Positions 1 to 64,000 of a stretch of DNA of 64,000 nucleotides are shown piece after piece. Made by a program: the position numbers and the translations under genes. A model generated the notes under the pieces. That model did not search any database. It had not been told where the DNA came from and saw nothing but the letters and a program-made list of their open reading frames with translations. Position 1 is the first letter of the stretch; every line of letters begins with the position of its first letter. Where the stretch lies: NCBI GenBank assembly GCA_019242475.1, contig JAFAVK010000078.1, positions 18,809-82,808 of the forward strand, given 5' to 3'. The stretch is from Acidobacteriota bacterium. Lineage in GTDB: Bacteria; Acidobacteriota; Blastocatellia; Pyrinomonadales; Pyrinomonadaceae.

Positions 1-441
1 AGCTACCTTCTGAATAACAAGCTCAGCGCGGAGGAGGCGGCGAGATACGCGGATCGCTCCATCGAGATTGAAGACCGCTTCGAAAACGAAATGACGAAGT
101 CGCACGCGTTGAGCGCGCTCGGGCGCAAGGAGGACGCCCTCGCCGCACGCGATAAAGCGATTGCCAAAGGCAGCCAAATCCAAATCCACAGCTACGGCCG
201 CGGGCTCCAAATCCAGGGGCAGAAGGACGAGGCGCTGGAACTCTTCCGCGACAACGTTAAAAAAGACCCGAACAGCTGGGTCGGGCACAACGACGCGGCG
301 CGCGTCGCCGTGGCAAAGGGCGACTTCGACACGGCAGTCAAAGAGATGAAGCTCGCCGTCGCGGCGGCCCCGGAGTCGCTCAAGTCTCAGCACGCCGACC
401 TCGTCAGGCGTCTGGAAAACAGAGAGGACATCAACAAGTAG
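1..441 (+). CDS. TPR-like helical repeat protein, C-terminal fragment (5' end outside the window)
   Basis: Frame 1 is open from base 1 (SYLLNNKLSAEEAARYADRSIEIEDRFENE...) and continues into the listed ORF 91..441. The sequence is Ala/Lys/Glu-rich helical repeats ending ...DLVRRLENREDINK. From memory this resembles the TPR tail of DUF2911-type proteins. Confidence 0.5.
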   Translation, partial: SYLLNNKLSAEEAARYADRSIEIEDRFENEMTKSHALSALGRKEDALAARDKAIAKGSQIQIHSYGRGLQIQGQKDEALELFRDNVKKDPNSWVGHNDAARVAVAKGDFDTAVKEMKLAVAAAPESLKSQHADLVRRLENREDINK

Positions 442-472
442 AGTTGTCAGATAGGAAGACGGGAGGACTCGG

Positions 473-910
473 ATGAAGGCTGCCCTACTCTTCGCCGGAT
501 TGATTTGCATTGTGCTGTTTGGCTTCTCCGCCCGGGCCGGCCGTCCCGGCGACGGCAACTCCCCTTCGGGCGCGCCGAGGACGGTCGTCGCCCGCGAATG
601 GAAAGGCCGCGTCGCGCCGGCACGCGCCGAAGAGTATTACCGGTACCTCCTCGAAGGGGTGACGAAGATTCGCTCCACGCCCGGCAGTCTCGGCGTCCAA
701 GTGATGCGCCGGGACGAGGCGGGCGCGGTCGAATACACCGTGATCTCTTACTGGGAGTCGCGGAAAGCGATTGAGGCATTTGCCGGGCAGGATATCGAAA
801 AGCCTCACCACCTCCCCCGAGACAGGGAGTTTCTACTCGAACTCCCGACGCGCGTGCTGCACTACGACGTGACCTACGCCGACCTGGCGCAGGTCGGGGT
901 CGCCCGGTAG
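473..910 (+). CDS. Secreted ABM-domain protein (antibiotic-biosynthesis-monooxygenase-like fold)
   Basis: 145 aa. Hydrophobic N-terminus MKAALLFAGLICIVLFGFSARA, then about 100 aa with an ABM-like pattern (VVAREWKGRV...YYRYLLEGVTKIRSTPGSLGVQVMRR...EYTVISYWESRKAIEAFAG). Confidence 0.65.
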   Translation: MKAALLFAGLICIVLFGFSARAGRPGDGNSPSGAPRTVVAREWKGRVAPARAEEYYRYLLEGVTKIRSTPGSLGVQVMRRDEAGAVEYTVISYWESRKAIEAFAGQDIEKPHHLPRDREFLLELPTRVLHYDVTYADLAQVGVAR

Positions 911-1069
911 GCTCGGCTCGCGACCGTCTTGCGTCGGGCGCCCGTGTATGTCAGTCTGGCAATATACTTCGCGTACGAAGCGCGGGGGCGCGGTCACATG
1001 GGGGGCGAAGCCAGCTATGCACGGAACTCGGATGTACGAGCCGCTTGAGGGGCGCGGGCGCACCCCTCG

Positions 1070-1936
1070 ATGAACGAAACTTTACGGGCGAATCCTCCCC
1101 GGCCCTCCCGCCGGGGCCTGAGCTACGCCGTCTGCACGCAATTCCTCTTCATGCACCTGGCCTGCCTGCTCGCGTTCTGGACGGGCGTGAGCGCCGCGGC
1201 GGTCGCCGTCTGCCTGCTGCTCTACGTCGTGCGCATGTTCGCCATCACCGCCGGGTTCCACCGCCTCTTCTCGCACCGCTCGTACAGGACGGGCCGGCCC
1301 TTCCAGTTCGCGCTGGCGTTCGTGGGGACGACCAGTTACCAGAAGGGGCCGCTCTGGTGGTCGGCGCACCACCGCCGCCACCACCTCCACGTCGATACCG
1401 AGGAGGACTTGCACTCGCCCGTGATGCGCTCCGTGTGGCAGTCGCACGTCGGGTGGTTCCTCTCGCACGAGAGTCAGGCGACGGACGTGAGGCTCATCCC
1501 CAACCTGCTCAAGTACCGTGAGCTGCGCTGGCTGGATAAGTTCTACGTGCTGCCGCCCTTGATGCTGGCGGCCTTCACCTTCCTGCTGGGGCTGCTGCTC
1601 GGCCGTTACTTCCCCGGCGCAGGCACTTCCGGCTGGCAGATGTTGGCCTGGGGGTTCTTCGTCAGCACGGTGCTGCTCTACCACGGCACCTTCACGGTCA
1701 ACTCGGTCGCGCACCTCTTCGGGGGCCGCCGCTTCGAGACGGCGGACAACAGCCGCAACAACCTCCTCGTCGCGCTCATCACGCTCGGCGAGGGCTGGCA
1801 CAACAACCACCACCACTACCCTTCGTCCGAGCGCCAGGGCCTCTACTGGTGGGAGGTGGACGTCTCGCACTACGCGCTCCGGGCGCTCTCGTGGGCCGGG
1901 GTCGTGCGCGACCTGAGGACGCCGCCTAAAGGCTAG
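1070..1936 (+). CDS. Membrane fatty-acid desaturase (acyl-CoA/acyl-lipid delta-9 type)
   Basis: 288 aa with the three histidine boxes of this family (HRLFSHRS, HRRHHLH, HNNHHHYP) and several hydrophobic spans. Confidence 0.9.
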   Translation: MNETLRANPPRPSRRGLSYAVCTQFLFMHLACLLAFWTGVSAAAVAVCLLLYVVRMFAITAGFHRLFSHRSYRTGRPFQFALAFVGTTSYQKGPLWWSAHHRRHHLHVDTEEDLHSPVMRSVWQSHVGWFLSHESQATDVRLIPNLLKYRELRWLDKFYVLPPLMLAAFTFLLGLLLGRYFPGAGTSGWQMLAWGFFVSTVLLYHGTFTVNSVAHLFGGRRFETADNSRNNLLVALITLGEGWHNNHHHYPSSERQGLYWWEVDVSHYALRALSWAGVVRDLRTPPKG

Positions 1937-1952
1937 AAGTGCGCCCGCACTT
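1937..1952 (+). terminator. Small hairpin directly after the desaturase stop codon
   Basis: AAGTGC-gccc-GCACTT, a 6-bp perfect stem with a 4-nt loop, starts one base after the TAG at 1934..1936. No U-tract follows, so it is weak as an intrinsic terminator. Confidence 0.3.
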
Positions 1953-1986
1953 CCCGCCCCCCCGTAAGGCCGGCACTAAAAAACTC

Positions 1987-2016
1987 TTGACAAAAGTATC
2001 CGCGGGGCAATATTGT
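1987..2016 (+). promoter_or_regulatory. Sigma70-like promoter candidate for the ROK regulator gene
   Basis: TTGACA (1987..1992), 18-nt spacer, TATTGT (2011..2016), in an AT-richer patch. The ORF-track TTG start at 2013 lies inside this -10 element, which favours the in-frame GTG at 2046 (preceded by AAGGCGG) as the true start. Confidence 0.35.
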
Positions 2017-3269
2017 CCGCACGCCGAACAAAAGGCGGCCTACCCGTGCGTAAGATAAACACTACGGATTTCAACATCGCCACCCGCACGACCGCGCGCG
2101 ACATCAATCGGCGCATCGCGCTCAACCTCATCCGCGAGCACCAGCCCATCTCGCGCGCCGACCTCGCCCGGCGCATGAAGCTGACGCGCGGCGTGGTGAG
2201 CGTCCTCGTGCAGGAACTACTCGAACAGGAGGTGATCTACGAGGGCGCGACCGGGGAGGCGGCGCGGGGACGAAAGCCGACCTTCCTCTACGTCAGAACT
2301 CAGAATCGTTTGGCGGTCGCGGTGGACATCAGATTCAGCAAGACCTACCTCATGCTGTGCGACCTCTCGGGCAGACAACTCGGGATGGAGATTTACGACA
2401 CCGTCTTTTCGTTCCCCGCCTTTGTGAAGGACTTGGCCGGGCGCATCAAGAAAATGCTGCACAGCCGCGGCGCGCACGCCGACTGCGAGGGCGTCGGCGT
2501 CGTCGTCCCCGGGATGGTTGACCATCTGACCGGGAGGATTCTGAACGCCCCGGCGCTGGGCTGGCGCGACGTGGACATCCGCCAGAAGTTGGCGGCGGCG
2601 ACGGGGCTGCCGGTGCACATAGAGAACTCGGGCCGGGCCTGCGCGCTCGCGCACCTGTGGCTCGAAAAGGCAGAGACGGCCGGCCACAGCTTCGTCTACG
2701 TGAACGTGTCCGACGGCGTCGGCACCGGCATCGTCATCAACGGCGAGTTGATTCGCGGGCACGATCACGTGGCCGGCGAGTTCGGGCACATGCCCATGAA
2801 CCTCGACGGGCCGCGCTGCATGTGCGGCGCGAACGGCTGTTGGGAAGCCTACATTTCGAACCTCGCTACCCTGGCACGTTATTTCGGGTGGACTTTGTCC
2901 CAGTTCAGTCCAAAACAGCTGAAGGAGCTGGAGGCGAAGTCCTTCACGATCCTCGACCTCATCGCGCGCGCGCGCGCCGGCGACGCGAAAGCCCTGGGCG
3001 CGGTGCGTACCAGCGGGCGCTTCCTGGGGCTGGGGCTGGCGGCCGTCGTCAACATCATCAACCCCGACTGCGTGTACCTGGGCGGGGAGATTACGAGCGC
3101 GTGGGATTTAATCGAAGACGCGGTGCGCGCGGCCCTGGCCGAGCGGACGCTGACGGCGGCGGCGGCACGCACGCCGCTGCGCATCACGACGGCGCAGGAG
3201 TATCCGCGACTGCGCGGCGCCGCCGCGCTGATCGCGGCGCCGACTTTCGCCGCGCCGAGGGTGGCTTAG
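2013..3269 (+). CDS. ROK-family transcriptional regulator (NagC/XylR type); true start possibly GTG at 2046
   Basis: N-terminal winged-helix region (ARDINRRIALNLIREHQPISRADLARRMKLTRGVVSVLVQEL). ROK sugar-binding body with the glycine-rich signature (VNVSDGVGTGIVINGELIRGHDHVAGEFGHM) and the Zn motif CMCGANGCWE. Confidence 0.9.
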   Translation: MSARRTKGGLPVRKINTTDFNIATRTTARDINRRIALNLIREHQPISRADLARRMKLTRGVVSVLVQELLEQEVIYEGATGEAARGRKPTFLYVRTQNRLAVAVDIRFSKTYLMLCDLSGRQLGMEIYDTVFSFPAFVKDLAGRIKKMLHSRGAHADCEGVGVVVPGMVDHLTGRILNAPALGWRDVDIRQKLAAATGLPVHIENSGRACALAHLWLEKAETAGHSFVYVNVSDGVGTGIVINGELIRGHDHVAGEFGHMPMNLDGPRCMCGANGCWEAYISNLATLARYFGWTLSQFSPKQLKELEAKSFTILDLIARARAGDAKALGAVRTSGRFLGLGLAAVVNIINPDCVYLGGEITSAWDLIEDAVRAALAERTLTAAAARTPLRITTAQEYPRLRGAAALIAAPTFAAPRVA

Positions 3270-3397
3270 GTTAGAAGCGCCCGGCGCGGGCGAATACGAA
3301 CACGGGGGTGGGCAGTCTTTAACGGGCAGGGCGACGGCCGCCGGCCGGGCTCCGCGCTGCTTTTCCGGCTCGAATTTCTTCTTCGGAGGTCGCTGAC

Positions 3398-6300
3398 ATG
3401 TTGAGTGCAGGAAATTTCGGCTTGAGAAAGATTCACCTCGCCGTGCTGTTCGTGATGCTCGCCGTGCCCCTGACGGCCGTCGCGCAAGTAACTACCGCCA
3501 CGATAGTCGGCACGGTCACCGACCCGAGCGGCTCCAACGTGCCCGGCGCCCAGGTCACCGCACGCAACGTGGACACCGGCCTCACCCGCACCGTGACCTC
3601 CGGGGAGGAGGGCGGGTACCGGATCGAGTTCCTGCCGGTGGGCAAGTACGACATCGAGGTCAGCTTCTCCGGCTTCAAGCGGGCGCTCGTCAGCGGCGTC
3701 GTCCTCCAGGTCAACGACACGGCCCGCGTGGACGCGCAACTCTCCGTCGGGGAGGTCAGCGAGACCGTGACGGTCTCGGAATCGATGCAGCCCGAGGTCA
3801 ACACCAGCACGCCCGAGATCGGGCGCACCATCCAGGCCGCCGAAATCAACAGCCTCCCGCTGGTCGAGCGCAACGTCTACACGCTGCTCGACCTGACGCC
3901 GGGCGTGCAGTCGAACAACAACGGCGTGGCCGCCGCCTCCACCGGCACCAGCTCGCTCATCCTCGGCTTCCCCGAGCAGCGCACGCTAATCAACGGCGGC
4001 GTGGACGGCGGGACGGGCTCGGTCAACTACTACCTCGACGGCGGCATTAACATGACCGACCTGCGCAACACCGGCAACATCCTGCCGAACCCGGACGCCA
4101 TCCAAGAGTTCCGCGTCCAGACCAACAGCTACAACGCGGAGTACGGCCGCTTCGCCAGCGGCGTCATCAACGTCCTCACCAAGTCCGGCACCAACCAGTT
4201 CCACGGCTCGGCCTTCGAGTACGTGCGCAACGACATCTTCAACGCCAACGACTGGGGCTCCCAACTGGCGAAGGCGCCCTTCCACCGCAACCAGTTCGGC
4301 GCCAACATCGGCGGCCCCATCAGGCACGACAAGACCTTCTTCTTCTTCTCCTACTCGGGCCTGCGCCAGACGACGAGCAGTTTCCTGAACGGCGCCGTCG
4401 TCCCGACCGCCCTGGAGCGCGCCGGCGACTTCAGCGCCTCGGCGACCAAGCCCACCGACCCGGCCACCGGCAAGACCTTCGTCTGCAACGGGGTGACCGG
4501 CGTCATCTGCCCCGGCCGCATCGACCCCGTGGCGCTGAAGATCATCAACCAGTTCATCCCGCTCTCCAACGTGGCGGGGAGCAAGTGGCAGGGCAACATC
4601 CCGAGCCCCTTCAACACCAACGAGTTTCTGACGAAGATCGACCACCAGCTCAACGCCGCCCACCGCCTTACCTTCAGCTACTTCGAGACGGCGGGGACGA
4701 ACACGGTGAAGGCGGGCGGCGGCAACCTGCCGTGGGGCAGCCAGCAGTTCAACTGGCGGCAGCACAACGTCAACGCGAGCGACGTGTGGATCGTCAGCCC
4801 CAACCGGATCAACCAGCTCTGGGCGACCTACACGCGCAACTTCGGCGGCCGCCTGAACCTGCCCGCGACCTCGCTCGGCGACCTGGGCTCGGCCTTCACC
4901 ATCCAGGGCACGCCGTCGCTGCCGCAGATCACCGTCAGCGGCTTCTTCACCCTAACGAACTCCATCGGCGGCCCGACGGCCGGCACCAACTTCTACTCCC
5001 TGCGCGACGTGTTCAGTTGGGTCAAGGGTCGGCACGCCCTCAAGCTGGGCGGGGAAGTCTCGCTCAACAAGGACATCCAGCAGACGCTGCTCAACAACTA
5101 CGGCGTCTTCACCTTCAACAACAGCGTGACCAAGAACGCGCTGGCCGACTTCCTGCTCGGCATCCCGAGCGCCGTCTCGCAGGACGCGCCCGTGACGGGC
5201 TACACCAACAGTTGGTTCACGGCGCTCTTCGCGCAGGACGACTTCCGCGTCCACCCGCGCGTGACGCTCAACCTGGGTCTGCGCTGGGACGTGCAGACGC
5301 CGCCGACCGACCCGCAGAACCGCGTCGTCAACTACGTCCCCGGCCAGAAGTCCACGGTCAACCCCAGCGCGCCCGCCGGGGCGTTGTTCTTCGGCGACCC
5401 CGGGGTCGAGCGCGGCGGCATCCCCGTCAGCTACAGCCACTTCTCCCCCCGCCTCGGCTTCGCGTGGGACGTGTTCGGCGACGGCAAGACCTCCCTGCGC
5501 GGCGCGGTCGGCCTGTTCTACGGCAGCCTCTCGGGTAACGAGTGGAACACGATGACCAACTTCCAGCCCTTCTCGACCCGGCTCACCTTCTCGAACATCA
5601 ACCCCAAGACGGACGCGAACGGGGTGCCGCTCGGGGCGTCGCTCAGCAACCCCTACAGAGCCTTCGTCGGCGGCAACCCGTTCCCCTACAGGGGGCAGTT
5701 CACCACGGGCGGCGGCCTCTTCCCGGTCGCGTCGGACTTCAAGTGGCCCCACTCCATCCAGATGAACCTTTCCGTCCAGCGGCAGTTGACCAGAACCCTG
5801 ACGGTGGGCGCGGCCTACGTCGGCACGCGCAGCTCCAACCTGCCCTTCGCGCGCGACGTGAACTACCCGGTCTTGACGCCGACCGCCACCGCCGCCGGGG
5901 CGAACGTCCTCGCGCGGCGGCCCAACCCGGCCTTCGGCGCGGTGCTGCTCCTGCAATCCGACCAGACCGCCTCCTACGACGCCATGCAGCTCACGAGCAA
6001 CATGCGCATGAGCCGCCACGTCAGCTTCAACGCCTTCTACACCTACAGCAAGACCCTCGACAGCGCGCAGCTTCAGAACAACACCACGCAGGGCGGGGCC
6101 GAGAACTTCAGCAAGCTCTTCTTAGACAAAGGCCGGGCCGACACCGACCAGCGCCACGTCTTCGCCATGAGCATGAATTACCAGCCCGACTACTTCAAGC
6201 GCGGCAGCGTCGCCGCCATGTTCTTCAACGGGTGGAGCATCGCGCCCATCCTCAAGCTGCGCAGCGGCCTCCCGTTCACCGTCACCAACGGCAACGTGGA

Positions 6301-6688
6301 CGCCAACCTCGACGGCAACACCAACGACCGCGCCCAACTGATCGGCGACCCGCACATCAACAACCCGACGGCCCAGATGTGGTTCAACACGGCGGCCTTC
6401 GTCCAGAACAAGGTAGTGACGGGCGTGGCGGTTGACGGCAACGCGCCGCGCAACCTCCTCGACGGCCCGGGCTACCGGAACGTTGACCTCGCCATCTCGC
6501 GCGACTTCCGCCTGGGCGAGCGCTTCAAGCTGCGCTTCCGGGGCGAGGCCACCAACGTCTTCAACATGGTCAGCCTCGGGCAGCCGGGCGCCTCCGTGCC
6601 TTCGGGCGCGACTTCGGCCACCTTCGGCGTCATCACTTCGGCCAGCCCGATGCGCAAGCTTCAGTTCGGCGTGCGGCTGAGCTTCTGA
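3398..6688 (+). CDS. Oar-like TonB-dependent receptor with N-terminal carboxypeptidase-regulatory-like domain
   Basis: 1096 aa. Signal peptide (...AVPLTAVAQV), then a CarboxypepD_reg-like sandwich (TATIVGTVTDPSGSNVPGAQVTARNVDTGLTRTVTSGEEGGYRIEFLPVGKYDIEVSFSGFK). A plug region and a long Gly/Asn/Tyr-rich barrel follow, ending in the OMP-type terminal Phe (...FGVRLSF). Confidence 0.9.
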   Translation: MLSAGNFGLRKIHLAVLFVMLAVPLTAVAQVTTATIVGTVTDPSGSNVPGAQVTARNVDTGLTRTVTSGEEGGYRIEFLPVGKYDIEVSFSGFKRALVSGVVLQVNDTARVDAQLSVGEVSETVTVSESMQPEVNTSTPEIGRTIQAAEINSLPLVERNVYTLLDLTPGVQSNNNGVAAASTGTSSLILGFPEQRTLINGGVDGGTGSVNYYLDGGINMTDLRNTGNILPNPDAIQEFRVQTNSYNAEYGRFASGVINVLTKSGTNQFHGSAFEYVRNDIFNANDWGSQLAKAPFHRNQFGANIGGPIRHDKTFFFFSYSGLRQTTSSFLNGAVVPTALERAGDFSASATKPTDPATGKTFVCNGVTGVICPGRIDPVALKIINQFIPLSNVAGSKWQGNIPSPFNTNEFLTKIDHQLNAAHRLTFSYFETAGTNTVKAGGGNLPWGSQQFNWRQHNVNASDVWIVSPNRINQLWATYTRNFGGRLNLPATSLGDLGSAFTIQGTPSLPQITVSGFFTLTNSIGGPTAGTNFYSLRDVFSWVKGRHALKLGGEVSLNKDIQQTLLNNYGVFTFNNSVTKNALADFLLGIPSAVSQDAPVTGYTNSWFTALFAQDDFRVHPRVTLNLGLRWDVQTPPTDPQNRVVNYVPGQKSTVNPSAPAGALFFGDPGVERGGIPVSYSHFSPRLGFAWDVFGDGKTSLRGAVGLFYGSLSGNEWNTMTNFQPFSTRLTFSNINPKTDANGVPLGASLSNPYRAFVGGNPFPYRGQFTTGGGLFPVASDFKWPHSIQMNLSVQRQLTRTLTVGAAYVGTRSSNLPFARDVNYPVLTPTATAAGANVLARRPNPAFGAVLLLQSDQTASYDAMQLTSNMRMSRHVSFNAFYTYSKTLDSAQLQNNTTQGGAENFSKLFLDKGRADTDQRHVFAMSMNYQPDYFKRGSVAAMFFNGWSIAPILKLRSGLPFTVTNGNVDANLDGNTNDRAQLIGDPHINNPTAQMWFNTAAFVQNKVVTGVAVDGNAPRNLLDGPGYRNVDLAISRDFRLGERFKLRFRGEATNVFNMVSLGQPGASVPSGATSATFGVITSASPMRKLQFGVRLSF

Positions 6689-6711
6689 GGCAGACTGCGG
6701 AACTCGAATCC

Positions 6712-6753
6712 GCGGGGGGCGCGATGCCTTCGCATTTGCATCGCGCCCCCCGC
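6712..6753 (+). terminator. Strong GC-rich hairpin 24 nt after the receptor stop codon (terminator/attenuator candidate)
   Basis: GGGGGGCGCGATGC (6714..6727) pairs perfectly with GCATCGCGCCCCCC (6738..6751), giving a 14-bp stem that is extendable to 16 bp (6712..6753), with a 10-nt loop. There is no clear U-tract. Confidence 0.55.
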
Positions 6754-6780
6754 CCAATCGCCGACGGTCGAAGTCAAGAG

Positions 6781-8124
6781 ATGCTGAACGCGCAACCAGT
6801 CGAAGCGGCGGCGACGACCGAGGCCGGGTTCAAGCTCCGCGGGCTGCGCTGGTGGATCGTCGGGCTCATCTTTCTCGCCACGCTCATCAACTACGTAGAC
6901 CGGCTGACCATCTCCGTCCTGGCCCCGGCCATCACACGCGACCTCGGCCTGACCAACACGGAGTTCGGCGGCATCCTGACCTGGTTCCTGCTGGCGTACA
7001 CCATCAGCCAGGGGCTCTCTGGAAAGCTCTACGACCGCGTCGGCACCAAGCGCGGCTTCGTCTATTCGATCACGCTCTGGTCGTTCGCCGCGATGGCGCA
7101 CGCGTTCGCGCGCGGCCTGGCGAGCCTCAGCGTCTTTCGTTTCGTCCTCGGGCTCGGCGAGGCCGGCAACTGGCCCGGCGCCGCGAAGACCGTGGCCGAA
7201 TGGTTCCCCGTCCGCGAGCGCGCGCTGGGGATGGCCGTCTTCAACAGCGGGGCCGCCATCGGCTCCGTGGTCGCGCCGCCCCTCATCGTCTGGCTCAGCC
7301 TGACCTACGGTTGGCAGACGACGTTCATCGTGACGGGAGCGTTAGGCTTCGCATGGCTGGCGTTGTGGCTCCTCTTTTATCAAACGCCCGACTGTCATAA
7401 GTGGCTGAGCGAGCGGGAACGCAGGCTCATCCGCGAGGGACAGCAGGACGACGACGCGAAGTCTCTTGCCGCGGGACAGTCCGCGCCGCTCGGGTGGCGA
7501 GAGCTGCTTCGCTACCGGGAGGTCTGGGCGATCATCCTGTCGAGGTTTTTGACCGACCCGGTCTGGTGGCTCTACATCAGCTGGCTGCCGAAATATCTCG
7601 CCGACGCGCGCGGCTTCTCGCTGGCTAAGATCGGCCTCTTCGCATGGGTGCCTTACGTCGCCGCCGACGCCGGCAGCCTTTCGGGCGGCTGGCTGTCCGG
7701 CCACTTAATCAAGCGCGGTTGGAGCGTGAACCGCGCGCGGAAGCTCGTCATCCTGATCGCCGCGCTGTTGATGCCCGCCGGCATCTTCGCGGCCTTCGCG
7801 GACGACGCGATGGTCGCGCTCGCTCTAATCGGCGTCGTGCTTTTCGGGTTTCAGGTCTGGATCAACAACGTGCAGACCTTGCCGAGCGATCTCTTCCCCG
7901 ACCGGGCGGTCGCCTCCGTGGCCGGTCTGGGCGGGACGGGCGCCGGCATCGGCTCGATGATTTTCACTTTAGGTACGGGCTGGGTCGTGGATCACTTCTC
8001 CTACGTGCCCGTGCTGGTCGCGGCCGGCCTGCTCGCCCCCTTCGGGACTCTGATTCTGTTCGCGCTTTCGGGTCGCATCGGGCGCGTCCGCCTGAAGCCG
8101 CCGCTGACCGTCGCCGGTAGTTGA
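6781..8124 (+). CDS. MFS transporter, hexuronate/anionic-sugar (ExuT/ACS-like) type
   Basis: Twelve-TM-like hydrophobic pattern. The N-terminal motif LRWWIVGLIFLATLINYVDRLTISVLAP is typical of ACS-family MFS proteins. The ORF opens at 6724, but that ATG sits inside the hairpin stem, so I prefer ATG 6781 (MLNAQPVEAA...). Confidence 0.8.
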   Translation: MLNAQPVEAAATTEAGFKLRGLRWWIVGLIFLATLINYVDRLTISVLAPAITRDLGLTNTEFGGILTWFLLAYTISQGLSGKLYDRVGTKRGFVYSITLWSFAAMAHAFARGLASLSVFRFVLGLGEAGNWPGAAKTVAEWFPVRERALGMAVFNSGAAIGSVVAPPLIVWLSLTYGWQTTFIVTGALGFAWLALWLLFYQTPDCHKWLSERERRLIREGQQDDDAKSLAAGQSAPLGWRELLRYREVWAIILSRFLTDPVWWLYISWLPKYLADARGFSLAKIGLFAWVPYVAADAGSLSGGWLSGHLIKRGWSVNRARKLVILIAALLMPAGIFAAFADDAMVALALIGVVLFGFQVWINNVQTLPSDLFPDRAVASVAGLGGTGAGIGSMIFTLGTGWVVDHFSYVPVLVAAGLLAPFGTLILFALSGRIGRVRLKPPLTVAGS

Positions 8125-8145
8125 AGGCATTTCAAGGGAGCAACT

Positions 8146-8913
8146 GTGGAGACTTCTTTCGACCTGAACGGGAGGGTGGCGCTCGTCACGGGCGCGTCCT
8201 CGGGAATAGGCAGGGCCACCGCCGAGGCTCTGGCCGCGAGCGGCGCGCGGGTAGCCATCAACTTCCACCGCAACCGGGCGGGGGCCGAAGCGGCGCGCGC
8301 GGAGATAGTCGGCCGCGGGGGCACGGCCATCGCGGTTCAGGCGGATGTCACGCGGGCGGGCGAGGTGCAGTCGCTCGTCGAACAGACAAACGCCGAACTC
8401 GGCCCCGTAGACATTTTAGTCAACAACGCCGGCTCGCTGGTCGAGCGCCTGCGGATTCTGGAGCTGACCGAAGAGCGCTGGGACGAGGTGATCGACCTCA
8501 ACCTCAAGAGCGCCTTCCTCTGCTGCAAGGCGGTGGCCGGCTCGATGATGGAACGCCGGGCGGGCGCGATCATCAACGTCTCTTCCATCGCCGGGCGCAA
8601 CGGCGGGGCGCTCGGCTCAATTCATTACTCGGCGGCGAAGGGCGGCCTCATCACTTTCACCAAAGGCTTATCGAAAGAGCTGGCGCCCTTCGGCGTGCGC
8701 GTCAACGCCGTCTCGCCGGGGGTGATCGACACCCCCTACCACGAACAGTTCTCGTCGCCCGAGATGATGAAGACCTACGCGGGCATGATTCCGCTGGGCA
8801 GGGTCGGGACGCCCGCCGAGGTCGGCCAGGTCATCTGCTTCCTCGCCTCAGACGCGGCCGGCTACCTCGTCGGCGAGACGATTGAGATCAACGGCGGCAT
8901 GTTGATGGACTGA
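8146..8913 (+). CDS. Short-chain dehydrogenase/reductase (FabG/KduD-like SDR)
   Basis: 255 aa. Cofactor motif TGASSGIGRA, NNAG, catalytic Ser (NVSSIAG) and YSAAK (YxxxK). Confidence 0.9.
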   Translation: METSFDLNGRVALVTGASSGIGRATAEALAASGARVAINFHRNRAGAEAARAEIVGRGGTAIAVQADVTRAGEVQSLVEQTNAELGPVDILVNNAGSLVERLRILELTEERWDEVIDLNLKSAFLCCKAVAGSMMERRAGAIINVSSIAGRNGGALGSIHYSAAKGGLITFTKGLSKELAPFGVRVNAVSPGVIDTPYHEQFSSPEMMKTYAGMIPLGRVGTPAEVGQVICFLASDAAGYLVGETIEINGGMLMD

Positions 8914-8927
8914 TGATCGGGAGCCAG

Positions 8928-10967
8928 ATGAACAACTACCGGCGGCGCTTGTTACTAATCGCGCTGGCGCTCGCTTCCGGCATCATGCCGGTCGTCACGC
9001 TCCTGGCCCAGGACGCGCGCGAGTTGGAGCAGGAGCGCGCCGCGAGCAGGAAGCTCAAGGGCGAGCACCCCCTGGTCGAGCTGATGCGGACGCGCAAGTC
9101 CGCCCTGCGGCCCGAGCTGTTGGGAGTCCACCCGCGTGTCTACGTGACCGACGCCGAGCTTGACGTTCTACGCCAGCGCGCTCGCACCACGCACCGCGAA
9201 CTCTGGCAGCAGGCCCTCGGTCAAATTCGCGCTCTCAACACCAACCCGCCGCCCCCGCCCGCCGAAGAGCGCCGCGCGCAGAATGAAGTCGGCCTCGGGA
9301 TTGCCGAGGCCGCCCTCGCTTACAAAATCGAAGGCGACAAAAAATACCTCGACGCCGCCAAGCGGTACATGGACGCCGCCGTCTCTTACGAGGTCTGGGG
9401 CTACAGCTTCAACAAGCCGAACGTTGACCTCGCCGCCGGCCACCTGCTCTACGGCCTCGGCTGGGGCTACGACCTGCTCTACCACGACCTCAGCGAGACG
9501 GAACGCGCGCGCTACCGCGAGAAGCTCGCGAAGCAGGCGCGCCTGATGTACGACTTCTTCAAGCCGAAGCCGGGGAAGACCTACGCCTACAGCCAGAACC
9601 ACACCTTCATCCCCATCTCCGGCCTCGGCGTCGCGGCCTACGCGCTCTACGACGAGGAGAAGGACGCGCCCGAGTGGGCCAGGCTCGCGCGCGCGATCTT
9701 CGACCGCACGCTGGCGACCTACACGCCGGACGGCTACTACTACGAGGGCTTCGAATACTGGATTTTCTCGACGCCCTGGCTCGTGCATTACATGGACGCG
9801 CACCTGCACGCGACGGGCGAAGACCTCTTCGACCTCCCCGGCCTCCGCCACACGCACGAGTACGTCGCGCACTCGATGCTGCCTTCGGGGCAGTACGTCT
9901 TCGACTTCGGCGACGTGTTCGAGGGGCCGCTCACGCGCGCCGGGCGCGGCGAAGAGTACCCGCGCACGCACCCCGGCGGACACTTCCACACGAACTACAA
10001 CCTGCTCTACCGACTGGCCTCGCGCTTTCGCAGCGGCGAAGCGCAGGGCGTGGCCCTCTGGCTCAAATCGTTGGGGCAGGTCAACGCGGAGGACTACTGG
10101 TCGCTCCTCTGGTACGACCCCGGAGTGAAGCCCGTCCCGATTGAGCGACAGCCGACTTCTCACTACTTCCCCGACCACGAGGTCGTCTACTGGCGTAGCG
10201 GCTGGACACCAACGGCGACGGCTTTCGCTTTTAAAGCCGGCCCGCCCGAAGGCCATCACGCCGCCGAACAGCTCAGACAGTTCTCCGACTGGCGTCTCTC
10301 TTCGGGGCACGCCCACCCGGACGCGAACAGCTTCATCATCTACGCGCGCGGCAAGTATCTGACGGGCGATTCGGGTTACGCGGGCGTGCCCCTCACGGCG
10401 CACCACAACACCGTCCTCGTTGACGGGCGCGGGCAGGGCAAGGAGGGCGGGGGCCACGACGCTTTCGACGGCTTCCCCTACGACCGGCTTAATCAGATTC
10501 GCATCACGGAGGCGCAACTCGGCGCGGACTCGGCGGTCGTGCGCGGCGACGCGACGGCCGCTTACGACGAAGGGCTCAGCCTCACGCGCTTTGTCCGGGA
10601 ACTGAAATTTACGGAGGGCGGCGGCTTCACCGTCACGGACGACCTACAGGCGCGGCGGCCCGTCCGCTTCACTTCGCTTTTGCACGCGGACGAGCGCATC
10701 GACAAACTGGACGGGGGGAGTTTCGCCTTCGACGCAGGGGGCGTCAGACTGCTCGTCTCGCCCGAAGCGGGGGCGGCCGGTGAGACCACCGCGGTTGAAG
10801 ATAATGAGTTGACGGCGCCCGGCCCTCCCGGCGCCGTCGATAAGGGCGAGCGGCAGGTGCGCGGTCGTCGTCTCGCTATCTCGACGAGCGCGCCCGTCAC
10901 TCAAGCCACCTTCCGCCTGCGTCTTAAAGTTGAAGGCGGCGCTCAGGCAGACCACACGCATCGTTGA
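8928..10967 (+). CDS. Secreted heparinase II/III-like protein (polysaccharide-lyase-like)
   Basis: The ORF opens at 8913 (TGATG overlap with the SDR stop). ATG 8928 has a GGGAG just upstream and gives the signal peptide MNNYRRRLLLIALALASGIMPVVTLLAQ. N-terminal alpha-toroid-like region (HPRVYVTDAELDVLRQRART..., AAGHLLYGLGWGYDLLY). C-terminal part has the family-typical His/Asp cluster (SGHAHPDANSFIIYARGKYL). Confidence 0.75.
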   Translation: MNNYRRRLLLIALALASGIMPVVTLLAQDARELEQERAASRKLKGEHPLVELMRTRKSALRPELLGVHPRVYVTDAELDVLRQRARTTHRELWQQALGQIRALNTNPPPPPAEERRAQNEVGLGIAEAALAYKIEGDKKYLDAAKRYMDAAVSYEVWGYSFNKPNVDLAAGHLLYGLGWGYDLLYHDLSETERARYREKLAKQARLMYDFFKPKPGKTYAYSQNHTFIPISGLGVAAYALYDEEKDAPEWARLARAIFDRTLATYTPDGYYYEGFEYWIFSTPWLVHYMDAHLHATGEDLFDLPGLRHTHEYVAHSMLPSGQYVFDFGDVFEGPLTRAGRGEEYPRTHPGGHFHTNYNLLYRLASRFRSGEAQGVALWLKSLGQVNAEDYWSLLWYDPGVKPVPIERQPTSHYFPDHEVVYWRSGWTPTATAFAFKAGPPEGHHAAEQLRQFSDWRLSSGHAHPDANSFIIYARGKYLTGDSGYAGVPLTAHHNTVLVDGRGQGKEGGGHDAFDGFPYDRLNQIRITEAQLGADSAVVRGDATAAYDEGLSLTRFVRELKFTEGGGFTVTDDLQARRPVRFTSLLHADERIDKLDGGSFAFDAGGVRLLVSPEAGAAGETTAVEDNELTAPGPPGAVDKGERQVRGRRLAISTSAPVTQATFRLRLKVEGGAQADHTHR

Positions 10968-10994
10968 CCGAAGACGCCCGCGCCCGCGGCTCAC

Positions 10995-13900
10995 TCATTT
11001 AACGCACCCCGGCTCGGCGGACGCCGCGCCCTCGGCGGCGAGCGGCGCGAGGCCGTACTTGCTAAGCAGCGCGTTGAGGGCCGGCACCGCGCTGGTCTCC
11101 GCGCCGCGCAGCCGCGCGAGCCCCGCGCGCAGAGACTCGCACGACTCCTTCACGCGCGCGCCCGCCGTCTCCGGCGGGCGCGCGTCGCCGCTCTCGACCA
11201 TCGACATGTAGCGCGACAGGTCGCGGTTGACCGAGCCGAGCCCGGGCGTCTCGCCCGCCCCATCCGCGACCGCTTCGAGTTCCTTGTCCAGCGCCGCCGC
11301 CGCTTCGGCCGCGTCCTTCGCGCCCGGGTCGCCGGAAAGCTTCTTCAACCTCTCGGCCAACTCGGCGCGCAAAGACGTTACCGCCTCGTAAGAGTCGTGA
11401 CTGGCGCGCATCATCTCCGACATCTCGTCCGCGAGTTCGAACTGTGCCGCGAGGTCTCCGGGCGCGACGCGCACGCGCGGGTCTAAGGTGACGGCGAGCG
11501 TCTGCCGGTAAGTCTCGCCGTCAACGGTCAACAACACTTCGTAGTTGCCGGGGACGACCAGAGGCCCCTGCGGCTGGCGGCGCGGCGTCTCGCCGGGGAC
11601 TGCGTGATCCGGCAGTGTGTACTCGACGTAGTCGAGGCGCCGGCCGTAGAAGCTGAACGGAAGTGCGAGCGGGTCGGGCAGGCGCAAGTCCCACACGAAC
11701 CGGTTGAGGCCGGGCTTCGCCGTGAGCGCCGCCGGCGGCGCGAACCAGTAATCGGGCACGTTCGCAGGGGCGCCGCCCGGCGCGGGCGGCGCGCTGGTAA
11801 AGCGACGCAGCACGCGGCCGCGCGGGTCTCGAATCTCAAGCGACACTTCGCGCGCGGGCGACTTCAGATAGTAGTCGATGATCGCGCCGTCGGGCGGGTT
11901 CTCGCCCGCGGGCGTCTCCCTCTCAAGCGGCGTCTCCTGCCAGTTGTCCCAACGCACGCGCACCGCCGCCTTCGGGCGGAAGAGTTGCGCGCGCCGGTCG
12001 GCGTTCGCGCCGAGCTGGCGCAGCGGCGAGAGGTCGTCGAGAATCCAGAGGCCGCGCCCGTAGGTCGCCGCGACGAGGTCGCCCGCGTGGACGGACAGGT
12101 CGCGCACGGGCGAGGTCGGGAGGTTGAATTGAAGCGGCCGCCACGCGTCGCCCGAGTCGAAGGAGACGAACACGCCCTTGTCCGTGCCGGCGTAGAGGAG
12201 CCCCTTGCGCTCCCGGTCTTCGCGGACGACGTGCAGGTGCCCGCGCTCGGGCAGCCCCGTCACAATCTTCTGCCAGGTGCGGCCGCCGTCCCTCGTGCGG
12301 AAGGCGTAGGGGCTCAGGTCGCCGCGCGGGCCGAAGGCGACGGCGTAGGCGGTCTCGGCGTCCGCGGGCGAAGGCTCGATGCGCGTGAAGCTTGAGCCCT
12401 CGGGCAGGCCCGGCGGCGTCACCTCGCGCCACGACTTGCCGTCGTCGGGCGTGAGCTGCACGAGCCCCGTGCTCGTGCCGACCCAGATTTCGCCGGCGCG
12501 CACCGGCGAAGGCGCGATCTCACGAATCACGCCCGCCGGCGGCCCGCCCGACTGCGACTCTTCTCCCTCTTCCCCTCCCTCGCGTTCCGACTCCGCGCTC
12601 TCGACGTGGCCCGTGCGCGCGGGCGTGCCCGAGGGCTTCGGCGCCGGCTGCTGCGTCGCCGCCTTCAGGGTCAGGTCGGGGCTCAACTCGCGCCAGGTCT
12701 TCGCGCCGTCGTCGGAGGCGAGCAGGCTCTGCATGCCGACGTAGAGCGTCCGGCGGTCTGTGGGCGAGAAGGCGAGCGGCGTCTCCCAGGCGTAACGGTG
12801 CTTCGGGCTCGGGATGAAGACCGTGGAGATTTGGCCCGTCCTCCGGTCGAGGCGGATGACGGTGCCGTACCAGCCGACGGAGTAGACGAGGTTCGTGTCG
12901 CGCGGGTCGGGCGCGACGTAGCCGCTCTCGAACGCGCCCGTCGAGAACCAGTCGCGGAAGGTGATGCGGCCGTAGTCGCTCCGGTTCGGCACGGCGACCG
13001 AGCCGCTGTCCTGCTGCGCCGCGTAGGCGTGGTAGGGGAACTCGTCGTCCGTGATGACGTGGTAGAGCTGCCCCGTCGGCTGGTTGTACCAGAGGCTCCA
13101 GGTGCGGCCGTCGTCGAGCGTGACGGTCGCGCCCTGATCCGTCCCCATCAGCATCCTTCGCGGGTCGCGCGGGTCGATCCAGAGGACGTGGTCGTCCTCG
13201 CCGCTCGGCGTCCCCTTGAACGCCTCGAAGGTCTTCCCGCCGTCGGTCGAGCGGTAGGTGGAGGTCTGCATCACGTAGACCGTCTCGGGGTCGCGCGGGT
13301 CTGCGTACGTGTGGCCGAAGAACCCGCTCCCGACGACGCGCGGGTCGGCGGTCGCGCGCGCCCAACTCCCGCCGCCGTCGTCCGAGCGGAAGAGGCCCTG
13401 ATTCATGATCGCGTAGACGCGCCCCTCCTTAGCCGCGGCCGCGACGCCGATGCGCCCGCGCCCGCCCTCGGGCAGCCCCGCGCCGCTCAGCTGTCGCCAC
13501 GTCTCGCCGCCGTCCGTAGACTTGAAGATGTTTGACTCGGCCGGGGGCCGCTTGTCGTTCGGGTTGCCGGCGCGGCCCGCCCACGACGCGGCGTAGACGG
13601 TGCGTGCGTCGCCGGGCGCGGCGCACATGTCCGCGATGCCGGCGCGTTCGCCCGTCGAGAGAACCTGCCGCCAGTTCTTCCCGCCGTCCGCCGTCCGGTA
13701 GACGCCGCGCGCGGCGCCCGAGACGGGGTCGCCGAGCGAGCCGACGAGGACGACGTTCGGGTCGCGCGGGTCAACGATGATCGAGTAGATGTAGCGGGTG
13801 TCGCGCAGGCCGACGTTAGCCCACGTCGCGCCGCCGTCGGTCGATTTATAAACGCCGTCGCCCTCCGTCTCCTCGCCCGTCCCGACGTAGACGATCTCGG

Positions 13901-14237
13901 GGTTCGACGGCGCGAGCGCGAGCGCCCCGACGGACGAGACGCGCGCGGCGTCGAAGACGGGCTCCCAGACCACCCCGCCGTCGGTCGTCTTCCAGACGCC
14001 GCCGCCCGGGGTCGCCATGTAGTAGACGGCGGGCCGGTCGGGGATGCCCGCGACCGCGGTCACGCGCCCCGCGCGGTGCGGCCCGATAAGTCGCCAGCGC
14101 AGCGCCGAGTAGTCGCCCTGGTCGTACTGCTGCCCCGCCGCGAGACCCGCCGCGCCGAAGGCGCACGCGAGCAGGAGCACGGCGCGTCGTGAAAGCGATA
14201 GAAGCTTCATAACGTCGCTCACTATTACCCTTCTCAT
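10995..14237 (-). CDS. BNR/Asp-box repeat, sortilin (VPS10)-like double-propeller protein, secreted
   Basis: 1080 aa. At least 10 Asp-box repeats ([72 protein letters not shown] ...). Signal peptide from the internal Met at 14210 (MKLLSLSRRAVLLLACAFGAAGLAAG). An extra helical C-terminal tail is absent from the paralog at 15512. Confidence 0.85.
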   Translation of the reverse strand: MRRVIVSDVMKLLSLSRRAVLLLACAFGAAGLAAGQQYDQGDYSALRWRLIGPHRAGRVTAVAGIPDRPAVYYMATPGGGVWKTTDGGVVWEPVFDAARVSSVGALALAPSNPEIVYVGTGEETEGDGVYKSTDGGATWANVGLRDTRYIYSIIVDPRDPNVVLVGSLGDPVSGAARGVYRTADGGKNWRQVLSTGERAGIADMCAAPGDARTVYAASWAGRAGNPNDKRPPAESNIFKSTDGGETWRQLSGAGLPEGGRGRIGVAAAAKEGRVYAIMNQGLFRSDDGGGSWARATADPRVVGSGFFGHTYADPRDPETVYVMQTSTYRSTDGGKTFEAFKGTPSGEDDHVLWIDPRDPRRMLMGTDQGATVTLDDGRTWSLWYNQPTGQLYHVITDDEFPYHAYAAQQDSGSVAVPNRSDYGRITFRDWFSTGAFESGYVAPDPRDTNLVYSVGWYGTVIRLDRRTGQISTVFIPSPKHRYAWETPLAFSPTDRRTLYVGMQSLLASDDGAKTWRELSPDLTLKAATQQPAPKPSGTPARTGHVESAESEREGGEEGEESQSGGPPAGVIREIAPSPVRAGEIWVGTSTGLVQLTPDDGKSWREVTPPGLPEGSSFTRIEPSPADAETAYAVAFGPRGDLSPYAFRTRDGGRTWQKIVTGLPERGHLHVVREDRERKGLLYAGTDKGVFVSFDSGDAWRPLQFNLPTSPVRDLSVHAGDLVAATYGRGLWILDDLSPLRQLGANADRRAQLFRPKAAVRVRWDNWQETPLERETPAGENPPDGAIIDYYLKSPAREVSLEIRDPRGRVLRRFTSAPPAPGGAPANVPDYWFAPPAALTAKPGLNRFVWDLRLPDPLALPFSFYGRRLDYVEYTLPDHAVPGETPRRQPQGPLVVPGNYEVLLTVDGETYRQTLAVTLDPRVRVAPGDLAAQFELADEMSEMMRASHDSYEAVTSLRAELAERLKKLSGDPGAKDAAEAAAALDKELEAVADGAGETPGLGSVNRDLSRYMSMVESGDARPPETAGARVKESCESLRAGLARLRGAETSAVPALNALLSKYGLAPLAAEGAASAEPGCVK

Positions 14238-14244
14238 TGACCTC

Positions 14245-15504
14245 TTACGGCGACTTGTAAACTGCCCCGCCCTTCATCACGAAGCGCACGCGTCGCAGCG
14301 CCGAGACCTCGCGGGTCGGGTCGCCTTCGACCGCGATCAGGTCGGCCAGCAGCCCCGCCTTCACGCGCCCGACCTTGTCGTCCATGCGCAGGACGCGCGC
14401 GTCCACTGACGTGGCCGAGCGCAGCGCGTCGAGCAGGGGCATGCCGAAGTTGACCATCGCCTCGATCTCGCGCGCGTTGTCGCCGTGTGCGAAGACGCCC
14501 ACGTCGCTGCCGCTCGCGATGGTCACGCCCGCCTGGAGTGCGGCCTGGAAGACCTCGCGCTTGTGCGCTTCGTTCCCGCGGCTGGCAATGGCGAGCGTCG
14601 GGCAGAGCGCCGTGCCGCGCTCCTTCATCAGTCTGAAGGCCTCCGGCGTGCCGCCGTCGCCGTGCTCGATGGTGTCCACGCCGGCGAGTATGGCGCGGCG
14701 CATCCCTTCGGTCGTGGTCGCGTGCGCCGCCACGGGGACGCCCGCGCTGTGTGCGACCTCGACCGCCGTCTTCAACTCGTCGAGCGTAAAGGTCGGGGCG
14801 GCCTGTCCCCTTCCCCAGCGGTAGTCCGCGTAGAGCTTGACCCAGTCGGCACCCTTGCCGATCTGCTCGCGCACGGCCCGCACTAAGCCTTCGGGGCCGT
14901 CGGCCTCTTGCGCGCCCTGCGGCACGTCCCATTCGGGCGCGTAACCCTTCGGCGCGTAAGAGCCCGTCGCCACGATGGCGCGCGTCGCCACGAGCATCCG
15001 CGGGCCGGGGATGATGCCCTGTTCGACGGCCTGCTTCAGCCCCACGTCGGCGAAGCCCGCGCCTTCGGTGCCGAGGTCGCGGACGGTCGTGAACCCCGCG
15101 AGCAGGGTGTTGCGCAGGTGGTTGGTGGCTCGGGCCACCCGCAGACTCAGCGCCTCGCGCGCCACCTGGTCGGCCCAGGGCGTCTCGCTGTACGGGTGCA
15201 GCATGACGTGCGAGTGCGCCTCGATGAGACCGGGCAGCAGCGTCAGGCCGGGCAGGTCGGTGATCTTTGCGTCGGCGGGGGCACGGACTTCGCCCGCCGG
15301 CCCGACGGCCTCGATGCGCTCGCCGCGCACGAGCACCACCCAGCCGTCGTGCAACTGCGCGGACTCGCCGTCGAAGACGCGCGCGGGCTTGAGCAGGTAG
15401 ACGGCTTCGGGCTGAGCCGCCGCCGTCGTCACTTGGGCCGAGCCGATGGGACTTGCAAGCATAGAGCACAGGAGGAGCAGGGGCACGTAGCGCATGTTCG
15501 TCAC
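14245..15504 (-). CDS. Periplasmic amidohydrolase-family metallohydrolase
   Basis: Signal peptide ([21 protein letters not shown]). HxH metal motif (LIEAHSHV), later His residues (VAAHATT, IEHGD) and the terminal Asp region (ASGSDVG). COG1228-type architecture. Confidence 0.85.
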
Positions 15505-15511
15505 CTTCCGT

Positions 15512-18229
15512 CTATTTCGCCCGCGGGTCGGCGCTCAGGTGCAACGGCTGCGTGTAGCTCCTGCCGCCGACGGTGAGCTTCACCGTATAGTCCCCGGGCG
15601 GCACCGGCGCCACCCCGCGCCCGCCGAAGACCGCCGCGCCGCCGCGCTGACTGCTGTCGGCGGGCGGGGGCGGGCGGAAGTCCCACGCCCAGCGGTGCAG
15701 GCCGGCCGAGGCCGGGAGCGTCGGTTGGACGCGCACCCAAGAGGCGGGAATGTCGAGCTTGTCCGGATCGACCGGCGTCGGCTTCTCCTCGCTTGAGTAG
15801 AGCCGGACGGTCTTCCCGTCCGCGCCGAGTATCTCCAGCGTGACCGGCCCCGACGCCGCGCTCTTCAAGTAGTAGTCGATGAACGCGCCGTAAGGAGGAT
15901 TCTCCGCCAAAGGCTCGTCGCGCGGCTGCGGCGTGCCGTTCTCGCTGTAGAGCGGGACGATGAAGGCGTCGGCCGGCCGGAAGAGGAACGCGTCGGAGTT
16001 GAAGACCTCCGCGCCCGTCTGCCGCAGCGGCGAGATGTCGTCAATCACCCAGAAGCCCCTGCCGTGCGTCGCCAACACGAGGTCGTTATCCTTCACAACC
16101 AAATCACGCACAGAGACCGGCGGCAGGTTGAGTTGGAGCGACTGCCAGTGGTCGCCGTCGTCGAAGGAGACGAAGACGCCCAGCTCCGTCCCCGCGAAGA
16201 GCAGGCCACGCCGCCGCGGGTCTTCCTTGAGCGTCTGCAAGTAGACGCCCGCGGGCAAGCCGCTCGTAATACTCTGCCACGTCTTGCCGCCGTCGCGCGT
16301 GCGGTAGGCGTGCGGCTCGTAGTCTTCGAGCCGGTGGCGGTCGATGGCCGCGTAAGCCTCCTCCACTTCGAAGTGCGAGGCGTCCATCATCACGACCTTG
16401 CTCCACGCCGTCAGCTCGGGCGGCGTGACGTTGCGCCAGGTCTTCCCGTCGTCGTCAGTCCTGTGGATCAACCCGTCGTCGGTGCCGACCCAGATTGTCT
16501 GCGCGCGCAGCGGCGACGGCGCGATGGTGTAGATGACGCCGCGCCGCTTTCCTTCGGGCGCGTCCGCGGCCGTCGCGGCGTCGAGGTTCGGCGGGGCGCC
16601 GGGGTCTTCGCGCGTGAGGTCTGGACTGATCTGCGTCCAGCTCTCGCCGCCGTCCGTCGTCTTGAAGAGGAACTGGTCGCTGAAGTAGAGCGCGTGCGGG
16701 TCGGCCTGCGAGAAGACCAGGGGCAGCGTCCAGGTGTGGCGCGCGGTGTTCGCGGGCAGGCTCCGTTCGGGCGAGACGTTGACGATCTCGCCCGTCGTGA
16801 CGTTGCAGCGCGTGACGCGCCCGCCGAAGAGTATCTCGGGGTGGAGCGGGTCGGGCGCCGTGTAGTCGCTCTCGCCGCCCGCGCAGACGGGTCGCCAGTC
16901 GTGCGCGGAGATTTCCGCGAGGCTGCTGCGCGAGGGCACGCCGACCGAGCCGCTGTCCTGCTGCGAGCCCGTCGCCCAGTACGGGAAGCGCGCGTCGGCC
17001 GCGACGTGGTACAGCTCGGCGGTCGGCTGGTTGTACCAACTGCTCCAGGTGCGCGCGCCGTCCACGGTCACGACCGCGCCCTGGTCGCTCCCGAGAATCA
17101 TGCGCCGCGGGTCGTCGGGGTTAATCCAGAGCTGGTGGTAGTCGTCGCCGCCGGGCGCGCCCCGGATGGCCGTCCACGTCTTGCCCGCGTCGGTCGAGCG
17201 GTAGAGCGAGGTGTTCGAGACGTAGACCGTGTCGGCGTTCTTCGGGTCTACGTTGACCTTGCAAAAGTACCAGCCGCGCCCCCAGATGCGCGCCTCGTTC
17301 GAGACGAGCGTCCAGGTCGCGCCGGCGTCGTCCGAGCGGTAGAGCCCGCCCGCCTTCGCGTCCACGATGGCGTAGACGCGGCTGCGCATCGACGGCGCGA
17401 CGGCGAGCCCCACACGCCCCAGACGTTCCGAAGGCAGTCCGCCGGTCAACTGCGTCCAGCTGTCGCCGCCGTCCGTAGACTTGAAGACGCCCGCGCCCGG
17501 CCCGTACGAAGGCGGGTAGATGCTCCACGGCGGCCGCCGCGTGTTCCAGAGCGACGCGTAAACGACCTTCGAGTCCGAAGGGTCGAACGCCAGGTCGGCC
17601 GCGCCCACGTCGTCACCCTTGAAGAGAACCTTCTGCCACGTCCTGCCGCCGTCGCGCGTGCGGTAGACGCCGCGCTCCGGGTTCGCGCCGTAGGCGTGGC
17701 CGAGCGCCGCGACGAAGACGACGTTGGGGTCGCGCGGGTCGATGACGATGCGGCTGATCTGCCGCGTGCCTTCGAGACCGAGGTGCTGCCACGTCGCGCC
17801 CGCGTCCGACGAACGGTACATCCCGTTGCCGTATGAAATCTGCGAGCGCATGTCGGCCTCGCCCGTGCCGACGTAGACGACCTGCGGGTTCGAGGGCGCG
17901 ACCGCCACCGCCCCGATGGAAGCGACGGGCTGGGAGTCGAAGACCGGCGCCCACGTCCGCCCCGCGTTGACGGTCTTCCAGACGCCGCCGCCGACCGAGC
18001 CGAAGTAGAAAGTCTCCGGCTCCGTCCTGGCGCCGGCCACCCCGTTCACGCGCCCGCCGCGGAACGGGCCGAGCAGCCGCCAGCGGAGGCTTGAGTAGAA
18101 ACCCGGGTCAACCTGCCGCGCGGCCGCGGCGAAAGGGCAAGAGAGCATGACCGCGGCGAATAACGCGGCGAGTCCCCGGCGCCGGTGCGCCGCGGCAAGG
18201 CGTGCAATCATCTTAGTGACGACCATCAT
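15512..18229 (-). CDS. BNR/Asp-box repeat, sortilin (VPS10)-like double-propeller protein, secreted (paralog of 10995..14237)
   Basis: Asp-boxes [96 protein letters not shown]. The ORF-track start 18397 adds a basic non-signal extension. Met codons at 18229/18226 (GGAAGGGG just upstream) or 18211 give the signal peptide ...[31 protein letters not shown]. Confidence 0.85.
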
Positions 18230-18347
18230 TCCCCTTCCGACCTTCCACGTAAACCGCATCTTGTCCATGAAAAGAGATATATGCTGGCCGCACTCAGAAG
18301 GCAAGGGCTTAACCCGTCGGGGCGGGCGCCATCTCACGCGCGGGGTT

Positions 18348-18375
18348 TTGCCGCGCCGGCCGCACCGCTTAAAAT
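18348..18375 (+). promoter_or_regulatory. Promoter candidate for the 2-hydroxyacid dehydrogenase gene
   Basis: TTGCCG (18348..18353), 16-nt spacer, TAAAAT (18370..18375), about 45 nt upstream of ATG 18422, which has an AAGGA Shine-Dalgarno 8 nt upstream. Confidence 0.3.
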
Positions 18376-18421
18376 GCGTGTGCAAACGCTCTCGCACTTC
18401 CGACTTCTAAGGACAAGCCGA

Positions 18422-19450
18422 ATGGAAACGCAAGAAGGGGTCATCCTGCTCGACCCGCACCCGCGCCCGGTCGATCTCATCTTCAGCCCGGAGGACAAGG
18501 CGCGGCTCGAACGGCTCGGGCGCGTCGTCTGGCACGACGGGTCGCCCGCGCCGGACGAGCACGTCGAGAAGTACCTGCCCGAGGCGGTCGCCATCATCGG
18601 GCAGACGCCGATGCCGCGCGAGCGCCTTGAGCGCGCGCCCCGCCTGCGCCTGATCGCCAACGTCGAGAGCAACTTCCTGCCGAACGTGGACTACGAGGAG
18701 TGCCACCGGCGGAACATCCACGTCGTCGCCACCGGCCCCGTCTTCGCGCAGCCCGTCGCCGAGATGGCGCTCGGGATGGCGCTCGCCTGCGCGCGGCGCA
18801 TCCACGAGGCGGACGCGGCCGTCCGCCGCGGCCACGAGTCGCTCTACGGCGAGGCCGACAACTACGACTCATTCCTGCTTAAAGGTAAGACGCTCGGGCT
18901 GCTCGGCTGCGGCAACCTCGGCCGCGCGCTGCTGCCGCTGCTCCGGCCCTTCTCGCGCGACATCGTCGTGCACGACCCGTGGATTCACCCGAGCGTGCTG
19001 CGCGAGCTGGGCGCGGAGCCCGTCGGCTTCGACGAGTTGTTCGCGCGCGCGCGTGTGCTCTTCGTGCTCGCCGCGACGACGACCGAGAACCAGGGCGCCA
19101 TCGGCGCGCGGCAGTTCGGCGCGATGCAAAAGGGCTCGGTCTTCGTCCTCGTCAGCCGGGCCGGCGTCGTGGACTTCGAAGCGATGCTCGACGCGGCCGC
19201 GTCCGGCCGCATCCGCGTCGCCGTGGACGTTTTCCCCGAAGAGCCGATCCCCGCCGGCCACCGCGCGCGGCGCACGCCCAACACACTGCTCTCGGCGCAC
19301 CGCGCCGGCAACATCCCCGAAATCTGGCCCGGCATGGGCTCGATGGTCGTGGACGATCTCGAACTCGTCCTGCGCGGGCTCCCGCCGCAGCGCTGCCAGC
19401 GCGCCGCCCCCGAGACGGTCTCCCGCCTGCGCAGCAAGCCCATCTCCTGA
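18422..19450 (+). CDS. D-isomer-specific 2-hydroxyacid dehydrogenase family protein
   Basis: Start taken at METQEGVILL... (in frame with ORF 18185). NAD-binding GxGxxG (LLGCGNLGRALL...VHDP) and the catalytic-domain pattern ending ...LSAHRAGN. Confidence 0.85.
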   Translation: METQEGVILLDPHPRPVDLIFSPEDKARLERLGRVVWHDGSPAPDEHVEKYLPEAVAIIGQTPMPRERLERAPRLRLIANVESNFLPNVDYEECHRRNIHVVATGPVFAQPVAEMALGMALACARRIHEADAAVRRGHESLYGEADNYDSFLLKGKTLGLLGCGNLGRALLPLLRPFSRDIVVHDPWIHPSVLRELGAEPVGFDELFARARVLFVLAATTTENQGAIGARQFGAMQKGSVFVLVSRAGVVDFEAMLDAAASGRIRVAVDVFPEEPIPAGHRARRTPNTLLSAHRAGNIPEIWPGMGSMVVDDLELVLRGLPPQRCQRAAPETVSRLRSKPIS

Positions 19451-19463
19451 ACCGCCGAACGCT

Positions 19464-19504
19464 GAACGTTGAACTGAAAGGCAAAGGTTTTCAGTCCGAC
19501 GTTC
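19464..19504. terminator. Bidirectional terminator-like hairpin between convergent genes
   Basis: AT-rich island. The inner stem ACTGAAA (19473..19479) pairs with TTTCAGT (19489..19495) around a 9-nt loop. The outer stem GAACGT (19464..19469) pairs with ACGTTC (19499..19504). It lies between the stop codons at 19450 (+) and 19512 (-). Confidence 0.5.
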
Positions 19505-19511
19505 ATTGTTC

Positions 19512-21062
19512 CTACTTCATCGTTACCCGCGTGCCTCTACCGCGTGAGGGCGAATTCGGGGCCGTCCGCGCCGTCGCCATCCAGGAGGCGTAGTCCGTCC
19601 CGCGCCCGCCCGCGAGCAGAGGGTCTGCCTTCGAGAAGCCGGGCTCGCGGTTCGGGTCGGCGATGCCGCCGACGGGCACGTCGCGCCCGCCGTTGTAGAA
19701 GGTGTTGTCCGCGTGGTCGAAGCCCGAGACCTTCACGCCCCCGCCCGACAGTTGATAAAGCATCGTCTCGTCCACGACGCCCGAGAGGACGAAGACGTTG
19801 TCGCGCAGCGTGAGCCCCCGGGTCAGCGTCAGGCGCAAGCTCCTCCCGCACCCCTTGGGCCTGCTCTCCACTTCGTTGCCCGGCCGGACGAGCAGCACGC
19901 CGCGCTCGCCGATGCCGACGAACGTGTTGTTGACGACCGTCGCGTCCTTCGCCGCCCAGATCGCCACGGGCTCGACGGGCCGCTCGCCCGGCCGCGTCGA
20001 GACGACGAGGTTGTCGCGCGCCGTCATCCCGTACGACTCGAAGCGCGCGAATGAGCAAGGGCGGCCGTGCCGGCCGTCGATGAAGAGGTCGGGGTCGGTC
20101 GAGCCGCCGGAGAAGGCCGCGCCGGAGTTGTCCACGAAGACGTTGGCCTCGACGAGCACGCGCCGCCCTCCGCCCTTCGAAACGACGCCGCGGTGGCTGT
20201 TGCGGATGACGTTGCGCCGCACGACGGCGTCGTCCACGCACGGCAGGTCAACGGCGGGCTTGCGCTGCGCGTTCTTCCCGTCGAAGAGTTCGTTGTCTTC
20301 AATCGTGATGTGGTGCGCCTGGTTGAACTTGACGAGGTAAAGCCTGTCGTCGTCCTGCAAAGGGTCGTAGTCGGGCGTGCAGCCGGCGGGCGGGCAGTCG
20401 TAGTGAATCCTTGAGTTGCGGACGGTGATGTAGCTCGTCCAGAGCGAGCGGTCGTACCACGCGGCCGTGTGTCGGCCGGGCGGGTCGTTCGTCTTAACTT
20501 TATTGAACTCGTCCTCCGGCTCGTAGACGCTATCGCCGTGGACGCCGTTGCGGCGCCGGTTAATCTTCTTGCCGGCGGCATTCGTGTAGTAAGGGTTCGG
20601 GAAGATGTCGAAGCCGTCCACGACGATGCCGCGGGCGAGGTGGAAGCTCACCGAGTCTATGATGACCCCGCGCGGCGTCTCGGCGCGGATGGTGAGCGGG
20701 CGCGCGGGGTCGTAGCGGTAGATTCCGATTGTGTCGGGCCGCGCCGGGTCGGGGACGGGCCGGCGCGGGTCGCCCGACTCCAACTTGTCACTCATCGTCA
20801 GGGTGAGGGAGAGCCTGCCCCATTGCGCCGCCTCGCCCGCCTTTCGGTAGTCGCCGTTCTTCGCGACGACCGTGTCGCCGCTCCCGACGTGCTTGAGGGC
20901 GACGCGCCAGGATTTATAAGGTCTCGTGTAGCTCCCGTCGCCGCGCGCGTCGTCGCCGTCGAGCAGGTGGACGTAGACGGTCTTCCCTTTCGCCTGCGCG
21001 CCCGCGCAAGCGGCGCACAGGAGGAGCGACGCGAGCGCCCATTTTAAAAAGGAGCTATTCAA
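19512..21062 (-). CDS. Secreted right-handed parallel beta-helix repeat protein (pectate-lyase-fold)
   Basis: 516 aa. Signal peptide (MNSSFLKWALASLLLCAACAGAQA). N-terminal TVYVHLLDGDDARGDGSYTRPYKS... is typical of beta-helix proteins. Repeated N-x-(V/I)-x-x-N turns (VRNSRIHY, IEDNELFD, VRRNVIRNS, VEANVFVDNS, ARDNLVV, VVNNTFVG, LRDNVFVL). Confidence 0.75.
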   Translation of the reverse strand: MNSSFLKWALASLLLCAACAGAQAKGKTVYVHLLDGDDARGDGSYTRPYKSWRVALKHVGSGDTVVAKNGDYRKAGEAAQWGRLSLTLTMSDKLESGDPRRPVPDPARPDTIGIYRYDPARPLTIRAETPRGVIIDSVSFHLARGIVVDGFDIFPNPYYTNAAGKKINRRRNGVHGDSVYEPEDEFNKVKTNDPPGRHTAAWYDRSLWTSYITVRNSRIHYDCPPAGCTPDYDPLQDDDRLYLVKFNQAHHITIEDNELFDGKNAQRKPAVDLPCVDDAVVRRNVIRNSHRGVVSKGGGRRVLVEANVFVDNSGAAFSGGSTDPDLFIDGRHGRPCSFARFESYGMTARDNLVVSTRPGERPVEPVAIWAAKDATVVNNTFVGIGERGVLLVRPGNEVESRPKGCGRSLRLTLTRGLTLRDNVFVLSGVVDETMLYQLSGGGVKVSGFDHADNTFYNGGRDVPVGGIADPNREPGFSKADPLLAGGRGTDYASWMATARTAPNSPSRGRGTRVTMK

Positions 21063-21089
21063 CCGACACCCTTTCGCCGACGCCCCGGC

Positions 21090-22442
21090 TCACCTGCCGG
21101 CCGGCGCCGCCGCGCCGACCCAGCGCCCGCCGAGCATGACGCGGCGGACGTTGCGCATGTTCGAGATGTTGGCGAGCGGGTCGCCCTCCACGAGCAGGAG
21201 GTCTGCGAGCTTGCCCGCCTCGACGCTCCCCAGGCGGTCTTCGCTGTGGAAGAAGTGCGCGTTCTCCCAAGTGCCCGCGACGATTGATTCCATCGGCGTC
21301 AGGCCGCTCTCGACGAGCAACTCCAGCTCGCGCTGGTAGGCCCACCCGCGCTCGGCGTGCGGTACGGCCGAGTGCGAGCCGACGACGACGTGCGCGCCCG
21401 CGCGCTTCGCACGCAGCACGAACTCCTCCATGCGCTTGAAGGCGCGGACGTGCATTTCGGTCGTCTCCTTGTCGCCGCGCTGCCGCTCGAAGACGGCGAG
21501 CGTCGGCGAGACGAAGGTGCCGCGCTCGACGATCAGGCGGAAGAGGTCGCGCGCGCGCGGCGAGTTCAGGTCAATCTTGTCCCACATCTCGTAGCGCCCC
21601 TCGCTCCGCGCGCCGTTGTCGGCGAGCACCTTCTGCCGGTACTTCTCCGCCTCGCGCGTCGGCGTCAGGGCCGTGCCGAAGGAGGTGGCGTGCTCGACGC
21701 CGTCCACGCCCGCGCGGATGGCGTCGCCCGCGTCAACTATTTCGAGGTGCGAGGTGACGGGCAGGCCGCGCGCGTGCGCCTCCTCGCAGAGGACGCGGAT
21801 GAGCCCGAGTGGGAGGCGGAAGTAGACCTTGAAGCCGGTCGCGCCCTGCGCGGCGAAGCGCGCGACGCCGGCGCGCACCTCGTCCGCGTCGCGCACGATG
21901 TAGGAGTCCGAAGGGTAGGCGGCGGGCGGCGAGTCGAAGTGCGGCCCCATCAGGAAGAGGCGCGGGACGGGCGCGGCGGCGGCGCGCGCCACGTCGTAAG
22001 CCTCGATCCACTGGCCTGGGTCGCGCACGGAGGTCACGCCGTGCGAGAGGTAGAGCGCGGGCAGCGGGTCGTCGCCGTCGATGTGGAAGTGCGCGTCGAG
22101 CAGGCCGGGCAGCAGCGTCATCCCGCGCGCCTCGAAGACCTCCGCGCCCGCGGGGACTCGCACGGCAGAGCGCGGGCCGACCGCGACGATGCGTTCGCCG
22201 CGCACGACGACCGCGGAGTCGCGGACGGGTGCGCCGCCGCGTCCGTCGATCAGGGTCGCGCCGACGATGGCGATGGTGTGATTCGGGTCTGCCTTCAACA
22301 CCTGGTTGACCTCGACGAGTTGACGACGCCTGGCGGGCGTGCGCGCCGCCGCGCGGCCCCGGCCCTGCGCCGAGACGACGCCACACAGCAGCAGCACGCA
22401 CAGGGCCGCCGAAACACTTCCGCGGATCATTCTCATCATCAT
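21090..22442 (-). CDS. Periplasmic amidohydrolase-family metallohydrolase (paralog of 14245..15504)
   Basis: Signal peptide (MIRGSVSAALCVLLLCGVVSAQ). HxH motif LLDAHFHI, later His residues (VTSHLE, VEHATS, GSHS). Confidence 0.85.
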   Translation of the reverse strand: MMMRMIRGSVSAALCVLLLCGVVSAQGRGRAAARTPARRRQLVEVNQVLKADPNHTIAIVGATLIDGRGGAPVRDSAVVVRGERIVAVGPRSAVRVPAGAEVFEARGMTLLPGLLDAHFHIDGDDPLPALYLSHGVTSVRDPGQWIEAYDVARAAAAPVPRLFLMGPHFDSPPAAYPSDSYIVRDADEVRAGVARFAAQGATGFKVYFRLPLGLIRVLCEEAHARGLPVTSHLEIVDAGDAIRAGVDGVEHATSFGTALTPTREAEKYRQKVLADNGARSEGRYEMWDKIDLNSPRARDLFRLIVERGTFVSPTLAVFERQRGDKETTEMHVRAFKRMEEFVLRAKRAGAHVVVGSHSAVPHAERGWAYQRELELLVESGLTPMESIVAGTWENAHFFHSEDRLGSVEAGKLADLLLVEGDPLANISNMRNVRRVMLGGRWVGAAAPAGR

Positions 22443-22458
22443 TATGGGAACCCGAAAG

Positions 22459-24855
22459 CTATTCCTGTTTGAGTAGGTGGACGCGGAGTCGGCCGTCGCG
22501 CTGCCCCTTGAAGGAGGGTAGGTAGAGGACGCCCGCGCCGTTCGTCATCGCCGTCTGCTGCCAGGCGGGGACGCCGTTGTAGAGGCCGCCGCGCCAGTTG
22601 GCCCGCCCGCCCGTCAGTTGCAATTCGTACTTCGCGTTTGGGCGCAGGCCAGTCACGAGAAGCGCGCTCGACTCCACGTCCGGCACCGTCACCTCGCCGT
22701 CCGCTACACGGCCGTCAACCGCGGCGAAAACGGCGAGCACGCCTCCCTCTATGACCGCGCCCGTCAGGCCCTCGCCGTCGGCCAGCTCGACCCGCCGCAC
22801 GCGCAACGCGCCGCGGTCGCCGATCTCCATGACGTTGAGGAAGAGGTCTTCCTTCGCCGCCTTCGTCGGCGAGACCTCGACGCGCCAGTGCGCGGGGACG
22901 ACGGCGCGCGTGTTCGACTGAAGGAGCTTATCGAAATCCTCCCCCCAGAAGGTCTTCCACATCCGCCGCAGGTACGGGTCTTCGGGGAGCGGCCCGCCCT
23001 CGGGCGGGTCGAGCGGCCAGTTCTGCCCCGAGCCCCACGCGCCGCCGCGCTCGTCGCCGGGCGTCCAGAAGTCGTTGCCGTCCCCGCCGCGCTTCGTCAC
23101 TTCTCGCTCGGCCGGGAGCAGAGTGTGCACGCGCAAAGCGCCGCGGCCGTCCTCGTACGTGAACTCCGAAGCGTTCGTGTAACTCGTCCCGCCGTGGCCC
23201 GTGTCACGCCCGCGTTCGTCGGCGGTGACTTTCGGCTCGCCGACCCCGTGCAAAAGCCAGGTCTTCTTAAAACTCGGGTCGGTGCTGCGCACGCGGTCGA
23301 AGACGTAGAGAACGTTGTCGGAGGGCGTGTAGACCAGCTCGCGCGTGAACAGCTCGACCTTCGAAGAGTTGTAGGCGCGCGTCGCGTCTCCGCGCGCGTA
23401 CTGGTAGGCGCCGGGCTGGTAGTCCACGGCCTCCATCCGCCCCTCGTCCCACAGCTCGCGCGTGCGCTGGAAGTCCTCGCGGCTGCGCACGGTGTTCCAG
23501 TAGCGCGAAGAGTTCATCCGCTGGCCGCCGTCGTTGGCCGCGGGCCAGAGGTTCTCGGCCCAGAAGAAGTGCTCGCGCGGGTCGTAGACGAGCATTGAAT
23601 TATGGGCGATGGTGCGGCGGTAGTAGTTGAGGTAGTGCGGGCTCTCGGTGTCGGTGTAGTCGGCGCCGCTCTCGGTGGCGAGGTAGCCCTTGTGGTAGAT
23701 GGTGAAGTGGTTCTGGTCGAGGTGCTGGTGCTTGGCGAGGTACGGCCCAGAGTTGAACTCGATCCAGGTCGAGTCCGGCCCGAAGCCGTCGCGCATGACG
23801 AGGTGGCCCGTGCCGCGGAAGAGGTGTTGACGCGAAAGCTCCGCCTCCGTCGAGAGCGCCGGGTCGCGCGTCGGGACGGAAGGGTCGTCCCAGAGGAACT
23901 GCGTGACGGGGATGTACCAATTCTTCGTGTCGGGCCAGCCCGATTCGCGCAGCATCCACGCGGCGTAAGGGTCTTTGAAGCGGTGGACGGCGTAGCCGAG
24001 CACCATGTTGTCCTGCGCGCGCATGAACGGAAACTCGTTGTCGCCGAGGCGCGAGGTCGTGCCGTCGGGCAGCGCCTTATAAAGGTAAGTATCCGTGTAG
24101 TGCCGGAAGACCGTGTAGCGCAACGCCGGGTCAACGCCGTAGGCCGTGCGGCCGAGTTCCGCGAGCAGGGCCAGCGGCGCGTAGGTGATGCGCTGGTAGT
24201 CCATCGACTCGTGGTAGCCGCCGTCGGGCGTGATGAAGTCCGTGAGGTCGAGGATGTGCTCCCACACGCGCCGCGCCCGCTCGCGCATCGGCGCCGCCTC
24301 GCGCTCGACCGATGGGTGGCCCTCGACGGCCGTCAGCGCAAACGTCGCGAACGTGAGGTAGCGCACGGTGTAGTTGTGGTACATCGAGAGCGCGGGGTCT
24401 TTGAGCGACTGGTCTTCGAGCATCTGCCCCGCGCCCTTGACCAGCTCCGCGGCCACGCGGTCTTTGAGCGCCGCGTCGAAGCCCGCGTAGTTGTAGAGCC
24501 AGTCGAAGGCGAGCGACCAGCGGACGTAGTCGGGGTAGGTGCGCGAGCCGGCCTTCTCGGGCGGGTGCGTGCGCCGCATCTCCTCGACGGCGCGCCGCGC
24601 GAATGACTCGTCGTTCGTCAGAAGGTACGTGAGCGCCCAGCCCGCCAGATCATCAGAGGGGCGCATCCCCGCGGCGTACCTCGCGCGCAAAGCGGCGAGC
24701 CCCGTGAGCGGGTCGCGCTCGCCCAAGAGCATGCGCGGGCGGACGACCTTCGAAGGCGCGTTCGATTGTGCCCGCGCTGCGCACAACACCGGAAGGCAGA
24801 GTGCGAGCGCAAGCGCGAAGGTCATGCGTTTTGTCGTCGTCATCGTCGTCATCAA
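22459..24855 (-). CDS. Secreted heparinase II/III-like protein (second copy)
   Basis: 798 aa with a signal peptide. Alpha-toroid-like N-half (DYVRWSLAFDWLYNY, SMYHNYTVRYL). Heparinase II/III signature region (SGPYLAKHQHLDQNHFTIYHKGYLATESG ... IAHNSMLV). Confidence 0.8.
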   Translation of the reverse strand: MMTTMTTTKRMTFALALALCLPVLCAARAQSNAPSKVVRPRMLLGERDPLTGLAALRARYAAGMRPSDDLAGWALTYLLTNDESFARRAVEEMRRTHPPEKAGSRTYPDYVRWSLAFDWLYNYAGFDAALKDRVAAELVKGAGQMLEDQSLKDPALSMYHNYTVRYLTFATFALTAVEGHPSVEREAAPMRERARRVWEHILDLTDFITPDGGYHESMDYQRITYAPLALLAELGRTAYGVDPALRYTVFRHYTDTYLYKALPDGTTSRLGDNEFPFMRAQDNMVLGYAVHRFKDPYAAWMLRESGWPDTKNWYIPVTQFLWDDPSVPTRDPALSTEAELSRQHLFRGTGHLVMRDGFGPDSTWIEFNSGPYLAKHQHLDQNHFTIYHKGYLATESGADYTDTESPHYLNYYRRTIAHNSMLVYDPREHFFWAENLWPAANDGGQRMNSSRYWNTVRSREDFQRTRELWDEGRMEAVDYQPGAYQYARGDATRAYNSSKVELFTRELVYTPSDNVLYVFDRVRSTDPSFKKTWLLHGVGEPKVTADERGRDTGHGGTSYTNASEFTYEDGRGALRVHTLLPAEREVTKRGGDGNDFWTPGDERGGAWGSGQNWPLDPPEGGPLPEDPYLRRMWKTFWGEDFDKLLQSNTRAVVPAHWRVEVSPTKAAKEDLFLNVMEIGDRGALRVRRVELADGEGLTGAVIEGGVLAVFAAVDGRVADGEVTVPDVESSALLVTGLRPNAKYELQLTGGRANWRGGLYNGVPAWQQTAMTNGAGVLYLPSFKGQRDGRLRVHLLKQE

Positions 24856-24885
24856 TCGGCCGCGGACTCTTCCCGCGCGCCGGCC

Positions 24886-27800
24886 TCAGAGTCCGCCCGC
24901 GCGGGTCGCGGCCTTGCGCGGCGTGCCCAGCTCCGCGAGTTGCGCGCGCGCCAGCTCGTTCTGCGGTTCGAGCTTGAGCGCGCGCTCGAAGGCGGCGCGC
25001 GCCTCGGCCGTGCGCCCGAGCGCCTTGAGCCCCGCGCCCGCCAGCGCGAAGCGGATCGCGCCCGCGGCCGGCCACGGCTCGGCTTCGAGCATCTGCCGCT
25101 CGTCGTTGAGGCGCGCCAGTCGCTCGTAGAGTGCGCGCGCCTCCGCGGCGCGGCCCACGTGTTCGAGCGCGAGCGCCTTGTAGTAGTAGTGCTCCGACCA
25201 GGGTTCTTCAGGCTGCGTCGGCGAGTTCAAAGCCTCTTCGGCCGCGCGGCGCCAGAGCGCTTCGGCCTCCGCGCGTTTGCCGGCCCGCTCAAGCTCGCGC
25301 GCCGCGGCGACGTACTCGCGCGCCTGCGACTCCATCTCCGGGCGGCCGACGCCGAAGTTCCTCGGGTAGTCGGTCGCCTTCATAAACTCTGCGGCGGCGC
25401 GCGCGTGGTCGCCCGACTGCTGCGCCTTGCGCGCTAGCCCGAGGTGCGCGCGGCGGTAGATGCCCAGCGCCGCCTCCTCGCCCTCGCCCGAGGTGAAGGT
25501 CGTCCGCTCCAACAGCGCCGAGGCGTCCTCGAAGCGCCCGGCGTCCACGTAAGCCGCGGCGAGCGACTGGACGAAGGCGGAGCGTTCGCGCACGGACGCG
25601 GGCGCCGACTCAAGCAGCCTGACGCGGCGGTCGGTCGCGTTCAACGAGGCGAGGAGTTGGTCGGCCTCCACGTAGAGGTGGAAGTCTTCGGGCGCGGCGG
25701 CGACGGCCTGGCCGTACTGTGCGGCGGCCTCCTCCTTGCGCCCGGCGACGACCCACAGGGCGCGCGCGAGGTTGCGCCGCGCGACGACGTTCGACGCGTC
25801 GAGCCGCACTGCGTCGCGCCACGCCGCGAGCGCCTCGTCGCCGCGCAGGAGCGAGGCGAGGACGTTGCCGAGGTAGTACGCGGCGCGGCCGTCATCGGGG
25901 TTCGCCGCGCGGGCCGCGCGCAGCACCTCTATCTCCTCGACGCGGTGCGGGAAGACGAACGCCGGGTCGCCCTTCGCGCCAAGCGCGTACTGCTCGCGCG
26001 CACGCGTGCCGTTGCCGCCCCGCTCGTAAAAGTAGCCGAGCGTGTAACTAATCATCGGGCTCGCGCGGCCCGCGCCCGCGTTGGCGACCGCCTCTTCGAG
26101 GAGGCGCACGGCCTCCTCGCGGCGGCCCGCCGCGGCGTAGTCGAAGGCGAGCGTGAGCACGGAGTCGGGCTCGCGCGCAAGAAGTCTCCACAGCTCGCCT
26201 CGGGCGGCCCGCTCCTTCCCTTCGCCGCCGCGCGCGCGTGCAAGCTCCCCCTGCTCGGAGAGCGCGAGGTAGTCAATCGGCATCTGCCGGAGCACGAGGT
26301 CTATGTTCTGCTGCGCCGCGTCGAAATGCCTCTCAAGCCTTTGTGCGAGCGCGAGCACCGTGCGCGCTTTGAGGTCGCGCGGGTCGAGCATCACGGCCGC
26401 GCCGAGGTGTTCGAGCGCCTCCGCATTTCGGCCAGAGGCCAACGCCATCTCGCCCATGACGTAATGCGCGACCTGCTCCCGGTAGCCCGAGCGCACGAGC
26501 CACGTCAGATGCTCCGCGGCCTCGCGCTCGCGCCCCTGCGCACGCCGCGTGAGCGCGAGGTAGTAGTGCGCGTCGCCCGCGTCCTTGTTGCGCAGCAGCG
26601 CGCGTTCAAGGTGCTCCGCCGCCTTCTCGTACTCGCCGGTTCTCAAGTAAGAGAGCCCCAGCTCCGTGTGCGCGGGCGCGAAGCCCGGGTCGCGCCGCAG
26701 TGACTCTTCGAAGGCCGCGCGCAGCTCGACCTCCTTGCTCTTCTTCGCGTGCGCGAGCCCTTCGACGTAAGCCTGCTCGGCGCTCCCCGCGACGGCGGGG
26801 TCGGGCGTGGGCCGGGTCGCGGGCTTGAACTCCGGGTTCCCGTCAATCGGCGTGTCCGTCGAGTAACGAATCAACTCGCGCCCGTCCTTCGCTTTGACGA
26901 CGACCGCGACCGGCTTGCCGGCGGCACCCGCCGGCAGGTCGAAAGATGCCGCGAAGGTCTTCGCCGGGTCGAGGTCAACCTTCTTCGAACCGACGCGGGT
27001 GCCGCCGGCCTCGACTGTAATCTCCGCGTCGTCGAAGCGCGCGTTGGGGCTGACCGTGACGCTCGCACGATTGCCTTCGACGCTCAGGCGCAGCGCGGCC
27101 TCGCTCGTCGCCTCGCTCCAATCGCCGCCGAGGCGGTTGACGCCGAACCAGTGCTCCGTGAAGTGCTCGACGCGGTGCGGCGCGATGAGCTGGTGCTCCA
27201 ACTGCGTCTCGAACCGCCCGGCCTGGAACTCGACGTACTGGCCGTCCTGCTTGTCGGTCAGCTTCTCGATCCAGATGTGGCCGCCCTCGTCCGTGCCCCA
27301 CGTCCAGGTCTTCTTCCCCGGCATCTCGCGGTGGTCTGCGACGTGGACGACGCCCCAGTCGGACTTCTCGTAGTAGACGCCGAAGAAGTCGCGCGAGGAG
27401 TTGCGCGCAAACAGCGAGAGGAAGTTCGGCACCTCGCGGTAGGTGCCGACGTCCACGCCCTTCTCTTTGGGGAAGGAGAAGACGGGCCAGAAGGCGTGCG
27501 GGTACGCCTCGCGCATGGGGTAGACGAAGCGCATGTCTTCCGAGGCGGGCGCGCCGGCCGTTGACCAGTACCAGTAGCGGCCCGGCAGGAGTCGCCGGTT
27601 GTTCAGGGTCACCTCGGACTCCACGTCCTTGCGGCCGGGCCGGAGGCGGATGGTGACGGCCCACTGCATCCCCTGCACGCGCTCCGTGTCGCCGACGGTG
27701 ACCGCGGCGCTCCCGTCGGCTTCGGTTCGGGTCACGTAGTCTATGGGCGAGACGGTCGTGAGCGTGTGCCCGTCGGGGAAGTTCCACTCGATGCCGCCCG

Positions 27801-28254
27801 AGACCCACGCGCCGCGGATGGCGACCATCGCGTACTTGATGACGGGGTTCGTGTAGAGCACATCGCGGTTCTGCGTCTTGTCGAAGATTTCGTAGAGGTG
27901 CCCGCCGAGTTCCGGCAGCACCGTGACGCGCACGTACTCGTTCTCAAGGCGGACGGCCTTGTAAGTCTTGTCCGCCTTCTTATCCGTCAGCGCGTCGAGC
28001 ATCGGGTACGGGTAGACGGGCCGCCACTTGCGCCGCGTCCAGTCGAGCAGCGGCGGGTACGGGTTCGCCGGCCCGAGTTCGTACGTCGGGATCGTCAAAG
28101 GCTCCTCGGAGACGCGCGCCTTCTCGCCCGACTGCGCGCGCGCGACGACGCACACGAGCGCCACGACGAGCGCCGCGAAACAGAACTTCGCCACAAGCGC
28201 AGACGGACTCATCGCGGCACGACGCGCGAACGAATTATTCCCTGTGTGGTTCAT
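24886..28254 (-). CDS. DUF5107-like N-terminal domain fused to a long TPR array, secreted
   Basis: 1122 aa. The N-terminal roughly 400 aa (LTIPTYELGPANPYPPLLDW..., YVRVTVLPELGGHLYEIFDKTQNRDVLYTNPVIKYAMVAIRGAWVSGGIEWNFP) matches my memory of DUF5107. The remaining roughly 650 aa are Ala/Leu/Arg/Glu-rich TPR-like repeats. Confidence 0.7.
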   Translation of the reverse strand: MNHTGNNSFARRAAMSPSALVAKFCFAALVVALVCVVARAQSGEKARVSEEPLTIPTYELGPANPYPPLLDWTRRKWRPVYPYPMLDALTDKKADKTYKAVRLENEYVRVTVLPELGGHLYEIFDKTQNRDVLYTNPVIKYAMVAIRGAWVSGGIEWNFPDGHTLTTVSPIDYVTRTEADGSAAVTVGDTERVQGMQWAVTIRLRPGRKDVESEVTLNNRRLLPGRYWYWSTAGAPASEDMRFVYPMREAYPHAFWPVFSFPKEKGVDVGTYREVPNFLSLFARNSSRDFFGVYYEKSDWGVVHVADHREMPGKKTWTWGTDEGGHIWIEKLTDKQDGQYVEFQAGRFETQLEHQLIAPHRVEHFTEHWFGVNRLGGDWSEATSEAALRLSVEGNRASVTVSPNARFDDAEITVEAGGTRVGSKKVDLDPAKTFAASFDLPAGAAGKPVAVVVKAKDGRELIRYSTDTPIDGNPEFKPATRPTPDPAVAGSAEQAYVEGLAHAKKSKEVELRAAFEESLRRDPGFAPAHTELGLSYLRTGEYEKAAEHLERALLRNKDAGDAHYYLALTRRAQGREREAAEHLTWLVRSGYREQVAHYVMGEMALASGRNAEALEHLGAAVMLDPRDLKARTVLALAQRLERHFDAAQQNIDLVLRQMPIDYLALSEQGELARARGGEGKERAARGELWRLLAREPDSVLTLAFDYAAAGRREEAVRLLEEAVANAGAGRASPMISYTLGYFYERGGNGTRAREQYALGAKGDPAFVFPHRVEEIEVLRAARAANPDDGRAAYYLGNVLASLLRGDEALAAWRDAVRLDASNVVARRNLARALWVVAGRKEEAAAQYGQAVAAAPEDFHLYVEADQLLASLNATDRRVRLLESAPASVRERSAFVQSLAAAYVDAGRFEDASALLERTTFTSGEGEEAALGIYRRAHLGLARKAQQSGDHARAAAEFMKATDYPRNFGVGRPEMESQAREYVAAARELERAGKRAEAEALWRRAAEEALNSPTQPEEPWSEHYYYKALALEHVGRAAEARALYERLARLNDERQMLEAEPWPAAGAIRFALAGAGLKALGRTAEARAAFERALKLEPQNELARAQLAELGTPRKAATRAGGL

Positions 28255-28285
28255 ATGAATGTTTCCTAAAAACAGTCGCCGACTC

Positions 28286-29437
28286 TCAGGCTTTGAACTC
28301 TTCCGAGGCGACCGTGTAACGCTCGACCTTCTCGCGCGAGACGGCGAAGCCGTTGCCCGCGCCTGCGGCTATGTGTATGTAGCCCTCTCCGTCGATTGTG
28401 ATCGCGGGCTCGATTAAGTCGTCCGCGTACCAGCGCGCGGACGCCTCGATGTCGGTCGGGTATTCGAAGCCTTCGAGCGCGGCGAAGTGGAGCCCCTGCG
28501 CGGAGGCGACGCCGAGTTCCGGCATCGTGCCGACCCAGCAGCCGAGCCCCGCCGCGCGGGCGCGCCCCCGCATCAGACGTGCCTCGCTCAAACCTCCGAC
28601 GCGCTGCACCTTGATGTTGATGATGCGCGCAGACCCCAGCGCGATGATCTCTTCGAGCGCGCCGGGGGATTCGGCCGACTCGTCCGCGCAGAGCGGCGTG
28701 CGCAGCCGTCTTTGCAACTCGGCCGCCTCGGCGTGCGCCTCGCGCGCGAGCGGCTGCTCGATCATCAGCAGGCCGTGCGCGTCGAGTTCGCGGAAGACCT
28801 CCGCGTCCGCGAGCGTGTAGGCGGCGTTCGCGTCAACCGTCAAAGGCACGGCGGGGAAGCGCGCGCGCACGGCCGCGACCGGCTCCAAATCCCAACCCGG
28901 CTGAATCTTGATCTTCACGCGCCGGTACCCTTCGGACACGTAGCGCCCGGCGCGCTCCAGAAGCTCCCCGACCGTGTCGTAGATGCCCAGCGCGACGCCC
29001 GAGGGCACGGGCCGCGCCCGCCCGCCGAGCAGCTCGCACAAAGGCGCGCCTAAAGTTCGCGCGTGCGCGTCCCACAAAGCGCCTTCGAGACCGGCCTTCG
29101 CGAACGGCTCGCCGGGCACGCCGCGGAGCGCCAGGTAAACCTGCGCCGCGTCTATCTCCCCCACGCCGAGTGCGAGCGGGACGAAGGTCTCGCGTAGCGC
29201 ACGCCACGCACCGTCGGGCGTGTCCGCCGAGTAGAAGGAGCCGGACATCGGCGACGCCTCGCCCCAGCCCTCGACGCCGTCCGACGTTCTGACCTCGACG
29301 AGCACGGCCTCCTTCTCCGCGACCGAGCCGCTGCTGATGCGGAAGGGTTCGAGCAGCGGCACGCGCACGCGGTGCAGCGCGACGCTCTCGATTCTTAAAC
29401 CGGTTCGTTCCACCTTTGCAGTCACAACTCTTCCCAA
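28286..29437 (-). CDS. Enolase-superfamily enzyme, OSBS / N-acyl(succinyl)amino-acid racemase subgroup
   Basis: All MR/MLE catalytic positions are recognisable: KxK (RVKIKIQPGWD), metal ligands (TVDANAAY, MIEQPL, LCADES) and the second catalytic Lys (INIKVQRVGG). The KIKIxPGWD motif resembles Amycolatopsis NSAR/OSBS (memory). Confidence 0.85.
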   Translation of the reverse strand: MGRVVTAKVERTGLRIESVALHRVRVPLLEPFRISSGSVAEKEAVLVEVRTSDGVEGWGEASPMSGSFYSADTPDGAWRALRETFVPLALGVGEIDAAQVYLALRGVPGEPFAKAGLEGALWDAHARTLGAPLCELLGGRARPVPSGVALGIYDTVGELLERAGRYVSEGYRRVKIKIQPGWDLEPVAAVRARFPAVPLTVDANAAYTLADAEVFRELDAHGLLMIEQPLAREAHAEAAELQRRLRTPLCADESAESPGALEEIIALGSARIINIKVQRVGGLSEARLMRGRARAAGLGCWVGTMPELGVASAQGLHFAALEGFEYPTDIEASARWYADDLIEPAITIDGEGYIHIAAGAGNGFAVSREKVERYTVASEEFKA

Positions 29438-29471
29438 TTCACATGGCGAGTCAACGCGCTTACGCAGTGCG

Positions 29472-30485
29472 TCATGTCATCCTCGCCAGCATCTCGCGCG
29501 TGACGCGGTTGCGCAGCGGCTCGTCGCGGAAGAAGCGCGCGACCTCTTCGACCGCCTCGGCCCCCATCGCCGCGCGCACCTCGACGCCGCCCGCGGCGAC
29601 GTGCGGCGTCAGGTAGACGTTCGGGAGCCGCCGCAGCTCGTGGTCGGCGGGCAGCGGCTCCAGAGGGTCTGTCACGTCGAGCGCCGCCGTGATTCGACCC
29701 GCGCGCAGCTCCGCGAGCAGCGCCTCCGTCTCGAACAGCCCGCCGCGCGCGACGTTGACGAGGTACGCGCCGTCGGGGATGAGCGCGAGCCGTCGCGCGT
29801 CGAGCAGGCCGCGCGTCTCGGGCGTGAGCGCCGCCGCGAGCACGACGACCGAGCAGGAGCCGAGCAGCTCGTCCAGCGCGGAGAGGCGCGCGCCGTGCTC
29901 GGCCACGGACTCCGGCGCGCAGAAGGGGTCGGAGACTAAAAGCTCGACGCCGAGCGGCGCGACCATGCGCGCGTAGGCGCGCCCGATGCGGCCGAAGCCG
30001 ACGAGCCCGACCCTCCGCCCGCGCACCGACTCGCCGACGCTCGCGTACTCGTTCGTCAAAGTCTTTCCCGCGCGCATCTCTTCGGCATACTGCGGGATTC
30101 GCCGCACGAGCATGAGCGTCATCGCGAGCGCCATCTCGGCCACGCCCCGGGCCATCGGCTCCGGCGCGTTCGCCACCGCGACGCGCTCGAAGACGGCCTC
30201 CTCCATCCGCGCCTTCAGCTCGCCGCCGCAGTGCGCGATGAGCCTCACGGCCGAGCCGTCGCCGAACATGTCGGCGCGCAGGAACGGCGAGTGCCACGTC
30301 GTCAAAAGGGCGTCAGACCGCGCGATCTCTTTACGCAACTCCGGCGTGTCTTCGCGCCCGCCGAAGCGCGCCCACTCTCCGACCTCTCCGAGCCGCGCGC
30401 GCACCCGTTCGGGGAAGAAGTGCGGGAAGAGCGCGTCGCTCGCCAGCACGAGGACGCGCGGCCTCTCAGCTTTACCTTCGCTCAT
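29472..30485 (-). CDS. D-isomer-specific 2-hydroxyacid dehydrogenase family protein
   Basis: Start taken at MSEGKAERPRVLVL... (ATG 30485, in frame with ORF end 30590). NAD motif GLVGFGRIGRAYARM...VSDP. Its ATG overlaps the upstream stop as ATGA (30485..30482). Confidence 0.85.
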   Translation of the reverse strand: MSEGKAERPRVLVLASDALFPHFFPERVRARLGEVGEWARFGGREDTPELRKEIARSDALLTTWHSPFLRADMFGDGSAVRLIAHCGGELKARMEEAVFERVAVANAPEPMARGVAEMALAMTLMLVRRIPQYAEEMRAGKTLTNEYASVGESVRGRRVGLVGFGRIGRAYARMVAPLGVELLVSDPFCAPESVAEHGARLSALDELLGSCSVVVLAAALTPETRGLLDARRLALIPDGAYLVNVARGGLFETEALLAELRAGRITAALDVTDPLEPLPADHELRRLPNVYLTPHVAAGGVEVRAAMGAEAVEEVARFFRDEPLRNRVTREMLARMT

Positions 30486-31318
30486 GCGCCGGCCCCCACG
30501 TCCTTTCGTAGTAGCCTCCCCGCGGCCCGCGCGAAGTCGGGCAGCGCGACCTCGGGCTCTTCGATCTCGGGGTGCCAGAACTTCTCCCACTCGAAGCTGA
30601 CGAACCCTTCGTAGCCGACGGCGCGCAGCGCGTCGAACGCGGGGCCGAACGGGACGAGGCCGCGCCCCGCGAGCACGGGCAGCCAGTGCTCGCGCCCCTC
30701 GACGGGCCGCGCGTCGCGCAGGTGCACGTGCGCGAGGTGTGGCGCGAGCGCGAGCGCAGCCTCTTCGACCGAGCTTCCGGCGGCAAACGAATTCGCCACG
30801 TCCCAGATGACCGCGACGCCCGTGTGTTCGGCGAGCCGGACGATCTCGACGGTCTCGTGCGCCGCCGCGAAGTCGCCGTGCGTCTCAAGCCCGACGCGGA
30901 CGCCCGCGGGCGCGCGCTCCGCCACGGCGCGGAGAGATTCCGCGATAAGCACGCGCGTCGCTTCGCGCGTCGCGCCTTCCTGAATCTTGTCGGGGAAGAC
31001 TCGAATCAGCGGCGAGCCGAGCGCGGCGGCCAGCTCGCAGTGGCGTAGTGCGACCTCGACCTGCCGTTGTCGTTCTCCCTCGTCTGTGTCGTGAAAGACG
31101 CAGGACGTATCCACGCAGCAGACCGAAAGCCCCTGCCCTTCGAGCCGTCGGCGCGTGCCTTCGACTGCCGCGGGCGCGAACTCGGGGCGGGCGAGCAAGT
31201 CTAGCCCGCCGCCGAGCGCGCGCATCTCGACGCCCGTGAAGCCGTACTCGCGCGCCGCGCGCAAGACGTCTTCCAGCCCGTAGTCGGGGCAGCCGAGTGT
31301 CGAGAAGGCGAGCTTCAT
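30482..31318 (-). CDS. Sugar phosphate isomerase/epimerase (xylose-isomerase-like TIM barrel)
   Basis: 278 aa. MKLAFSTLGCPDYGLEDVLRAAREYGFTGVEMR..., with the conserved E/D/H/E metal-site pattern (GLETHGDF, VIWDVANS, HVHLRD, SFEWE). Confidence 0.85.
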   Translation of the reverse strand: MKLAFSTLGCPDYGLEDVLRAAREYGFTGVEMRALGGGLDLLARPEFAPAAVEGTRRRLEGQGLSVCCVDTSCVFHDTDEGERQRQVEVALRHCELAAALGSPLIRVFPDKIQEGATREATRVLIAESLRAVAERAPAGVRVGLETHGDFAAAHETVEIVRLAEHTGVAVIWDVANSFAAGSSVEEAALALAPHLAHVHLRDARPVEGREHWLPVLAGRGLVPFGPAFDALRAVGYEGFVSFEWEKFWHPEIEEPEVALPDFARAAGRLLRKDVGAGA

Positions 31319-31323
31319 CGTCG

Positions 31324-32637
31324 TCAGGGCGCGTACTCGTAAGCGCCGATGTCTATCAAACCGTCCGAGGGCCGTGCCTGCGCCGTGCCCGGGGCGAGCA
31401 GCGTGTGCATCGGCGGGACGAAGGCGGGCGGCCAGAGCGGGTTGATGAACGGGTGTCCCGCGGGGCTCGCGGGCGCGTTGTTGCCCGCGCCGATGAGCGC
31501 GCTCCCGACCGCGGGCCGCAGGTCGAGCGTCGAGAGGTTGACGAAGTTCGGGTTGGTGCCGAAGACCGTGTTCGTCCAGCCGGTCGGGATAAGCGCCGAG
31601 CCGGTCGGAATCCAGTTGTTCGTCCCCACGTCCACGCGCCCCGCGACCCAGCGCACGCGCGTCTCCAGAACGATCTTGTCAATCGGCTCGTTGCCCACGC
31701 GGTAGAAGACGTTGTTGTGGACTTCGAGGCTCTCGATGCCCTCGAAGATTTCGATGGCCGGGCTCACCTGACCCTGCCGGAGGATGAAGGTGTTGTTGAC
31801 GAAGCGGTAGCGCCCCTTCGTCTCGCCCGTGCCGTCGCTCCCGACGCGCGCCATGCGACTCCCTTGCGTCGAGATGTGCTGGAAGACGTTGCCGACCACG
31901 TCGGAGTCCTCGCGCTTGGTGTCGGTCGAGACGTTCTTGTTGCCGTGCGGGTCTGGGCCGATGAGTTCGATCTCGCCGTAGAAGCCGCCCGAGACCCAGT
32001 TGTAGTAAATCTCGTTGCGCTCGGCGCGGCTCTTGATGTTGTTGCCGCCGTTCTGGTCGTGCAGGTAGCAGTACTGCATGCGGAAGACCGAGCCGGGGTG
32101 CGCGAACTCGTCGGTCGCCATGTAGACGGCGTGCTCGCCCGTGCCGTTGCCGCAGTGGTAGACCTCGACGTACTCCATCGTCAGCGAGCCCGAGTCGGTG
32201 TCGGCGCCGAGGATGCCGTGGGCGGGGCAGTCGTGGACGACCGTGTCGCGCAGCGTGATGTCGTCGGCGTGATGGTAGATGCCGCGGAAGCTGCCGCCGG
32301 TCACGTCGAAGCCCTCGAAGACGTAGTGATCCGAGAGGCGAAACTCGACGGTGTTCGTCCCGCCCGAGATGACGGGCCGCAGGCCGTTGACGCGCAGGCC
32401 GCGGATCGTGATCTTGCTCGCGGCCGTGCCGGGTTTCGTGAAGATGAGGTCGCCGGGGTAGGTGGCGTTGCCGTCAACCTCCACGAGGTCGCCGGGCGCG
32501 AGCAGCGGCGCGACGTCCTGCAACTTCTTTAAGGTGCGCGTGGGGCCGACCTGGTACGTGGCGGCTCGCGCGCTGTCGTCGGAACCGGCGAGGGCGAAGC
32601 AGCCGGCGAGAAACAGGCAGGCGATAAAGTACCTCAT
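31324..32637 (-). CDS. Right-handed parallel beta-helix repeat protein, probable lipoprotein
   Basis: 437 aa. Lipobox-like LFLAGC in the signal peptide. ATYQVGPTRTLKKLQDVAPLLAPGDLVEVDG... then beta-helix turns (LRDTVVHD, VEVYHCGNG, YLHDQNGGNN, VVGNVF, FVNNTF, VHNNVF). Confidence 0.75.
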   Translation of the reverse strand: MRYFIACLFLAGCFALAGSDDSARAATYQVGPTRTLKKLQDVAPLLAPGDLVEVDGNATYPGDLIFTKPGTAASKITIRGLRVNGLRPVISGGTNTVEFRLSDHYVFEGFDVTGGSFRGIYHHADDITLRDTVVHDCPAHGILGADTDSGSLTMEYVEVYHCGNGTGEHAVYMATDEFAHPGSVFRMQYCYLHDQNGGNNIKSRAERNEIYYNWVSGGFYGEIELIGPDPHGNKNVSTDTKREDSDVVGNVFQHISTQGSRMARVGSDGTGETKGRYRFVNNTFILRQGQVSPAIEIFEGIESLEVHNNVFYRVGNEPIDKIVLETRVRWVAGRVDVGTNNWIPTGSALIPTGWTNTVFGTNPNFVNLSTLDLRPAVGSALIGAGNNAPASPAGHPFINPLWPPAFVPPMHTLLAPGTAQARPSDGLIDIGAYEYAP

Positions 32638-32672
32638 CTCTTATCCTCCCTTTCGTCTCGGGTCGGGCGTTT

Positions 32673-34514
32673 TCAGTGGCCCCGACTGTGACCACGTGGG
32701 GAGCGCTCGCGGGGGCCGCGGCCCCTCTGCGCGAGCGCGATGGCGCGGGCAAGTCTGTAGCGAACCGTCTCGAAGGCGTCGCCCGTCTCGGCGAAGCCGA
32801 CCGTCGGCCCCGCCTCGGAGAAGACGCGGGGGACGACCGCTTGTAGCGCGGCATCGACCTCCGCGCCGAGCCCGAGCCGGCGCGCGAGCGTCAGGTACTG
32901 GTGGTCTTGCAGGCCGCGGCGGAAGTTGGCGAGCTGGACGGTCGAGACGGGGCCGGCGACGCCCCTGTCCTCCGCCGGGTGAATCTTCTCCTCGCCGGGG
33001 TAGATGAGCACGCCGTCGCCGTTGATGTAGCCCTGGTCGGCGGCGGGCTTGCGGGGCTGGCCGCGGTTGTCGAAGGTGATCGGATTCTCCCAGACGTTCT
33101 GTCTGCGCTCGCCGACCTTCTGCCCGTTGTGCCGCCAGTGGACGCCGTGCCAGTAGAAGTAGACCTCGACGTGATGTTTGAAGCAGGCCCAGATGGTCGC
33201 GCGCGGGTCGGTCGCGGGCGCGTCGATGACGATGGCGCCCCCCTGCGGTCGGCCGCCGTTGTACGTCCAGTACCGACGACCCTTCGCGCGCTCCTCACGC
33301 GCACGCTCCACGTCGAAGCCCTGCGGCCCTGTGTCCCAAATGTCTATCGCGCCGTCCAACTCCTTCACGTACTTCTTGGTCACGAATGTTGGGAGCACCC
33401 GGCCGGGGCCGGGGTTCGAGTGGACGTTGTCGGCCAGGCGCCGGATGTACTCGTACTCGGAGCGGCCCGGCTCGTCGGGCATGTAGAGGAAGGTGATGGC
33501 CTTGCCGAAGTCGGCGCCGAGGAACGTCCGCAGGAAGGTCATCCACTCGTCGGAGTTGCGCCAGGCGCTCGCGCGCTCGTCGAACTCCTTGCCCGGGCCG
33601 TAGAAGGTGCGCGGGATGACGCGATTGCCAGTTCCTTCGCCCGGCCCCTCGTAGCCGCGCGCGGGCGTGAAGTCTTCGCCCGTGAACCGGCCGCGCGCGG
33701 CTCGCGCCTTCTCGATGTCGTAGGCGTCCACCAGCTCGATGCGGTTGCGGTGCGCGAAGCGTTGGTACTCGGCGTCGAGGTTGCGGCCGTGGTAAAGCTC
33801 CGGCTGCAAGCTCTCGTAGTAGACCATCGCCTGCATGCTGTTCTCGTCGGGGAGTGCGAAGTCGAACAGCTCAAGCTCGACGGGGAGCGTCGTGCGCCGG
33901 CCGTCGGCTTTGATCTCGACCTCGCCGCGGTACGTGCCCGCGGGCAGGTCGCGGCCGGTGTAAACGTCGAACCAGAGTGCTTGATTCTGCGAAGGCGCGA
34001 CCGTCAGGGGAAAGCCGCCGCGGCCCGCGCGCGCGTTCTCGGGGACGAGCTGCACGGGCTTCCACCCCAAGGGGTCTCTGGGCGCAGCGGGCGAGCCGGG
34101 CTCGAAGACCCAGGAGGCGTGCGTCGGCTCGGTGACGTTCATGTAGTTGACAGAGAAGACTTCGATGGGCCGGCCGCGGTAGTCGGTCGGGTCGGCGGCG
34201 GGCGGCGCGTAACTGATGCGCGCGCCGCCGCCCTTGAGGCGCAGCTCGGGCAGGCGCGCCGTCAGGCTCTTGATGCCGTCGGGGCCGGCCTCGACGACGA
34301 CCTGGAAGGCGACGACCTCGTTGCGCGCGCCGAAGATTTTTATGGCGTGCCCGTCCCAGGCGGAGTTGGCACGTTTGTTAGAGTTGTCGAGGTCGTCGCG
34401 CTCGACCTTCTCGCCGTCGTTGACGGCCCACACGGACGCCACCGAAGCGCGCGCGAATGCCTGCGACAGAAGGCACGACAGGAGGAGCGCGCTCAGAACT
34501 CTTCTCATCAACAT
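32673..34514 (-). CDS. Secreted DUF4091-type (GH123-like) protein
   Basis: Start taken at ATG 34514 (MLMRRVLSALLLSCLLSQAFARA). The ORF-track start 34562 is a GTG. Beta-sandwich N-part (HAIKIFGARNEVVAFQVVV...), a TIM-like centre (FLYMPDEPG, RYWTYNGG, GDGVLIYPG) and the C-terminal RGLQDHQYLTL motif. From memory these fit DUF4091/GH123. Confidence 0.65.
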   Translation of the reverse strand: MLMRRVLSALLLSCLLSQAFARASVASVWAVNDGEKVERDDLDNSNKRANSAWDGHAIKIFGARNEVVAFQVVVEAGPDGIKSLTARLPELRLKGGGARISYAPPAADPTDYRGRPIEVFSVNYMNVTEPTHASWVFEPGSPAAPRDPLGWKPVQLVPENARAGRGGFPLTVAPSQNQALWFDVYTGRDLPAGTYRGEVEIKADGRRTTLPVELELFDFALPDENSMQAMVYYESLQPELYHGRNLDAEYQRFAHRNRIELVDAYDIEKARAARGRFTGEDFTPARGYEGPGEGTGNRVIPRTFYGPGKEFDERASAWRNSDEWMTFLRTFLGADFGKAITFLYMPDEPGRSEYEYIRRLADNVHSNPGPGRVLPTFVTKKYVKELDGAIDIWDTGPQGFDVERAREERAKGRRYWTYNGGRPQGGAIVIDAPATDPRATIWACFKHHVEVYFYWHGVHWRHNGQKVGERRQNVWENPITFDNRGQPRKPAADQGYINGDGVLIYPGEEKIHPAEDRGVAGPVSTVQLANFRRGLQDHQYLTLARRLGLGAEVDAALQAVVPRVFSEAGPTVGFAETGDAFETVRYRLARAIALAQRGRGPRERSPRGHSRGH

Positions 34515-34566
34515 CCGACCCCCGCACGCGTTCATAAACTCGTCTTTAAAGTCTCGAAGCACCGCC

Positions 34567-36315
34567 TCACTCCCCCGCCGCGTCGCCCGCGGCGAGCGCG
34601 GGCTTGACCTCCCCGGCCGCGCCTTTCGTGCGCCCGGCGACGACGAAGAGGAGGCCGACGACAGTCGTCGCCGCGGCGTAGAGCGCGACCACCGTGCGGT
34701 CGCGCCCCGGCTCCGACGCCAAAAGCATGAGGAAGCACGCGAGCCCGATGCCCGTCGTCACGCGCCCGACGATGGCGAGCTGCCCGCGCCCCGAGATGCC
34801 CCGGCCGCTCAGCTCCTTCTCGGGGTCAATCGGCGTGTGCAGCTTCCTGAAGAAGCCCGCGACGCGCTCGGCGAACTCGCCCTTCGGCTCGTAGAGGAGG
34901 ACGGGCGTGAAGAAGGCGACGGTCGTCGTGATCGCCGGGACGCCGATCAGGTAGGTCTCGTTCAAACCCCAGCCCAGGTAGCTGTTGAGGTAGACGTTGA
35001 CGAAGAGCGAGGTCGCCGCGCCGACGACGTACGCGAAGAGCGCCGACCACCAGGGCCCGCGCCGCACGAGGAAGCCGTACAGCAGCGGGAGCCCGAGCGG
35101 TATCTGAAAGATCGATTCGAGTATGAAGAGGAGCGTGAAGATGCCCTTCGTCCCCTGCGCGAAGATGAGCGCCACGCCGATCATGAAGAGCCCGACGAGG
35201 AACGACGTGACGCGGCTCGCGTAGAGCATGTGCCGGTCGCTCGCCTCGGGCCGCATGTAGCCCTGGTACAAGTCCTTCGCGAAGATGCCCGTCACGACGT
35301 GGTTCGCCGCCGACAGCGAAGCCATCGATGACGCGAGCATCGCCGCCAGCAGCACGCCGACGAGGCCGGGCGGGAGCACGCGCAAGCCCATCGCGATGTA
35401 GGCGGCCTCGGCCGGCTTGTTCAGCCCGTTCGGCGTCGTGCCCAGAGCGGGCAGCGCCACGCGCGCGACGAGCGGCGGCGTGTAGAAGACGAGCGTGCCG
35501 ACGGTGAAGAGCACCATGCAGAGCAGCGCGATCTTGCGCGCGTCGCGCTCGGTCGGCGCGCAGAAGTAGCGCTGCGCGTTGGCGAAGTTGTTGTAGCCCG
35601 TGATCTGCGAGACGGTGTAGGCCAGAAGGAAGAGCCACCCGTACTCGCCCGCGAACGGGTTGAAGAACCCGGCGGGCGCCTTCTCGACGAAGCCGCTCAC
35701 GCCGCCCACGTCCGCGAGCGAGAGCACCGTCAGGACGCAGGCCACGGGGAAGAGGAACATGAACTGAAACATGTCCGTGAAGCAGACCGCCCAGTAACCG
35801 CCGAGCACGGTGTAAAGGAGAATGACGACGCCGCAGATGACTATGAGGTAAGGGACTGGGATGCCGAGCGCAATGGACATGAAGCTCGACAGGGCGAAGA
35901 GCCGAACGGAGGCGAACATGAGCTGGCTCGGCCCGGTCATCCAGGAGAAGGTCTTGTGCGTGCCGACCCCGAAGCGCTCGCGGATGTACTCGACGACCGT
36001 CGAGACGCGCGAGCGACGCCAGCGCTGGGCGTAGACGAGGTAGCCGAGCAGGAAGGCCGGCACGGCGAGCGACAGAAGGAAGGTGCCGATGATGCCCTGC
36101 TGGTAGGCGAAGCCCGCGCCGCCGGTGAACGTCCAGACCGAGAAGCCGGACATGAACGAGGCCATCCCGGCGACCCACCACTCGATGCGGTTCCCGCCCT
36201 TGAGGAAGTCCGTGCCCGCGCGCATGAAGCGCATGAAGTAGGCGCCGACGCCCGCCATCAGGCACAGGTAGCCGACGAGCACGACGTAGTCAATCGTCTG
36301 AACCGTGGAGCGCAT
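34567..36315 (-). CDS. Sodium:solute symporter (SSS) family transporter
   Basis: 582 aa with about 13-14 hydrophobic spans. N-terminal SSS pattern (DYVVLVGYLCLMAGVGAYFMRF...DFLKGGNRIEWWVAGMASFMSGFSVWTFTG). Confidence 0.9.
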   Translation of the reverse strand: MRSTVQTIDYVVLVGYLCLMAGVGAYFMRFMRAGTDFLKGGNRIEWWVAGMASFMSGFSVWTFTGGAGFAYQQGIIGTFLLSLAVPAFLLGYLVYAQRWRRSRVSTVVEYIRERFGVGTHKTFSWMTGPSQLMFASVRLFALSSFMSIALGIPVPYLIVICGVVILLYTVLGGYWAVCFTDMFQFMFLFPVACVLTVLSLADVGGVSGFVEKAPAGFFNPFAGEYGWLFLLAYTVSQITGYNNFANAQRYFCAPTERDARKIALLCMVLFTVGTLVFYTPPLVARVALPALGTTPNGLNKPAEAAYIAMGLRVLPPGLVGVLLAAMLASSMASLSAANHVVTGIFAKDLYQGYMRPEASDRHMLYASRVTSFLVGLFMIGVALIFAQGTKGIFTLLFILESIFQIPLGLPLLYGFLVRRGPWWSALFAYVVGAATSLFVNVYLNSYLGWGLNETYLIGVPAITTTVAFFTPVLLYEPKGEFAERVAGFFRKLHTPIDPEKELSGRGISGRGQLAIVGRVTTGIGLACFLMLLASEPGRDRTVVALYAAATTVVGLLFVVAGRTKGAAGEVKPALAAGDAAGE

Positions 36316-36350
36316 CAGTTACACCCTTCGGCCTCCCGCCGCCTTCCCTT

Positions 36351-37154
36351 TCAGCGCGACAGGAGCGCGGCCGAGTCGCGGTCGATGAAGAGGTGCGCGT
36401 CCGCGTGGCGGCGCAGGATGGAGGCCGGGCAAGAGGTCGCGACCGGCCCCTCGATTGTCGCCTTGATCGCCTCGCGCTTCGCCGGGCCGGGCACGATGGC
36501 GAAGAGCTTCGGCACCGACATGACGGTCGGCACCGTGAGCGAGAGGGCGTGGCGCGGCACGTCCTCGATTGAGGCGAACGCGCCGTCGTTGACCTGCTGG
36601 TTGCGACAGACCTCGTCCAGCTCGACGACCTTGACCGCGGCCGGGTCTTCGAAGTCGCAGAAGGGCGGGTCGATGAAGGCGAGGTGGCCGTTCTCGCCGA
36701 TGCCGAGAACGGCGAAGGCGGGTGGGTCTTCCGCGAGCAGGCGCGCGTAGCGCACGGCCTCCGCGTCGCCGTCCGCGGCCTCGCCGCGCAGGCCGTGGAA
36801 CTCGCCCATCGGGACTTTGCTCACCAGCCTGTCCACGAGGAAGCGGCGGAAGGACTGCGGCGCGCGCTCGTCCATGCCCAGATACTCGTCGAGGTGGAAG
36901 CCCTTGACGCGCGACCAGTCAACGCCTTCGGTCGCGGCGAGCACCGCGAGGAACTCGTTCTGCGAGGGCGCGGAGGCGAAGACGCCGACGGCGCGCCCGC
37001 GCTCATTAATCAGGCGGCGCAGCTCGGCGGCGACGGCCGCGGCGGCTGCCTCGCCCATCTTCTGACGCGACTCGTAGACGTAGACGTTCAACTCGCCCGC
37101 GCTGAACTGCTCGACCAGCCCTTCGCGCGCGGGTGTGGTTGCTCCTGTTTCCAT
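36351..37154 (-). CDS. nagB: Glucosamine/galactosamine-6-phosphate deaminase-isomerase family protein (NagB-like)
   Basis: 267 aa. FHLDEYLG and LGIGENGHLAFIDPP align with the E. coli NagB motifs F-N-MDEYVG and GVGNDGHIAFNEP. The C-terminal ALSLTVPTV...GPAKREAIKATIEG also matches. AAGGAG Shine-Dalgarno 5 nt before the ATG. Confidence 0.8.
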   Translation of the reverse strand: METGATTPAREGLVEQFSAGELNVYVYESRQKMGEAAAAAVAAELRRLINERGRAVGVFASAPSQNEFLAVLAATEGVDWSRVKGFHLDEYLGMDERAPQSFRRFLVDRLVSKVPMGEFHGLRGEAADGDAEAVRYARLLAEDPPAFAVLGIGENGHLAFIDPPFCDFEDPAAVKVVELDEVCRNQQVNDGAFASIEDVPRHALSLTVPTVMSVPKLFAIVPGPAKREAIKATIEGPVATSCPASILRRHADAHLFIDRDSAALLSR

Positions 37155-37199
37155 GTGTGCTCCTTACATTTAAAAAGACTCGGGGGAATGATTTCGCGT

Positions 37200-38054
37200 T
37201 CAGCCGACCTCGGGGCCGGCGATGGCAAAGACTTTGGCGGAGGTGCCGGCGCCAGTCCGCGCGCCGCGGCGCATGCGCACGAGGTCGCGCTGCTTCAGGA
37301 AGCCGCGCCCGGCCAACGTGCCCGCCAGAGATTCGAACCGCGTGGTCACGTCTATATAAAGAGGGCGCCCCGCGTGCCGCGCGAGGGCTTCGTCGAGCAA
37401 ACCCGACGCGGTCTCGAAGTCGGACGCCACCAGCGGGCCGACGTAGTCGGCGCGCGCGCCCGCGCGCGTCAGCGCATAACCCTTGACATGTCCGCCCGCT
37501 GTCCTGACGAAAGTCCCGGCCGCCTGTGCAAAGAGCAGCTCGACGAGCCGCGCGCGGTCGGCGCCGAAGGCGTCGCGGTCGAACTCTAAAATCTCCGCGA
37601 GCCCCGCGGAGTCTTGAGGCGAAGGGTTCGCGTCTTGCCCGCCGTCCGCGCCGCGCGCCCAGCGCTCAATCAACAGCTCGGCTTCAAACCCGAGCGCCTC
37701 GTAGACGTGCCGCCCGTCGGGCGTCGCGTCGAGCTTGACCGCCCGGACGCCCTCGCCGTCGAGGTACGCGAGCGCCGCGCGCATGAGGCGCGAGGCGATG
37801 CCGCGCCTGCGGAACTCGGGGTCAACGAGCACCATCCCGACCCACGCGAGTTCGCGCCCGTAAGTGGTCGTCGTCGCCGTCCCGACGAGGCGGCCGCCCG
37901 ACGCGGCGGCGAAGCACCCGCGCGGCTCAAGCCCGAGCAGCCGCCGCCAGTCCTCCTCGGTCTGGTTCCAGCCGGCCGCCTCCTTCAGCCTCATGGCCGC
38001 CGGGAGGTCTTCCGCGCCGAGCAGGCGAATCTCAACGTCGGCCGCTTTCGTCAT
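37200..38054 (-). CDS. GNAT-family N-acyltransferase with C-terminal YitH-like extension
   Basis: Start at MTKAADVEIRLLG... (ATG 38054). The ORF-track extension to 38558 overlaps the upstream gene in another frame. Acyl-CoA motif VLVDPEFRRRGIASRLMRAAL. About 130 extra C-terminal residues. Confidence 0.8.
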   Translation of the reverse strand: MTKAADVEIRLLGAEDLPAAMRLKEAAGWNQTEEDWRRLLGLEPRGCFAAASGGRLVGTATTTTYGRELAWVGMVLVDPEFRRRGIASRLMRAALAYLDGEGVRAVKLDATPDGRHVYEALGFEAELLIERWARGADGGQDANPSPQDSAGLAEILEFDRDAFGADRARLVELLFAQAAGTFVRTAGGHVKGYALTRAGARADYVGPLVASDFETASGLLDEALARHAGRPLYIDVTTRFESLAGTLAGRGFLKQRDLVRMRRGARTGAGTSAKVFAIAGPEVG

Positions 38055-38056
38055 CT

Positions 38057-39361
38057 TCACCTGGCGGGGAGCGCCGGCTCGCGCTCGCCGCGGACGCGGT
38101 TGGAGGGCTCGGCGCAGAAGTCGGCCATGCGCTTCACGTTCCAATCCTCGGGCCAGCCGAAGGCGCGGCGCAGGTGCAGCAGCCACGCGACGAGGCCCGC
38201 CTCCGGGTTGAAGTAAAGCTCGTGCAAAGCGCGCGCCGTCTTGCCCCCCGAGCGCATCGCGTACTCCCTGGACGGCAGTTGAAAGTAGGTGTGAATCTGG
38301 AACGTGGACGCGCCGCGCAGGAGGTACGCGGCGGCCGCGCGCCCCGAGGTGATGTTGCCCGTCGCGCTCAAGGGGGCGCGGCACGCCTTGACCTCGCCCG
38401 CCTGCTCCAGCGCGCGCAGCCGCGCGAGCACCGAGAGGTTGCGCGCGCTCAGGTCTGGCCCGCCGTAGGCGACGCCGCGCACGCCGCCGAACTCGCGCTC
38501 CGCGTCGAAGAGGCGGTTGGCGTAGACGTGGAAGTCCGGCGCCTCCTCGCCCGTGCACTCCTCGTTGACGGCCCGGAGCATCTCAAGCTGGAAGTCTTCG
38601 CCGAAGACCGCGTTGAAGAACTTGAGGCCGATGGAGACGGGGCGCGGCGCGGCGGCGCGGCGGATGAGCCCGGTCACCTGCGTGAGCCAGCGGATGATCG
38701 TCTGCGACTCGGCGGCGCGGTCGGAGCCGGCGAGCGTGGGGCTGAAGTCCTTCTCGATGGGCATCGGCTCGCGGCCGGGCCAGGACTTCTCCCACACGTC
38801 GAGGAGGCGGCGCGTCGTGTACTCGTACTCGCCCGTCTTCCAGCCGGCCTCGCCGGGGCGCGGCAGGTGGTACTTGCACGAGGGGACGACCGGCATGCGC
38901 GCCGCGACCCCGGCCCCGACCGCCTCGCCGAAGAACTCCAGGTACTTCTCGAAGGTGTCGTACCAGCCGCGCCCCTTCCACGTCACCGTCCACCCCTGCG
39001 TCCCGTCCGAGCCCTTGATGCGCTCGACGAGCATGCGCGTCTCGTGGACGGCCCACTCGCTCATGGACTGCCCGCCGCGCTCGTCCTCGGCGATGATGGT
39101 CTTCAAGACCGCGAAGCCGAGGCCGTCCTCGGCGTCGCGCCGCACCTGGCCCGTGTTGAGCGAGAGCTGCCCCGACGCCTTGCCGAAGGGGTTCTTGACG
39201 GCGAGGCCGCCGTACTCGCTTGAGAGATCGAGGCGGTAACTGTCGCGCACGTACTCTTCGAGCCGCGCGGGCAGCCCCTCGCGGAAGCGCTCGTAGTCGG
39301 CCGCGAGCGCCGCGCTCTCGCGTGCGTCCAGGTTCAAACTATCCAGGACGTGTGAGGTCAT
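38057..39361 (-). CDS. Dihydroorotate/dihydropyrimidine-dehydrogenase-like FMN TIM-barrel protein (function unknown)
   Basis: Start at MTSHVLDSLNL... (ATG 39361). N-terminal substrate-loop-like GGLAVKNPFGKASGQLS and C-terminal FMN-phosphate-site-like TGNITSGRAAAAYLLRGASTFQIHT. At 434 aa it is clearly longer than a class-1 PyrD. Confidence 0.6.
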   Translation of the reverse strand: MTSHVLDSLNLDARESAALAADYERFREGLPARLEEYVRDSYRLDLSSEYGGLAVKNPFGKASGQLSLNTGQVRRDAEDGLGFAVLKTIIAEDERGGQSMSEWAVHETRMLVERIKGSDGTQGWTVTWKGRGWYDTFEKYLEFFGEAVGAGVAARMPVVPSCKYHLPRPGEAGWKTGEYEYTTRRLLDVWEKSWPGREPMPIEKDFSPTLAGSDRAAESQTIIRWLTQVTGLIRRAAAPRPVSIGLKFFNAVFGEDFQLEMLRAVNEECTGEEAPDFHVYANRLFDAEREFGGVRGVAYGGPDLSARNLSVLARLRALEQAGEVKACRAPLSATGNITSGRAAAAYLLRGASTFQIHTYFQLPSREYAMRSGGKTARALHELYFNPEAGLVAWLLHLRRAFGWPEDWNVKRMADFCAEPSNRVRGEREPALPAR

Positions 39362-39368
39362 AAAACTC

Positions 39369-40343
39369 CTACCTTGCCCTCGCCCCCGCGAGGGCTTCGA
39401 GCGTGCGCCCGATCTCTTCGAACTCGCCCTCTCCAAGCCCCGGCCCCCAGGGGTCGTGCGCCGCCTCCGAAGGGAGGACGCCGAGGTGCGCGAGCGCCCA
39501 GAGCACACGGCGGATGTAGCCCTCCAACGGACGGACGAAGAAGCATTCGGCCAGCGCGTCCACCTCCGCCGAGAGTCGCAGGAAGCGCGCGGCGTCGCCC
39601 TCCGCGTGCGCGCGTATGAGGCCGGCCTGTAGCTCGCAGCAGACCGCGCCCATCCCGATGAGGGCGGAGCGCGCCCCGCGCATGAGGCTGTAACCTAAGA
39701 AGCGATCCTCGCCCGTGATGAGCAGCTTTTCCGGGTGGCGCGCGGCGAGCCGGCGCGAAACGTCCTGAAAGGTCATCACGCTGTCGAGCGTCGCCATCTT
39801 GATGCCGACGACCTCCGGCATCGAGAGCAGCTCGTCGAGCACCGACGGTTCGTAGCTGATGCCGCCCGCCTCCTCGTACAGGTAGAAGAGGATTAAGGGC
39901 AGGCCGACCGAGGCGAGCCGCCTGTGATGTTCGACGATCAGCTCGCCGCGCCGCTCTTGCCCGCGCAGCCAGACGGGCGCGTAGGCGAGCAGCGCGTCGG
40001 CGCCGAGCGAGGCGGCGCGCTCGGCCATCTCGACGGCGTCGGCCGTGGCGCGCGCGGGGTCGTCTGTGCGCCGCGAGCCGGCGCCCGCGGCGACGACTCC
40101 GCGGGGAAGCGCCGCGCGCCAGTCCGCGAGAACGCGGTCGGCCGTCTCGCGTTCGAGCAAGAGCCCGCGCCCCGTGTGCGCCCAGACGGCGACGCCCGCG
40201 ACGGGCTGCGCGGCCATGTAGCGCAGGTACGACTCGTGCCCGCCCGCGTGGAGCCGGCCGTCCTCGCCGAGCGGCACGGGCACGGCCGCGACGAGCCCGC
40301 CGTCGAGCCGCGCGCGCAGTCTCTCTGTCGCCTCTTGGTTCAT
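39369..40343 (-). CDS. DapA / N-acetylneuraminate-lyase family class I aldolase-like protein
   Basis: 324 aa. Schiff-base lysine context VVGIKMATLD (compare DapA IVGIKEAT). The N-terminal GTTGE motif is degenerate here (AHTGRG). Confidence 0.75.
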   Translation of the reverse strand: MNQEATERLRARLDGGLVAAVPVPLGEDGRLHAGGHESYLRYMAAQPVAGVAVWAHTGRGLLLERETADRVLADWRAALPRGVVAAGAGSRRTDDPARATADAVEMAERAASLGADALLAYAPVWLRGQERRGELIVEHHRRLASVGLPLILFYLYEEAGGISYEPSVLDELLSMPEVVGIKMATLDSVMTFQDVSRRLAARHPEKLLITGEDRFLGYSLMRGARSALIGMGAVCCELQAGLIRAHAEGDAARFLRLSAEVDALAECFFVRPLEGYIRRVLWALAHLGVLPSEAAHDPWGPGLGEGEFEEIGRTLEALAGARAR

Positions 40344-40346
40344 CGC

Positions 40347-41585
40347 TCAGCCGACGTACGGGACGGAAAGCAGGTTGTTGAGGACGAGCGTGAGCGCGCC
40401 CTTCAGGCTCGGCCGCACGTCGAACGACGAGCGGCGGATGGCGACGGGCTGCTCGCGCGGGGCGAGCACGCTCTTCGCCGTCTCGGCCCGGATGAGCGGC
40501 TCGACCAGGCCCCACGCCCTCGTGATCTCGCCGCCGACGACCACCACGTCCGGGTCGAGCCCGTTGATGAGGCCCGTGATGCCGATGCCGAGGTAGCGCG
40601 CCGTCTCGGAGACGGCCTCGGTCGCCGCCGGGTCGCCCGACTCGACCAGCTCGACGAGCTTGCGCATCGAGGGCGCGCGGCGGCCCTGCGCGCCGCGGAG
40701 CTGCTGGTAGCGGGCCACCGTCGCCTTGTCCGAGGCGTACAAGTCCCAGCAGCCGCGCTGGCCGCAGCGGCACTCGGGGCCGTTGAGGTCGATCATGACG
40801 TGGCCGAACTGGCCGGCGACGTTGTTGCCGCCGCGGTAGAGCGCGCCGTCGATGACGACGCCGCAGGCGAGGCCCGCGCTGACGCCGACGTAAAGCAGGT
40901 TGCGCGCCTGCGCGAGCGCCTTGCCGTGCCAGATCTCGGCGAGTGCGGCGCAGCGCGCGGAGTTGTCGATGGTGACGGGCAGGCCCGAGGACTCCTCCAG
41001 CCACTCGACGACGGGGACTTCGCGCCAGGGGAGGACGACCGAGGCGAGGAAGCGTCCCGCCTGGCTGTTGACGGGGCCGGGGAGGCTGACGCCCACGCCG
41101 GCCGCGTCGATGAACTCGGCGTGCTCCTCGCGCAGGCGCTTGACCTCGCGCCCGATCTCGCCGAGGAAGGAGCGCGCGTCCGCGCCCGTCTCGAAGCTGC
41201 GGCGGGCGACGATGCGGCTGTTGAAGTCGGCGAGCGCGAGGATGGTCTCGTCGGCGCGCACGTCGAGCCCGAAGAGGCCGTGGCGCAGCGGGTTGAGCCG
41301 GAGCGGGGTCGGGGGCTTGCCGCCGATGGGGGTGGTGCGCCCCCCGCCGTCGTCTTCAATCAGGTAGCGGTCGCGCAGAAGCTCGCCCGTGATCATCGAG
41401 ACGGTCGCCTTGTTGAGCCCGCTCACCTTCGCCAGCTCGGCGCGAGAGATCGGCTGGCGGTCGGAGAGGATGCTCAGCAGGATGCGACTGTTGACGAGCC
41501 GCAGCGTGTCGTGGCCGGCCGCGCGCACCGAGTCCAGGTTCGGCTTGCGCGACATGCCGCCGCGGGTTGAGACGGACTTCGACAT
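40347..41585 (-). CDS. ROK-family transcriptional regulator (second copy)
   Basis: Start taken at MSKSVSTRGG... (ATG 41585). HTH region (VNSRILLSILSDRQPISRAELAKVSGLNKATVSMITGEL). ROK signature (VGVSAGLACGVVIDGALYRGGNNVAGQFGHV) and Zn motif CRCGQRGCWD. Confidence 0.9.
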   Translation of the reverse strand: MSKSVSTRGGMSRKPNLDSVRAAGHDTLRLVNSRILLSILSDRQPISRAELAKVSGLNKATVSMITGELLRDRYLIEDDGGGRTTPIGGKPPTPLRLNPLRHGLFGLDVRADETILALADFNSRIVARRSFETGADARSFLGEIGREVKRLREEHAEFIDAAGVGVSLPGPVNSQAGRFLASVVLPWREVPVVEWLEESSGLPVTIDNSARCAALAEIWHGKALAQARNLLYVGVSAGLACGVVIDGALYRGGNNVAGQFGHVMIDLNGPECRCGQRGCWDLYASDKATVARYQQLRGAQGRRAPSMRKLVELVESGDPAATEAVSETARYLGIGITGLINGLDPDVVVVGGEITRAWGLVEPLIRAETAKSVLAPREQPVAIRRSSFDVRPSLKGALTLVLNNLLSVPYVG

Positions 41586-41640
41586 CTTTACTACTCGCCT
41601 TCCCTTCCTTGTTGGTTGCGCAAGTGTAGCGGCACGGGCC

Positions 41641-41684
41641 AAAGGAAAGGAAGGCAGAGGGGCGCGGCCGTGGCCCCTCTTGCC
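41641..41684 (-). terminator. Intrinsic-terminator-like hairpin plus U-rich tract after the second receptor gene
   Basis: On the minus strand: GGCAAGAGGGGC-cacggccgc-GCCCCTCTGCC (plus-strand 41653..41684, 11 bp with one bulged T). It is followed by UUCCUUUCCUUU (plus-strand 41641..41652). It starts 23 nt after the stop codon at 41708..41710. Confidence 0.55.
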
Positions 41685-41707
41685 TTCCCCGTTGCCGCGA
41701 CGCCGCT

Positions 41708-44700
41708 TCAGAAGGTCAGGCGCAGCCGCAGGCGGATCGTCCGGCGGTCGTCAATGCCCTCGTCCGCGTAGCTCTTCCGGATGCGGCCGAAGTCCGGGTT
41801 GAACTCCACGCACGTCCCGCCGTCCTGCGCCGCGTCCGACTCGCAACTGATGTTGCGAATCGGCTGGAGGCGCCCGGCGCCGTCCACGCCGAGGAAGATC
41901 GTGCCGACGTTGGAGAAGTTGATGGCGTCGTCAACGTTCGTCGGCGAGTGCAGCGGGTGGTTGAAGGCGTTGTTGAGGTCGGCCCCGACCTCCAGCTTCA
42001 TCCCCTCCCTGATGCGGAAGCTCTTGCGCAGGCCGAGGCTCGCGCCCCAGGTGCCCGGGCCGGTCAGCGCGTTGCGGCGGACGAGGTTCGGGTCGTCGAG
42101 CAGGCCCGCGCCCATCGAGGGCGGCGCGAAGGCCGCCACGTTGAAGATGGCCCCGGCCGTCCCGCCGTAGGGGCTCGTGCCCGAGGCGAGGATGGGGCGG
42201 AACGAGGTGCTCGTGGCGAAGCCGCCGAGCGCGTCTATCGAGTCGCTGGCGACGTTGCCGGGGAAGACCGGGTCGCAGTTGCCGCAGAAGTAGAAGGGCG
42301 TGAAGCCCGTGCCGCTCTTGGCGAACATGTTCCAGGAGAGCTGCCAGCCGCCGAGCGTCTGGTCGAGCCACGGCGCGGCGTCGGTGCCGTACGCCCGCCC
42401 CTTGCCGAACGGCAGGTCAACCAGGCCGTAGGCGATGAAGCGGTGGCGCGAGACGAAGGCGTCGCGGCTGAAGTCGTTGCCGGGGTTGAACTGGTTGTAG
42501 ACCGTCCCGCCCAGCGACGAGTTGCCGGTGTCGAGGCCGCTGCCCTTCTGGTCGAGGAGCGTGTAGCTGACGTTGAAGGTGAAGCCGTTCGAGAAGCGGC
42601 GGTTGGCCTCGACCTGCAAGGCGTGCGAGCGCCCCGTCCCGATGTTGTCGTAGCTGAGCAGGAAGGTGCCCAGCTCGGGGAACGGCAGGCGCGCCCGGTC
42701 GGCGTCGGAGATGACGCAGTCGCCGTCGTTCGGCGAGCAGGGGTCGCCGGCGTCGTTGCGCGTGCCGAACGGCGTGTTGCTCGGCGGGAGCAGGTTCAGG
42801 TCGGAGCCGCCGATCAGCCCGTGCAGACGGCTGCCGAGGTAGGAGACGCGCAGGCCCGTCTTCCAGCCCACCTCGTGCTCGACGGTGACGTTGTACTGCT
42901 CGATGCGCGGCTGCTGGAGGTCGAAGGGGATCAGGTTAACCGACGGCACGGTGCTGGCCGCGTCGAGGCGGCCGCCGCTGAAGGGCGTCTGCCCCGCGGG
43001 CGTCAGGCCGCCCGGCCAGCCGCCGAGCGAGAAGCCGCCGGCGGTGCGCGCCCTGCGCCCCTGGTTGAAGGGCACGGAGGCGAGCGCGTCGCGGATGCCC
43101 TGCGCGGCCGAGGTCGGGAAGAAGAAGCCGTAGCCGCCGCGCAGGACGGTCTTGTCGGTCAGACGCCAGGCCAGGCCGAGGCGCGGCGCGAAGTTGTTCT
43201 TGTCGGCGTTGACGAGGCCGCGCGGGAGGCCCGCCTGCTCGGCCGTCACCACGCCGTAGTTGACCATCGCCGGGTCGATGAGCGGGATGACCGAGGCGTC
43301 CGGCACGACGAAGCGGCCGCGGCGCCCGTTCGCCCCGACGAAGGTCGGGTCGAAGTTGACGAGCAGGTTGTTCGCCTCGTTGAAGGGCGTGAGCAGCTCG
43401 TAGCGCAGGCCCAGGTTGAGCGTGACGCGCGGGTGGATGCGCCAGTCGTCCTGCACGAAGAGGCCGTGCTCCCAGTTCGAGGCGTCGAGGCCGGGCCGGA
43501 GCTGGTTCACGTAGAAGGCCGAGTTCGCCGGCTGGCCGAGGAGGAAGCGCCCGAACGGGTCGAGGTTGGTGCCCGTGTAGTCGATGCGCCCGCGCGGGTT
43601 GCCGCGGTTCGCCGTGAAGTCGTCCACGGCGCGGTTGCGCACCGAGTCGAAGCCGCCCTTGAAAGTGTGCTTGCCCTTCGACCAAGTCACCGTGTCGCCG
43701 AAGGTCATCAAGTCCTGGTTGAGCCGGCGGTCAACGCTCCGGCCGCCGTTGGTGAAGCGGGTGAAGTTCTGGATGCGCAACTCCGGCTGGCCGAAGGTGT
43801 CGAGCGGGACGGAGCCGATGACCGAGCCGACCGCGCTGATGTCCGCGTCGCTGAAGCCGATGGAGGTGTAGAACTGGCGCAGCGTAATCGGCGCGTGCGA
43901 GAAGACGTTTTGGCGGTTGAAGCCGCCGCGCAGCTCGTTGACGAGCGTCGGGCGGAAGACGCGCGTGTAGGAGAGCGAGAGGGTGTGGTTGGTCTGCTCG
44001 TTCTCGCGCAGCCCGAAGGCCGGGTAGGCCGTGCCGGCGACGGCGCCCGCGTCCCGGGGCCGGTTCTGGAAGTTGTAAACCGCGTAGAACTTGTCGTTCG
44101 GCGAGAAGTCCTGATCGACGCGCGCCGTCACGAGGTCGCGCGTCTCGCGCTGCGTCAGGTTCTGCGCGAAGTTGACGAGGCGGCCGAAGGAGTCGGTCGG
44201 CGCGTCGAGGCTCGACTTCGGGTAGTAGACGTTTATGAGCTTGGCGACCGTCGGGTTGATGAGGCGCTGCGGGATGTTGATGAAGCGGCGCGTGCTGCCG
44301 ACCAGGACGGTGTTGTTCGCCAGCTCCTGCGCCGTCAGCAGCGGCAGAATGTTCGCCGGGACGGCCGGCTTGCGCGCGTTGCTGATCTGCGAGAAGTCGC
44401 CGTTCAGGAGCCGCTGGCCGGGCAGCCCGCTCCTGGACGAGAAGCGGATGGGCGTCAGGTTCCAGCGGCGCTCGTAGGAGCCGAGGAAGAAGGTGTGCTT
44501 GGAGCCGGGGACGGGGCCGCCGATTGAGCCGCCCGTCTCGTTGAGGTTGAAGTAGGGCTTGGGAAAGTCCGGCGCCGCCGGGTTCGGCGTGAAGTTCGCC
44601 AGGTCAATCTTGTCGCCGATGCTCCAGGCCGCGAGCGCCGAGTTCTTGTTGTTGTAGAAGAGCGACCCGTGGTACTGGCTCGTGCCGCGCTTGGTCTCGA

Positions 44701-45397
44701 TGCGGATGTTGGCGATGCCGGCGTACTCGGCCGAGAAGTTGTTCGAGAGCACGGTCAGCTCGCCGATGGCCTCGAGCGACGGCTGGCTCGTGGTCGGCTC
44801 GCCGAAGATGCCGCCGTTCGAGCGCTGGCCGTCGAGCGAGAAGGAGGCGCCGTAGCTCTGCGCCCCGATGAACTTGAAGGCCGTGTCCTCGTTCCCCGAG
44901 GTGATGTTCGGGTTCAGGTAGAGGAAGCTGTAGATGTCGCGGCTGTCGCGCGGCAACTCGGTCAGTTGCTGGGTCGTCAGGTTCCCACTGATCGTCGGCG
45001 TCTCGGTCTGAATGATCCCGGCTTCGGCCGTCACGTCCACGGTAGTGGTCGCCTCGCCGACCTCGAGCCTGGCGTCGGCCCGCACCACGTCGCTGCCCGT
45101 CAGCACGGCACTGATGACGGTGGTCTTGAACCCCTGGGCGGTGACGGTCACGCGGTAATTGCCGTACTTGAGACCGGCCGCCTCGTAGTAGCCCTCCCCG
45201 TTGGTCTTAAGATCACGCGAAGTGTTAGTCGCCAGATCCGTCACCTGCACCGAGGCGTTCGAGATCACCGCGTCGCTGGGGTCGGTCACGGTGCCGCGGA
45301 TCGTTCCGAGGTTCGTACCTTGCGCGAGCGCCGCGACCGGCACGAAAACGAGGCACGCAGCCAACAGGATGGCTGACAAGACTCCGTTACTTCTCAT
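41708..45397 (-). CDS. Oar-like TonB-dependent receptor with N-terminal carboxypeptidase-regulatory-like domain (second copy)
   Basis: Start taken at MRSNGVLSAILLAACLVFVPVAALAQ (ATG 45397, AAGGAG 7 nt upstream). CarboxypepD_reg-like domain (GTIRGTVTDPSDAVISNASVQVTDLATNTSRDLKTNGEGYYEAAGLKYGNYRVTVTAQGFK), plug, and a long barrel ending ...RLRLRLTF. Confidence 0.9.
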   Translation of the reverse strand: MRSNGVLSAILLAACLVFVPVAALAQGTNLGTIRGTVTDPSDAVISNASVQVTDLATNTSRDLKTNGEGYYEAAGLKYGNYRVTVTAQGFKTTVISAVLTGSDVVRADARLEVGEATTTVDVTAEAGIIQTETPTISGNLTTQQLTELPRDSRDIYSFLYLNPNITSGNEDTAFKFIGAQSYGASFSLDGQRSNGGIFGEPTTSQPSLEAIGELTVLSNNFSAEYAGIANIRIETKRGTSQYHGSLFYNNKNSALAAWSIGDKIDLANFTPNPAAPDFPKPYFNLNETGGSIGGPVPGSKHTFFLGSYERRWNLTPIRFSSRSGLPGQRLLNGDFSQISNARKPAVPANILPLLTAQELANNTVLVGSTRRFINIPQRLINPTVAKLINVYYPKSSLDAPTDSFGRLVNFAQNLTQRETRDLVTARVDQDFSPNDKFYAVYNFQNRPRDAGAVAGTAYPAFGLRENEQTNHTLSLSYTRVFRPTLVNELRGGFNRQNVFSHAPITLRQFYTSIGFSDADISAVGSVIGSVPLDTFGQPELRIQNFTRFTNGGRSVDRRLNQDLMTFGDTVTWSKGKHTFKGGFDSVRNRAVDDFTANRGNPRGRIDYTGTNLDPFGRFLLGQPANSAFYVNQLRPGLDASNWEHGLFVQDDWRIHPRVTLNLGLRYELLTPFNEANNLLVNFDPTFVGANGRRGRFVVPDASVIPLIDPAMVNYGVVTAEQAGLPRGLVNADKNNFAPRLGLAWRLTDKTVLRGGYGFFFPTSAAQGIRDALASVPFNQGRRARTAGGFSLGGWPGGLTPAGQTPFSGGRLDAASTVPSVNLIPFDLQQPRIEQYNVTVEHEVGWKTGLRVSYLGSRLHGLIGGSDLNLLPPSNTPFGTRNDAGDPCSPNDGDCVISDADRARLPFPELGTFLLSYDNIGTGRSHALQVEANRRFSNGFTFNVSYTLLDQKGSGLDTGNSSLGGTVYNQFNPGNDFSRDAFVSRHRFIAYGLVDLPFGKGRAYGTDAAPWLDQTLGGWQLSWNMFAKSGTGFTPFYFCGNCDPVFPGNVASDSIDALGGFATSTSFRPILASGTSPYGGTAGAIFNVAAFAPPSMGAGLLDDPNLVRRNALTGPGTWGASLGLRKSFRIREGMKLEVGADLNNAFNHPLHSPTNVDDAINFSNVGTIFLGVDGAGRLQPIRNISCESDAAQDGGTCVEFNPDFGRIRKSYADEGIDDRRTIRLRLRLTF

Positions 45398-45460
45398 TAA
45401 TAGACTCCTTGCCATGAGGGAAGTTTCATCCGAGATCGGCGGACGGCCGCGCGGCCCGGC

Positions 45461-45481
45461 TTAGTTGACAGCTTAAACTAA
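45461..45481. promoter_or_regulatory. 21-bp palindrome TTAGTT-N9-AACTAA, candidate ROK-repressor operator
   Basis: TTAGTTgacagcttaAACTAA with perfect 6+6 arms, about 64 nt upstream of the receptor start codon. A second copy with the same span is at 51908..51928. Confidence 0.45.
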
Positions 45482-45562
45482 CGGGGCAAAACCTTGAACT
45501 ATGTTGGACGCTTTACGCGAGTCGGGGAGCGACTTGCAGCAGACTTAACCCTGCGAAGCGTG

Positions 45563-45591
45563 CTTATACCACGCCCGGAGCCCTGGCGCAA
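45563..45591 (-). promoter_or_regulatory. Extended -10 promoter candidate (TGGTATAAG) for the 16-gene unit
   Basis: The minus strand reads TTGCGC (45591..45586), 17 nt, TGgTATAAG (45571..45563). The same 9-mer core recurs at 52057..52049 (-) and 52149..52157 (+), each time pointing at the downstream gene. Confidence 0.35.
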
Positions 45592-45655
45592 CAGATTTGT
45601 TTACGACAACAACTTTCCCTGCGATCCGCTCGCCGACAGCGGCCATCTCCGAAGG

Positions 45656-47059
45656 TCAATTGACCTCGACGGTCGCTAGGTCGTACCAGCCGTCGGCCGA
45701 CCCGCCTCGGATAGACAGCCGCACGGCCGGCAGGCGCGTGCGCGGGTCGAGCAGCGCGACACGCAGCATGTATGTGCCGGGCTTGAGTGTGTCGGGGACG
45801 AAGACCGTGCCGTCGTAGACGGCGTCACCGGGCAGCCACTTCCGCACGTCCACGGGGAGCGTCACGACCTCGCTCGCACTGGCCGAGCGGAACTGGAGTG
45901 CCACCTCGTACTCCCTGTAGGCGGGGGCGACGCCGGCGTTGAACCACCACATATGGACGGGCATCAACAGCCCGGCCCGGGCGCGCCGCGGGTACTCCGC
46001 CCGGCGCAGCACGAGGCGGTAGCCCATACGTTTCTGGAACTCCTCGAACTTCTCGCGCCACTCGGGCGGGATACTGGAAGACTTGATGTTGAGCGTGCTG
46101 ACGTGCCAGCGCAGGGCCTGCGCGAGGATGTAGTCCACGTCCCAGCCCTTCTCCTTCCAGAACTCGGGCACCCAGCAGGTCTCCAGAGAGACGGGGCTGC
46201 GCCGCCAGACCTCCTCGATCCCGGCGCGGGCGACCTGCTGCGGGTAGAAGTCGAGCATGTGCGAGAAGGTGGGGCGGTCTTTCCACTGCCGCCCCATGTC
46301 GCCCAGGCAGTCGAGCCGCCAGCCGGCCCCGCGCCCGGTGCCGTACGAGAGCGCGCGCGGCTCGTCGAAGTTCATGAGGAGCGGCGTGCGCGGGAAGGCT
46401 TCGAAGTAGATGTCTATGAGCGCGCGCTGGTGCTCGAAGGAGGGCATGTAGTCGCTCCAGCCCTCGCCCCAGTAGCCGACCGAGGAGATGTCTACGCTGT
46501 CGAGCGAGGGGTGGCCGTCGTAGCGCGCGCCGGCCGCGGCGACGAGCGCCCCCCAGTGTTTGAGGTAGAGAGGGTCGCTGAAGTCTGGCTGCCAGATGGC
46601 CCCGTCCTTGTCTGCGGGTTTATTGGCGCGGCGCGCGCCGGACTTCTGATACCACTCAGGCAGCGGGTGCTTGTCGTCGTAGGGCATGAGCCGGACGGCG
46701 AGCGTCTGGCCGTGCCGGCGCGCCTCTTCGAGCGCGGCGTCGATGATCTCCCAGCGAAACTGCCCGGGCGACGGCTCCAGTGCCGACCAGAACCAACGGC
46801 AGTAGGCGACGGAAGATGCGGGGAAGTCCGGCTTCGCGGCCGAGTCGGGACGCCGGCCGAGCGGCCCCTCCTCAGACCACTTGAGCGCCTCGTTGAGCGG
46901 CTGGCCGTTGAACCGCTGGAACGTCTCGACGCCCATGCCGGGGTTGACGAGCACCTCGTCGCTCTCCGCGGGCCTGACCACGACCGTCTCGTCCTGGGCC
47001 ATCCCGATACGGCAGAGCGCCGCCAACACGAGGACGAACGCTGCGACTTGCTTGTGCAT
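45656..47059 (-). CDS. Secreted GH-like TIM-barrel protein (DUF4832 / GH42-like)
   Basis: Start taken at MHKQVAAFVLVLAALCRIGMAQ (ATG 47059). An alternative is ATG 47104. Motifs: VNPGMGVETFQRFNG, YCRWFWSALEPSPGQFRWEIIDAALEEARRHGQTLAVRLMPYD, SVGYWGEGW. The family call is from memory. Confidence 0.6.
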   Translation of the reverse strand: MHKQVAAFVLVLAALCRIGMAQDETVVVRPAESDEVLVNPGMGVETFQRFNGQPLNEALKWSEEGPLGRRPDSAAKPDFPASSVAYCRWFWSALEPSPGQFRWEIIDAALEEARRHGQTLAVRLMPYDDKHPLPEWYQKSGARRANKPADKDGAIWQPDFSDPLYLKHWGALVAAAGARYDGHPSLDSVDISSVGYWGEGWSDYMPSFEHQRALIDIYFEAFPRTPLLMNFDEPRALSYGTGRGAGWRLDCLGDMGRQWKDRPTFSHMLDFYPQQVARAGIEEVWRRSPVSLETCWVPEFWKEKGWDVDYILAQALRWHVSTLNIKSSSIPPEWREKFEEFQKRMGYRLVLRRAEYPRRARAGLLMPVHMWWFNAGVAPAYREYEVALQFRSASASEVVTLPVDVRKWLPGDAVYDGTVFVPDTLKPGTYMLRVALLDPRTRLPAVRLSIRGGSADGWYDLATVEVN

Positions 47060-47139
47060 TCCCTTCAACGCCTCAAAGGTTATACGGACTCTTGCCCCCG
47101 CCATTCGGCGGGACTTTTCTCGACCTTGCGCCTCTCCCT

Positions 47140-48933
47140 TCAACGCGGGATGACCGGCAGGACGAGCGTGGAGGCGCGCGCCGCGTCGTGAAAGACCTTC
47201 TGCTCGGCCTTCCCCGTGCGCGACGAGACGGAGGACGGCTCGCCCGTGTTGAGGTTGCGGTCGAAGCGCGGGAAGTTGCTGCTCGACACGTAGAGGCGTA
47301 TGCGGTGGCCGGCCCTGAACAGGTTGCTCGTCGCCCAAAGGTCAACGGTGTACTTGTAGACGCGGCCGGGCACCAACTTCTCCGCGCGCGTGCTCGCGTC
47401 GCGGTAGCGCGCGCGCACGACGCCGTCGGTCAGGAAGCGCGCGTAGCCGTCCGGCGAGACGTCCACGAGCATCGCCGTGAAGTCCGTGTCGGGCGCGGAG
47501 GTTGACGCATAAAGTTCGACCGTGACGAAGCCCGTCACCTCCGTCTCCCTTTCGAGCGGCGGCGTCGAGAAGACGAGCACGTCCCGCCGCCCTTCGTTCG
47601 GGCGCTGGTCGAAGGGGCCGGGCGGGAGCGCCTGGCCGCAGCAGAGGCGCCCGCCGATGGTCGGCACCGGGTCGGCCGGGTCGTAGACGAACTCGTCGGG
47701 ACGCTCCTCGCCGGGCGCGTTCGTCGAGAGCGAGCCGTCGCCCGCGGCCGTGGCCGCGCCGCGCGAAGAGTGCAGGAAGTATTTCGTGTAGCGCGTGCGC
47801 GCGAGCGGGAACTCACGCTCCGAGCGCCAGACGTTCTCGCCCATGACGAAGAGCGAGACGGGCGGCGCCGTGGCGTACTCGTTCTGCACGCCCTTCAAGG
47901 CGTAGTCGAACCAACGGAGCGCCGTCCCCGTCATGTCGAGCACCGCGCTCTTGCCGAACGTCACGTCGCCAACCTTGCCTTCGGGCGAGGTCGGGGCGTG
48001 CGCCCACGGCCCGACGATGAGGCGCTGCCCCTCGCGCACGGCGGCCGTCGCGCCGCGCTCGCGCAGCCCCATGTAGTTTTTGATCGAGCCCTTGAGGAAC
48101 AGGTCGTGCCAACCGCCCCCGTGCAGGCCCTTGACCGTCATCTCGCCGTAGTGATCCGAGATTTTCCACTGCCGCCAGTACTCGTCGTCGCGCTCGTGGC
48201 GCAGCCAGTCCTGGAAGTACGGCGCGAGGTCGGCCGCCGCGGGGGGCTTCAGCACCGGGTAACTTTCGACCGGGAGCGCCGCGACCCAATCCTTCGGCCG
48301 GGCGGTCTCGCCGGCTTTGCGCCGGAGCGTGTCCTCGGCGAGGATCGAAGTCCACGAGCTGGCGAACCACTGCAACAGCGCGCCGCTCTGGTAAGTCCAC
48401 CCGTCGTAATATTCGGAGGCCGTCACGTAAGGGAAGATGGCGAGGAGGTGAGGCGGGTGCGCCATCGCCGCGAGCATCTGCGTGGCCCCGACGTAGGAGC
48501 CGCCGAACATCCCGACCCGCCCGTCCGCGTAGTCGAGCGCGGCGGCCCACTCGACCGTGTCGTAGCCGTCCTGACCTTCGTACTTGAACGGGTAGAACTC
48601 GCCGCCCGACTCGTACCGCCCGCGCGTGTCCTGCAAGACCACGACGTAGCCGTGCGCCGCCAGCTCGCGCGCCATCCCGGCCTCGCCCCGACGGTCGTAC
48701 GGCGTGCGTTCGACGAGCACGGGAAACTTTCCCTGCGCGCGCGGCCGGTAGATGTCCGCGACCAGCTCGACTCCGTCGCGCATCTTCACACGCACGCCGT
48801 CCTGCGTGACGACCTCGAAGAGAATCTCGTCGGCGGATGCTGCGCGGGCGGATGATTGAGCGCTCGCGTGGAAGCCCGCGCAGAGCAGGACGACGGCCGC
48901 GAGCGCCGCCTTCATGAACGTGTTCACACGCAT
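47140..48933 (-). CDS. CocE/NonD-family hydrolase (S15 X-Pro dipeptidyl-peptidase fold), secreted
   Basis: Start at MRVNTFMKAALAAVVLLCAGFHASAQ (ATG 48933). DGVELVADIYRP...FPVLVERTPYDR, the nucleophile elbow MFGGSYVGATQ, and a C-terminal jelly-roll (VTGFVTVELYASTSAPDTDFTAMLVDV...RIRLYVSSSNFPRFDRN). Confidence 0.85.
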   Translation of the reverse strand: MRVNTFMKAALAAVVLLCAGFHASAQSSARAASADEILFEVVTQDGVRVKMRDGVELVADIYRPRAQGKFPVLVERTPYDRRGEAGMARELAAHGYVVVLQDTRGRYESGGEFYPFKYEGQDGYDTVEWAAALDYADGRVGMFGGSYVGATQMLAAMAHPPHLLAIFPYVTASEYYDGWTYQSGALLQWFASSWTSILAEDTLRRKAGETARPKDWVAALPVESYPVLKPPAAADLAPYFQDWLRHERDDEYWRQWKISDHYGEMTVKGLHGGGWHDLFLKGSIKNYMGLRERGATAAVREGQRLIVGPWAHAPTSPEGKVGDVTFGKSAVLDMTGTALRWFDYALKGVQNEYATAPPVSLFVMGENVWRSEREFPLARTRYTKYFLHSSRGAATAAGDGSLSTNAPGEERPDEFVYDPADPVPTIGGRLCCGQALPPGPFDQRPNEGRRDVLVFSTPPLERETEVTGFVTVELYASTSAPDTDFTAMLVDVSPDGYARFLTDGVVRARYRDASTRAEKLVPGRVYKYTVDLWATSNLFRAGHRIRLYVSSSNFPRFDRNLNTGEPSSVSSRTGKAEQKVFHDAARASTLVLPVIPR

Positions 48934-48997
48934 CTCGCTGCCCCTCCGGGAGTCGCCGCCGGTTCCGACGGCGGATGAACACCCGCGCGTCTGTTCT

Positions 48998-50590
48998 TCA
49001 GCCCGCGGCGCGGCGCATGAAGTAGACGAGCTGGCTCGAAAACTGGAAGGCCCAGTTGAAGGCACGCGCGGGCCGGTTGACGTTGAGCTTGACGGCGAGC
49101 GGGAAGAGCCTGTCGAAGCGTGCGCGGTAACGGGCGCGCTGCCGCGGGTCGCGGCTGAAGAAGAGCCCCAACGCGAAGCTGTAGGCCATCTCGGCGTTGT
49201 GCATCTCCATGTCCGGCCCCTCGGCGCCCGGCGGCTCCTTCGGGTCGAAGGCCGCGAAGCAGTTGATGACGTAATACGCCTTCGAGCCGTCGGGCACCAT
49301 CCCGCGCCGGTCGAGGAAGTCGCACCACTTCGTCACCATCTCCGGCACGCGCCTGTCGTTCGTCAAAGTCCAGTAGTGGAAGAGCGGGTCGAGCAGCAGC
49401 GCCATCATCCACGCGGAGGTCGCGCCGTGGAAGGTCGCCTCGTTCGGGTCGTACTTCTCCCAGTCCTGCCGCAAAGAGCCGTCGGGCGGCCGCCCGTCCG
49501 GCGGCTGTCTTTGATGTTTATAATAAGCATCCGCACATTCGCGCGCCTTCTCCCAGTAGGCGCGCTCGCCCGTCATCTCCCAGCCGTGCAGGACGCCGAG
49601 CAGGCCGTAGCCCTGGTGCCGCAGCGTCCAGAAGTTGCGCCCCTTCTCCGGGTCAACGCCGAGCGCGACGGGCTTAATATTTTCAGGGCGGTAGACGGGC
49701 TCCTGGTGTTTCAGGCAGTAGCGCGCCATCGCCTTCCCCGCTTCGAGCGCGCGCTCGTCGCCCGTGAGCAGGTAGTGCACGTGCATCGCGCGCGGGTAGA
49801 CGTATTTGAGGTCTGGCCCCTTCAGCGTGAAGATGCCCGCGTCCTCGCCCTCCATCTTCGTGTGCGTGCGGACGAAGTGCGCGGCCGTGTACGCAGCTTC
49901 GAGGAACTTCCGGTCGCCCGTGCGCGCGTACATCTTGTACCAGCAGGTGGTGCGGTCGAAGAGCCACTCGTGGTAGACCTGGCTGTCGATGAAGGCGAGC
50001 GACCCCGGGAAGTTGCGCTCGACGAAGCGTTCGTACGCGGCGTACTCGCCCGACTCCGCCGCGGGCGTCTGCGGCCCGACGACCAGCGACTCGCAGAGCC
50101 ACGCCGCGGGCAGGACGGCCAGCACGCGCGGCCCCTTCAACCCTTCCCCATCAATCAGCGTCCGCGCGACGGGAACGAACTCCACGTCGCCGCGCCCCCG
50201 CGCCCTCTCGAAAACGACCCTAGCTTTCTGCTCGCGCGCGCGGCTGAAGTCGGCCCGGAACTGGACGAGCAGGGAGCGCACGCCGCCCTCGCGGCCGCCC
50301 GTCCGCCACGGCTCAAGCGAACGAATCGCCGCCCTCACCTCCGCGCCTGCCGCGTCCAGGACGCGCGCGCGTCCCGCGTCCGACAGCAGCCCCGGCGGCA
50401 GGGGCAAGCCGAAGCTCACGACCTCCTCGCGCCCAAGGTCTTCGGCGCGCCCGACGAGCGTCACCTCAACCTCGCGCGTCTTCGCGCGTGCGGCGAAAGA
50501 GCCCGACCCCAGCGCCGCGCGACCCGCCGCCAGCGCGGCAAAGCCCGACGAAAGAAAACCCCTGCGCGAGATGGAAGATTTCAACATCAC
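48998..50590 (-). CDS. Tat-exported protein of unknown function (helix-repeat, possibly alpha/alpha-toroid glycan enzyme)
   Basis: 530 aa. Twin-arginine signal (SISRRGFLSSGFAALAAG). An N-terminal roughly 170-aa region, then Trp/Tyr/His-rich helical repeats (WYKMYARTGDRKFLEAAYTAAHFV, YLLTGDERALEAGKAMARY, GWEMTGERAYWEKARECADAYY). I recognise no family motif. Confidence 0.6.
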   Translation of the reverse strand: MMLKSSISRRGFLSSGFAALAAGRAALGSGSFAARAKTREVEVTLVGRAEDLGREEVVSFGLPLPPGLLSDAGRARVLDAAGAEVRAAIRSLEPWRTGGREGGVRSLLVQFRADFSRAREQKARVVFERARGRGDVEFVPVARTLIDGEGLKGPRVLAVLPAAWLCESLVVGPQTPAAESGEYAAYERFVERNFPGSLAFIDSQVYHEWLFDRTTCWYKMYARTGDRKFLEAAYTAAHFVRTHTKMEGEDAGIFTLKGPDLKYVYPRAMHVHYLLTGDERALEAGKAMARYCLKHQEPVYRPENIKPVALGVDPEKGRNFWTLRHQGYGLLGVLHGWEMTGERAYWEKARECADAYYKHQRQPPDGRPPDGSLRQDWEKYDPNEATFHGATSAWMMALLLDPLFHYWTLTNDRRVPEMVTKWCDFLDRRGMVPDGSKAYYVINCFAAFDPKEPPGAEGPDMEMHNAEMAYSFALGLFFSRDPRQRARYRARFDRLFPLAVKLNVNRPARAFNWAFQFSSQLVYFMRRAAG

Positions 50591-50628
50591 AAACAGACCC
50601 GCAGTGACCGCGCGCCGGCGACTACGCT

Positions 50629-51837
50629 TCAGGCGCCCAGGCCCAGTAGCCGCGCGGCGTTCTCGTAATAGACCTTCTTAAGGATTGTTTCGGGCAGTCC
50701 GAGGCCGTAGATGCGCCAGCGCCCCTGCGGCGGCTTCGGCGCCGGCGCGTAGTCGAAGTACTCGTCCTCCGTCTCCAGGAAGCGGAAGTAGATTTCGTAC
50801 AGCTCCTCGCCGAAGATCTGCTGCGGCGTCTCGCGCCCTTCGGGGACGGCGTCCGTGCCGAAGAGAATCCTGTCCTGATACCTGTCGAAGAACCTGCGCG
50901 CGGCACGCGGCTGGCGGCCCAGCTCGCCGATGCGCGCGCCGATCTCGACGTGCATGTTCGGGTAGCGGTCGAGCCACTCCGAGACCCAGTTCAAGTCCTC
51001 AGCGTCGCCGACGTGCAACACGACGAACTGTGTGCGCGGGTGGCGCGCGACGACGCGGTTGCGCGCCTCATGCAACTCTCGGTTGGTCGGGTAGTCGCGG
51101 CCGTGGAACGACCAGTCCGGGTGCGCGCTCAGCTCCTCGTAGCGCTCGTTGAAACGGTCGATGGGGAGGAAGAAAGCTTCCGGGTCGGAGGTGTGGACGG
51201 CGACCGGCATCCCGCGGCCGCCCGCCTCCTCCCACATCGGGTCGAAGCGCCGGTCGTCAACCTTCACGAGCGCCCCCTCCTGCACCCGCTCGCGCAGGTA
51301 CAGCCCGAGCGTCTTCGTCAACTTCAGCCCGCGCGCCCCGACCTCCCGCGCGCGCGCGATCTGTTCCGCCTGAAACCTCGGGTAGTCGGCCTCCGCGACG
51401 CGCGTGTACCAAGGCTCGGTGAAGACCAGGAACCGCTCCGCGTCGGCCGCCCTCAAAACGCGGACGGTCTCCTCAAGGGCCTTGCCGTACCCGCCCGTCA
51501 GGTTCACCATCGCGCGCACGTTCTTCCGCGCGATCACCGGTAGCACGTCCCCGGGCTTCGCGTTGAAGTGCGGGTGCTCGGCCTCGCCGAAACGGCCCGA
51601 CCAAGACAGGTGCGTGTGGAAGTCTATCGCCGGGAAGCGCGCACGCTCGACCTTGTGCGCCGGCACGTGGAGCATGCTCTTCGGCTCGTAGTCCTCTAGC
51701 GCTAGTTTCCCCTGAGGCTGCGCGCCCGCCGCCCCGCCGCCCCCCTCACGTCGCGCGACGGGGCGGGCGACCACCGCCCGGCCCAGCCCACCCAACGCGA
51801 CGCTCGCCAGCCAACGCCTGCGACTCAGACATCCCAT
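50629..51837 (-). CDS. Exported amidohydrolase_2-type TIM-barrel metallohydrolase
   Basis: 402 aa. Arg-rich signal (MGCLSRRRWLASVALGGLG). Metal motifs IDFHTHL, VAVHT, VLHVG, FGTDA, typical of PF04909-type amidohydrolases (memory). Confidence 0.8.
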   Translation of the reverse strand: MGCLSRRRWLASVALGGLGRAVVARPVARREGGGGAAGAQPQGKLALEDYEPKSMLHVPAHKVERARFPAIDFHTHLSWSGRFGEAEHPHFNAKPGDVLPVIARKNVRAMVNLTGGYGKALEETVRVLRAADAERFLVFTEPWYTRVAEADYPRFQAEQIARAREVGARGLKLTKTLGLYLRERVQEGALVKVDDRRFDPMWEEAGGRGMPVAVHTSDPEAFFLPIDRFNERYEELSAHPDWSFHGRDYPTNRELHEARNRVVARHPRTQFVVLHVGDAEDLNWVSEWLDRYPNMHVEIGARIGELGRQPRAARRFFDRYQDRILFGTDAVPEGRETPQQIFGEELYEIYFRFLETEDEYFDYAPAPKPPQGRWRIYGLGLPETILKKVYYENAARLLGLGA

Positions 51838-51907
51838 CGCGTTTAGCCCCCCTGTGGAGATTGGTTGAAGGCCATGCCATTTTGGACGACCATGAGCTTA
51901 TTTACAC

Positions 51908-51928
51908 TTAGTTTATGCCTCACACTAA
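51908..51928. promoter_or_regulatory. Second TTAGT-N11-ACTAA palindrome, candidate ROK-repressor operator
   Basis: TTAGTTtatgcctcacACTAA with perfect 5+5 arms (11 of 12 for the hexamers), about 71 nt upstream of the start codon at 51837. It has the same 21-bp span as 45461..45481. Confidence 0.4.
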
Positions 51929-52048
51929 CCGTCTGGCTGCCTTCGTGATTAAAGGCGAGCCTTGCAAACTTCGGGATGAGGGGGCATTTCCTCGGGCGAA
52001 CTTTCGTTGGGCACTCAGAGAGCCGCTACAGAACTCCACGGCGCGGGG

Positions 52049-52078
52049 GTTATACCATTCTGCGCGGACAGATTTCAA
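52049..52078 (-). promoter_or_regulatory. Extended -10 promoter candidate for the 4-gene minus-strand unit
   Basis: The minus strand reads TTGAAA (52078..52073), 18 nt, TGgTATAAC (52057..52049). Confidence 0.4.
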
Positions 52079-52127
52079 TAACATTCCTTTAAGTTTTATT
52101 ATTTTCCCGTCGGTCGTGCTTTTCTCC

Positions 52128-52157
52128 TTGTTTGAAATTAATCGTTGATGGTATAAG
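52128..52157 (+). promoter_or_regulatory. Extended -10 promoter candidate for Locus C
   Basis: TTGTTT (52128..52133), 18 nt, TGgTATAAG (52149..52157). It lies back-to-back with the minus-strand promoter candidate and about 145 nt upstream of the TTG start at 52303. Confidence 0.4.
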
Positions 52158-52181
52158 TGCGGGCCTGCACCCCGCGAGTAT

Positions 52182-52214
52182 GCAGACTCATTGAATTGTT
52201 CACAAAGAGTCTGC
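52182..52214 (+). promoter_or_regulatory. Perfect 8-bp stem-loop in the Locus C leader
   Basis: GCAGACTC (52182..52189), 17-nt AT-rich loop, GAGTCTGC (52207..52214). The 5' arm can alternatively pair TGCAG (52181..52185) with CTGCA (52165..52169). Confidence 0.4.
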
Positions 52215-52302
52215 CGGTCGCGTGTTTGTTGCCGGCCTCAACTAACCATTCAGGATAGACACATAAGCTAGTTGCCGGAGTTCGCCGTTGAGCTAATAGA
52301 TT

Positions 52303-54849
52303 TTGATCGCATCTGAGTTACAGCGCCTGATTGAGGAGACGTTCTCCTATTCAAACACCCGCCCGTCGGGCACGGGCGGGCGCGGGTCGGGTTTGACCGC
52401 CCACCCCGATCTAACCATCGCCGAATTCGACCCGGGGCCGTCCCTGCTGCGCTTGGCCTCGAAGGTGTATGTGCCCGGCGACGCGGCGCAGCTCGCCGGC
52501 CGGGTGAGACGAATCGGTGCGCTCTGCGGCAGGTTCAGGAAACTTTACGGGGACGGCCCCGTGAGGGTGCTCCGCGTGCCCGCGAGGATCAACATCCTCG
52601 GCGAGCACGTCGATTACGTCTCCTACATCCCGACGGCTTCGCTGCCCTTCGGTAGCCGCGAGCACGACATGCTCATGGCCTACCGCGCCGCCCAAGACGG
52701 CTCGGTGCGAGGGGCCTCGACGCTCGAAGAGTACGAGCCGTTCAGTTTCTCTCTGGCCGAGAGCGGGCTGCCGCCGGGCGCGGGGGCCGAGGGGTGGCCG
52801 TCATACCTGCAACAGGTCAAGCAGCCCGCGCCGCACTGGAGCAACTACGTGAAGGGCGCCGCCTACTTTGCCGCGGCGAAGTACGGCGGGCGGCTGCGGC
52901 GCGGCTGCGAGTTCGTGGTGGACTCCGGCATCCCGCCGAGCGGCGGGGCCTCGTCGTCTTCGGCGCTGATCGTGCTCGCGGGCGCGGCCATCAGGGAGGC
53001 CAACGGCCTCGCCTACGGGGCCGAGGAGTTGGCGCTCGACTCGTCGCAGGCGGAATGGTTCGTGGGCACGCGCGGCGGGGCGATGGATCACCTGACGATC
53101 TGCCTCGCGAGGGACGGTCACGCCGTCCACATCCCCTACCTGGGGCCGCGCGTGAGCGTCGTCCCCGTGCCGCACAGCGCCCGGTTCCGCTGGGTCACGT
53201 TCTTCTCCCACCCGGCCGACAAGGGGCGGGAGGTGATGCTCGGGTATAACGAGCGCGCGGTCGTCTCGCGCCTGCTCATCCCGGCGATCATCGAGGGCTG
53301 GAAGTCGGAAGCGCCGTCTCTCGACGACGCGTGGGTGCGGGCCGTCGAGGCGTTCGGCGAAGACCCCTGCGGCGCGCACGGCCTCGAAGGCTTTCTCGAA
53401 AGGCTGCCCGAGTCCCTGATGCTCGCCGAAGTCGAAACCTCTTACCCGGAGGCGTACCGCCGCTGCCTGCTCGACTTCCCCGCCCTCGTGCATGAGCGCC
53501 GGGACGAGCCGCTGCGGGTTCGTCCGCTCGCGCTGCATCACGCGGGCGAGGCGAGGCGCGTGGCGGCGGCCGTCAAACTCCTCGAAGGCGCGGCCGGGGG
53601 CGGCGCGGGCGAGGCCGACTCTCTAATGCACGCGGTCGGCGCGCTGCTCGACGAGAGTCACAGGAGCCTGCGCGACAACTACGGCGTGAGCACGCCCGAG
53701 GTCGAGGCGCTGGTCGAGACCGTCCGTTCGGACGCGGGTGTCTACGGCGCGAGGCTGATGGGTGGGGGTTTTGGCGGAAACGTCCTTGCGCTGACGGCCG
53801 CCGGGAACGTGTCGGCGCTCGTCGAGCGCGTACAGAGCGGCTACTACGCCCCGCGCGGGCGCGAGGCGGCGCGCGAGGGCTCGGTCATGATCTCGACGCC
53901 GGGCGAGGGGCTGGCGCACCTCGACCCCGAGCGCGCGTGGCGTGAGGGCGTCGAAGAGTTCAACATGCTCCCGGCGGCGTCGGACGAAGAGCGCCGCCGC
54001 TGCGGGGAGTTACTCGCACGCGCGGCGGGCACTGTCAATCCCTTGGAGGTCTGGCCCGTCGTCGTCGCCGCCGGCAAAGGCGCGCGCGCGCAGGCGTCGG
54101 GGCTCGACGTGCCGAAGCCGCTGGCGGAGGTGTGCGGCGTCCCGTCCATCGTGCGCGTGCTGCGCAACGTGCGGGCCGGGCTCGGCGCGACCCGCACGCC
54201 CGTCGTCATCGTCTCGCCCGAGACCGAAGGCCCCGTGCGCGCCGCGCTCGAAGGCGAGGACGTTCATTTCGTCACGCAGGCCGAGGCGCTCGGGACGGGC
54301 GACGCGGTGCTGCGCGCGCGCGAACTGATGAAGGACTTCGACGGGCGGGCGCTCGTCGTCTGGGGCACGCAGCCCGTCATACGCCCCGAGACGTACCGGC
54401 GCGCGGCGGCGCTGGCCGCGCTCTTCGGCGAGTACGCGATGGTCTTCCCGACGGCCCTGAAGGAGTCGCCGTACGCGCCGGTCGCGCGGGACGAAGGGGG
54501 GCGCATCACGGGCGCGCGTGAGACGCACCTTGAAGGGGCCGAGCGACCGCCGCTCGGCGAGACCAACGTCGGCCTGTTCATGCTTAAGAGCGAGGAGATG
54601 TTCGAGGCCCTTGCCGAACTGCGCCGCCTCCATTGGCGCGAGGGCGAGCGACGCTACGAACGGGCGGGCGGCGAGTTGGGCTTCCCGAACGAGATGGTCA
54701 AACACTTCGCCGGAAGGCCCGCGGGCGTCTTCGCCTGCGCGTTCGCCGACCCACGCGAGGAGCAGGGCATCAAGACGCTCGCGGACGTTGCGCGCTGCGA
54801 GCAGTTCATACGCGAGTTCGAATGCGAAGAGAAGGGCTTGGAGGCTTAA
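52303..54849 (+). CDS. Bifunctional fusion: galactokinase-like GHMP sugar-1-kinase (N) + GlmU/RmlA-like sugar-1-phosphate nucleotidylyltransferase (C)
   Basis: 848 aa. GHMP motifs RVPARINILGEHVDYV, GIPPSGGASSSSALIV, GARLMGGGFGGNVLAL and the GalK-type Asp context GTRGGAMDH. From about residue 583: VVVAAGKGARA...PKPL, QAEALGTGDAV, VVWGTQPVIRPET, NVGLFMLKS. The TTG start at 52303 is uncertain. The in-frame GTG codons near 52465 are alternatives. Confidence 0.85.
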   Translation: MIASELQRLIEETFSYSNTRPSGTGGRGSGLTAHPDLTIAEFDPGPSLLRLASKVYVPGDAAQLAGRVRRIGALCGRFRKLYGDGPVRVLRVPARINILGEHVDYVSYIPTASLPFGSREHDMLMAYRAAQDGSVRGASTLEEYEPFSFSLAESGLPPGAGAEGWPSYLQQVKQPAPHWSNYVKGAAYFAAAKYGGRLRRGCEFVVDSGIPPSGGASSSSALIVLAGAAIREANGLAYGAEELALDSSQAEWFVGTRGGAMDHLTICLARDGHAVHIPYLGPRVSVVPVPHSARFRWVTFFSHPADKGREVMLGYNERAVVSRLLIPAIIEGWKSEAPSLDDAWVRAVEAFGEDPCGAHGLEGFLERLPESLMLAEVETSYPEAYRRCLLDFPALVHERRDEPLRVRPLALHHAGEARRVAAAVKLLEGAAGGGAGEADSLMHAVGALLDESHRSLRDNYGVSTPEVEALVETVRSDAGVYGARLMGGGFGGNVLALTAAGNVSALVERVQSGYYAPRGREAAREGSVMISTPGEGLAHLDPERAWREGVEEFNMLPAASDEERRRCGELLARAAGTVNPLEVWPVVVAAGKGARAQASGLDVPKPLAEVCGVPSIVRVLRNVRAGLGATRTPVVIVSPETEGPVRAALEGEDVHFVTQAEALGTGDAVLRARELMKDFDGRALVVWGTQPVIRPETYRRAAALAALFGEYAMVFPTALKESPYAPVARDEGGRITGARETHLEGAERPPLGETNVGLFMLKSEEMFEALAELRRLHWREGERRYERAGGELGFPNEMVKHFAGRPAGVFACAFADPREEQGIKTLADVARCEQFIREFECEEKGLEA

Positions 54850-54852
54850 GGG

Positions 54853-56178
54853 ATGGCGGTCGCTGACGACGCGGTGGTCGGGCGCCGGCCCGCGGGGAGG
54901 CTGCGCTGGTGGATCGGCGGGCTGCTCTTCGCCTCGACGGTCATCAACTACGTTGACCGCCAGACCCTCTCCAACCTCGCCCCCTTCCTCAAGAAGGACT
55001 ACGGCTGGACGAACACGGACTACGCGTATCTGATCATCTCCTTCCGCGTTGCTTATTCGATAGGCCAGACTCTCTGCGGCCGGCTCGTGGACAAGCTCGG
55101 CACGCGCCGCGGGCTCACGCTGTCGGTCATCTGGTACTCGGCCGCCTCGGTGCTCACGTCGCTCGCCACGGGCTTCTACAGCTTCGCGGCCTTCCGCTTC
55201 CTGCTCGGCATCGGCGAGTCGGCCAACTGGCCCGGGGCGACCAAGGCTGTCTCCGAGTGGTTCCCGAAGCGCGAGCGGGGCCTCGCGACCGCGCTCTTCG
55301 ACAGCGGCTCCTCCATCGGCGGAGCCGTCGCGCCCTTCATCGTCCTCGCCATCTACTTCCGCTGGGGCTGGCGCCCGGCCTTCGTCGTGCCGGGGCTCCT
55401 CGGCCTCCTCTGGCTCGCCGCGTGGCGCAGGTTCTACCACACGCCCGAGACGCACCCGCTCATCGGCGACGAAGAGCGCGAGATGATCCGCCGCGACAAG
55501 CTCGAAGACGAGCCCGAGTCGGGCACGCGTCCGCGCACGCGCTGGTCAACCCTCCTGAGTCTCCCGCAGACGTGGGGGACGATTGCGGCGCGCTCTTTGA
55601 CCGACCCCGTCTGGTTCTTCGTCACCGACTGGTTCCCCGTCTACCTCGTCGCCAAGGGCATCAAGCTCGAAGAGGGGCTCTTCGCCTTCTGGATACCTTT
55701 CGTCGCGGCCGACGTGGGCAACTTCTTCGGCGGCTGGGTGTCGGGCCACCTGATTAAACGCGGCTGGGCTTTGGGCGCGGCGCGCAAGGCCGTGGTCGTC
55801 TTCGGCGGCCTGGGCGTGACGGCGCTCATCCCGACAATCCTGACGACGAACCTCTTCGCCATCGCGGCGCTCTTCGGCTTCGCCACCTTCTCCTACGCCT
55901 GCTTCACGACCATCGCCAACGTGCTCCCCTCCGACCTCTTTCACAGCGAGTCGGTGGCGTCCGTGAGCGGGCTGAGCGGGACGGGCGCGGGGCTGGGGAC
56001 GATTGCGGCCTTCCTGCTCGTCGGCTATGTTTCGGACGCGCGGCAGGCCACGGGCACGCACGCCTTCGACCCCATCATCGTCGTGGCGGGACTGATCCCG
56101 CTCGTCGGCATGGCGCTCGTGCTGCTGCTCGTGCGCAACACGCGCGCCACCGACACAGGGCTCGTGCGGCGCATCTGA
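54853..56178 (+). CDS. MFS transporter, ExuT/ACS-like (paralog of 6781..8124)
   Basis: 441 aa. LRWWIGGLLFASTVINYVDRQTLSNLAP motif and 12 hydrophobic spans. GGAGG 8 nt before the ATG, 3 nt after the upstream stop. Confidence 0.85.
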   Translation: MAVADDAVVGRRPAGRLRWWIGGLLFASTVINYVDRQTLSNLAPFLKKDYGWTNTDYAYLIISFRVAYSIGQTLCGRLVDKLGTRRGLTLSVIWYSAASVLTSLATGFYSFAAFRFLLGIGESANWPGATKAVSEWFPKRERGLATALFDSGSSIGGAVAPFIVLAIYFRWGWRPAFVVPGLLGLLWLAAWRRFYHTPETHPLIGDEEREMIRRDKLEDEPESGTRPRTRWSTLLSLPQTWGTIAARSLTDPVWFFVTDWFPVYLVAKGIKLEEGLFAFWIPFVAADVGNFFGGWVSGHLIKRGWALGAARKAVVVFGGLGVTALIPTILTTNLFAIAALFGFATFSYACFTTIANVLPSDLFHSESVASVSGLSGTGAGLGTIAAFLLVGYVSDARQATGTHAFDPIIVVAGLIPLVGMALVLLLVRNTRATDTGLVRRI

Positions 56179-56188
56179 ACTCTGAAAG

Positions 56189-57535
56189 ATGAGACCACTA
56201 AAGATCGGCATCACTGGCGTGCGCGGCGTGGTCGGCGAGACCTTCACGCCGGAGCTGGCCGTCGGCTTCGCGCAAGCCTTCGGCACGTACCTGGACGGCG
56301 GGCGCATCCTCGTCAGCCGCGACACGCGCCCCTCGGGGCCGATGGCGCGCGCGGCGGTGCTCGGCGGGCTCATGGCCGCGGGCTGCGAGGTCGTTGACCT
56401 CGGCGTCTGTCCGACCCCCTCGATGCAGCTCGCCGTCGTGCGCGCGGGCGCCGAAGGGGGCATCGCGGTCACCGCGGGGCACAACCCTTCGCAGTGGAAC
56501 GCGCTCAAGTTCGTGCGCGCCGACGGGCTCTACCTCAACCCGGCGCAGGCCGAGGAACTCTTGGACATCTTCCACCAGGGCGAGTTTGCAAAGGCGACGT
56601 GGGACAGGGTCGCGCGTCGCGTCGAGGAGGCCGACGCCGTCGCCGGCCACATCGAGACCCTGCTCAAATCGTTCGACGCCGAGGCCATCCGCGCGCGGCG
56701 TTTGAAGGTGGCGGTTGACTGCTGCAACGGCGCCTGCGCGCGGCTCATCCCGCGCTGGCTCGAACAGCTCGGCTGCGAGGTGCTCGCCGTCAACGACGAC
56801 CCGACGGCGCCCTTCCCGCACAGCCCCGAGCCGAAGCCGGAGACGATGGCGCAGCTCCGCGCCGTCGTGAAAGCGGGCCGCGCCGACGTGGGGTTCGCGC
56901 ACGACGCCGACGGCGAGCGCTTAGGGATTGTGACGGAGGAGGGCACGCCGCTCTCGGAGGAGGCGACGCTCGCGCTCGCCGCCGAGATACTGCTCCCGCG
57001 GCGGCCCGGCACCGTCGTCACGAACCTCTCGACGAGCGGCGCGGTGGACATCGTCGCCGCGCGCCACAACTCAACGGTCGTCCGCACGCCCGTCGGTCAG
57101 GCTTATATTTCCGAGGCCATCGTCGAGACGGGGGCCGTGCTCGGCGGCGAGGGAAGCGGGGGCGTCTCGCTCCCCCGTGTGCACCCCACGCACGACAGCG
57201 CGGCGGCCGTCGGCCTCATCCTCGAACACCTCGCGCTCTCGGGCGAGACGGTGTCGGCGGCGGCGGCGCGGCTGCCCCGCCTCTCGATGGTCAAGCACAA
57301 CGTCAAGGTCGAGCCCAACCAGATATACTCGCTGCTGCAACGCCTGCGCGCGCAGGCCGAGCAAGAGGGGCGCGTCTCCGACCTGACCGACGGCGTCAAG
57401 TTCGAGACGGCCGGCGGCTGGCTCCACGCGCGCGCCTCGAACACCGAGTCCATGATCCGCCTCATCGCCGAGGCCCCCGAAGAGCGCTCCGCCCGCGACC
57501 TCGTGGACTGGGCGCGCGATAGATTGAAGAGATGA
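56189..57535 (+). CDS. alpha-D-phosphohexomutase-family protein, divergent copy lacking the canonical phosphoserine
   Basis: 448 aa with the four-domain PGM/PMM/GlmM layout. The active-site loop reads TAGHNP (Gly codon ggg at 56477..56479) instead of TASHNP. The metal loop is DADGER instead of DxDxDR. The sugar loop is GGEGSGG. The phosphate loop is RASNTES. Confidence 0.85.
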   Translation: MRPLKIGITGVRGVVGETFTPELAVGFAQAFGTYLDGGRILVSRDTRPSGPMARAAVLGGLMAAGCEVVDLGVCPTPSMQLAVVRAGAEGGIAVTAGHNPSQWNALKFVRADGLYLNPAQAEELLDIFHQGEFAKATWDRVARRVEEADAVAGHIETLLKSFDAEAIRARRLKVAVDCCNGACARLIPRWLEQLGCEVLAVNDDPTAPFPHSPEPKPETMAQLRAVVKAGRADVGFAHDADGERLGIVTEEGTPLSEEATLALAAEILLPRRPGTVVTNLSTSGAVDIVAARHNSTVVRTPVGQAYISEAIVETGAVLGGEGSGGVSLPRVHPTHDSAAAVGLILEHLALSGETVSAAAARLPRLSMVKHNVKVEPNQIYSLLQRLRAQAEQEGRVSDLTDGVKFETAGGWLHARASNTESMIRLIAEAPEERSARDLVDWARDRLKR

Positions 57536-58893
57536 GAGCGATTCCGACACTGAAGATCAGCATCTCGGGCGTGCGGGGCGTGGTCGGCGATAGCTTGACG
57601 CCGACGCTGCTCGTGCGCTTCGCGCAGGCGTTCGGCACCTACGTCGGCTCGGGCACCGTCGTCATCGGCCGCGACACGCGCACGTCGGGCGAGATGGTCA
57701 AGCAGACGGTCGTCGCGGGGCTCCTCTCGGCGGGCTGCCGCGTCGTGGACGTGGGCGTCTGCCCCGTCCCCACCGTGCAGGTGCTCGTGCGCCACGTCGG
57801 CGCGCAGGGCGGCATCTGCATCACGGCGAGCCACAACCCGGCGGAGTGGAACGCGCTCAAGTTCATCGGCCCCGACGGCCTCTTCCTCGGCCCCGGCCCC
57901 GCGCGCGAGCTGCTCGACATCTACCACCAGGGCGAGTACACGAAGGTCTCGGGCGCGGAGATGCGCACGGTCGAGGAACTCGAAGGTGCGACCGACGTAC
58001 ACGTCCGCGCCATCCTCGACGCGCTCGGCCCGCTCCCGGCCCGCGAGCGCAAGCTGCGCGTCGTGCTCGACTCGTGCAACGGCGCGGGCTCGGTCGTCAC
58101 GCCGCGCCTGCTCGAAGCGCTCGGGGCGGAGGTCTTCACCGTCAACACGACGCCCGACGGGCTCTTCCCGCGCCCGGCCGAGCCGCTCCCCGAAAACCTC
58201 GGCGAGTTGTGCGCGGCGGTGCGCGAGCACGGCGCCGACCTGGGGCTCGCGCAGGACATGGACGCCGACCGCCTCGCCGTCGTGGACGAGGCGGGCCGTC
58301 CCGTGGGCGAGGACTACACGCTCGTGCTCGCCGCGCTCTACGTGCTCGGGCGCGAGCCGGGGCCGGTCGTCGCGAACCTCTCCACTTCGAGCGCACTCGC
58401 CGCGGCGGCCGCGCGCTTCGGCTGCGAGTTGACGCTCTCGAAGATCGGCGAGGCGAACGTGACCGAAGAGATGCGCCGGGTCGGGGCGGTCGTCGGCGGC
58501 GAAGGCAACGGCGGCGTCATCTACCCGCGCATCAACTTCGGCCGCGACAGCCTGGTCGGCGCCGCGCTCGTCCTCCACCTGCTGGCCGAGTCGGGCCAGA
58601 CCGTCTCGGAGATTCTGGCGACGCTCCCGCCCTCCTTCGTGGTCAAGGAGAAGCTGGCCTGCCCTTCGGACAAGATCAAGGTGGCGCTGCGCATGGTCGA
58701 GCGAGAGTACGCGGGCTACCCTTCCGACCGCCGCGACGGCGTCAAGGTCTTGCTCCCCGACGGCTGGTTCCTCGTGCGCGGCTCGAACACCGAGCCGATC
58801 ATCCGCGTCGTCGCCGAAGGCCCGACCGAAGCGCGCGCGCGTGAGATCGTCGAACAGGTCTTCGCGCGCGTGCGCGTGGCGGTGACTTCTTAA
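57532..58893 (+). CDS. alpha-D-phosphohexomutase (phosphoglucosamine/phosphomanno/phosphoglucomutase type), canonical copy
   Basis: 453 aa with all four canonical loops: ITASHNP (Ser codon agc at 57829..57831), DMDADR, GGEGNGG, RGSNTEP. The start overlaps the upstream stop as ATGA (57532..57535). Confidence 0.9.
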   Translation: MRAIPTLKISISGVRGVVGDSLTPTLLVRFAQAFGTYVGSGTVVIGRDTRTSGEMVKQTVVAGLLSAGCRVVDVGVCPVPTVQVLVRHVGAQGGICITASHNPAEWNALKFIGPDGLFLGPGPARELLDIYHQGEYTKVSGAEMRTVEELEGATDVHVRAILDALGPLPARERKLRVVLDSCNGAGSVVTPRLLEALGAEVFTVNTTPDGLFPRPAEPLPENLGELCAAVREHGADLGLAQDMDADRLAVVDEAGRPVGEDYTLVLAALYVLGREPGPVVANLSTSSALAAAAARFGCELTLSKIGEANVTEEMRRVGAVVGGEGNGGVIYPRINFGRDSLVGAALVLHLLAESGQTVSEILATLPPSFVVKEKLACPSDKIKVALRMVEREYAGYPSDRRDGVKVLLPDGWFLVRGSNTEPIIRVVAEGPTEARAREIVEQVFARVRVAVTS

Positions 58894-58904
58894 CCACAGA
58901 GCCG

Positions 58905-59564
58905 ATGATTGAAGCGGTCATCTTCGACATGGACGGCGTGCTCATCGACTCCGAGCCCTTCTGGCAGGAGTCGGAGATCGAAGCCTTCGGCCGCACGGGG
59001 CTGCGCCTGACGCGCGAGATGTGCATGCAGACGATGGGCCTGCGCGTGGACGAGGTGGTCGAATACTGGCACCGCCGCCACGGTTGGGAGGGCTTCGCCG
59101 CGGGCGAGTTGGAAGAGGCGATCGTCGGCGGCGTCGAGCGGAGGATTCTTGAGAAGGGCGAGGCGATGGGGGGCGTGGAATACGCGCTCGACTTCTTTCG
59201 CGGCCGCGGCGTGAAAGTCGCGCTCGCCTCCTCCTCGGCCTACCGGCTCATCCGCGCCGTCACGGAGCGCTTCCGTCTCGCCGACAGGTTCGACTGCGTC
59301 TACTCGGCCGAGGAGGAGGAGTACGGCAAGCCGCACCCGGGCGTCTACCTGACGACGGCGCGCAGGCTCGGCGTGAAGCCCTCCGCCTGCCTCGCCATCG
59401 AAGACTCTTTCAACGGCGTGCTCGCGGCCAAGGCGGCGCGCATGAAATGCATCGCCGTCCCCGAAGAGGGCGCGCGCCGCGACCCCCGGTTTGCCATCGC
59501 CGACGTGGTGCTCGGCTCGCTCACGGAGATTGACGAAGAGGTCTGGCGCCGCCTGAGCGACTGA
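58905..59564 (+). CDS. hxpB: HAD-IA sugar phosphatase, HxpB/YniC-like
   Basis: 219 aa. FDMDGVLIDSEPFW, GLRVDEVVEYW, LASSS, YGKPHPGVYL, AIEDSFNGVLAAKAARMKCIAVP, DPRF...LGSLTE. This is near-colinear with my memory of E. coli YniC (HxpB). Confidence 0.75.
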   Translation: MIEAVIFDMDGVLIDSEPFWQESEIEAFGRTGLRLTREMCMQTMGLRVDEVVEYWHRRHGWEGFAAGELEEAIVGGVERRILEKGEAMGGVEYALDFFRGRGVKVALASSSAYRLIRAVTERFRLADRFDCVYSAEEEEYGKPHPGVYLTTARRLGVKPSACLAIEDSFNGVLAAKAARMKCIAVPEEGARRDPRFAIADVVLGSLTEIDEEVWRRLSD

Positions 59565-59576
59565 CCTTCCGAACAG

Positions 59577-60500
59577 ATGAGCTACGCAATCGGCATCGAC
59601 CTCGGCGGCACGAACATCAAGGCCGTGGCCGTCAACGAAGACGGCGACGTGCTCGCCCGAACGTCGGCGCCCACGCACGGGGACGGCGTGGCTGACGAAG
59701 ACGGCGCGGCCGTGGCGCGAAACGTCGCGCGGCAGTTGGCGGCGCTTGAGACGGAGGTCGGGCGGACGGCCGCGGCGGTCGGGCTCGCCGCGCCGGGGCT
59801 CGTGGCGCGCGACGGCCGCTCGATGGCTTCGATCAGCGGCCATCTCGAAAGCGTCGAGGGGCTCGTCTGGGCCGAATACCTCGGCGGGCGTGCGCCCGCG
59901 CTGCTCAACGACGCGCACGCCGCGCTCGTCGGCGAAGTCTGGCGCGGCGCGGCCGCGGGCGCGCGCGACGCCGTGCTGCTCACGCTCGGGACGGGCGTCG
60001 GCGGCGCGGTGCTCGCGGAGGGGCGGCTGCTGCGCGGGCACCTCGGGCGCGCGGGGCACCTCGGCCACATGTGCCTCGACGTGGACGGCGCGCGCGACAG
60101 CCTCGGCATCCCCGGCACGCTCGAAGAGGCCGTCGGCAACCGCACGCTCCCCGAGCGCTCCGCCGGGCGCTTTCGTTCGACCGCAGAACTCGTCGCGGCA
60201 TACCTCGCGGGCGACGCGGAAGCGGCGCGCGTCTGGCTGCGGTCGGTCTTCCAGCTCGCCTGCGCCGTGACGAACATCATCAACGCCTTCGACCCGGAGG
60301 TCTTCATCATCGGCGGGGGCGTGGCGCGCGCCGGGCGGGCGCTCTTCGACCCACTCGCCGAGTACCTCGACGGGATGGAGTGGCGGCCGCAAGGGCACCG
60401 CGTCCGCGTAGTGCCGGCCGCGCTCGGCGACGCGGCCGGCGCGCTCGGCGCGGCCCGCAACGCCGAGCAGTCTTCAAGCGGGAGTTCGAATCAACAGTGA
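59577..60500 (+). CDS. ROK-family sugar kinase (no HTH domain), atypical: lacks the Zn-binding Cys motif
   Basis: 307 aa. ATP site IGIDLGGTNIKAVAV. ROK signature LTLGTGVGGAVLAEGRLLRGHLGRAGHLGHM. Where ROK proteins normally carry CxCGxxGCxE this protein reads DSLGIPGTLEE. Confidence 0.8.
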   Translation: MSYAIGIDLGGTNIKAVAVNEDGDVLARTSAPTHGDGVADEDGAAVARNVARQLAALETEVGRTAAAVGLAAPGLVARDGRSMASISGHLESVEGLVWAEYLGGRAPALLNDAHAALVGEVWRGAAAGARDAVLLTLGTGVGGAVLAEGRLLRGHLGRAGHLGHMCLDVDGARDSLGIPGTLEEAVGNRTLPERSAGRFRSTAELVAAYLAGDAEAARVWLRSVFQLACAVTNIINAFDPEVFIIGGGVARAGRALFDPLAEYLDGMEWRPQGHRVRVVPAALGDAAGALGAARNAEQSSSGSSNQQ

Positions 60501-60519
60501 GACTTGAAAGGGACGCCGC

Positions 60520-62373
60520 ATGCACCTGACCGCGCTCGACTGGATCATCGCCCTGCTGGCCGTCGGCATCTGCTTCGCGCCCGCGCTCTTCTTCGGGAGG
60601 CGCTCGGGCAAGGACACCGCGCAGTTCTTCGCCTCGGGCCGCTCCGTGCCGTGGTGGCTCGCGGGGCTCTCGATGGTCGCCACCACGTTCAGCAGCGACA
60701 CGCCCAACCTCGTCACAGACATCGTGCGCAGGCAGGGCGTTGCCGGCAACTGGGTCTGGTGGGCGTTCGTGCTGACGGGCGTCGCCACCGTCTTCTTCTA
60801 CGCGCGGCTGTGGCGGCGCTCGGGCGTGCTCACGGACTTGGAGTTCTACGAGCTGCGCTACTCCGGGAAGGCGGCGGGCGCCGTGCGCGGCTTCCGCGCC
60901 GTCTACCTCGGGCTCTTCTTCAACTGCCTGATTATGGCGACCGTGAACCTCGCCGCGTGCAAGATCGCCGCCATCCTCTTCGGGCTGGAGCGCTGGCAGA
61001 CGCTCCTCTTCGTCGGGCTCCTCAACGTCGTCTTCGCCGCGCACTCCGGCCTCTGGGGCGTGCTCGTCATCGACATGGTTCAGTTCTTCATCAAGATGAC
61101 GGCGGTGGTCGCGGCGGCCTACTTCGCGGTCAAGCTGCCGCAGGTCGGCGGTCTCTCCGGCCTCGTCTCGAAGCTCTCGGCGACGCAGGGGCCGGGCGGC
61201 ATCAACTACCTGAACGTGCTGCCCGACTTCTCGAACCACTGGGACATCGCGCTCGCTGTCTTCGTCATGCCGGTGGCGGTGCAATGGTGGGCGGTCTGGT
61301 ACCCGGGCGCGGAGCCGGGCGGCGGCAGCTACATCGCGCAGCGCATGCTCGCGTCGAAGTCCGAGAAGGACTCGCTCGGCGCGGTGCTCTTCTTCAACGT
61401 CGCGCACTACGTGCTCAGGCCGTGGCCCTGGATTCTGGTCGCGCTCGCCTCGATCATTGTCTACCCGCAGCTCTCGGACATCCAGGCCGCGTTCCCGAAT
61501 CTGAACTCGAAGCTGCTCGGCCACGACATCGCGTACCCGGCGATGCTCAAGTTCCTGCCCGCGGGTTTCGTCGGCCTGATGGCCGGCGGGCTCGTGGCCG
61601 CGAACTCTTCGACGATTTTGACGCACCTCAACTGGGGCGCGTCCTACCTCGTCCACGACTTCTACCGCCGCTTCATCCGCCGCGACGCCGACGAGAAGCA
61701 CTACGTCATGGCCGGCCGCGCCGCGACCGTCCTGCTCTTCCTGCTCTCGTCGGGGCTCGTCTTCGTGCTCGACTCGGCGAAGGACGCCTTCGACGTGATT
61801 CTGCAAGTCGGCGCGGGCACGGGGCTGCTCTACCTCCTGCGCTGGTTCTGGTGGCGCATCAACGCGTGGTCGGAGGTCGTGGCGATGGTCAGCTCGTTCT
61901 TCGTCTCGGTGCTCTTCCTAGTGCTGGAAAAGGAGAACGTCTACTCGCTCCCGACGGCGCAGAGGCTTCTCATCACCGTCGCGGTGACGACCGTCTGCTG
62001 GGTGCTGGCTGCCTACCTCGGGCCGCAGACCGACCGCGAGACGCTCGTCGCCTTCTACCGCAAGGTGCACCCGGCGGGGCCGGGCTGGAACCCGATCCGG
62101 CGCGAGGCGGGCATCGCGGAGGAGGCGGTCGAGCGCGCCGACAACATCCCGCTCGCGCTCCTGGGCTGGGTCGCCGGCTGCACGATGATCTGGTCGTCGC
62201 TCTTCACCGTGGGCAACTTCCTGTACGGACGCACTTCTTACGCGCTCGGCCTCCTCGTCGTCTTCGCCTTGAGCGGGTTCGCCCTGCTGCGCGTGGTCGG
62301 CCAGCTCTGGTCGAGCCCGGTCAGGATTACGGGCGAAGAGGACAAGCCGACGCACGAGGGCGGCGCCGCCTGA
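60520..62373 (+). CDS. Sodium:solute symporter (SSS) family transporter (second copy)
   Basis: 617 aa. LDWIIALLAVGICFAPALFFGRRSGKDTAQFFASGRSVPWWLAGLSMVATTFSSDTP and about 14 hydrophobic spans. Confidence 0.9.
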   Translation: MHLTALDWIIALLAVGICFAPALFFGRRSGKDTAQFFASGRSVPWWLAGLSMVATTFSSDTPNLVTDIVRRQGVAGNWVWWAFVLTGVATVFFYARLWRRSGVLTDLEFYELRYSGKAAGAVRGFRAVYLGLFFNCLIMATVNLAACKIAAILFGLERWQTLLFVGLLNVVFAAHSGLWGVLVIDMVQFFIKMTAVVAAAYFAVKLPQVGGLSGLVSKLSATQGPGGINYLNVLPDFSNHWDIALAVFVMPVAVQWWAVWYPGAEPGGGSYIAQRMLASKSEKDSLGAVLFFNVAHYVLRPWPWILVALASIIVYPQLSDIQAAFPNLNSKLLGHDIAYPAMLKFLPAGFVGLMAGGLVAANSSTILTHLNWGASYLVHDFYRRFIRRDADEKHYVMAGRAATVLLFLLSSGLVFVLDSAKDAFDVILQVGAGTGLLYLLRWFWWRINAWSEVVAMVSSFFVSVLFLVLEKENVYSLPTAQRLLITVAVTTVCWVLAAYLGPQTDRETLVAFYRKVHPAGPGWNPIRREAGIAEEAVERADNIPLALLGWVAGCTMIWSSLFTVGNFLYGRTSYALGLLVVFALSGFALLRVVGQLWSSPVRITGEEDKPTHEGGAA

Positions 62374-62397
62374 CGTGCGCGCGGGAGGGAAGGCACG

Positions 62398-63357
62398 TTG
62401 ATACGCATCGCTCTCGTCGGCTGCGGCGAACACTCCGAGGGCAGCCACGCCGCCCCGCTGGCGAGGTACGCCGCCGAGCGGCCCGGCGAGATTTCGCTCG
62501 CGGCGGCCTGCGACCTGAACCTCGCGCGGGCCGAGGAGTTCTGTCAACGCTTCGGCTTCGCGCGCGCCTACTCCGACTTGGGAAAGCTCCTGGCGGACGG
62601 GGGGACGGACGCGTGCGTCACGGTCATGCCGGTCGAGCGCATCGCCGAGGTGGGCGCGCTGCTCCTTGAGCGCGGCGTGCCCTGCGTCGTCGAGAAGCCG
62701 CTCGGCGCGTCCCTGTCGGAAGTTGAAGAACTGGCGCGCGTCGCGCGCGAGACTAAGACGCCGCACATGGTATCGGTCAACCGACGCTTCCTTCCCTACC
62801 TCAACCGCGCGGTCGAATTCGTCGCGGCGGGCGGCGGGCCGCGCTACGTCCGCGCGACTATGGCGCGGCACGCGCGCGACGAGGCGGACTTCATCTCGAC
62901 CACCGCCATCCACGCCGTAGACGCCCTGCGCCACGTCGCGGGCGAGGTCGCCGATTTCAGGTCGAAGGTCATCGGCGGCGGCGCGGCGCGTTGGTACGTC
63001 ATCTCGCTTGATTTCGAGGGCGGCGCCGCCGGGCAGGTCGAAATACTCCCGACGGCGGGCGTCGTCGAAGAGACTTACGAGCTGTTCGGCGAGGGCGTGC
63101 GCGCGCGGGTCGTCTGCGGGTCGGGCTCGCAGAAGCTTCTGCGCTGCTGGCGCGGCGGCCGGCCCGAAGTCGAAGAGGCGGCGGACGGGCAGCCGGAGGA
63201 CGTGTGCAACGGCGGCTACGGCGAGGTCGTCGAGTTCGTCCGCGCGCTCGGCGCCGGAGCACGTCCGAGCCCGACGGTCGAAGACGTGCTGCCTTCCGCG
63301 CGTATCTGTTACTCCGTCGCCGAGTCGGCCGCGGCGAGTCTGACGAAAGGCGTCTAG
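62398..63357 (+). CDS. Gfo/Idh/MocA-family NAD(P)-dependent oxidoreductase
   Basis: 319 aa. TTG start with GGGAGGGA 7 nt upstream. Rossmann start IRIALVGCGEHS and the family EKP motif (VVEKPLG). Confidence 0.85.
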   Translation: MIRIALVGCGEHSEGSHAAPLARYAAERPGEISLAAACDLNLARAEEFCQRFGFARAYSDLGKLLADGGTDACVTVMPVERIAEVGALLLERGVPCVVEKPLGASLSEVEELARVARETKTPHMVSVNRRFLPYLNRAVEFVAAGGGPRYVRATMARHARDEADFISTTAIHAVDALRHVAGEVADFRSKVIGGGAARWYVISLDFEGGAAGQVEILPTAGVVEETYELFGEGVRARVVCGSGSQKLLRCWRGGRPEVEEAADGQPEDVCNGGYGEVVEFVRALGAGARPSPTVEDVLPSARICYSVAESAAASLTKGV

Positions 63358-63396
63358 CCTGCATAACCAACCGAGATCAGCCCAGGGTTCCGAACG

Positions 63397-64000
63397 ATGA
63401 AGAAGCGTCTGTCATTAGCTCTCGCGCTGCTCACTCTCTCCATGCTCGCCCCCTTCGCGGCGGCGCGGCAGGACTTGAAGGAGGAGGGCGTCGGCGGGAG
63501 CGCCTTCCACAAGAACGACATCACCTACTCGACCCAGGTCTCGACGCCGCACGTCGCCTGGGCGAAGAAATTGCCGGGCGGCCCCGTGCGCGGCTTCTTC
63601 ATCCCGCCCGTGCAGTACGGGCGCGACATGGTCGAGCTGATGCAGCGGCTTGACCTCGCGCCGACGACCGTCACCATCGACCGTAACTGGGACACGAGCT
63701 GCTGGGGCATCGGCGACTACTACGGCCACGAGTACCGCGGCGACCGCGACGACTTCCAGACCGTCTACGGCTACGTCGAGCGTGACCTGACCGGGCCGGC
63801 GCAGTTCGAGGTCATGCTCATCCCCGGCCTGAACGGCTGGTCGCGCATGACGCGCGCCGCGCGCGACGCCGTCCTGCGCCGCGTGCGCGAGGGCGCGGGG
63901 CTCGTCCTCCTCCACCCCTTCGTCGGCGACGTGAAGGGCCACCCCTTCAAGGGCGACGAGGCCGAACCCGACGCGCGCATCTGGGACATCTCGCCCCTCG
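63397..64000 (+). CDS. Secreted protein of unknown function, N-terminal fragment (3' end outside the window)
   Basis: This is not in the ORF track because no stop occurs in the window. ATG 63397, open to base 64000. Signal peptide MKKRLSLALALLTLSMLAPFAAA, then ...HVAWAKKLPGGPVRGFFIPPVQYGRDMVELMQRLDL...VMLIPGLNGWSRMTRAARDAVLRRVREGAGLVLLHPF. Codon usage matches the neighbouring genes. Confidence 0.6.
   Translation, partial: MKKRLSLALALLTLSMLAPFAAARQDLKEEGVGGSAFHKNDITYSTQVSTPHVAWAKKLPGGPVRGFFIPPVQYGRDMVELMQRLDLAPTTVTIDRNWDTSCWGIGDYYGHEYRGDRDDFQTVYGYVERDLTGPAQFEVMLIPGLNGWSRMTRAARDAVLRRVREGAGLVLLHPFVGDVKGHPFKGDEAEPDARIWDISPL

Follow-up and report, generated by a model that had tools for sequence, protein, structure and literature searches.

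A natural fusion of a GalK-like kinase and a GlmU-like nucleotidyltransferase in a soil acidobacterium, a putative single-chain route to UDP-sugars

In the genome of a soil acidobacterium an N-terminal kinase of galactokinase type and a C-terminal GlmU-like nucleotidyltransferase (NT) are joined in one polypeptide. This protein is probably a bifunctional cytoplasmic enzyme that combines an anomeric kinase with a UDP-sugar pyrophosphorylase and acts on a galacto-configured hexose or hexosamine; we infer both activities, and likewise which sugar is used, UTP as its nucleotide and what a conserved lysine (K824) does. A first-pass annotation of this DNA had described a single ORF of 848 residues with a domain order opposite to that of Fkp. 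The ORF was found as described, and the Pfam layout places the kinase before the NT in one chain. All positions refer to the analysed window, a stretch of 64,000 nucleotides:

52303..54849, plus strand: complete gene of the fusion, with TTG start, 848 codons and a stop codon
52303..52527, plus strand: N-terminal helical extension, residues 1-75 (AF2 model and alignment A1)
52528..53922, plus strand: GalK/GALK2-like GHMP anomeric sugar kinase domain, residues 76-540 (PF10509, PF00288, PF08544)
53923..54048, plus strand: two-helix interdomain linker, residues 541-582 (AF2 model and A1 columns)
54049..54846, plus strand: GlmU-like NT domain, residues 583-848 (Pfam PF12804, PF00483)

Pfam matches above the gathering score are GalKase_gal_bdg (77-106), GHMP_kinases_N (181-267), GHMP_kinases_C (443-515) and NTP_transf_3 (586-722). 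Two observations support the TTG start at 52303, already proposed in the earlier reading. An in-frame TAG lies 6 bases 5' of it (52297-52299), and N-terminal residues are kept in homologues: P0097 begins with MIASELKSLI and the window protein with (M)IASELQRLIE at the same start position. The first-pass annotation had also named a split ORF as one finding that would speak against the fusion enzyme. That a frameshift or an assembly error has joined two neighbouring genes deserves practically no credence, since the same continuous ORF recurs in hundreds of independent assemblies of differing sources and GC content does not break across the kinase/NT junction; moreover, the linker sequence is kept among homologues and helices are predicted for it. 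Support for such an artefact was not found; in one related locus, L064, the NT match lies in two pieces, probably because of a local error in that assembly. In alignment A1 (sequences 54-76% identical) about 190 columns are invariant over both halves and, judged from this alignment, purifying selection acts on the whole fusion. The N-terminal extension is poorly conserved except close to its end; its AF2 helices span 3-17, 44-55 and 61-82, with low pLDDT at 19-42. In the linker, modelled as helices 542-555 and 561-577, the columns of W546, R547, F553, N554, R564 and L571 are invariant.

The kinase motifs claimed earlier, i.e. the galactokinase signature, motif II, the catalytic Asp and motif III, could all be located:

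52579..52626, plus strand: galactokinase signature PARINILGEHVDYVSY, residues 93-108 (R95, E101, H102, D104), nearly all residues invariant in A1
52930..52968, plus strand: GHMP motif II, ATP phosphate-binding loop IPPSGGASSSSAL, residues 210-222 (motif location, A1)
53071..53091, plus strand: RGGAMDH with the putative catalytic base D262, aligned with 'tEGGGMDQ' of GALK2, invariant in A1
53245..53256, plus strand: Y315-N-E-R sugar-pocket motif, aligned with 'F-N-I-R' of GALK2
53758..53784, plus strand: GHMP motif III, MGGGFGGNV, residues 486-494 (motif location, A1)

By its sequence the domain belongs to the galactokinase-like branch of the GHMP superfamily, with Pfam scores above the cutoffs (PF10509 31.1 bits against 23.1, PF00288 45.2 against 22.3, PF08544 38.0 against 21.0). 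The galactokinase model TIGR00131 covers residues 76-521 with 145.6 bits, below its cutoff of 226.65, and therefore the domain is GalK-like and not a galactokinase equivalog. Human GALK2 (2a2c) is the best sequence match with a continuous alignment over residues 72-537 at about 25% identity, and the top Foldseek matches are GALK1, GALK2, Gal1p and Gal3p (TM-scores near 0.75 with target normalisation). The signature, motifs II and III and the catalytic Asp are shared with GALK2, GALK1 and GalK, from which the window kinase differs by its 75-residue N-terminal extension and the fused NT. The catalytic pair R95 and D262 matches its GALK2 counterparts and both residues are invariant in A1, as are Y315, N316, E317 and R318. 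Position 315, presumably equivalent to Tyr236 of GALK1, is Tyr as in galactokinases whereas human GALK2 has Phe there, which weakens the case for GalNAc. We propose that this domain transfers a phosphate from ATP to the anomeric hydroxyl of a galacto-configured hexose or hexosamine that the cell has imported, the foremost candidates being Gal, GalN and GalNAc. In this reaction O1 would be the target of R95 and D262, and the sugar would be held by E101, H102, D104 and Y315. The two-helix linker connects the domain with the NT, in which the following elements were found:

54067..54087, plus strand: AAGKGAR, residues 589-595, G-x-G-x-R NTP-binding loop (G591, G593 and R595 corresponding to GlmU G14, G16 and R18)
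54109..54123, plus strand: VPKPL, residues 603-607, K605 corresponding to GlmU K25
54277..54306, plus strand: QAEALGTGDA, residues 659-668, Q659 and G664 corresponding to GlmU Q76 and G81 (uracil recognition) and T665 to T82
54361..54375, plus strand: W-G-T-Q-P, residues 687-691, T689 where GlmU has its Mg2+ ligand Asp (phmmer alignment to 1g95)
54520..54522, plus strand: E740, corresponding to GlmU E154, kept in 19/19 subfamily representatives
54556..54573, plus strand: GETNVG, N755 corresponding to the GlmU sugar ligand N169, kept in 19/19 subfamily representatives
54670..54693, plus strand: GELGFPNE, subfamily-specific motif ending an insertion relative to GlmU
54754..54774, plus strand: REEQGIK (G-I-K being 822-824), K824 where GlmU has its second Mg2+ ligand, N227

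The protein ends at residue 848, directly past the NT fold, and Pfam gave no hexapeptide-repeat or beta-helix match in the 848 residues, in agreement with the earlier claim that the left-handed beta-helix acetyltransferase part is missing. NCBIfam GlmU models match in the N-terminal part only and reach 40-72 bits against cutoffs of 367-725 (best score 72 bits, cutoff 450); the MurU equivalog model NF045761 reaches 20.6 bits against a cutoff of 250. Foldseek searches of the PDB with an NT-only AF2 model (pLDDT 89.4) returned GlmU pyrophosphorylase domains for all of the top 35 matches (best TM-score 0.77, rmsd 2.2-3.4 Å). From a standard GlmU/RmlA-type site, as assumed in the first-pass annotation, the NT nevertheless departs. 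AAGKGAR, VPKPL and QAEALGTGDA are indeed present but the canonical Asp of G-D-x-P and Asn of G-V-N are absent, and both Mg2+ ligands are substituted: T689 aligns with D105 of E. coli GlmU (D102 in S. pneumoniae) and K824 with Asn227 (E. coli numbering). T689, Q690 and K824 are invariant in A1. In 19 subfamily representatives, the window protein included, the T689 column contains T 12, S 4, D 1, A 1 and V 1 (Thr/Ser in 16/19), and the K824 column is Lys throughout (19/19). The NT thus forms, by its sequence, a distinct subfamily marked by W-G-[TS]-Q-P, G-E-L-G-F-P-N and G-I-K, of which 42 cluster representatives were found at E < 1e-30 in a library of 1.84 billion proteins. The GlmU ligand positions G14, R18, K25, Q76, G81, T82, Y139, E154 and N169 are kept in 16-19 of the 19 representatives.

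These retained nucleotide and sugar ligands (in the window protein G591, G593, R595, K605, Q659, G664, T665, Y724, E740 and N755) would allow the NT to convert sugar-1-phosphate and UTP into UDP-sugar and pyrophosphate, and K824, which is invariant, probably stabilises the transition state at the α-phosphate by its positive charge. Counterpoints to this reading are the loss of both canonical Mg2+ ligands and the TIGR00131 and GlmU scores far below the cutoffs. The replacement of D105 and N227 by Thr and Lys could also mean that the C-terminal domain is not a working pyrophosphorylase but a nucleotide- or UDP-sugar-binding module of regulatory or scaffolding function, with a pathway that runs from the kinase via a mutase into catabolism; zebrafish DrGKUP, whose pyrophosphorylase half showed no activity in vitro, is a precedent, and kinase-only orthologues share their operon with mutases. 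We consider this distinctly unlikely, as the remaining catalytic and substrate positions including R18 and K25 are kept and the subfamily is repeatedly fused or adjacent to UDP-sugar-consuming enzymes, and as the replacing Lys itself does not vary among the 19 distant representatives, a sign of functional replacement rather than decay. A catalytic Lys near the α-phosphate is used by other enzymes of this fold, e.g., K213 of IspD, where it is surrounded by the motif N-I-K-V-T. In Fkp it is documented that K187 assists nucleotidyl transfer.

The likeness of G-I-K-T to this IspD motif (the MAFFT placement being off by two residues), weak Pfam matches to IspD and the MobA-like NTP_transf_3 as well as the automatic naming of the domain in homologues as MocA-like could suggest that the NT activates another substrate or uses GTP, CTP or dTTP, for instance in an IspD- or TarI-like cytidylyl transfer to a polyol phosphate, so that both halves would not act consecutively. 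This is very unlikely. In sequence as well as in structure GlmU is by far the closest match, and the residues that recognise uracil (Q76, G81) or bind the sugar (T82, Y139, E154, N169) are kept. Moreover, a GalK-like anomeric kinase is repeatedly fused to this NT, in either order, which speaks for two steps in succession.

More than 800 full-length fused homologues are found in public databases under generic automatic names. The earlier claim of an unusual architecture is thus to be divided: in our literature search no paper on a characterised enzyme with the kinase–NT architecture was found, so the architecture does not appear to be assigned to one already, but rare it is not. Of the 80 genome loci that were fetched, 69 carry the fusion, most of them from Pyrinomonadaceae/Blastocatellia, and fused loci occur also in MAGs of Planctomycetota, Poribacteria, Kiritimatiellae and Bdellovibrionota with 39-47% identity. 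Ten kinase-only orthologues, located in the same operon with mutases, end 0-9 residues past the end of the kinase match; the NT half is therefore dispensable in some lineages and its step not obligatory for the role of the operon. P0135 unites members of these two families, kinase and NT, in reverse order (38% and 40% identity to the halves), which means that the domain order is not fixed for this pairing. Its gene adjoins a Polysacc_synt_2 gene (UDP-HexNAc 4,6-dehydratase type), and P0139 unites NT, Polysacc_synt_2 and GNAT domains in one chain. As independent fusions they provide Rosetta-stone links in favour of the preferred reading.

To our knowledge the only characterised natural kinase/pyrophosphorylase fusions are Fkp/FKGP and DrGKUP, and the window fusion differs from them in parts and order. 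If both halves are active, it would be a natural single-chain catalyst leading from free sugar to UDP-sugar. Fkp from Bacteroides fragilis (FKGP in plants) is an L-fucokinase/GDP-L-fucose pyrophosphorylase, in which residues 1-496 form the pyrophosphorylase together with its beta-helix subdomain and the kinase follows C-terminally. Like the window fusion, as far as sequence can tell, it unites an anomeric kinase of the GHMP superfamily and an NDP-sugar pyrophosphorylase. The window protein, in contrast, has the kinase first, lacks the beta-helix, consists of halves from other subfamilies (GalK/GALK2-like and GlmU-like) and uses probably UTP instead of GTP. Because of these other subfamilies (best matches GALK2/GALK1 and GlmU), and since PDB sequence searches with the window protein returned no Fkp chain, an independent assembly is likely, as had been supposed from the beginning. 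The other example is DrGKUP, a zebrafish glucuronokinase/putative UDP-glucuronate pyrophosphorylase. It likewise joins, in a naturally occurring chain, a GHMP sugar-1-kinase to a short bacterial-type NT of about 260 residues without acetyltransferase part; however, it is eukaryotic, its NT is N-terminal and its glucuronokinase-type kinase is strictly GlcA-specific. Single-chain sugar activators are sought for one-pot synthesis of nucleotide sugars, and NahK-GlmU and GalK-GPUT, fusions of a kinase and a uridylyltransferase that lead from free sugar to UDP-sugar, had to be engineered, whereas the window fusion is natural; furthermore, GPUT is a GalT-type transferase that uses UDP-glucose and not an NTP-dependent pyrophosphorylase of the window NT fold. 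With respect to GlmU, the window NT shares G-x-G-x-R and the equivalents of K25, Q76, G81, T82, Y139, E154 and N169 but differs by the insertion, the missing beta-helix and the replaced Mg2+ ligands; a Lys/Thr swap for both ligands in this fold would be of mechanistic interest. No new principle is involved, as consecutive pathway enzymes are commonly fused and the sequences are already public.

The fusion gene heads a tightly spaced same-strand cluster that is divergent from a degradative one, and so the earlier placement as first gene of an operon beside a degradative locus was confirmed. Synteny of the degradative cluster is kept across Blastocatellia loci:

41708..51837, minus strand: divergent degradative cluster, consisting of the next five entries
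41708..45415, minus strand: TonB-type outer-membrane barrel
45656..47338, minus strand: DUF4832/GH42-like
47140..49065, minus strand: S15-family hydrolase
48998..50590, minus strand: 530-aa ORF without known function
50629..51837, minus strand: Amidohydro_2
51838..52302, no strand: divergent intergenic region of 465 bp, presumed promoter region, GC content about 48% (whole window 69%)
54853..56178, plus strand: MFS transporter of anion:cation symporter (DgoT-like) type (Pfam MFS_1; TIGR00893 234 bits, below cutoff)
56189..57535, plus strand: phosphohexomutase paralogue A, archaeal GlmM type, TAGHNP without catalytic Ser, altered metal loop DADGER
57532..58893, plus strand: phosphohexomutase paralogue B, archaeal GlmM type, canonical TASHNP and DMDADR
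58905..59564, plus strand: HAD sugar-phosphate phosphatase, HxpB-like, in few related loci only
59577..60500, plus strand: ROK-family sugar kinase
60520..62373, plus strand: sodium:solute symporter family transporter
62398..63357, plus strand: Gfo/Idh/MocA oxidoreductase

The window holds one GH123-like and one NagB-like gene, several of heparinase II/III-like type, an enolase-superfamily dehydratase gene, TonB-type barrels and ROK regulators; judged by this gene content it is a region for the use of glycans and amino sugars. The mutase pair is a frequent operon partner of the fusion gene, and the serine-less state of paralogue A is kept in 28/28 orthologues. The fusion gene marks a conserved operon for sugar uptake and activation in Pyrinomonadaceae/Blastocatellia, i.e. 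abundant soil bacteria with poorly known carbohydrate metabolism.

Hints on the substrate are in conflict. The MFS gene is the most constant neighbour, directly downstream in 51 of the 69 fused loci and present also in kinase-only loci. Its product has the D-galactonate:H+ symporter DgoT of E. coli as best structural relative (6e9n, E = 8e-43) and keeps the equivalents of D46, R47 and E133, and this symporter type with its carboxylate-binding Arg points to an acidic sugar. The same chemistry would then act on GalA, GlcA or another hexuronate, on an N-acetylhexosaminuronate or on MurNAc, imported by the anion symporter, and yield the matching UDP-sugar acid; plant GalAK with USP and the AmgK-MurU route would be its functional parallels. 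Heparinase II/III-like lyases and the enolase-superfamily dehydratase, typical of uronate-containing glycans, the HAD phosphatase in the operon and the weak MurU matches of the NT fit such a substrate. We regard it as unlikely all the same. The kinase keeps E101 of G-E-H, the residue by which galactokinases bind the 6-OH and which is Ala in the GalA kinase of plants; the mutases depend on a free 6-OH and cannot act on C6-carboxylates. Furthermore, the NT is far nearer to GlmU (56 bits) than to MurU (22 bits) and its fusion partners are dehydratases of UDP-HexNAc type. Neither NahK nor AmgK is known to be a GHMP kinase.

For the preferred galacto-configured hexose or hexosamine two fates of the product are conceivable. 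The UDP-sugar may enter envelope or exopolysaccharide synthesis (salvage), or it may be 4-epimerised and converted by the neighbouring mutase to hexose(amine)-6-phosphate in a catabolic route of Leloir/Isselbacher type. The catabolic route fits the kinase-only orthologues beside mutases equally well as salvage does; a 4-epimerase gene was not found within the 64-kb window. Tentatively, and with more doubt than confidence, the NT could be considered as an unrecognised class of GlmU-fold uridylyltransferases in which K824 and Thr/Ser replace the protein Mg2+ site, and the fusion in either order together with the mutase pair as a pathway typical of Blastocatellia that feeds a matrix-derived galacto-sugar into UDP-sugar pools. 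This sugar could be GalN or GalNAc stemming from polymers that resemble Pel or galactosaminogalactan, or else an acidic derivative. In the intergenic region upstream of the fusion gene neither a sigma-70 consensus match nor an Rfam match was detected, and an inverted repeat is located at 52182-52214.

The reading frame at 52303–54849 (+) of the window is one uninterrupted ORF of 848 codons that joins a GHMP kinase to a nucleotidyltransferase (NT). Pfam domains above their gathering scores are present in both halves, namely the galactokinase signature (residues 77–106), GHMP_kinases_N (181–267) and GHMP_kinases_C (443–515) in the kinase half and NTP_transf_3/NTP_transferase (585–738) in the C-terminal half, and Pfam detected no hexapeptide-repeat domain in the 848-aa protein. 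ORF and Pfam analysis thus confirm the single kinase–NT frame described in the first-pass annotation, and the motifs it had named were all located in the places claimed. The NCBIfam models match below their cutoffs: galactokinase TIGR00131 aligns with residues 76–521 at 145.6 bits (cutoff 226.65), and the GlmU models match only with their N-terminal halves, over 585–838, at no more than 72 bits against cutoffs of 367 or more. No other start codon lies between an in-frame TAG and the TTG taken as the start, the residues following this TTG (IASELQRL) are common to homologues starting there (e.g., MIASELKSLI), and the GC content is continuous across the kinase/NT junction.

This fusion is neither an artefact nor a one-off. 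A search by word index over 5.8 billion proteins returned 730 matches, the best 120 of which are all 740–892 aa long, contain both GHMP and NT Pfam domains and share 54–90% identity with the query; a profile search with an alignment of the full-length fusion gave 858 matches and again the fused family. In a locus scan with one genome per GTDB species 205 relatives were found and 80 loci were kept. The fused protein is encoded at 69 of these, mostly in metagenome-assembled genomes (MAGs) of Pyrinomonadaceae and other Blastocatellia, the closest (locus L001, 89% identical) being from an uncultured Pyrinomonadaceae bacterium, which makes this family the very probable source of the window. MAGs that carry the labels Planctomycetota, Poribacteria, Kiritimatiellae and Bdellovibrionota also encode fused proteins, with 39–47% identity. 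The sequences are already in the databases under generic names, all of them assigned automatically (“NTP transferase domain-containing protein”, “galactokinase/CTP:molybdopterin cytidylyltransferase MocA”, “N-acetylgalactosamine kinase”, “galk2”). At one Blastocatellia locus (L064, 11553–12340) the NT match is in two pieces about 20 nt apart, and the S15 hydrolase of the same locus is split too; these are probably frameshift errors of long-read assembly, with no true splitting of the gene. At a Planctomycetota locus (L066, 8825–9799, +) the gene immediately preceding the fused one encodes a separate NTP_transf_3 protein of 325 aa.

AlphaFold2 modelled the whole fusion with a mean pLDDT of 81.8 and a pTM of 0.71, and the following parts can be distinguished in the model:

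Residues 1–75, N-terminal extension, helical and partly disordered
Residues 76–540, kinase
Residues 542–555 and 561–577, linker helices with conserved W546, R547, F553, N554, R564 and L571
Residues 583–848, NT

The top PDB sequence match of the kinase half is the human GalNAc kinase GALK2, with an unbroken alignment over residues 72–537, followed by galactokinases. In the structure search GALK1, GALK2, Gal1p and Gal3p cover the kinase half only, and no solved structure was found that spans both halves together. R95, E101, H102, D104 and D262 are invariant in the homologue alignment. In the Y315-N-E-R motif a tyrosine stands opposite the phenylalanine of GALK2; we take Y315 to be the counterpart of Tyr236 of human GALK1. 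In the plant GalA kinase a Glu-to-Ala exchange is reportedly a substrate determinant. A literature search on “AbGHMP” (PDB 9ulx), which has 498 aa and is related to the kinase half, yielded nothing, and one on the active site of GALK2 nothing of use.

The NT half modelled alone reached a pLDDT of 89.4. In the PDB structure search GlmU pyrophosphorylase domains take all of the first 35 ranks (TM-score up to 0.77, rmsd 2.2–3.4 Å), with ADP-Glc pyrophosphorylase and RmlA next. The catalytic centre differs from that of GlmU. The phmmer alignment with Streptococcus pneumoniae GlmU places T689 opposite Asp102, a Mg2+ ligand of GlmU (L-V-I-A-G-D-T-P-L-I in GlmU versus L-V-V-W-G-T-Q-P-V-I in the window protein). 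An exhaustive HMMER search with the NT domain over 1.84 billion cluster representatives gave 42 representatives at E < 1e-30, beyond which follows a long tail of ordinary NTs. Nineteen representatives of the subfamily were aligned by MAFFT with GlmU-like sequences and with Escherichia coli GlmU, whose sequence carried the expected letter at 12 of 12 literature-numbered residues. The GlmU residues G14, R18, K25, G81, Y139, E154 and N169 are retained in 18–19 of the 19 representatives and Q76 in 16. The D105 column is occupied by T (12), S (4), D (1), A (1) and V (1), and the N227 column by lysine throughout (19/19). There is also a subfamily-specific insertion ending with G-E-L-G-F-P-N-E. Judged from these alignments, the NT represents a distinct subfamily in which each of the two protein residues that ligate the catalytic Mg2+ has given way to another, in one case to an invariant lysine. 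Since the remaining site is intact and the lysine is invariant across phyla, we read this as a functional substitution and not as decay: the lysine would supply charge at the site. Its surrounding G-I-K-T resembles the N-I-K-V-T around the catalytic K213 of IspD. In the MAFFT alignment, which is very divergent here, K213 is placed two residues off K824, so the IspD analogy is one of motif resemblance only.

Other architectures were found within the same NT subfamily. The 887-aa proteins P0135/P0301, encoded on JGI metagenome contigs of 124–209 kb, carry the NT at 98–355 and a GalK-like kinase at 368–865, i.e., in reversed order, with 40% (NT) and 38% (kinase) identity to the halves of the window protein. 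Their surroundings at locus L081 are as follows:

4775–7624, 949-aa NTP_transf_3 protein, flanking
8001–10664, reverse-order fusion P0301/P0135
10675–13320, 881-aa Polysacc_synt_2 protein of the UDP-HexNAc 4,6-dehydratase family, flanking

Giant ORFs of about 5100 and about 2500 aa flank this region, the latter with NDK and methyltransferase domains. Protein P0139 (923 aa) combines NT, Polysacc_synt_2 and a GNAT acetyltransferase on one chain, and in P0137 a shorter GHMP kinase is joined to the NT. The 275-aa P0121 was considered as a standalone NT and rejected: its contig measures 1.2 kb, it clusters with a protein of 783 aa and it is probably a fragment. The repeated occurrence of such fusions argues for linked reactions of kinase and NT, and for a UDP-sugar of the type used by HexNAc-modifying enzymes as the product of the NT.

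Because both orders of the pair exist, domain order is variable in this family. The first-pass annotation had stressed an order opposite to that of Fkp (the Bacteroides fucokinase/GDP-fucose pyrophosphorylase), which is true for the window protein and is no defining trait. Its interpretation stands in part. The order is less special than thought, and the lack of a characterised counterpart is upheld: no characterised fusion in which a GHMP kinase precedes the NT turned up in the literature search, which found only Fkp, DrGKUP (zebrafish glucuronokinase/putative UDP-glucuronate pyrophosphorylase) and engineered fusions. In contrast with the kinase-first window protein, Fkp and DrGKUP have the NT first, and their halves belong to other subfamilies. 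A 2024 paper reviewing such enzymes lists only the natural glucuronokinase/UDP-glucuronate pyrophosphorylase and an engineered fusion of NahK with a truncated uridyltransferase. From GalK the protein is separated by its score below the galactokinase cutoff, from GlmU by the missing acetyltransferase domain and Mg2+ ligands as well as by score, from Fkp-type enzymes by domain order and from MurU by score. It is therefore an uncharacterised form of an already known type of bifunctional enzyme, the kinase/pyrophosphorylase fusion.

At eleven loci only the kinase is matched (residues about 60–541, 54–58% identity). Ten of these reading frames stop 0–9 residues past the end of the match, and the eleventh (L074) is truncated by the contig end. 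No NT lies within 10 kb of the kinase at these loci, several of which keep MFS and mutase neighbours. In a neighbour-joining tree of kinase domains eight kinase-only sequences group together as a single clade within the fused acidobacterial ones, and the fusions from distant phyla are basal. This rough distance tree suggests an old fusion event, after which one lineage lost the NT or separated it from the kinase.

Downstream of the fusion gene and on the same strand seven genes follow, with successive gaps of 3, 10, −4, 11, 12, 19 and 24 nt:

54853–56178 (+), MFS transporter
56189–57535 (+), phosphohexomutase paralogue 1, with T-A-G-H-N-P for the phosphoserine motif T-A-S-H-N-P and D-A-D-G-E-R for the metal loop D-x-D-x-D-R
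57532–58893 (+), phosphohexomutase paralogue 2, with canonical motifs
Then (+), HAD phosphatase, ROK kinase, SSF transporter and Gfo/Idh/MocA oxidoreductase

Upstream, a divergent cluster encodes an Amidohydro_2 protein, an unknown 530-aa ORF, an S15-family hydrolase, a DUF4832/GH42-like protein and a TonB-type barrel. According to tblastn of the neighbours against the 80 loci this gene order is conserved in Blastocatellia. Of the 69 fused loci, 51 have the MFS gene directly after the fusion; the mutase pair and ROK kinase are frequent neighbours, and the divergent cluster is commonly present. The genes next to the fusions of Planctomycetota, Poribacteria, Kiritimatiellae and Bdellovibrionota (tRNA synthetase, E1 dehydrogenase, methyltransferase, WYL protein) give no functional clue. 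Both mutases score above the archaeal GlmM equivalog cutoff; they are 47% identical and their genes overlap by 4 nt. The glycine of the first is found in 28 of 28 orthologues and the serine of the second in 24 of 24, so that the first looks like a conserved serine-less paralogue, possibly a pseudo-enzyme or partner subunit. The altered NT centre, the occurrence of the fusion in both orders and this serine-less mutase partner make the system worth experimental follow-up.

The 465 bp (about 48% GC) between the fusion gene and the divergent cluster contain neither a riboswitch or other Rfam family nor a sigma-70 or terminator consensus upstream of the fusion. An inverted repeat, GCAGACTCATTG-(9 nt)-CAAAGAGTCTGC, occupies 52182–52214 of this AT-rich spacer, some 90 nt ahead of the fusion start, and could be an operator or hairpin; it has a single copy in the window and is absent from all 83 related loci.

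The conversion of a sugar via its 1-phosphate to the UDP-sugar on one chain is, in our judgement, the probable chemistry. Any single sugar as substrate deserves much less confidence, because the hints disagree. HexNAc is indicated by the overall GALK2 similarity of the kinase, the GlmU-like sugar pocket of the NT and the HexNAc-type dehydratases among the NT fusion partners; hexosamine or HexNAc by the GlmM-type mutases of the operon and the GH123-like and NagB-like genes of the window. Tyr315 of the kinase is galactokinase-like and not GALK2-like, and E101 together with the mutases speaks for a free 6-OH. The DgoT-like transporter hints at an acidic sugar: the MFS protein has its greatest similarity to DgoT, the D-galactonate:H+ symporter of E. 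coli (E = 8e-43), and the equivalents of D46, R47 and E133 are conserved (Y-V-D-R, G-E-S-A-N-W-P). These residues point to a putative anionic substrate; beside a neutral-sugar kinase and mutases, such a substrate is unexpected. The pathway may serve salvage into envelope or exopolysaccharide precursors or be a catabolic entry of the Leloir/Isselbacher type, and as kinase-only operons exist, the catabolic role is at least as plausible.

By its predicted gene content, the window outside the operon comprises a large glycan and amino-sugar utilisation region (1–41700), in which the following were recognised; no 4-epimerase was seen in the window:

2013–3269 (+), ROK-type regulator
3398–6688, second TonB-type barrel
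6724–8124, second MFS transporter
8913–10967 and 22459–24855, heparinase II/III-like proteins
10995–14237 and 15512–18397, BNR/sortilin-repeat proteins
14245–15504 and 21090–22442, Amidohydro_1 proteins
24886–28254, DUF5107+TPR protein
28286–30590, enolase-superfamily protein and 2-hydroxyacid dehydrogenase
32673–34562, GH123-like protein
34567–36315, SSF transporter
36351–37154, NagB-like protein
40347–41642 (−), ROK-type regulator

Three sizeable ORFs, at 48998–50590 (−), 38057–39508 (−) and 31324–32637 (−), are without Pfam match; the first of them, the 530-aa ORF of the divergent cluster, is also without NCBIfam match. They encode 530, 483 and 437 aa with a high third-position GC of 0.90–0.94, and all are located within degradative clusters.
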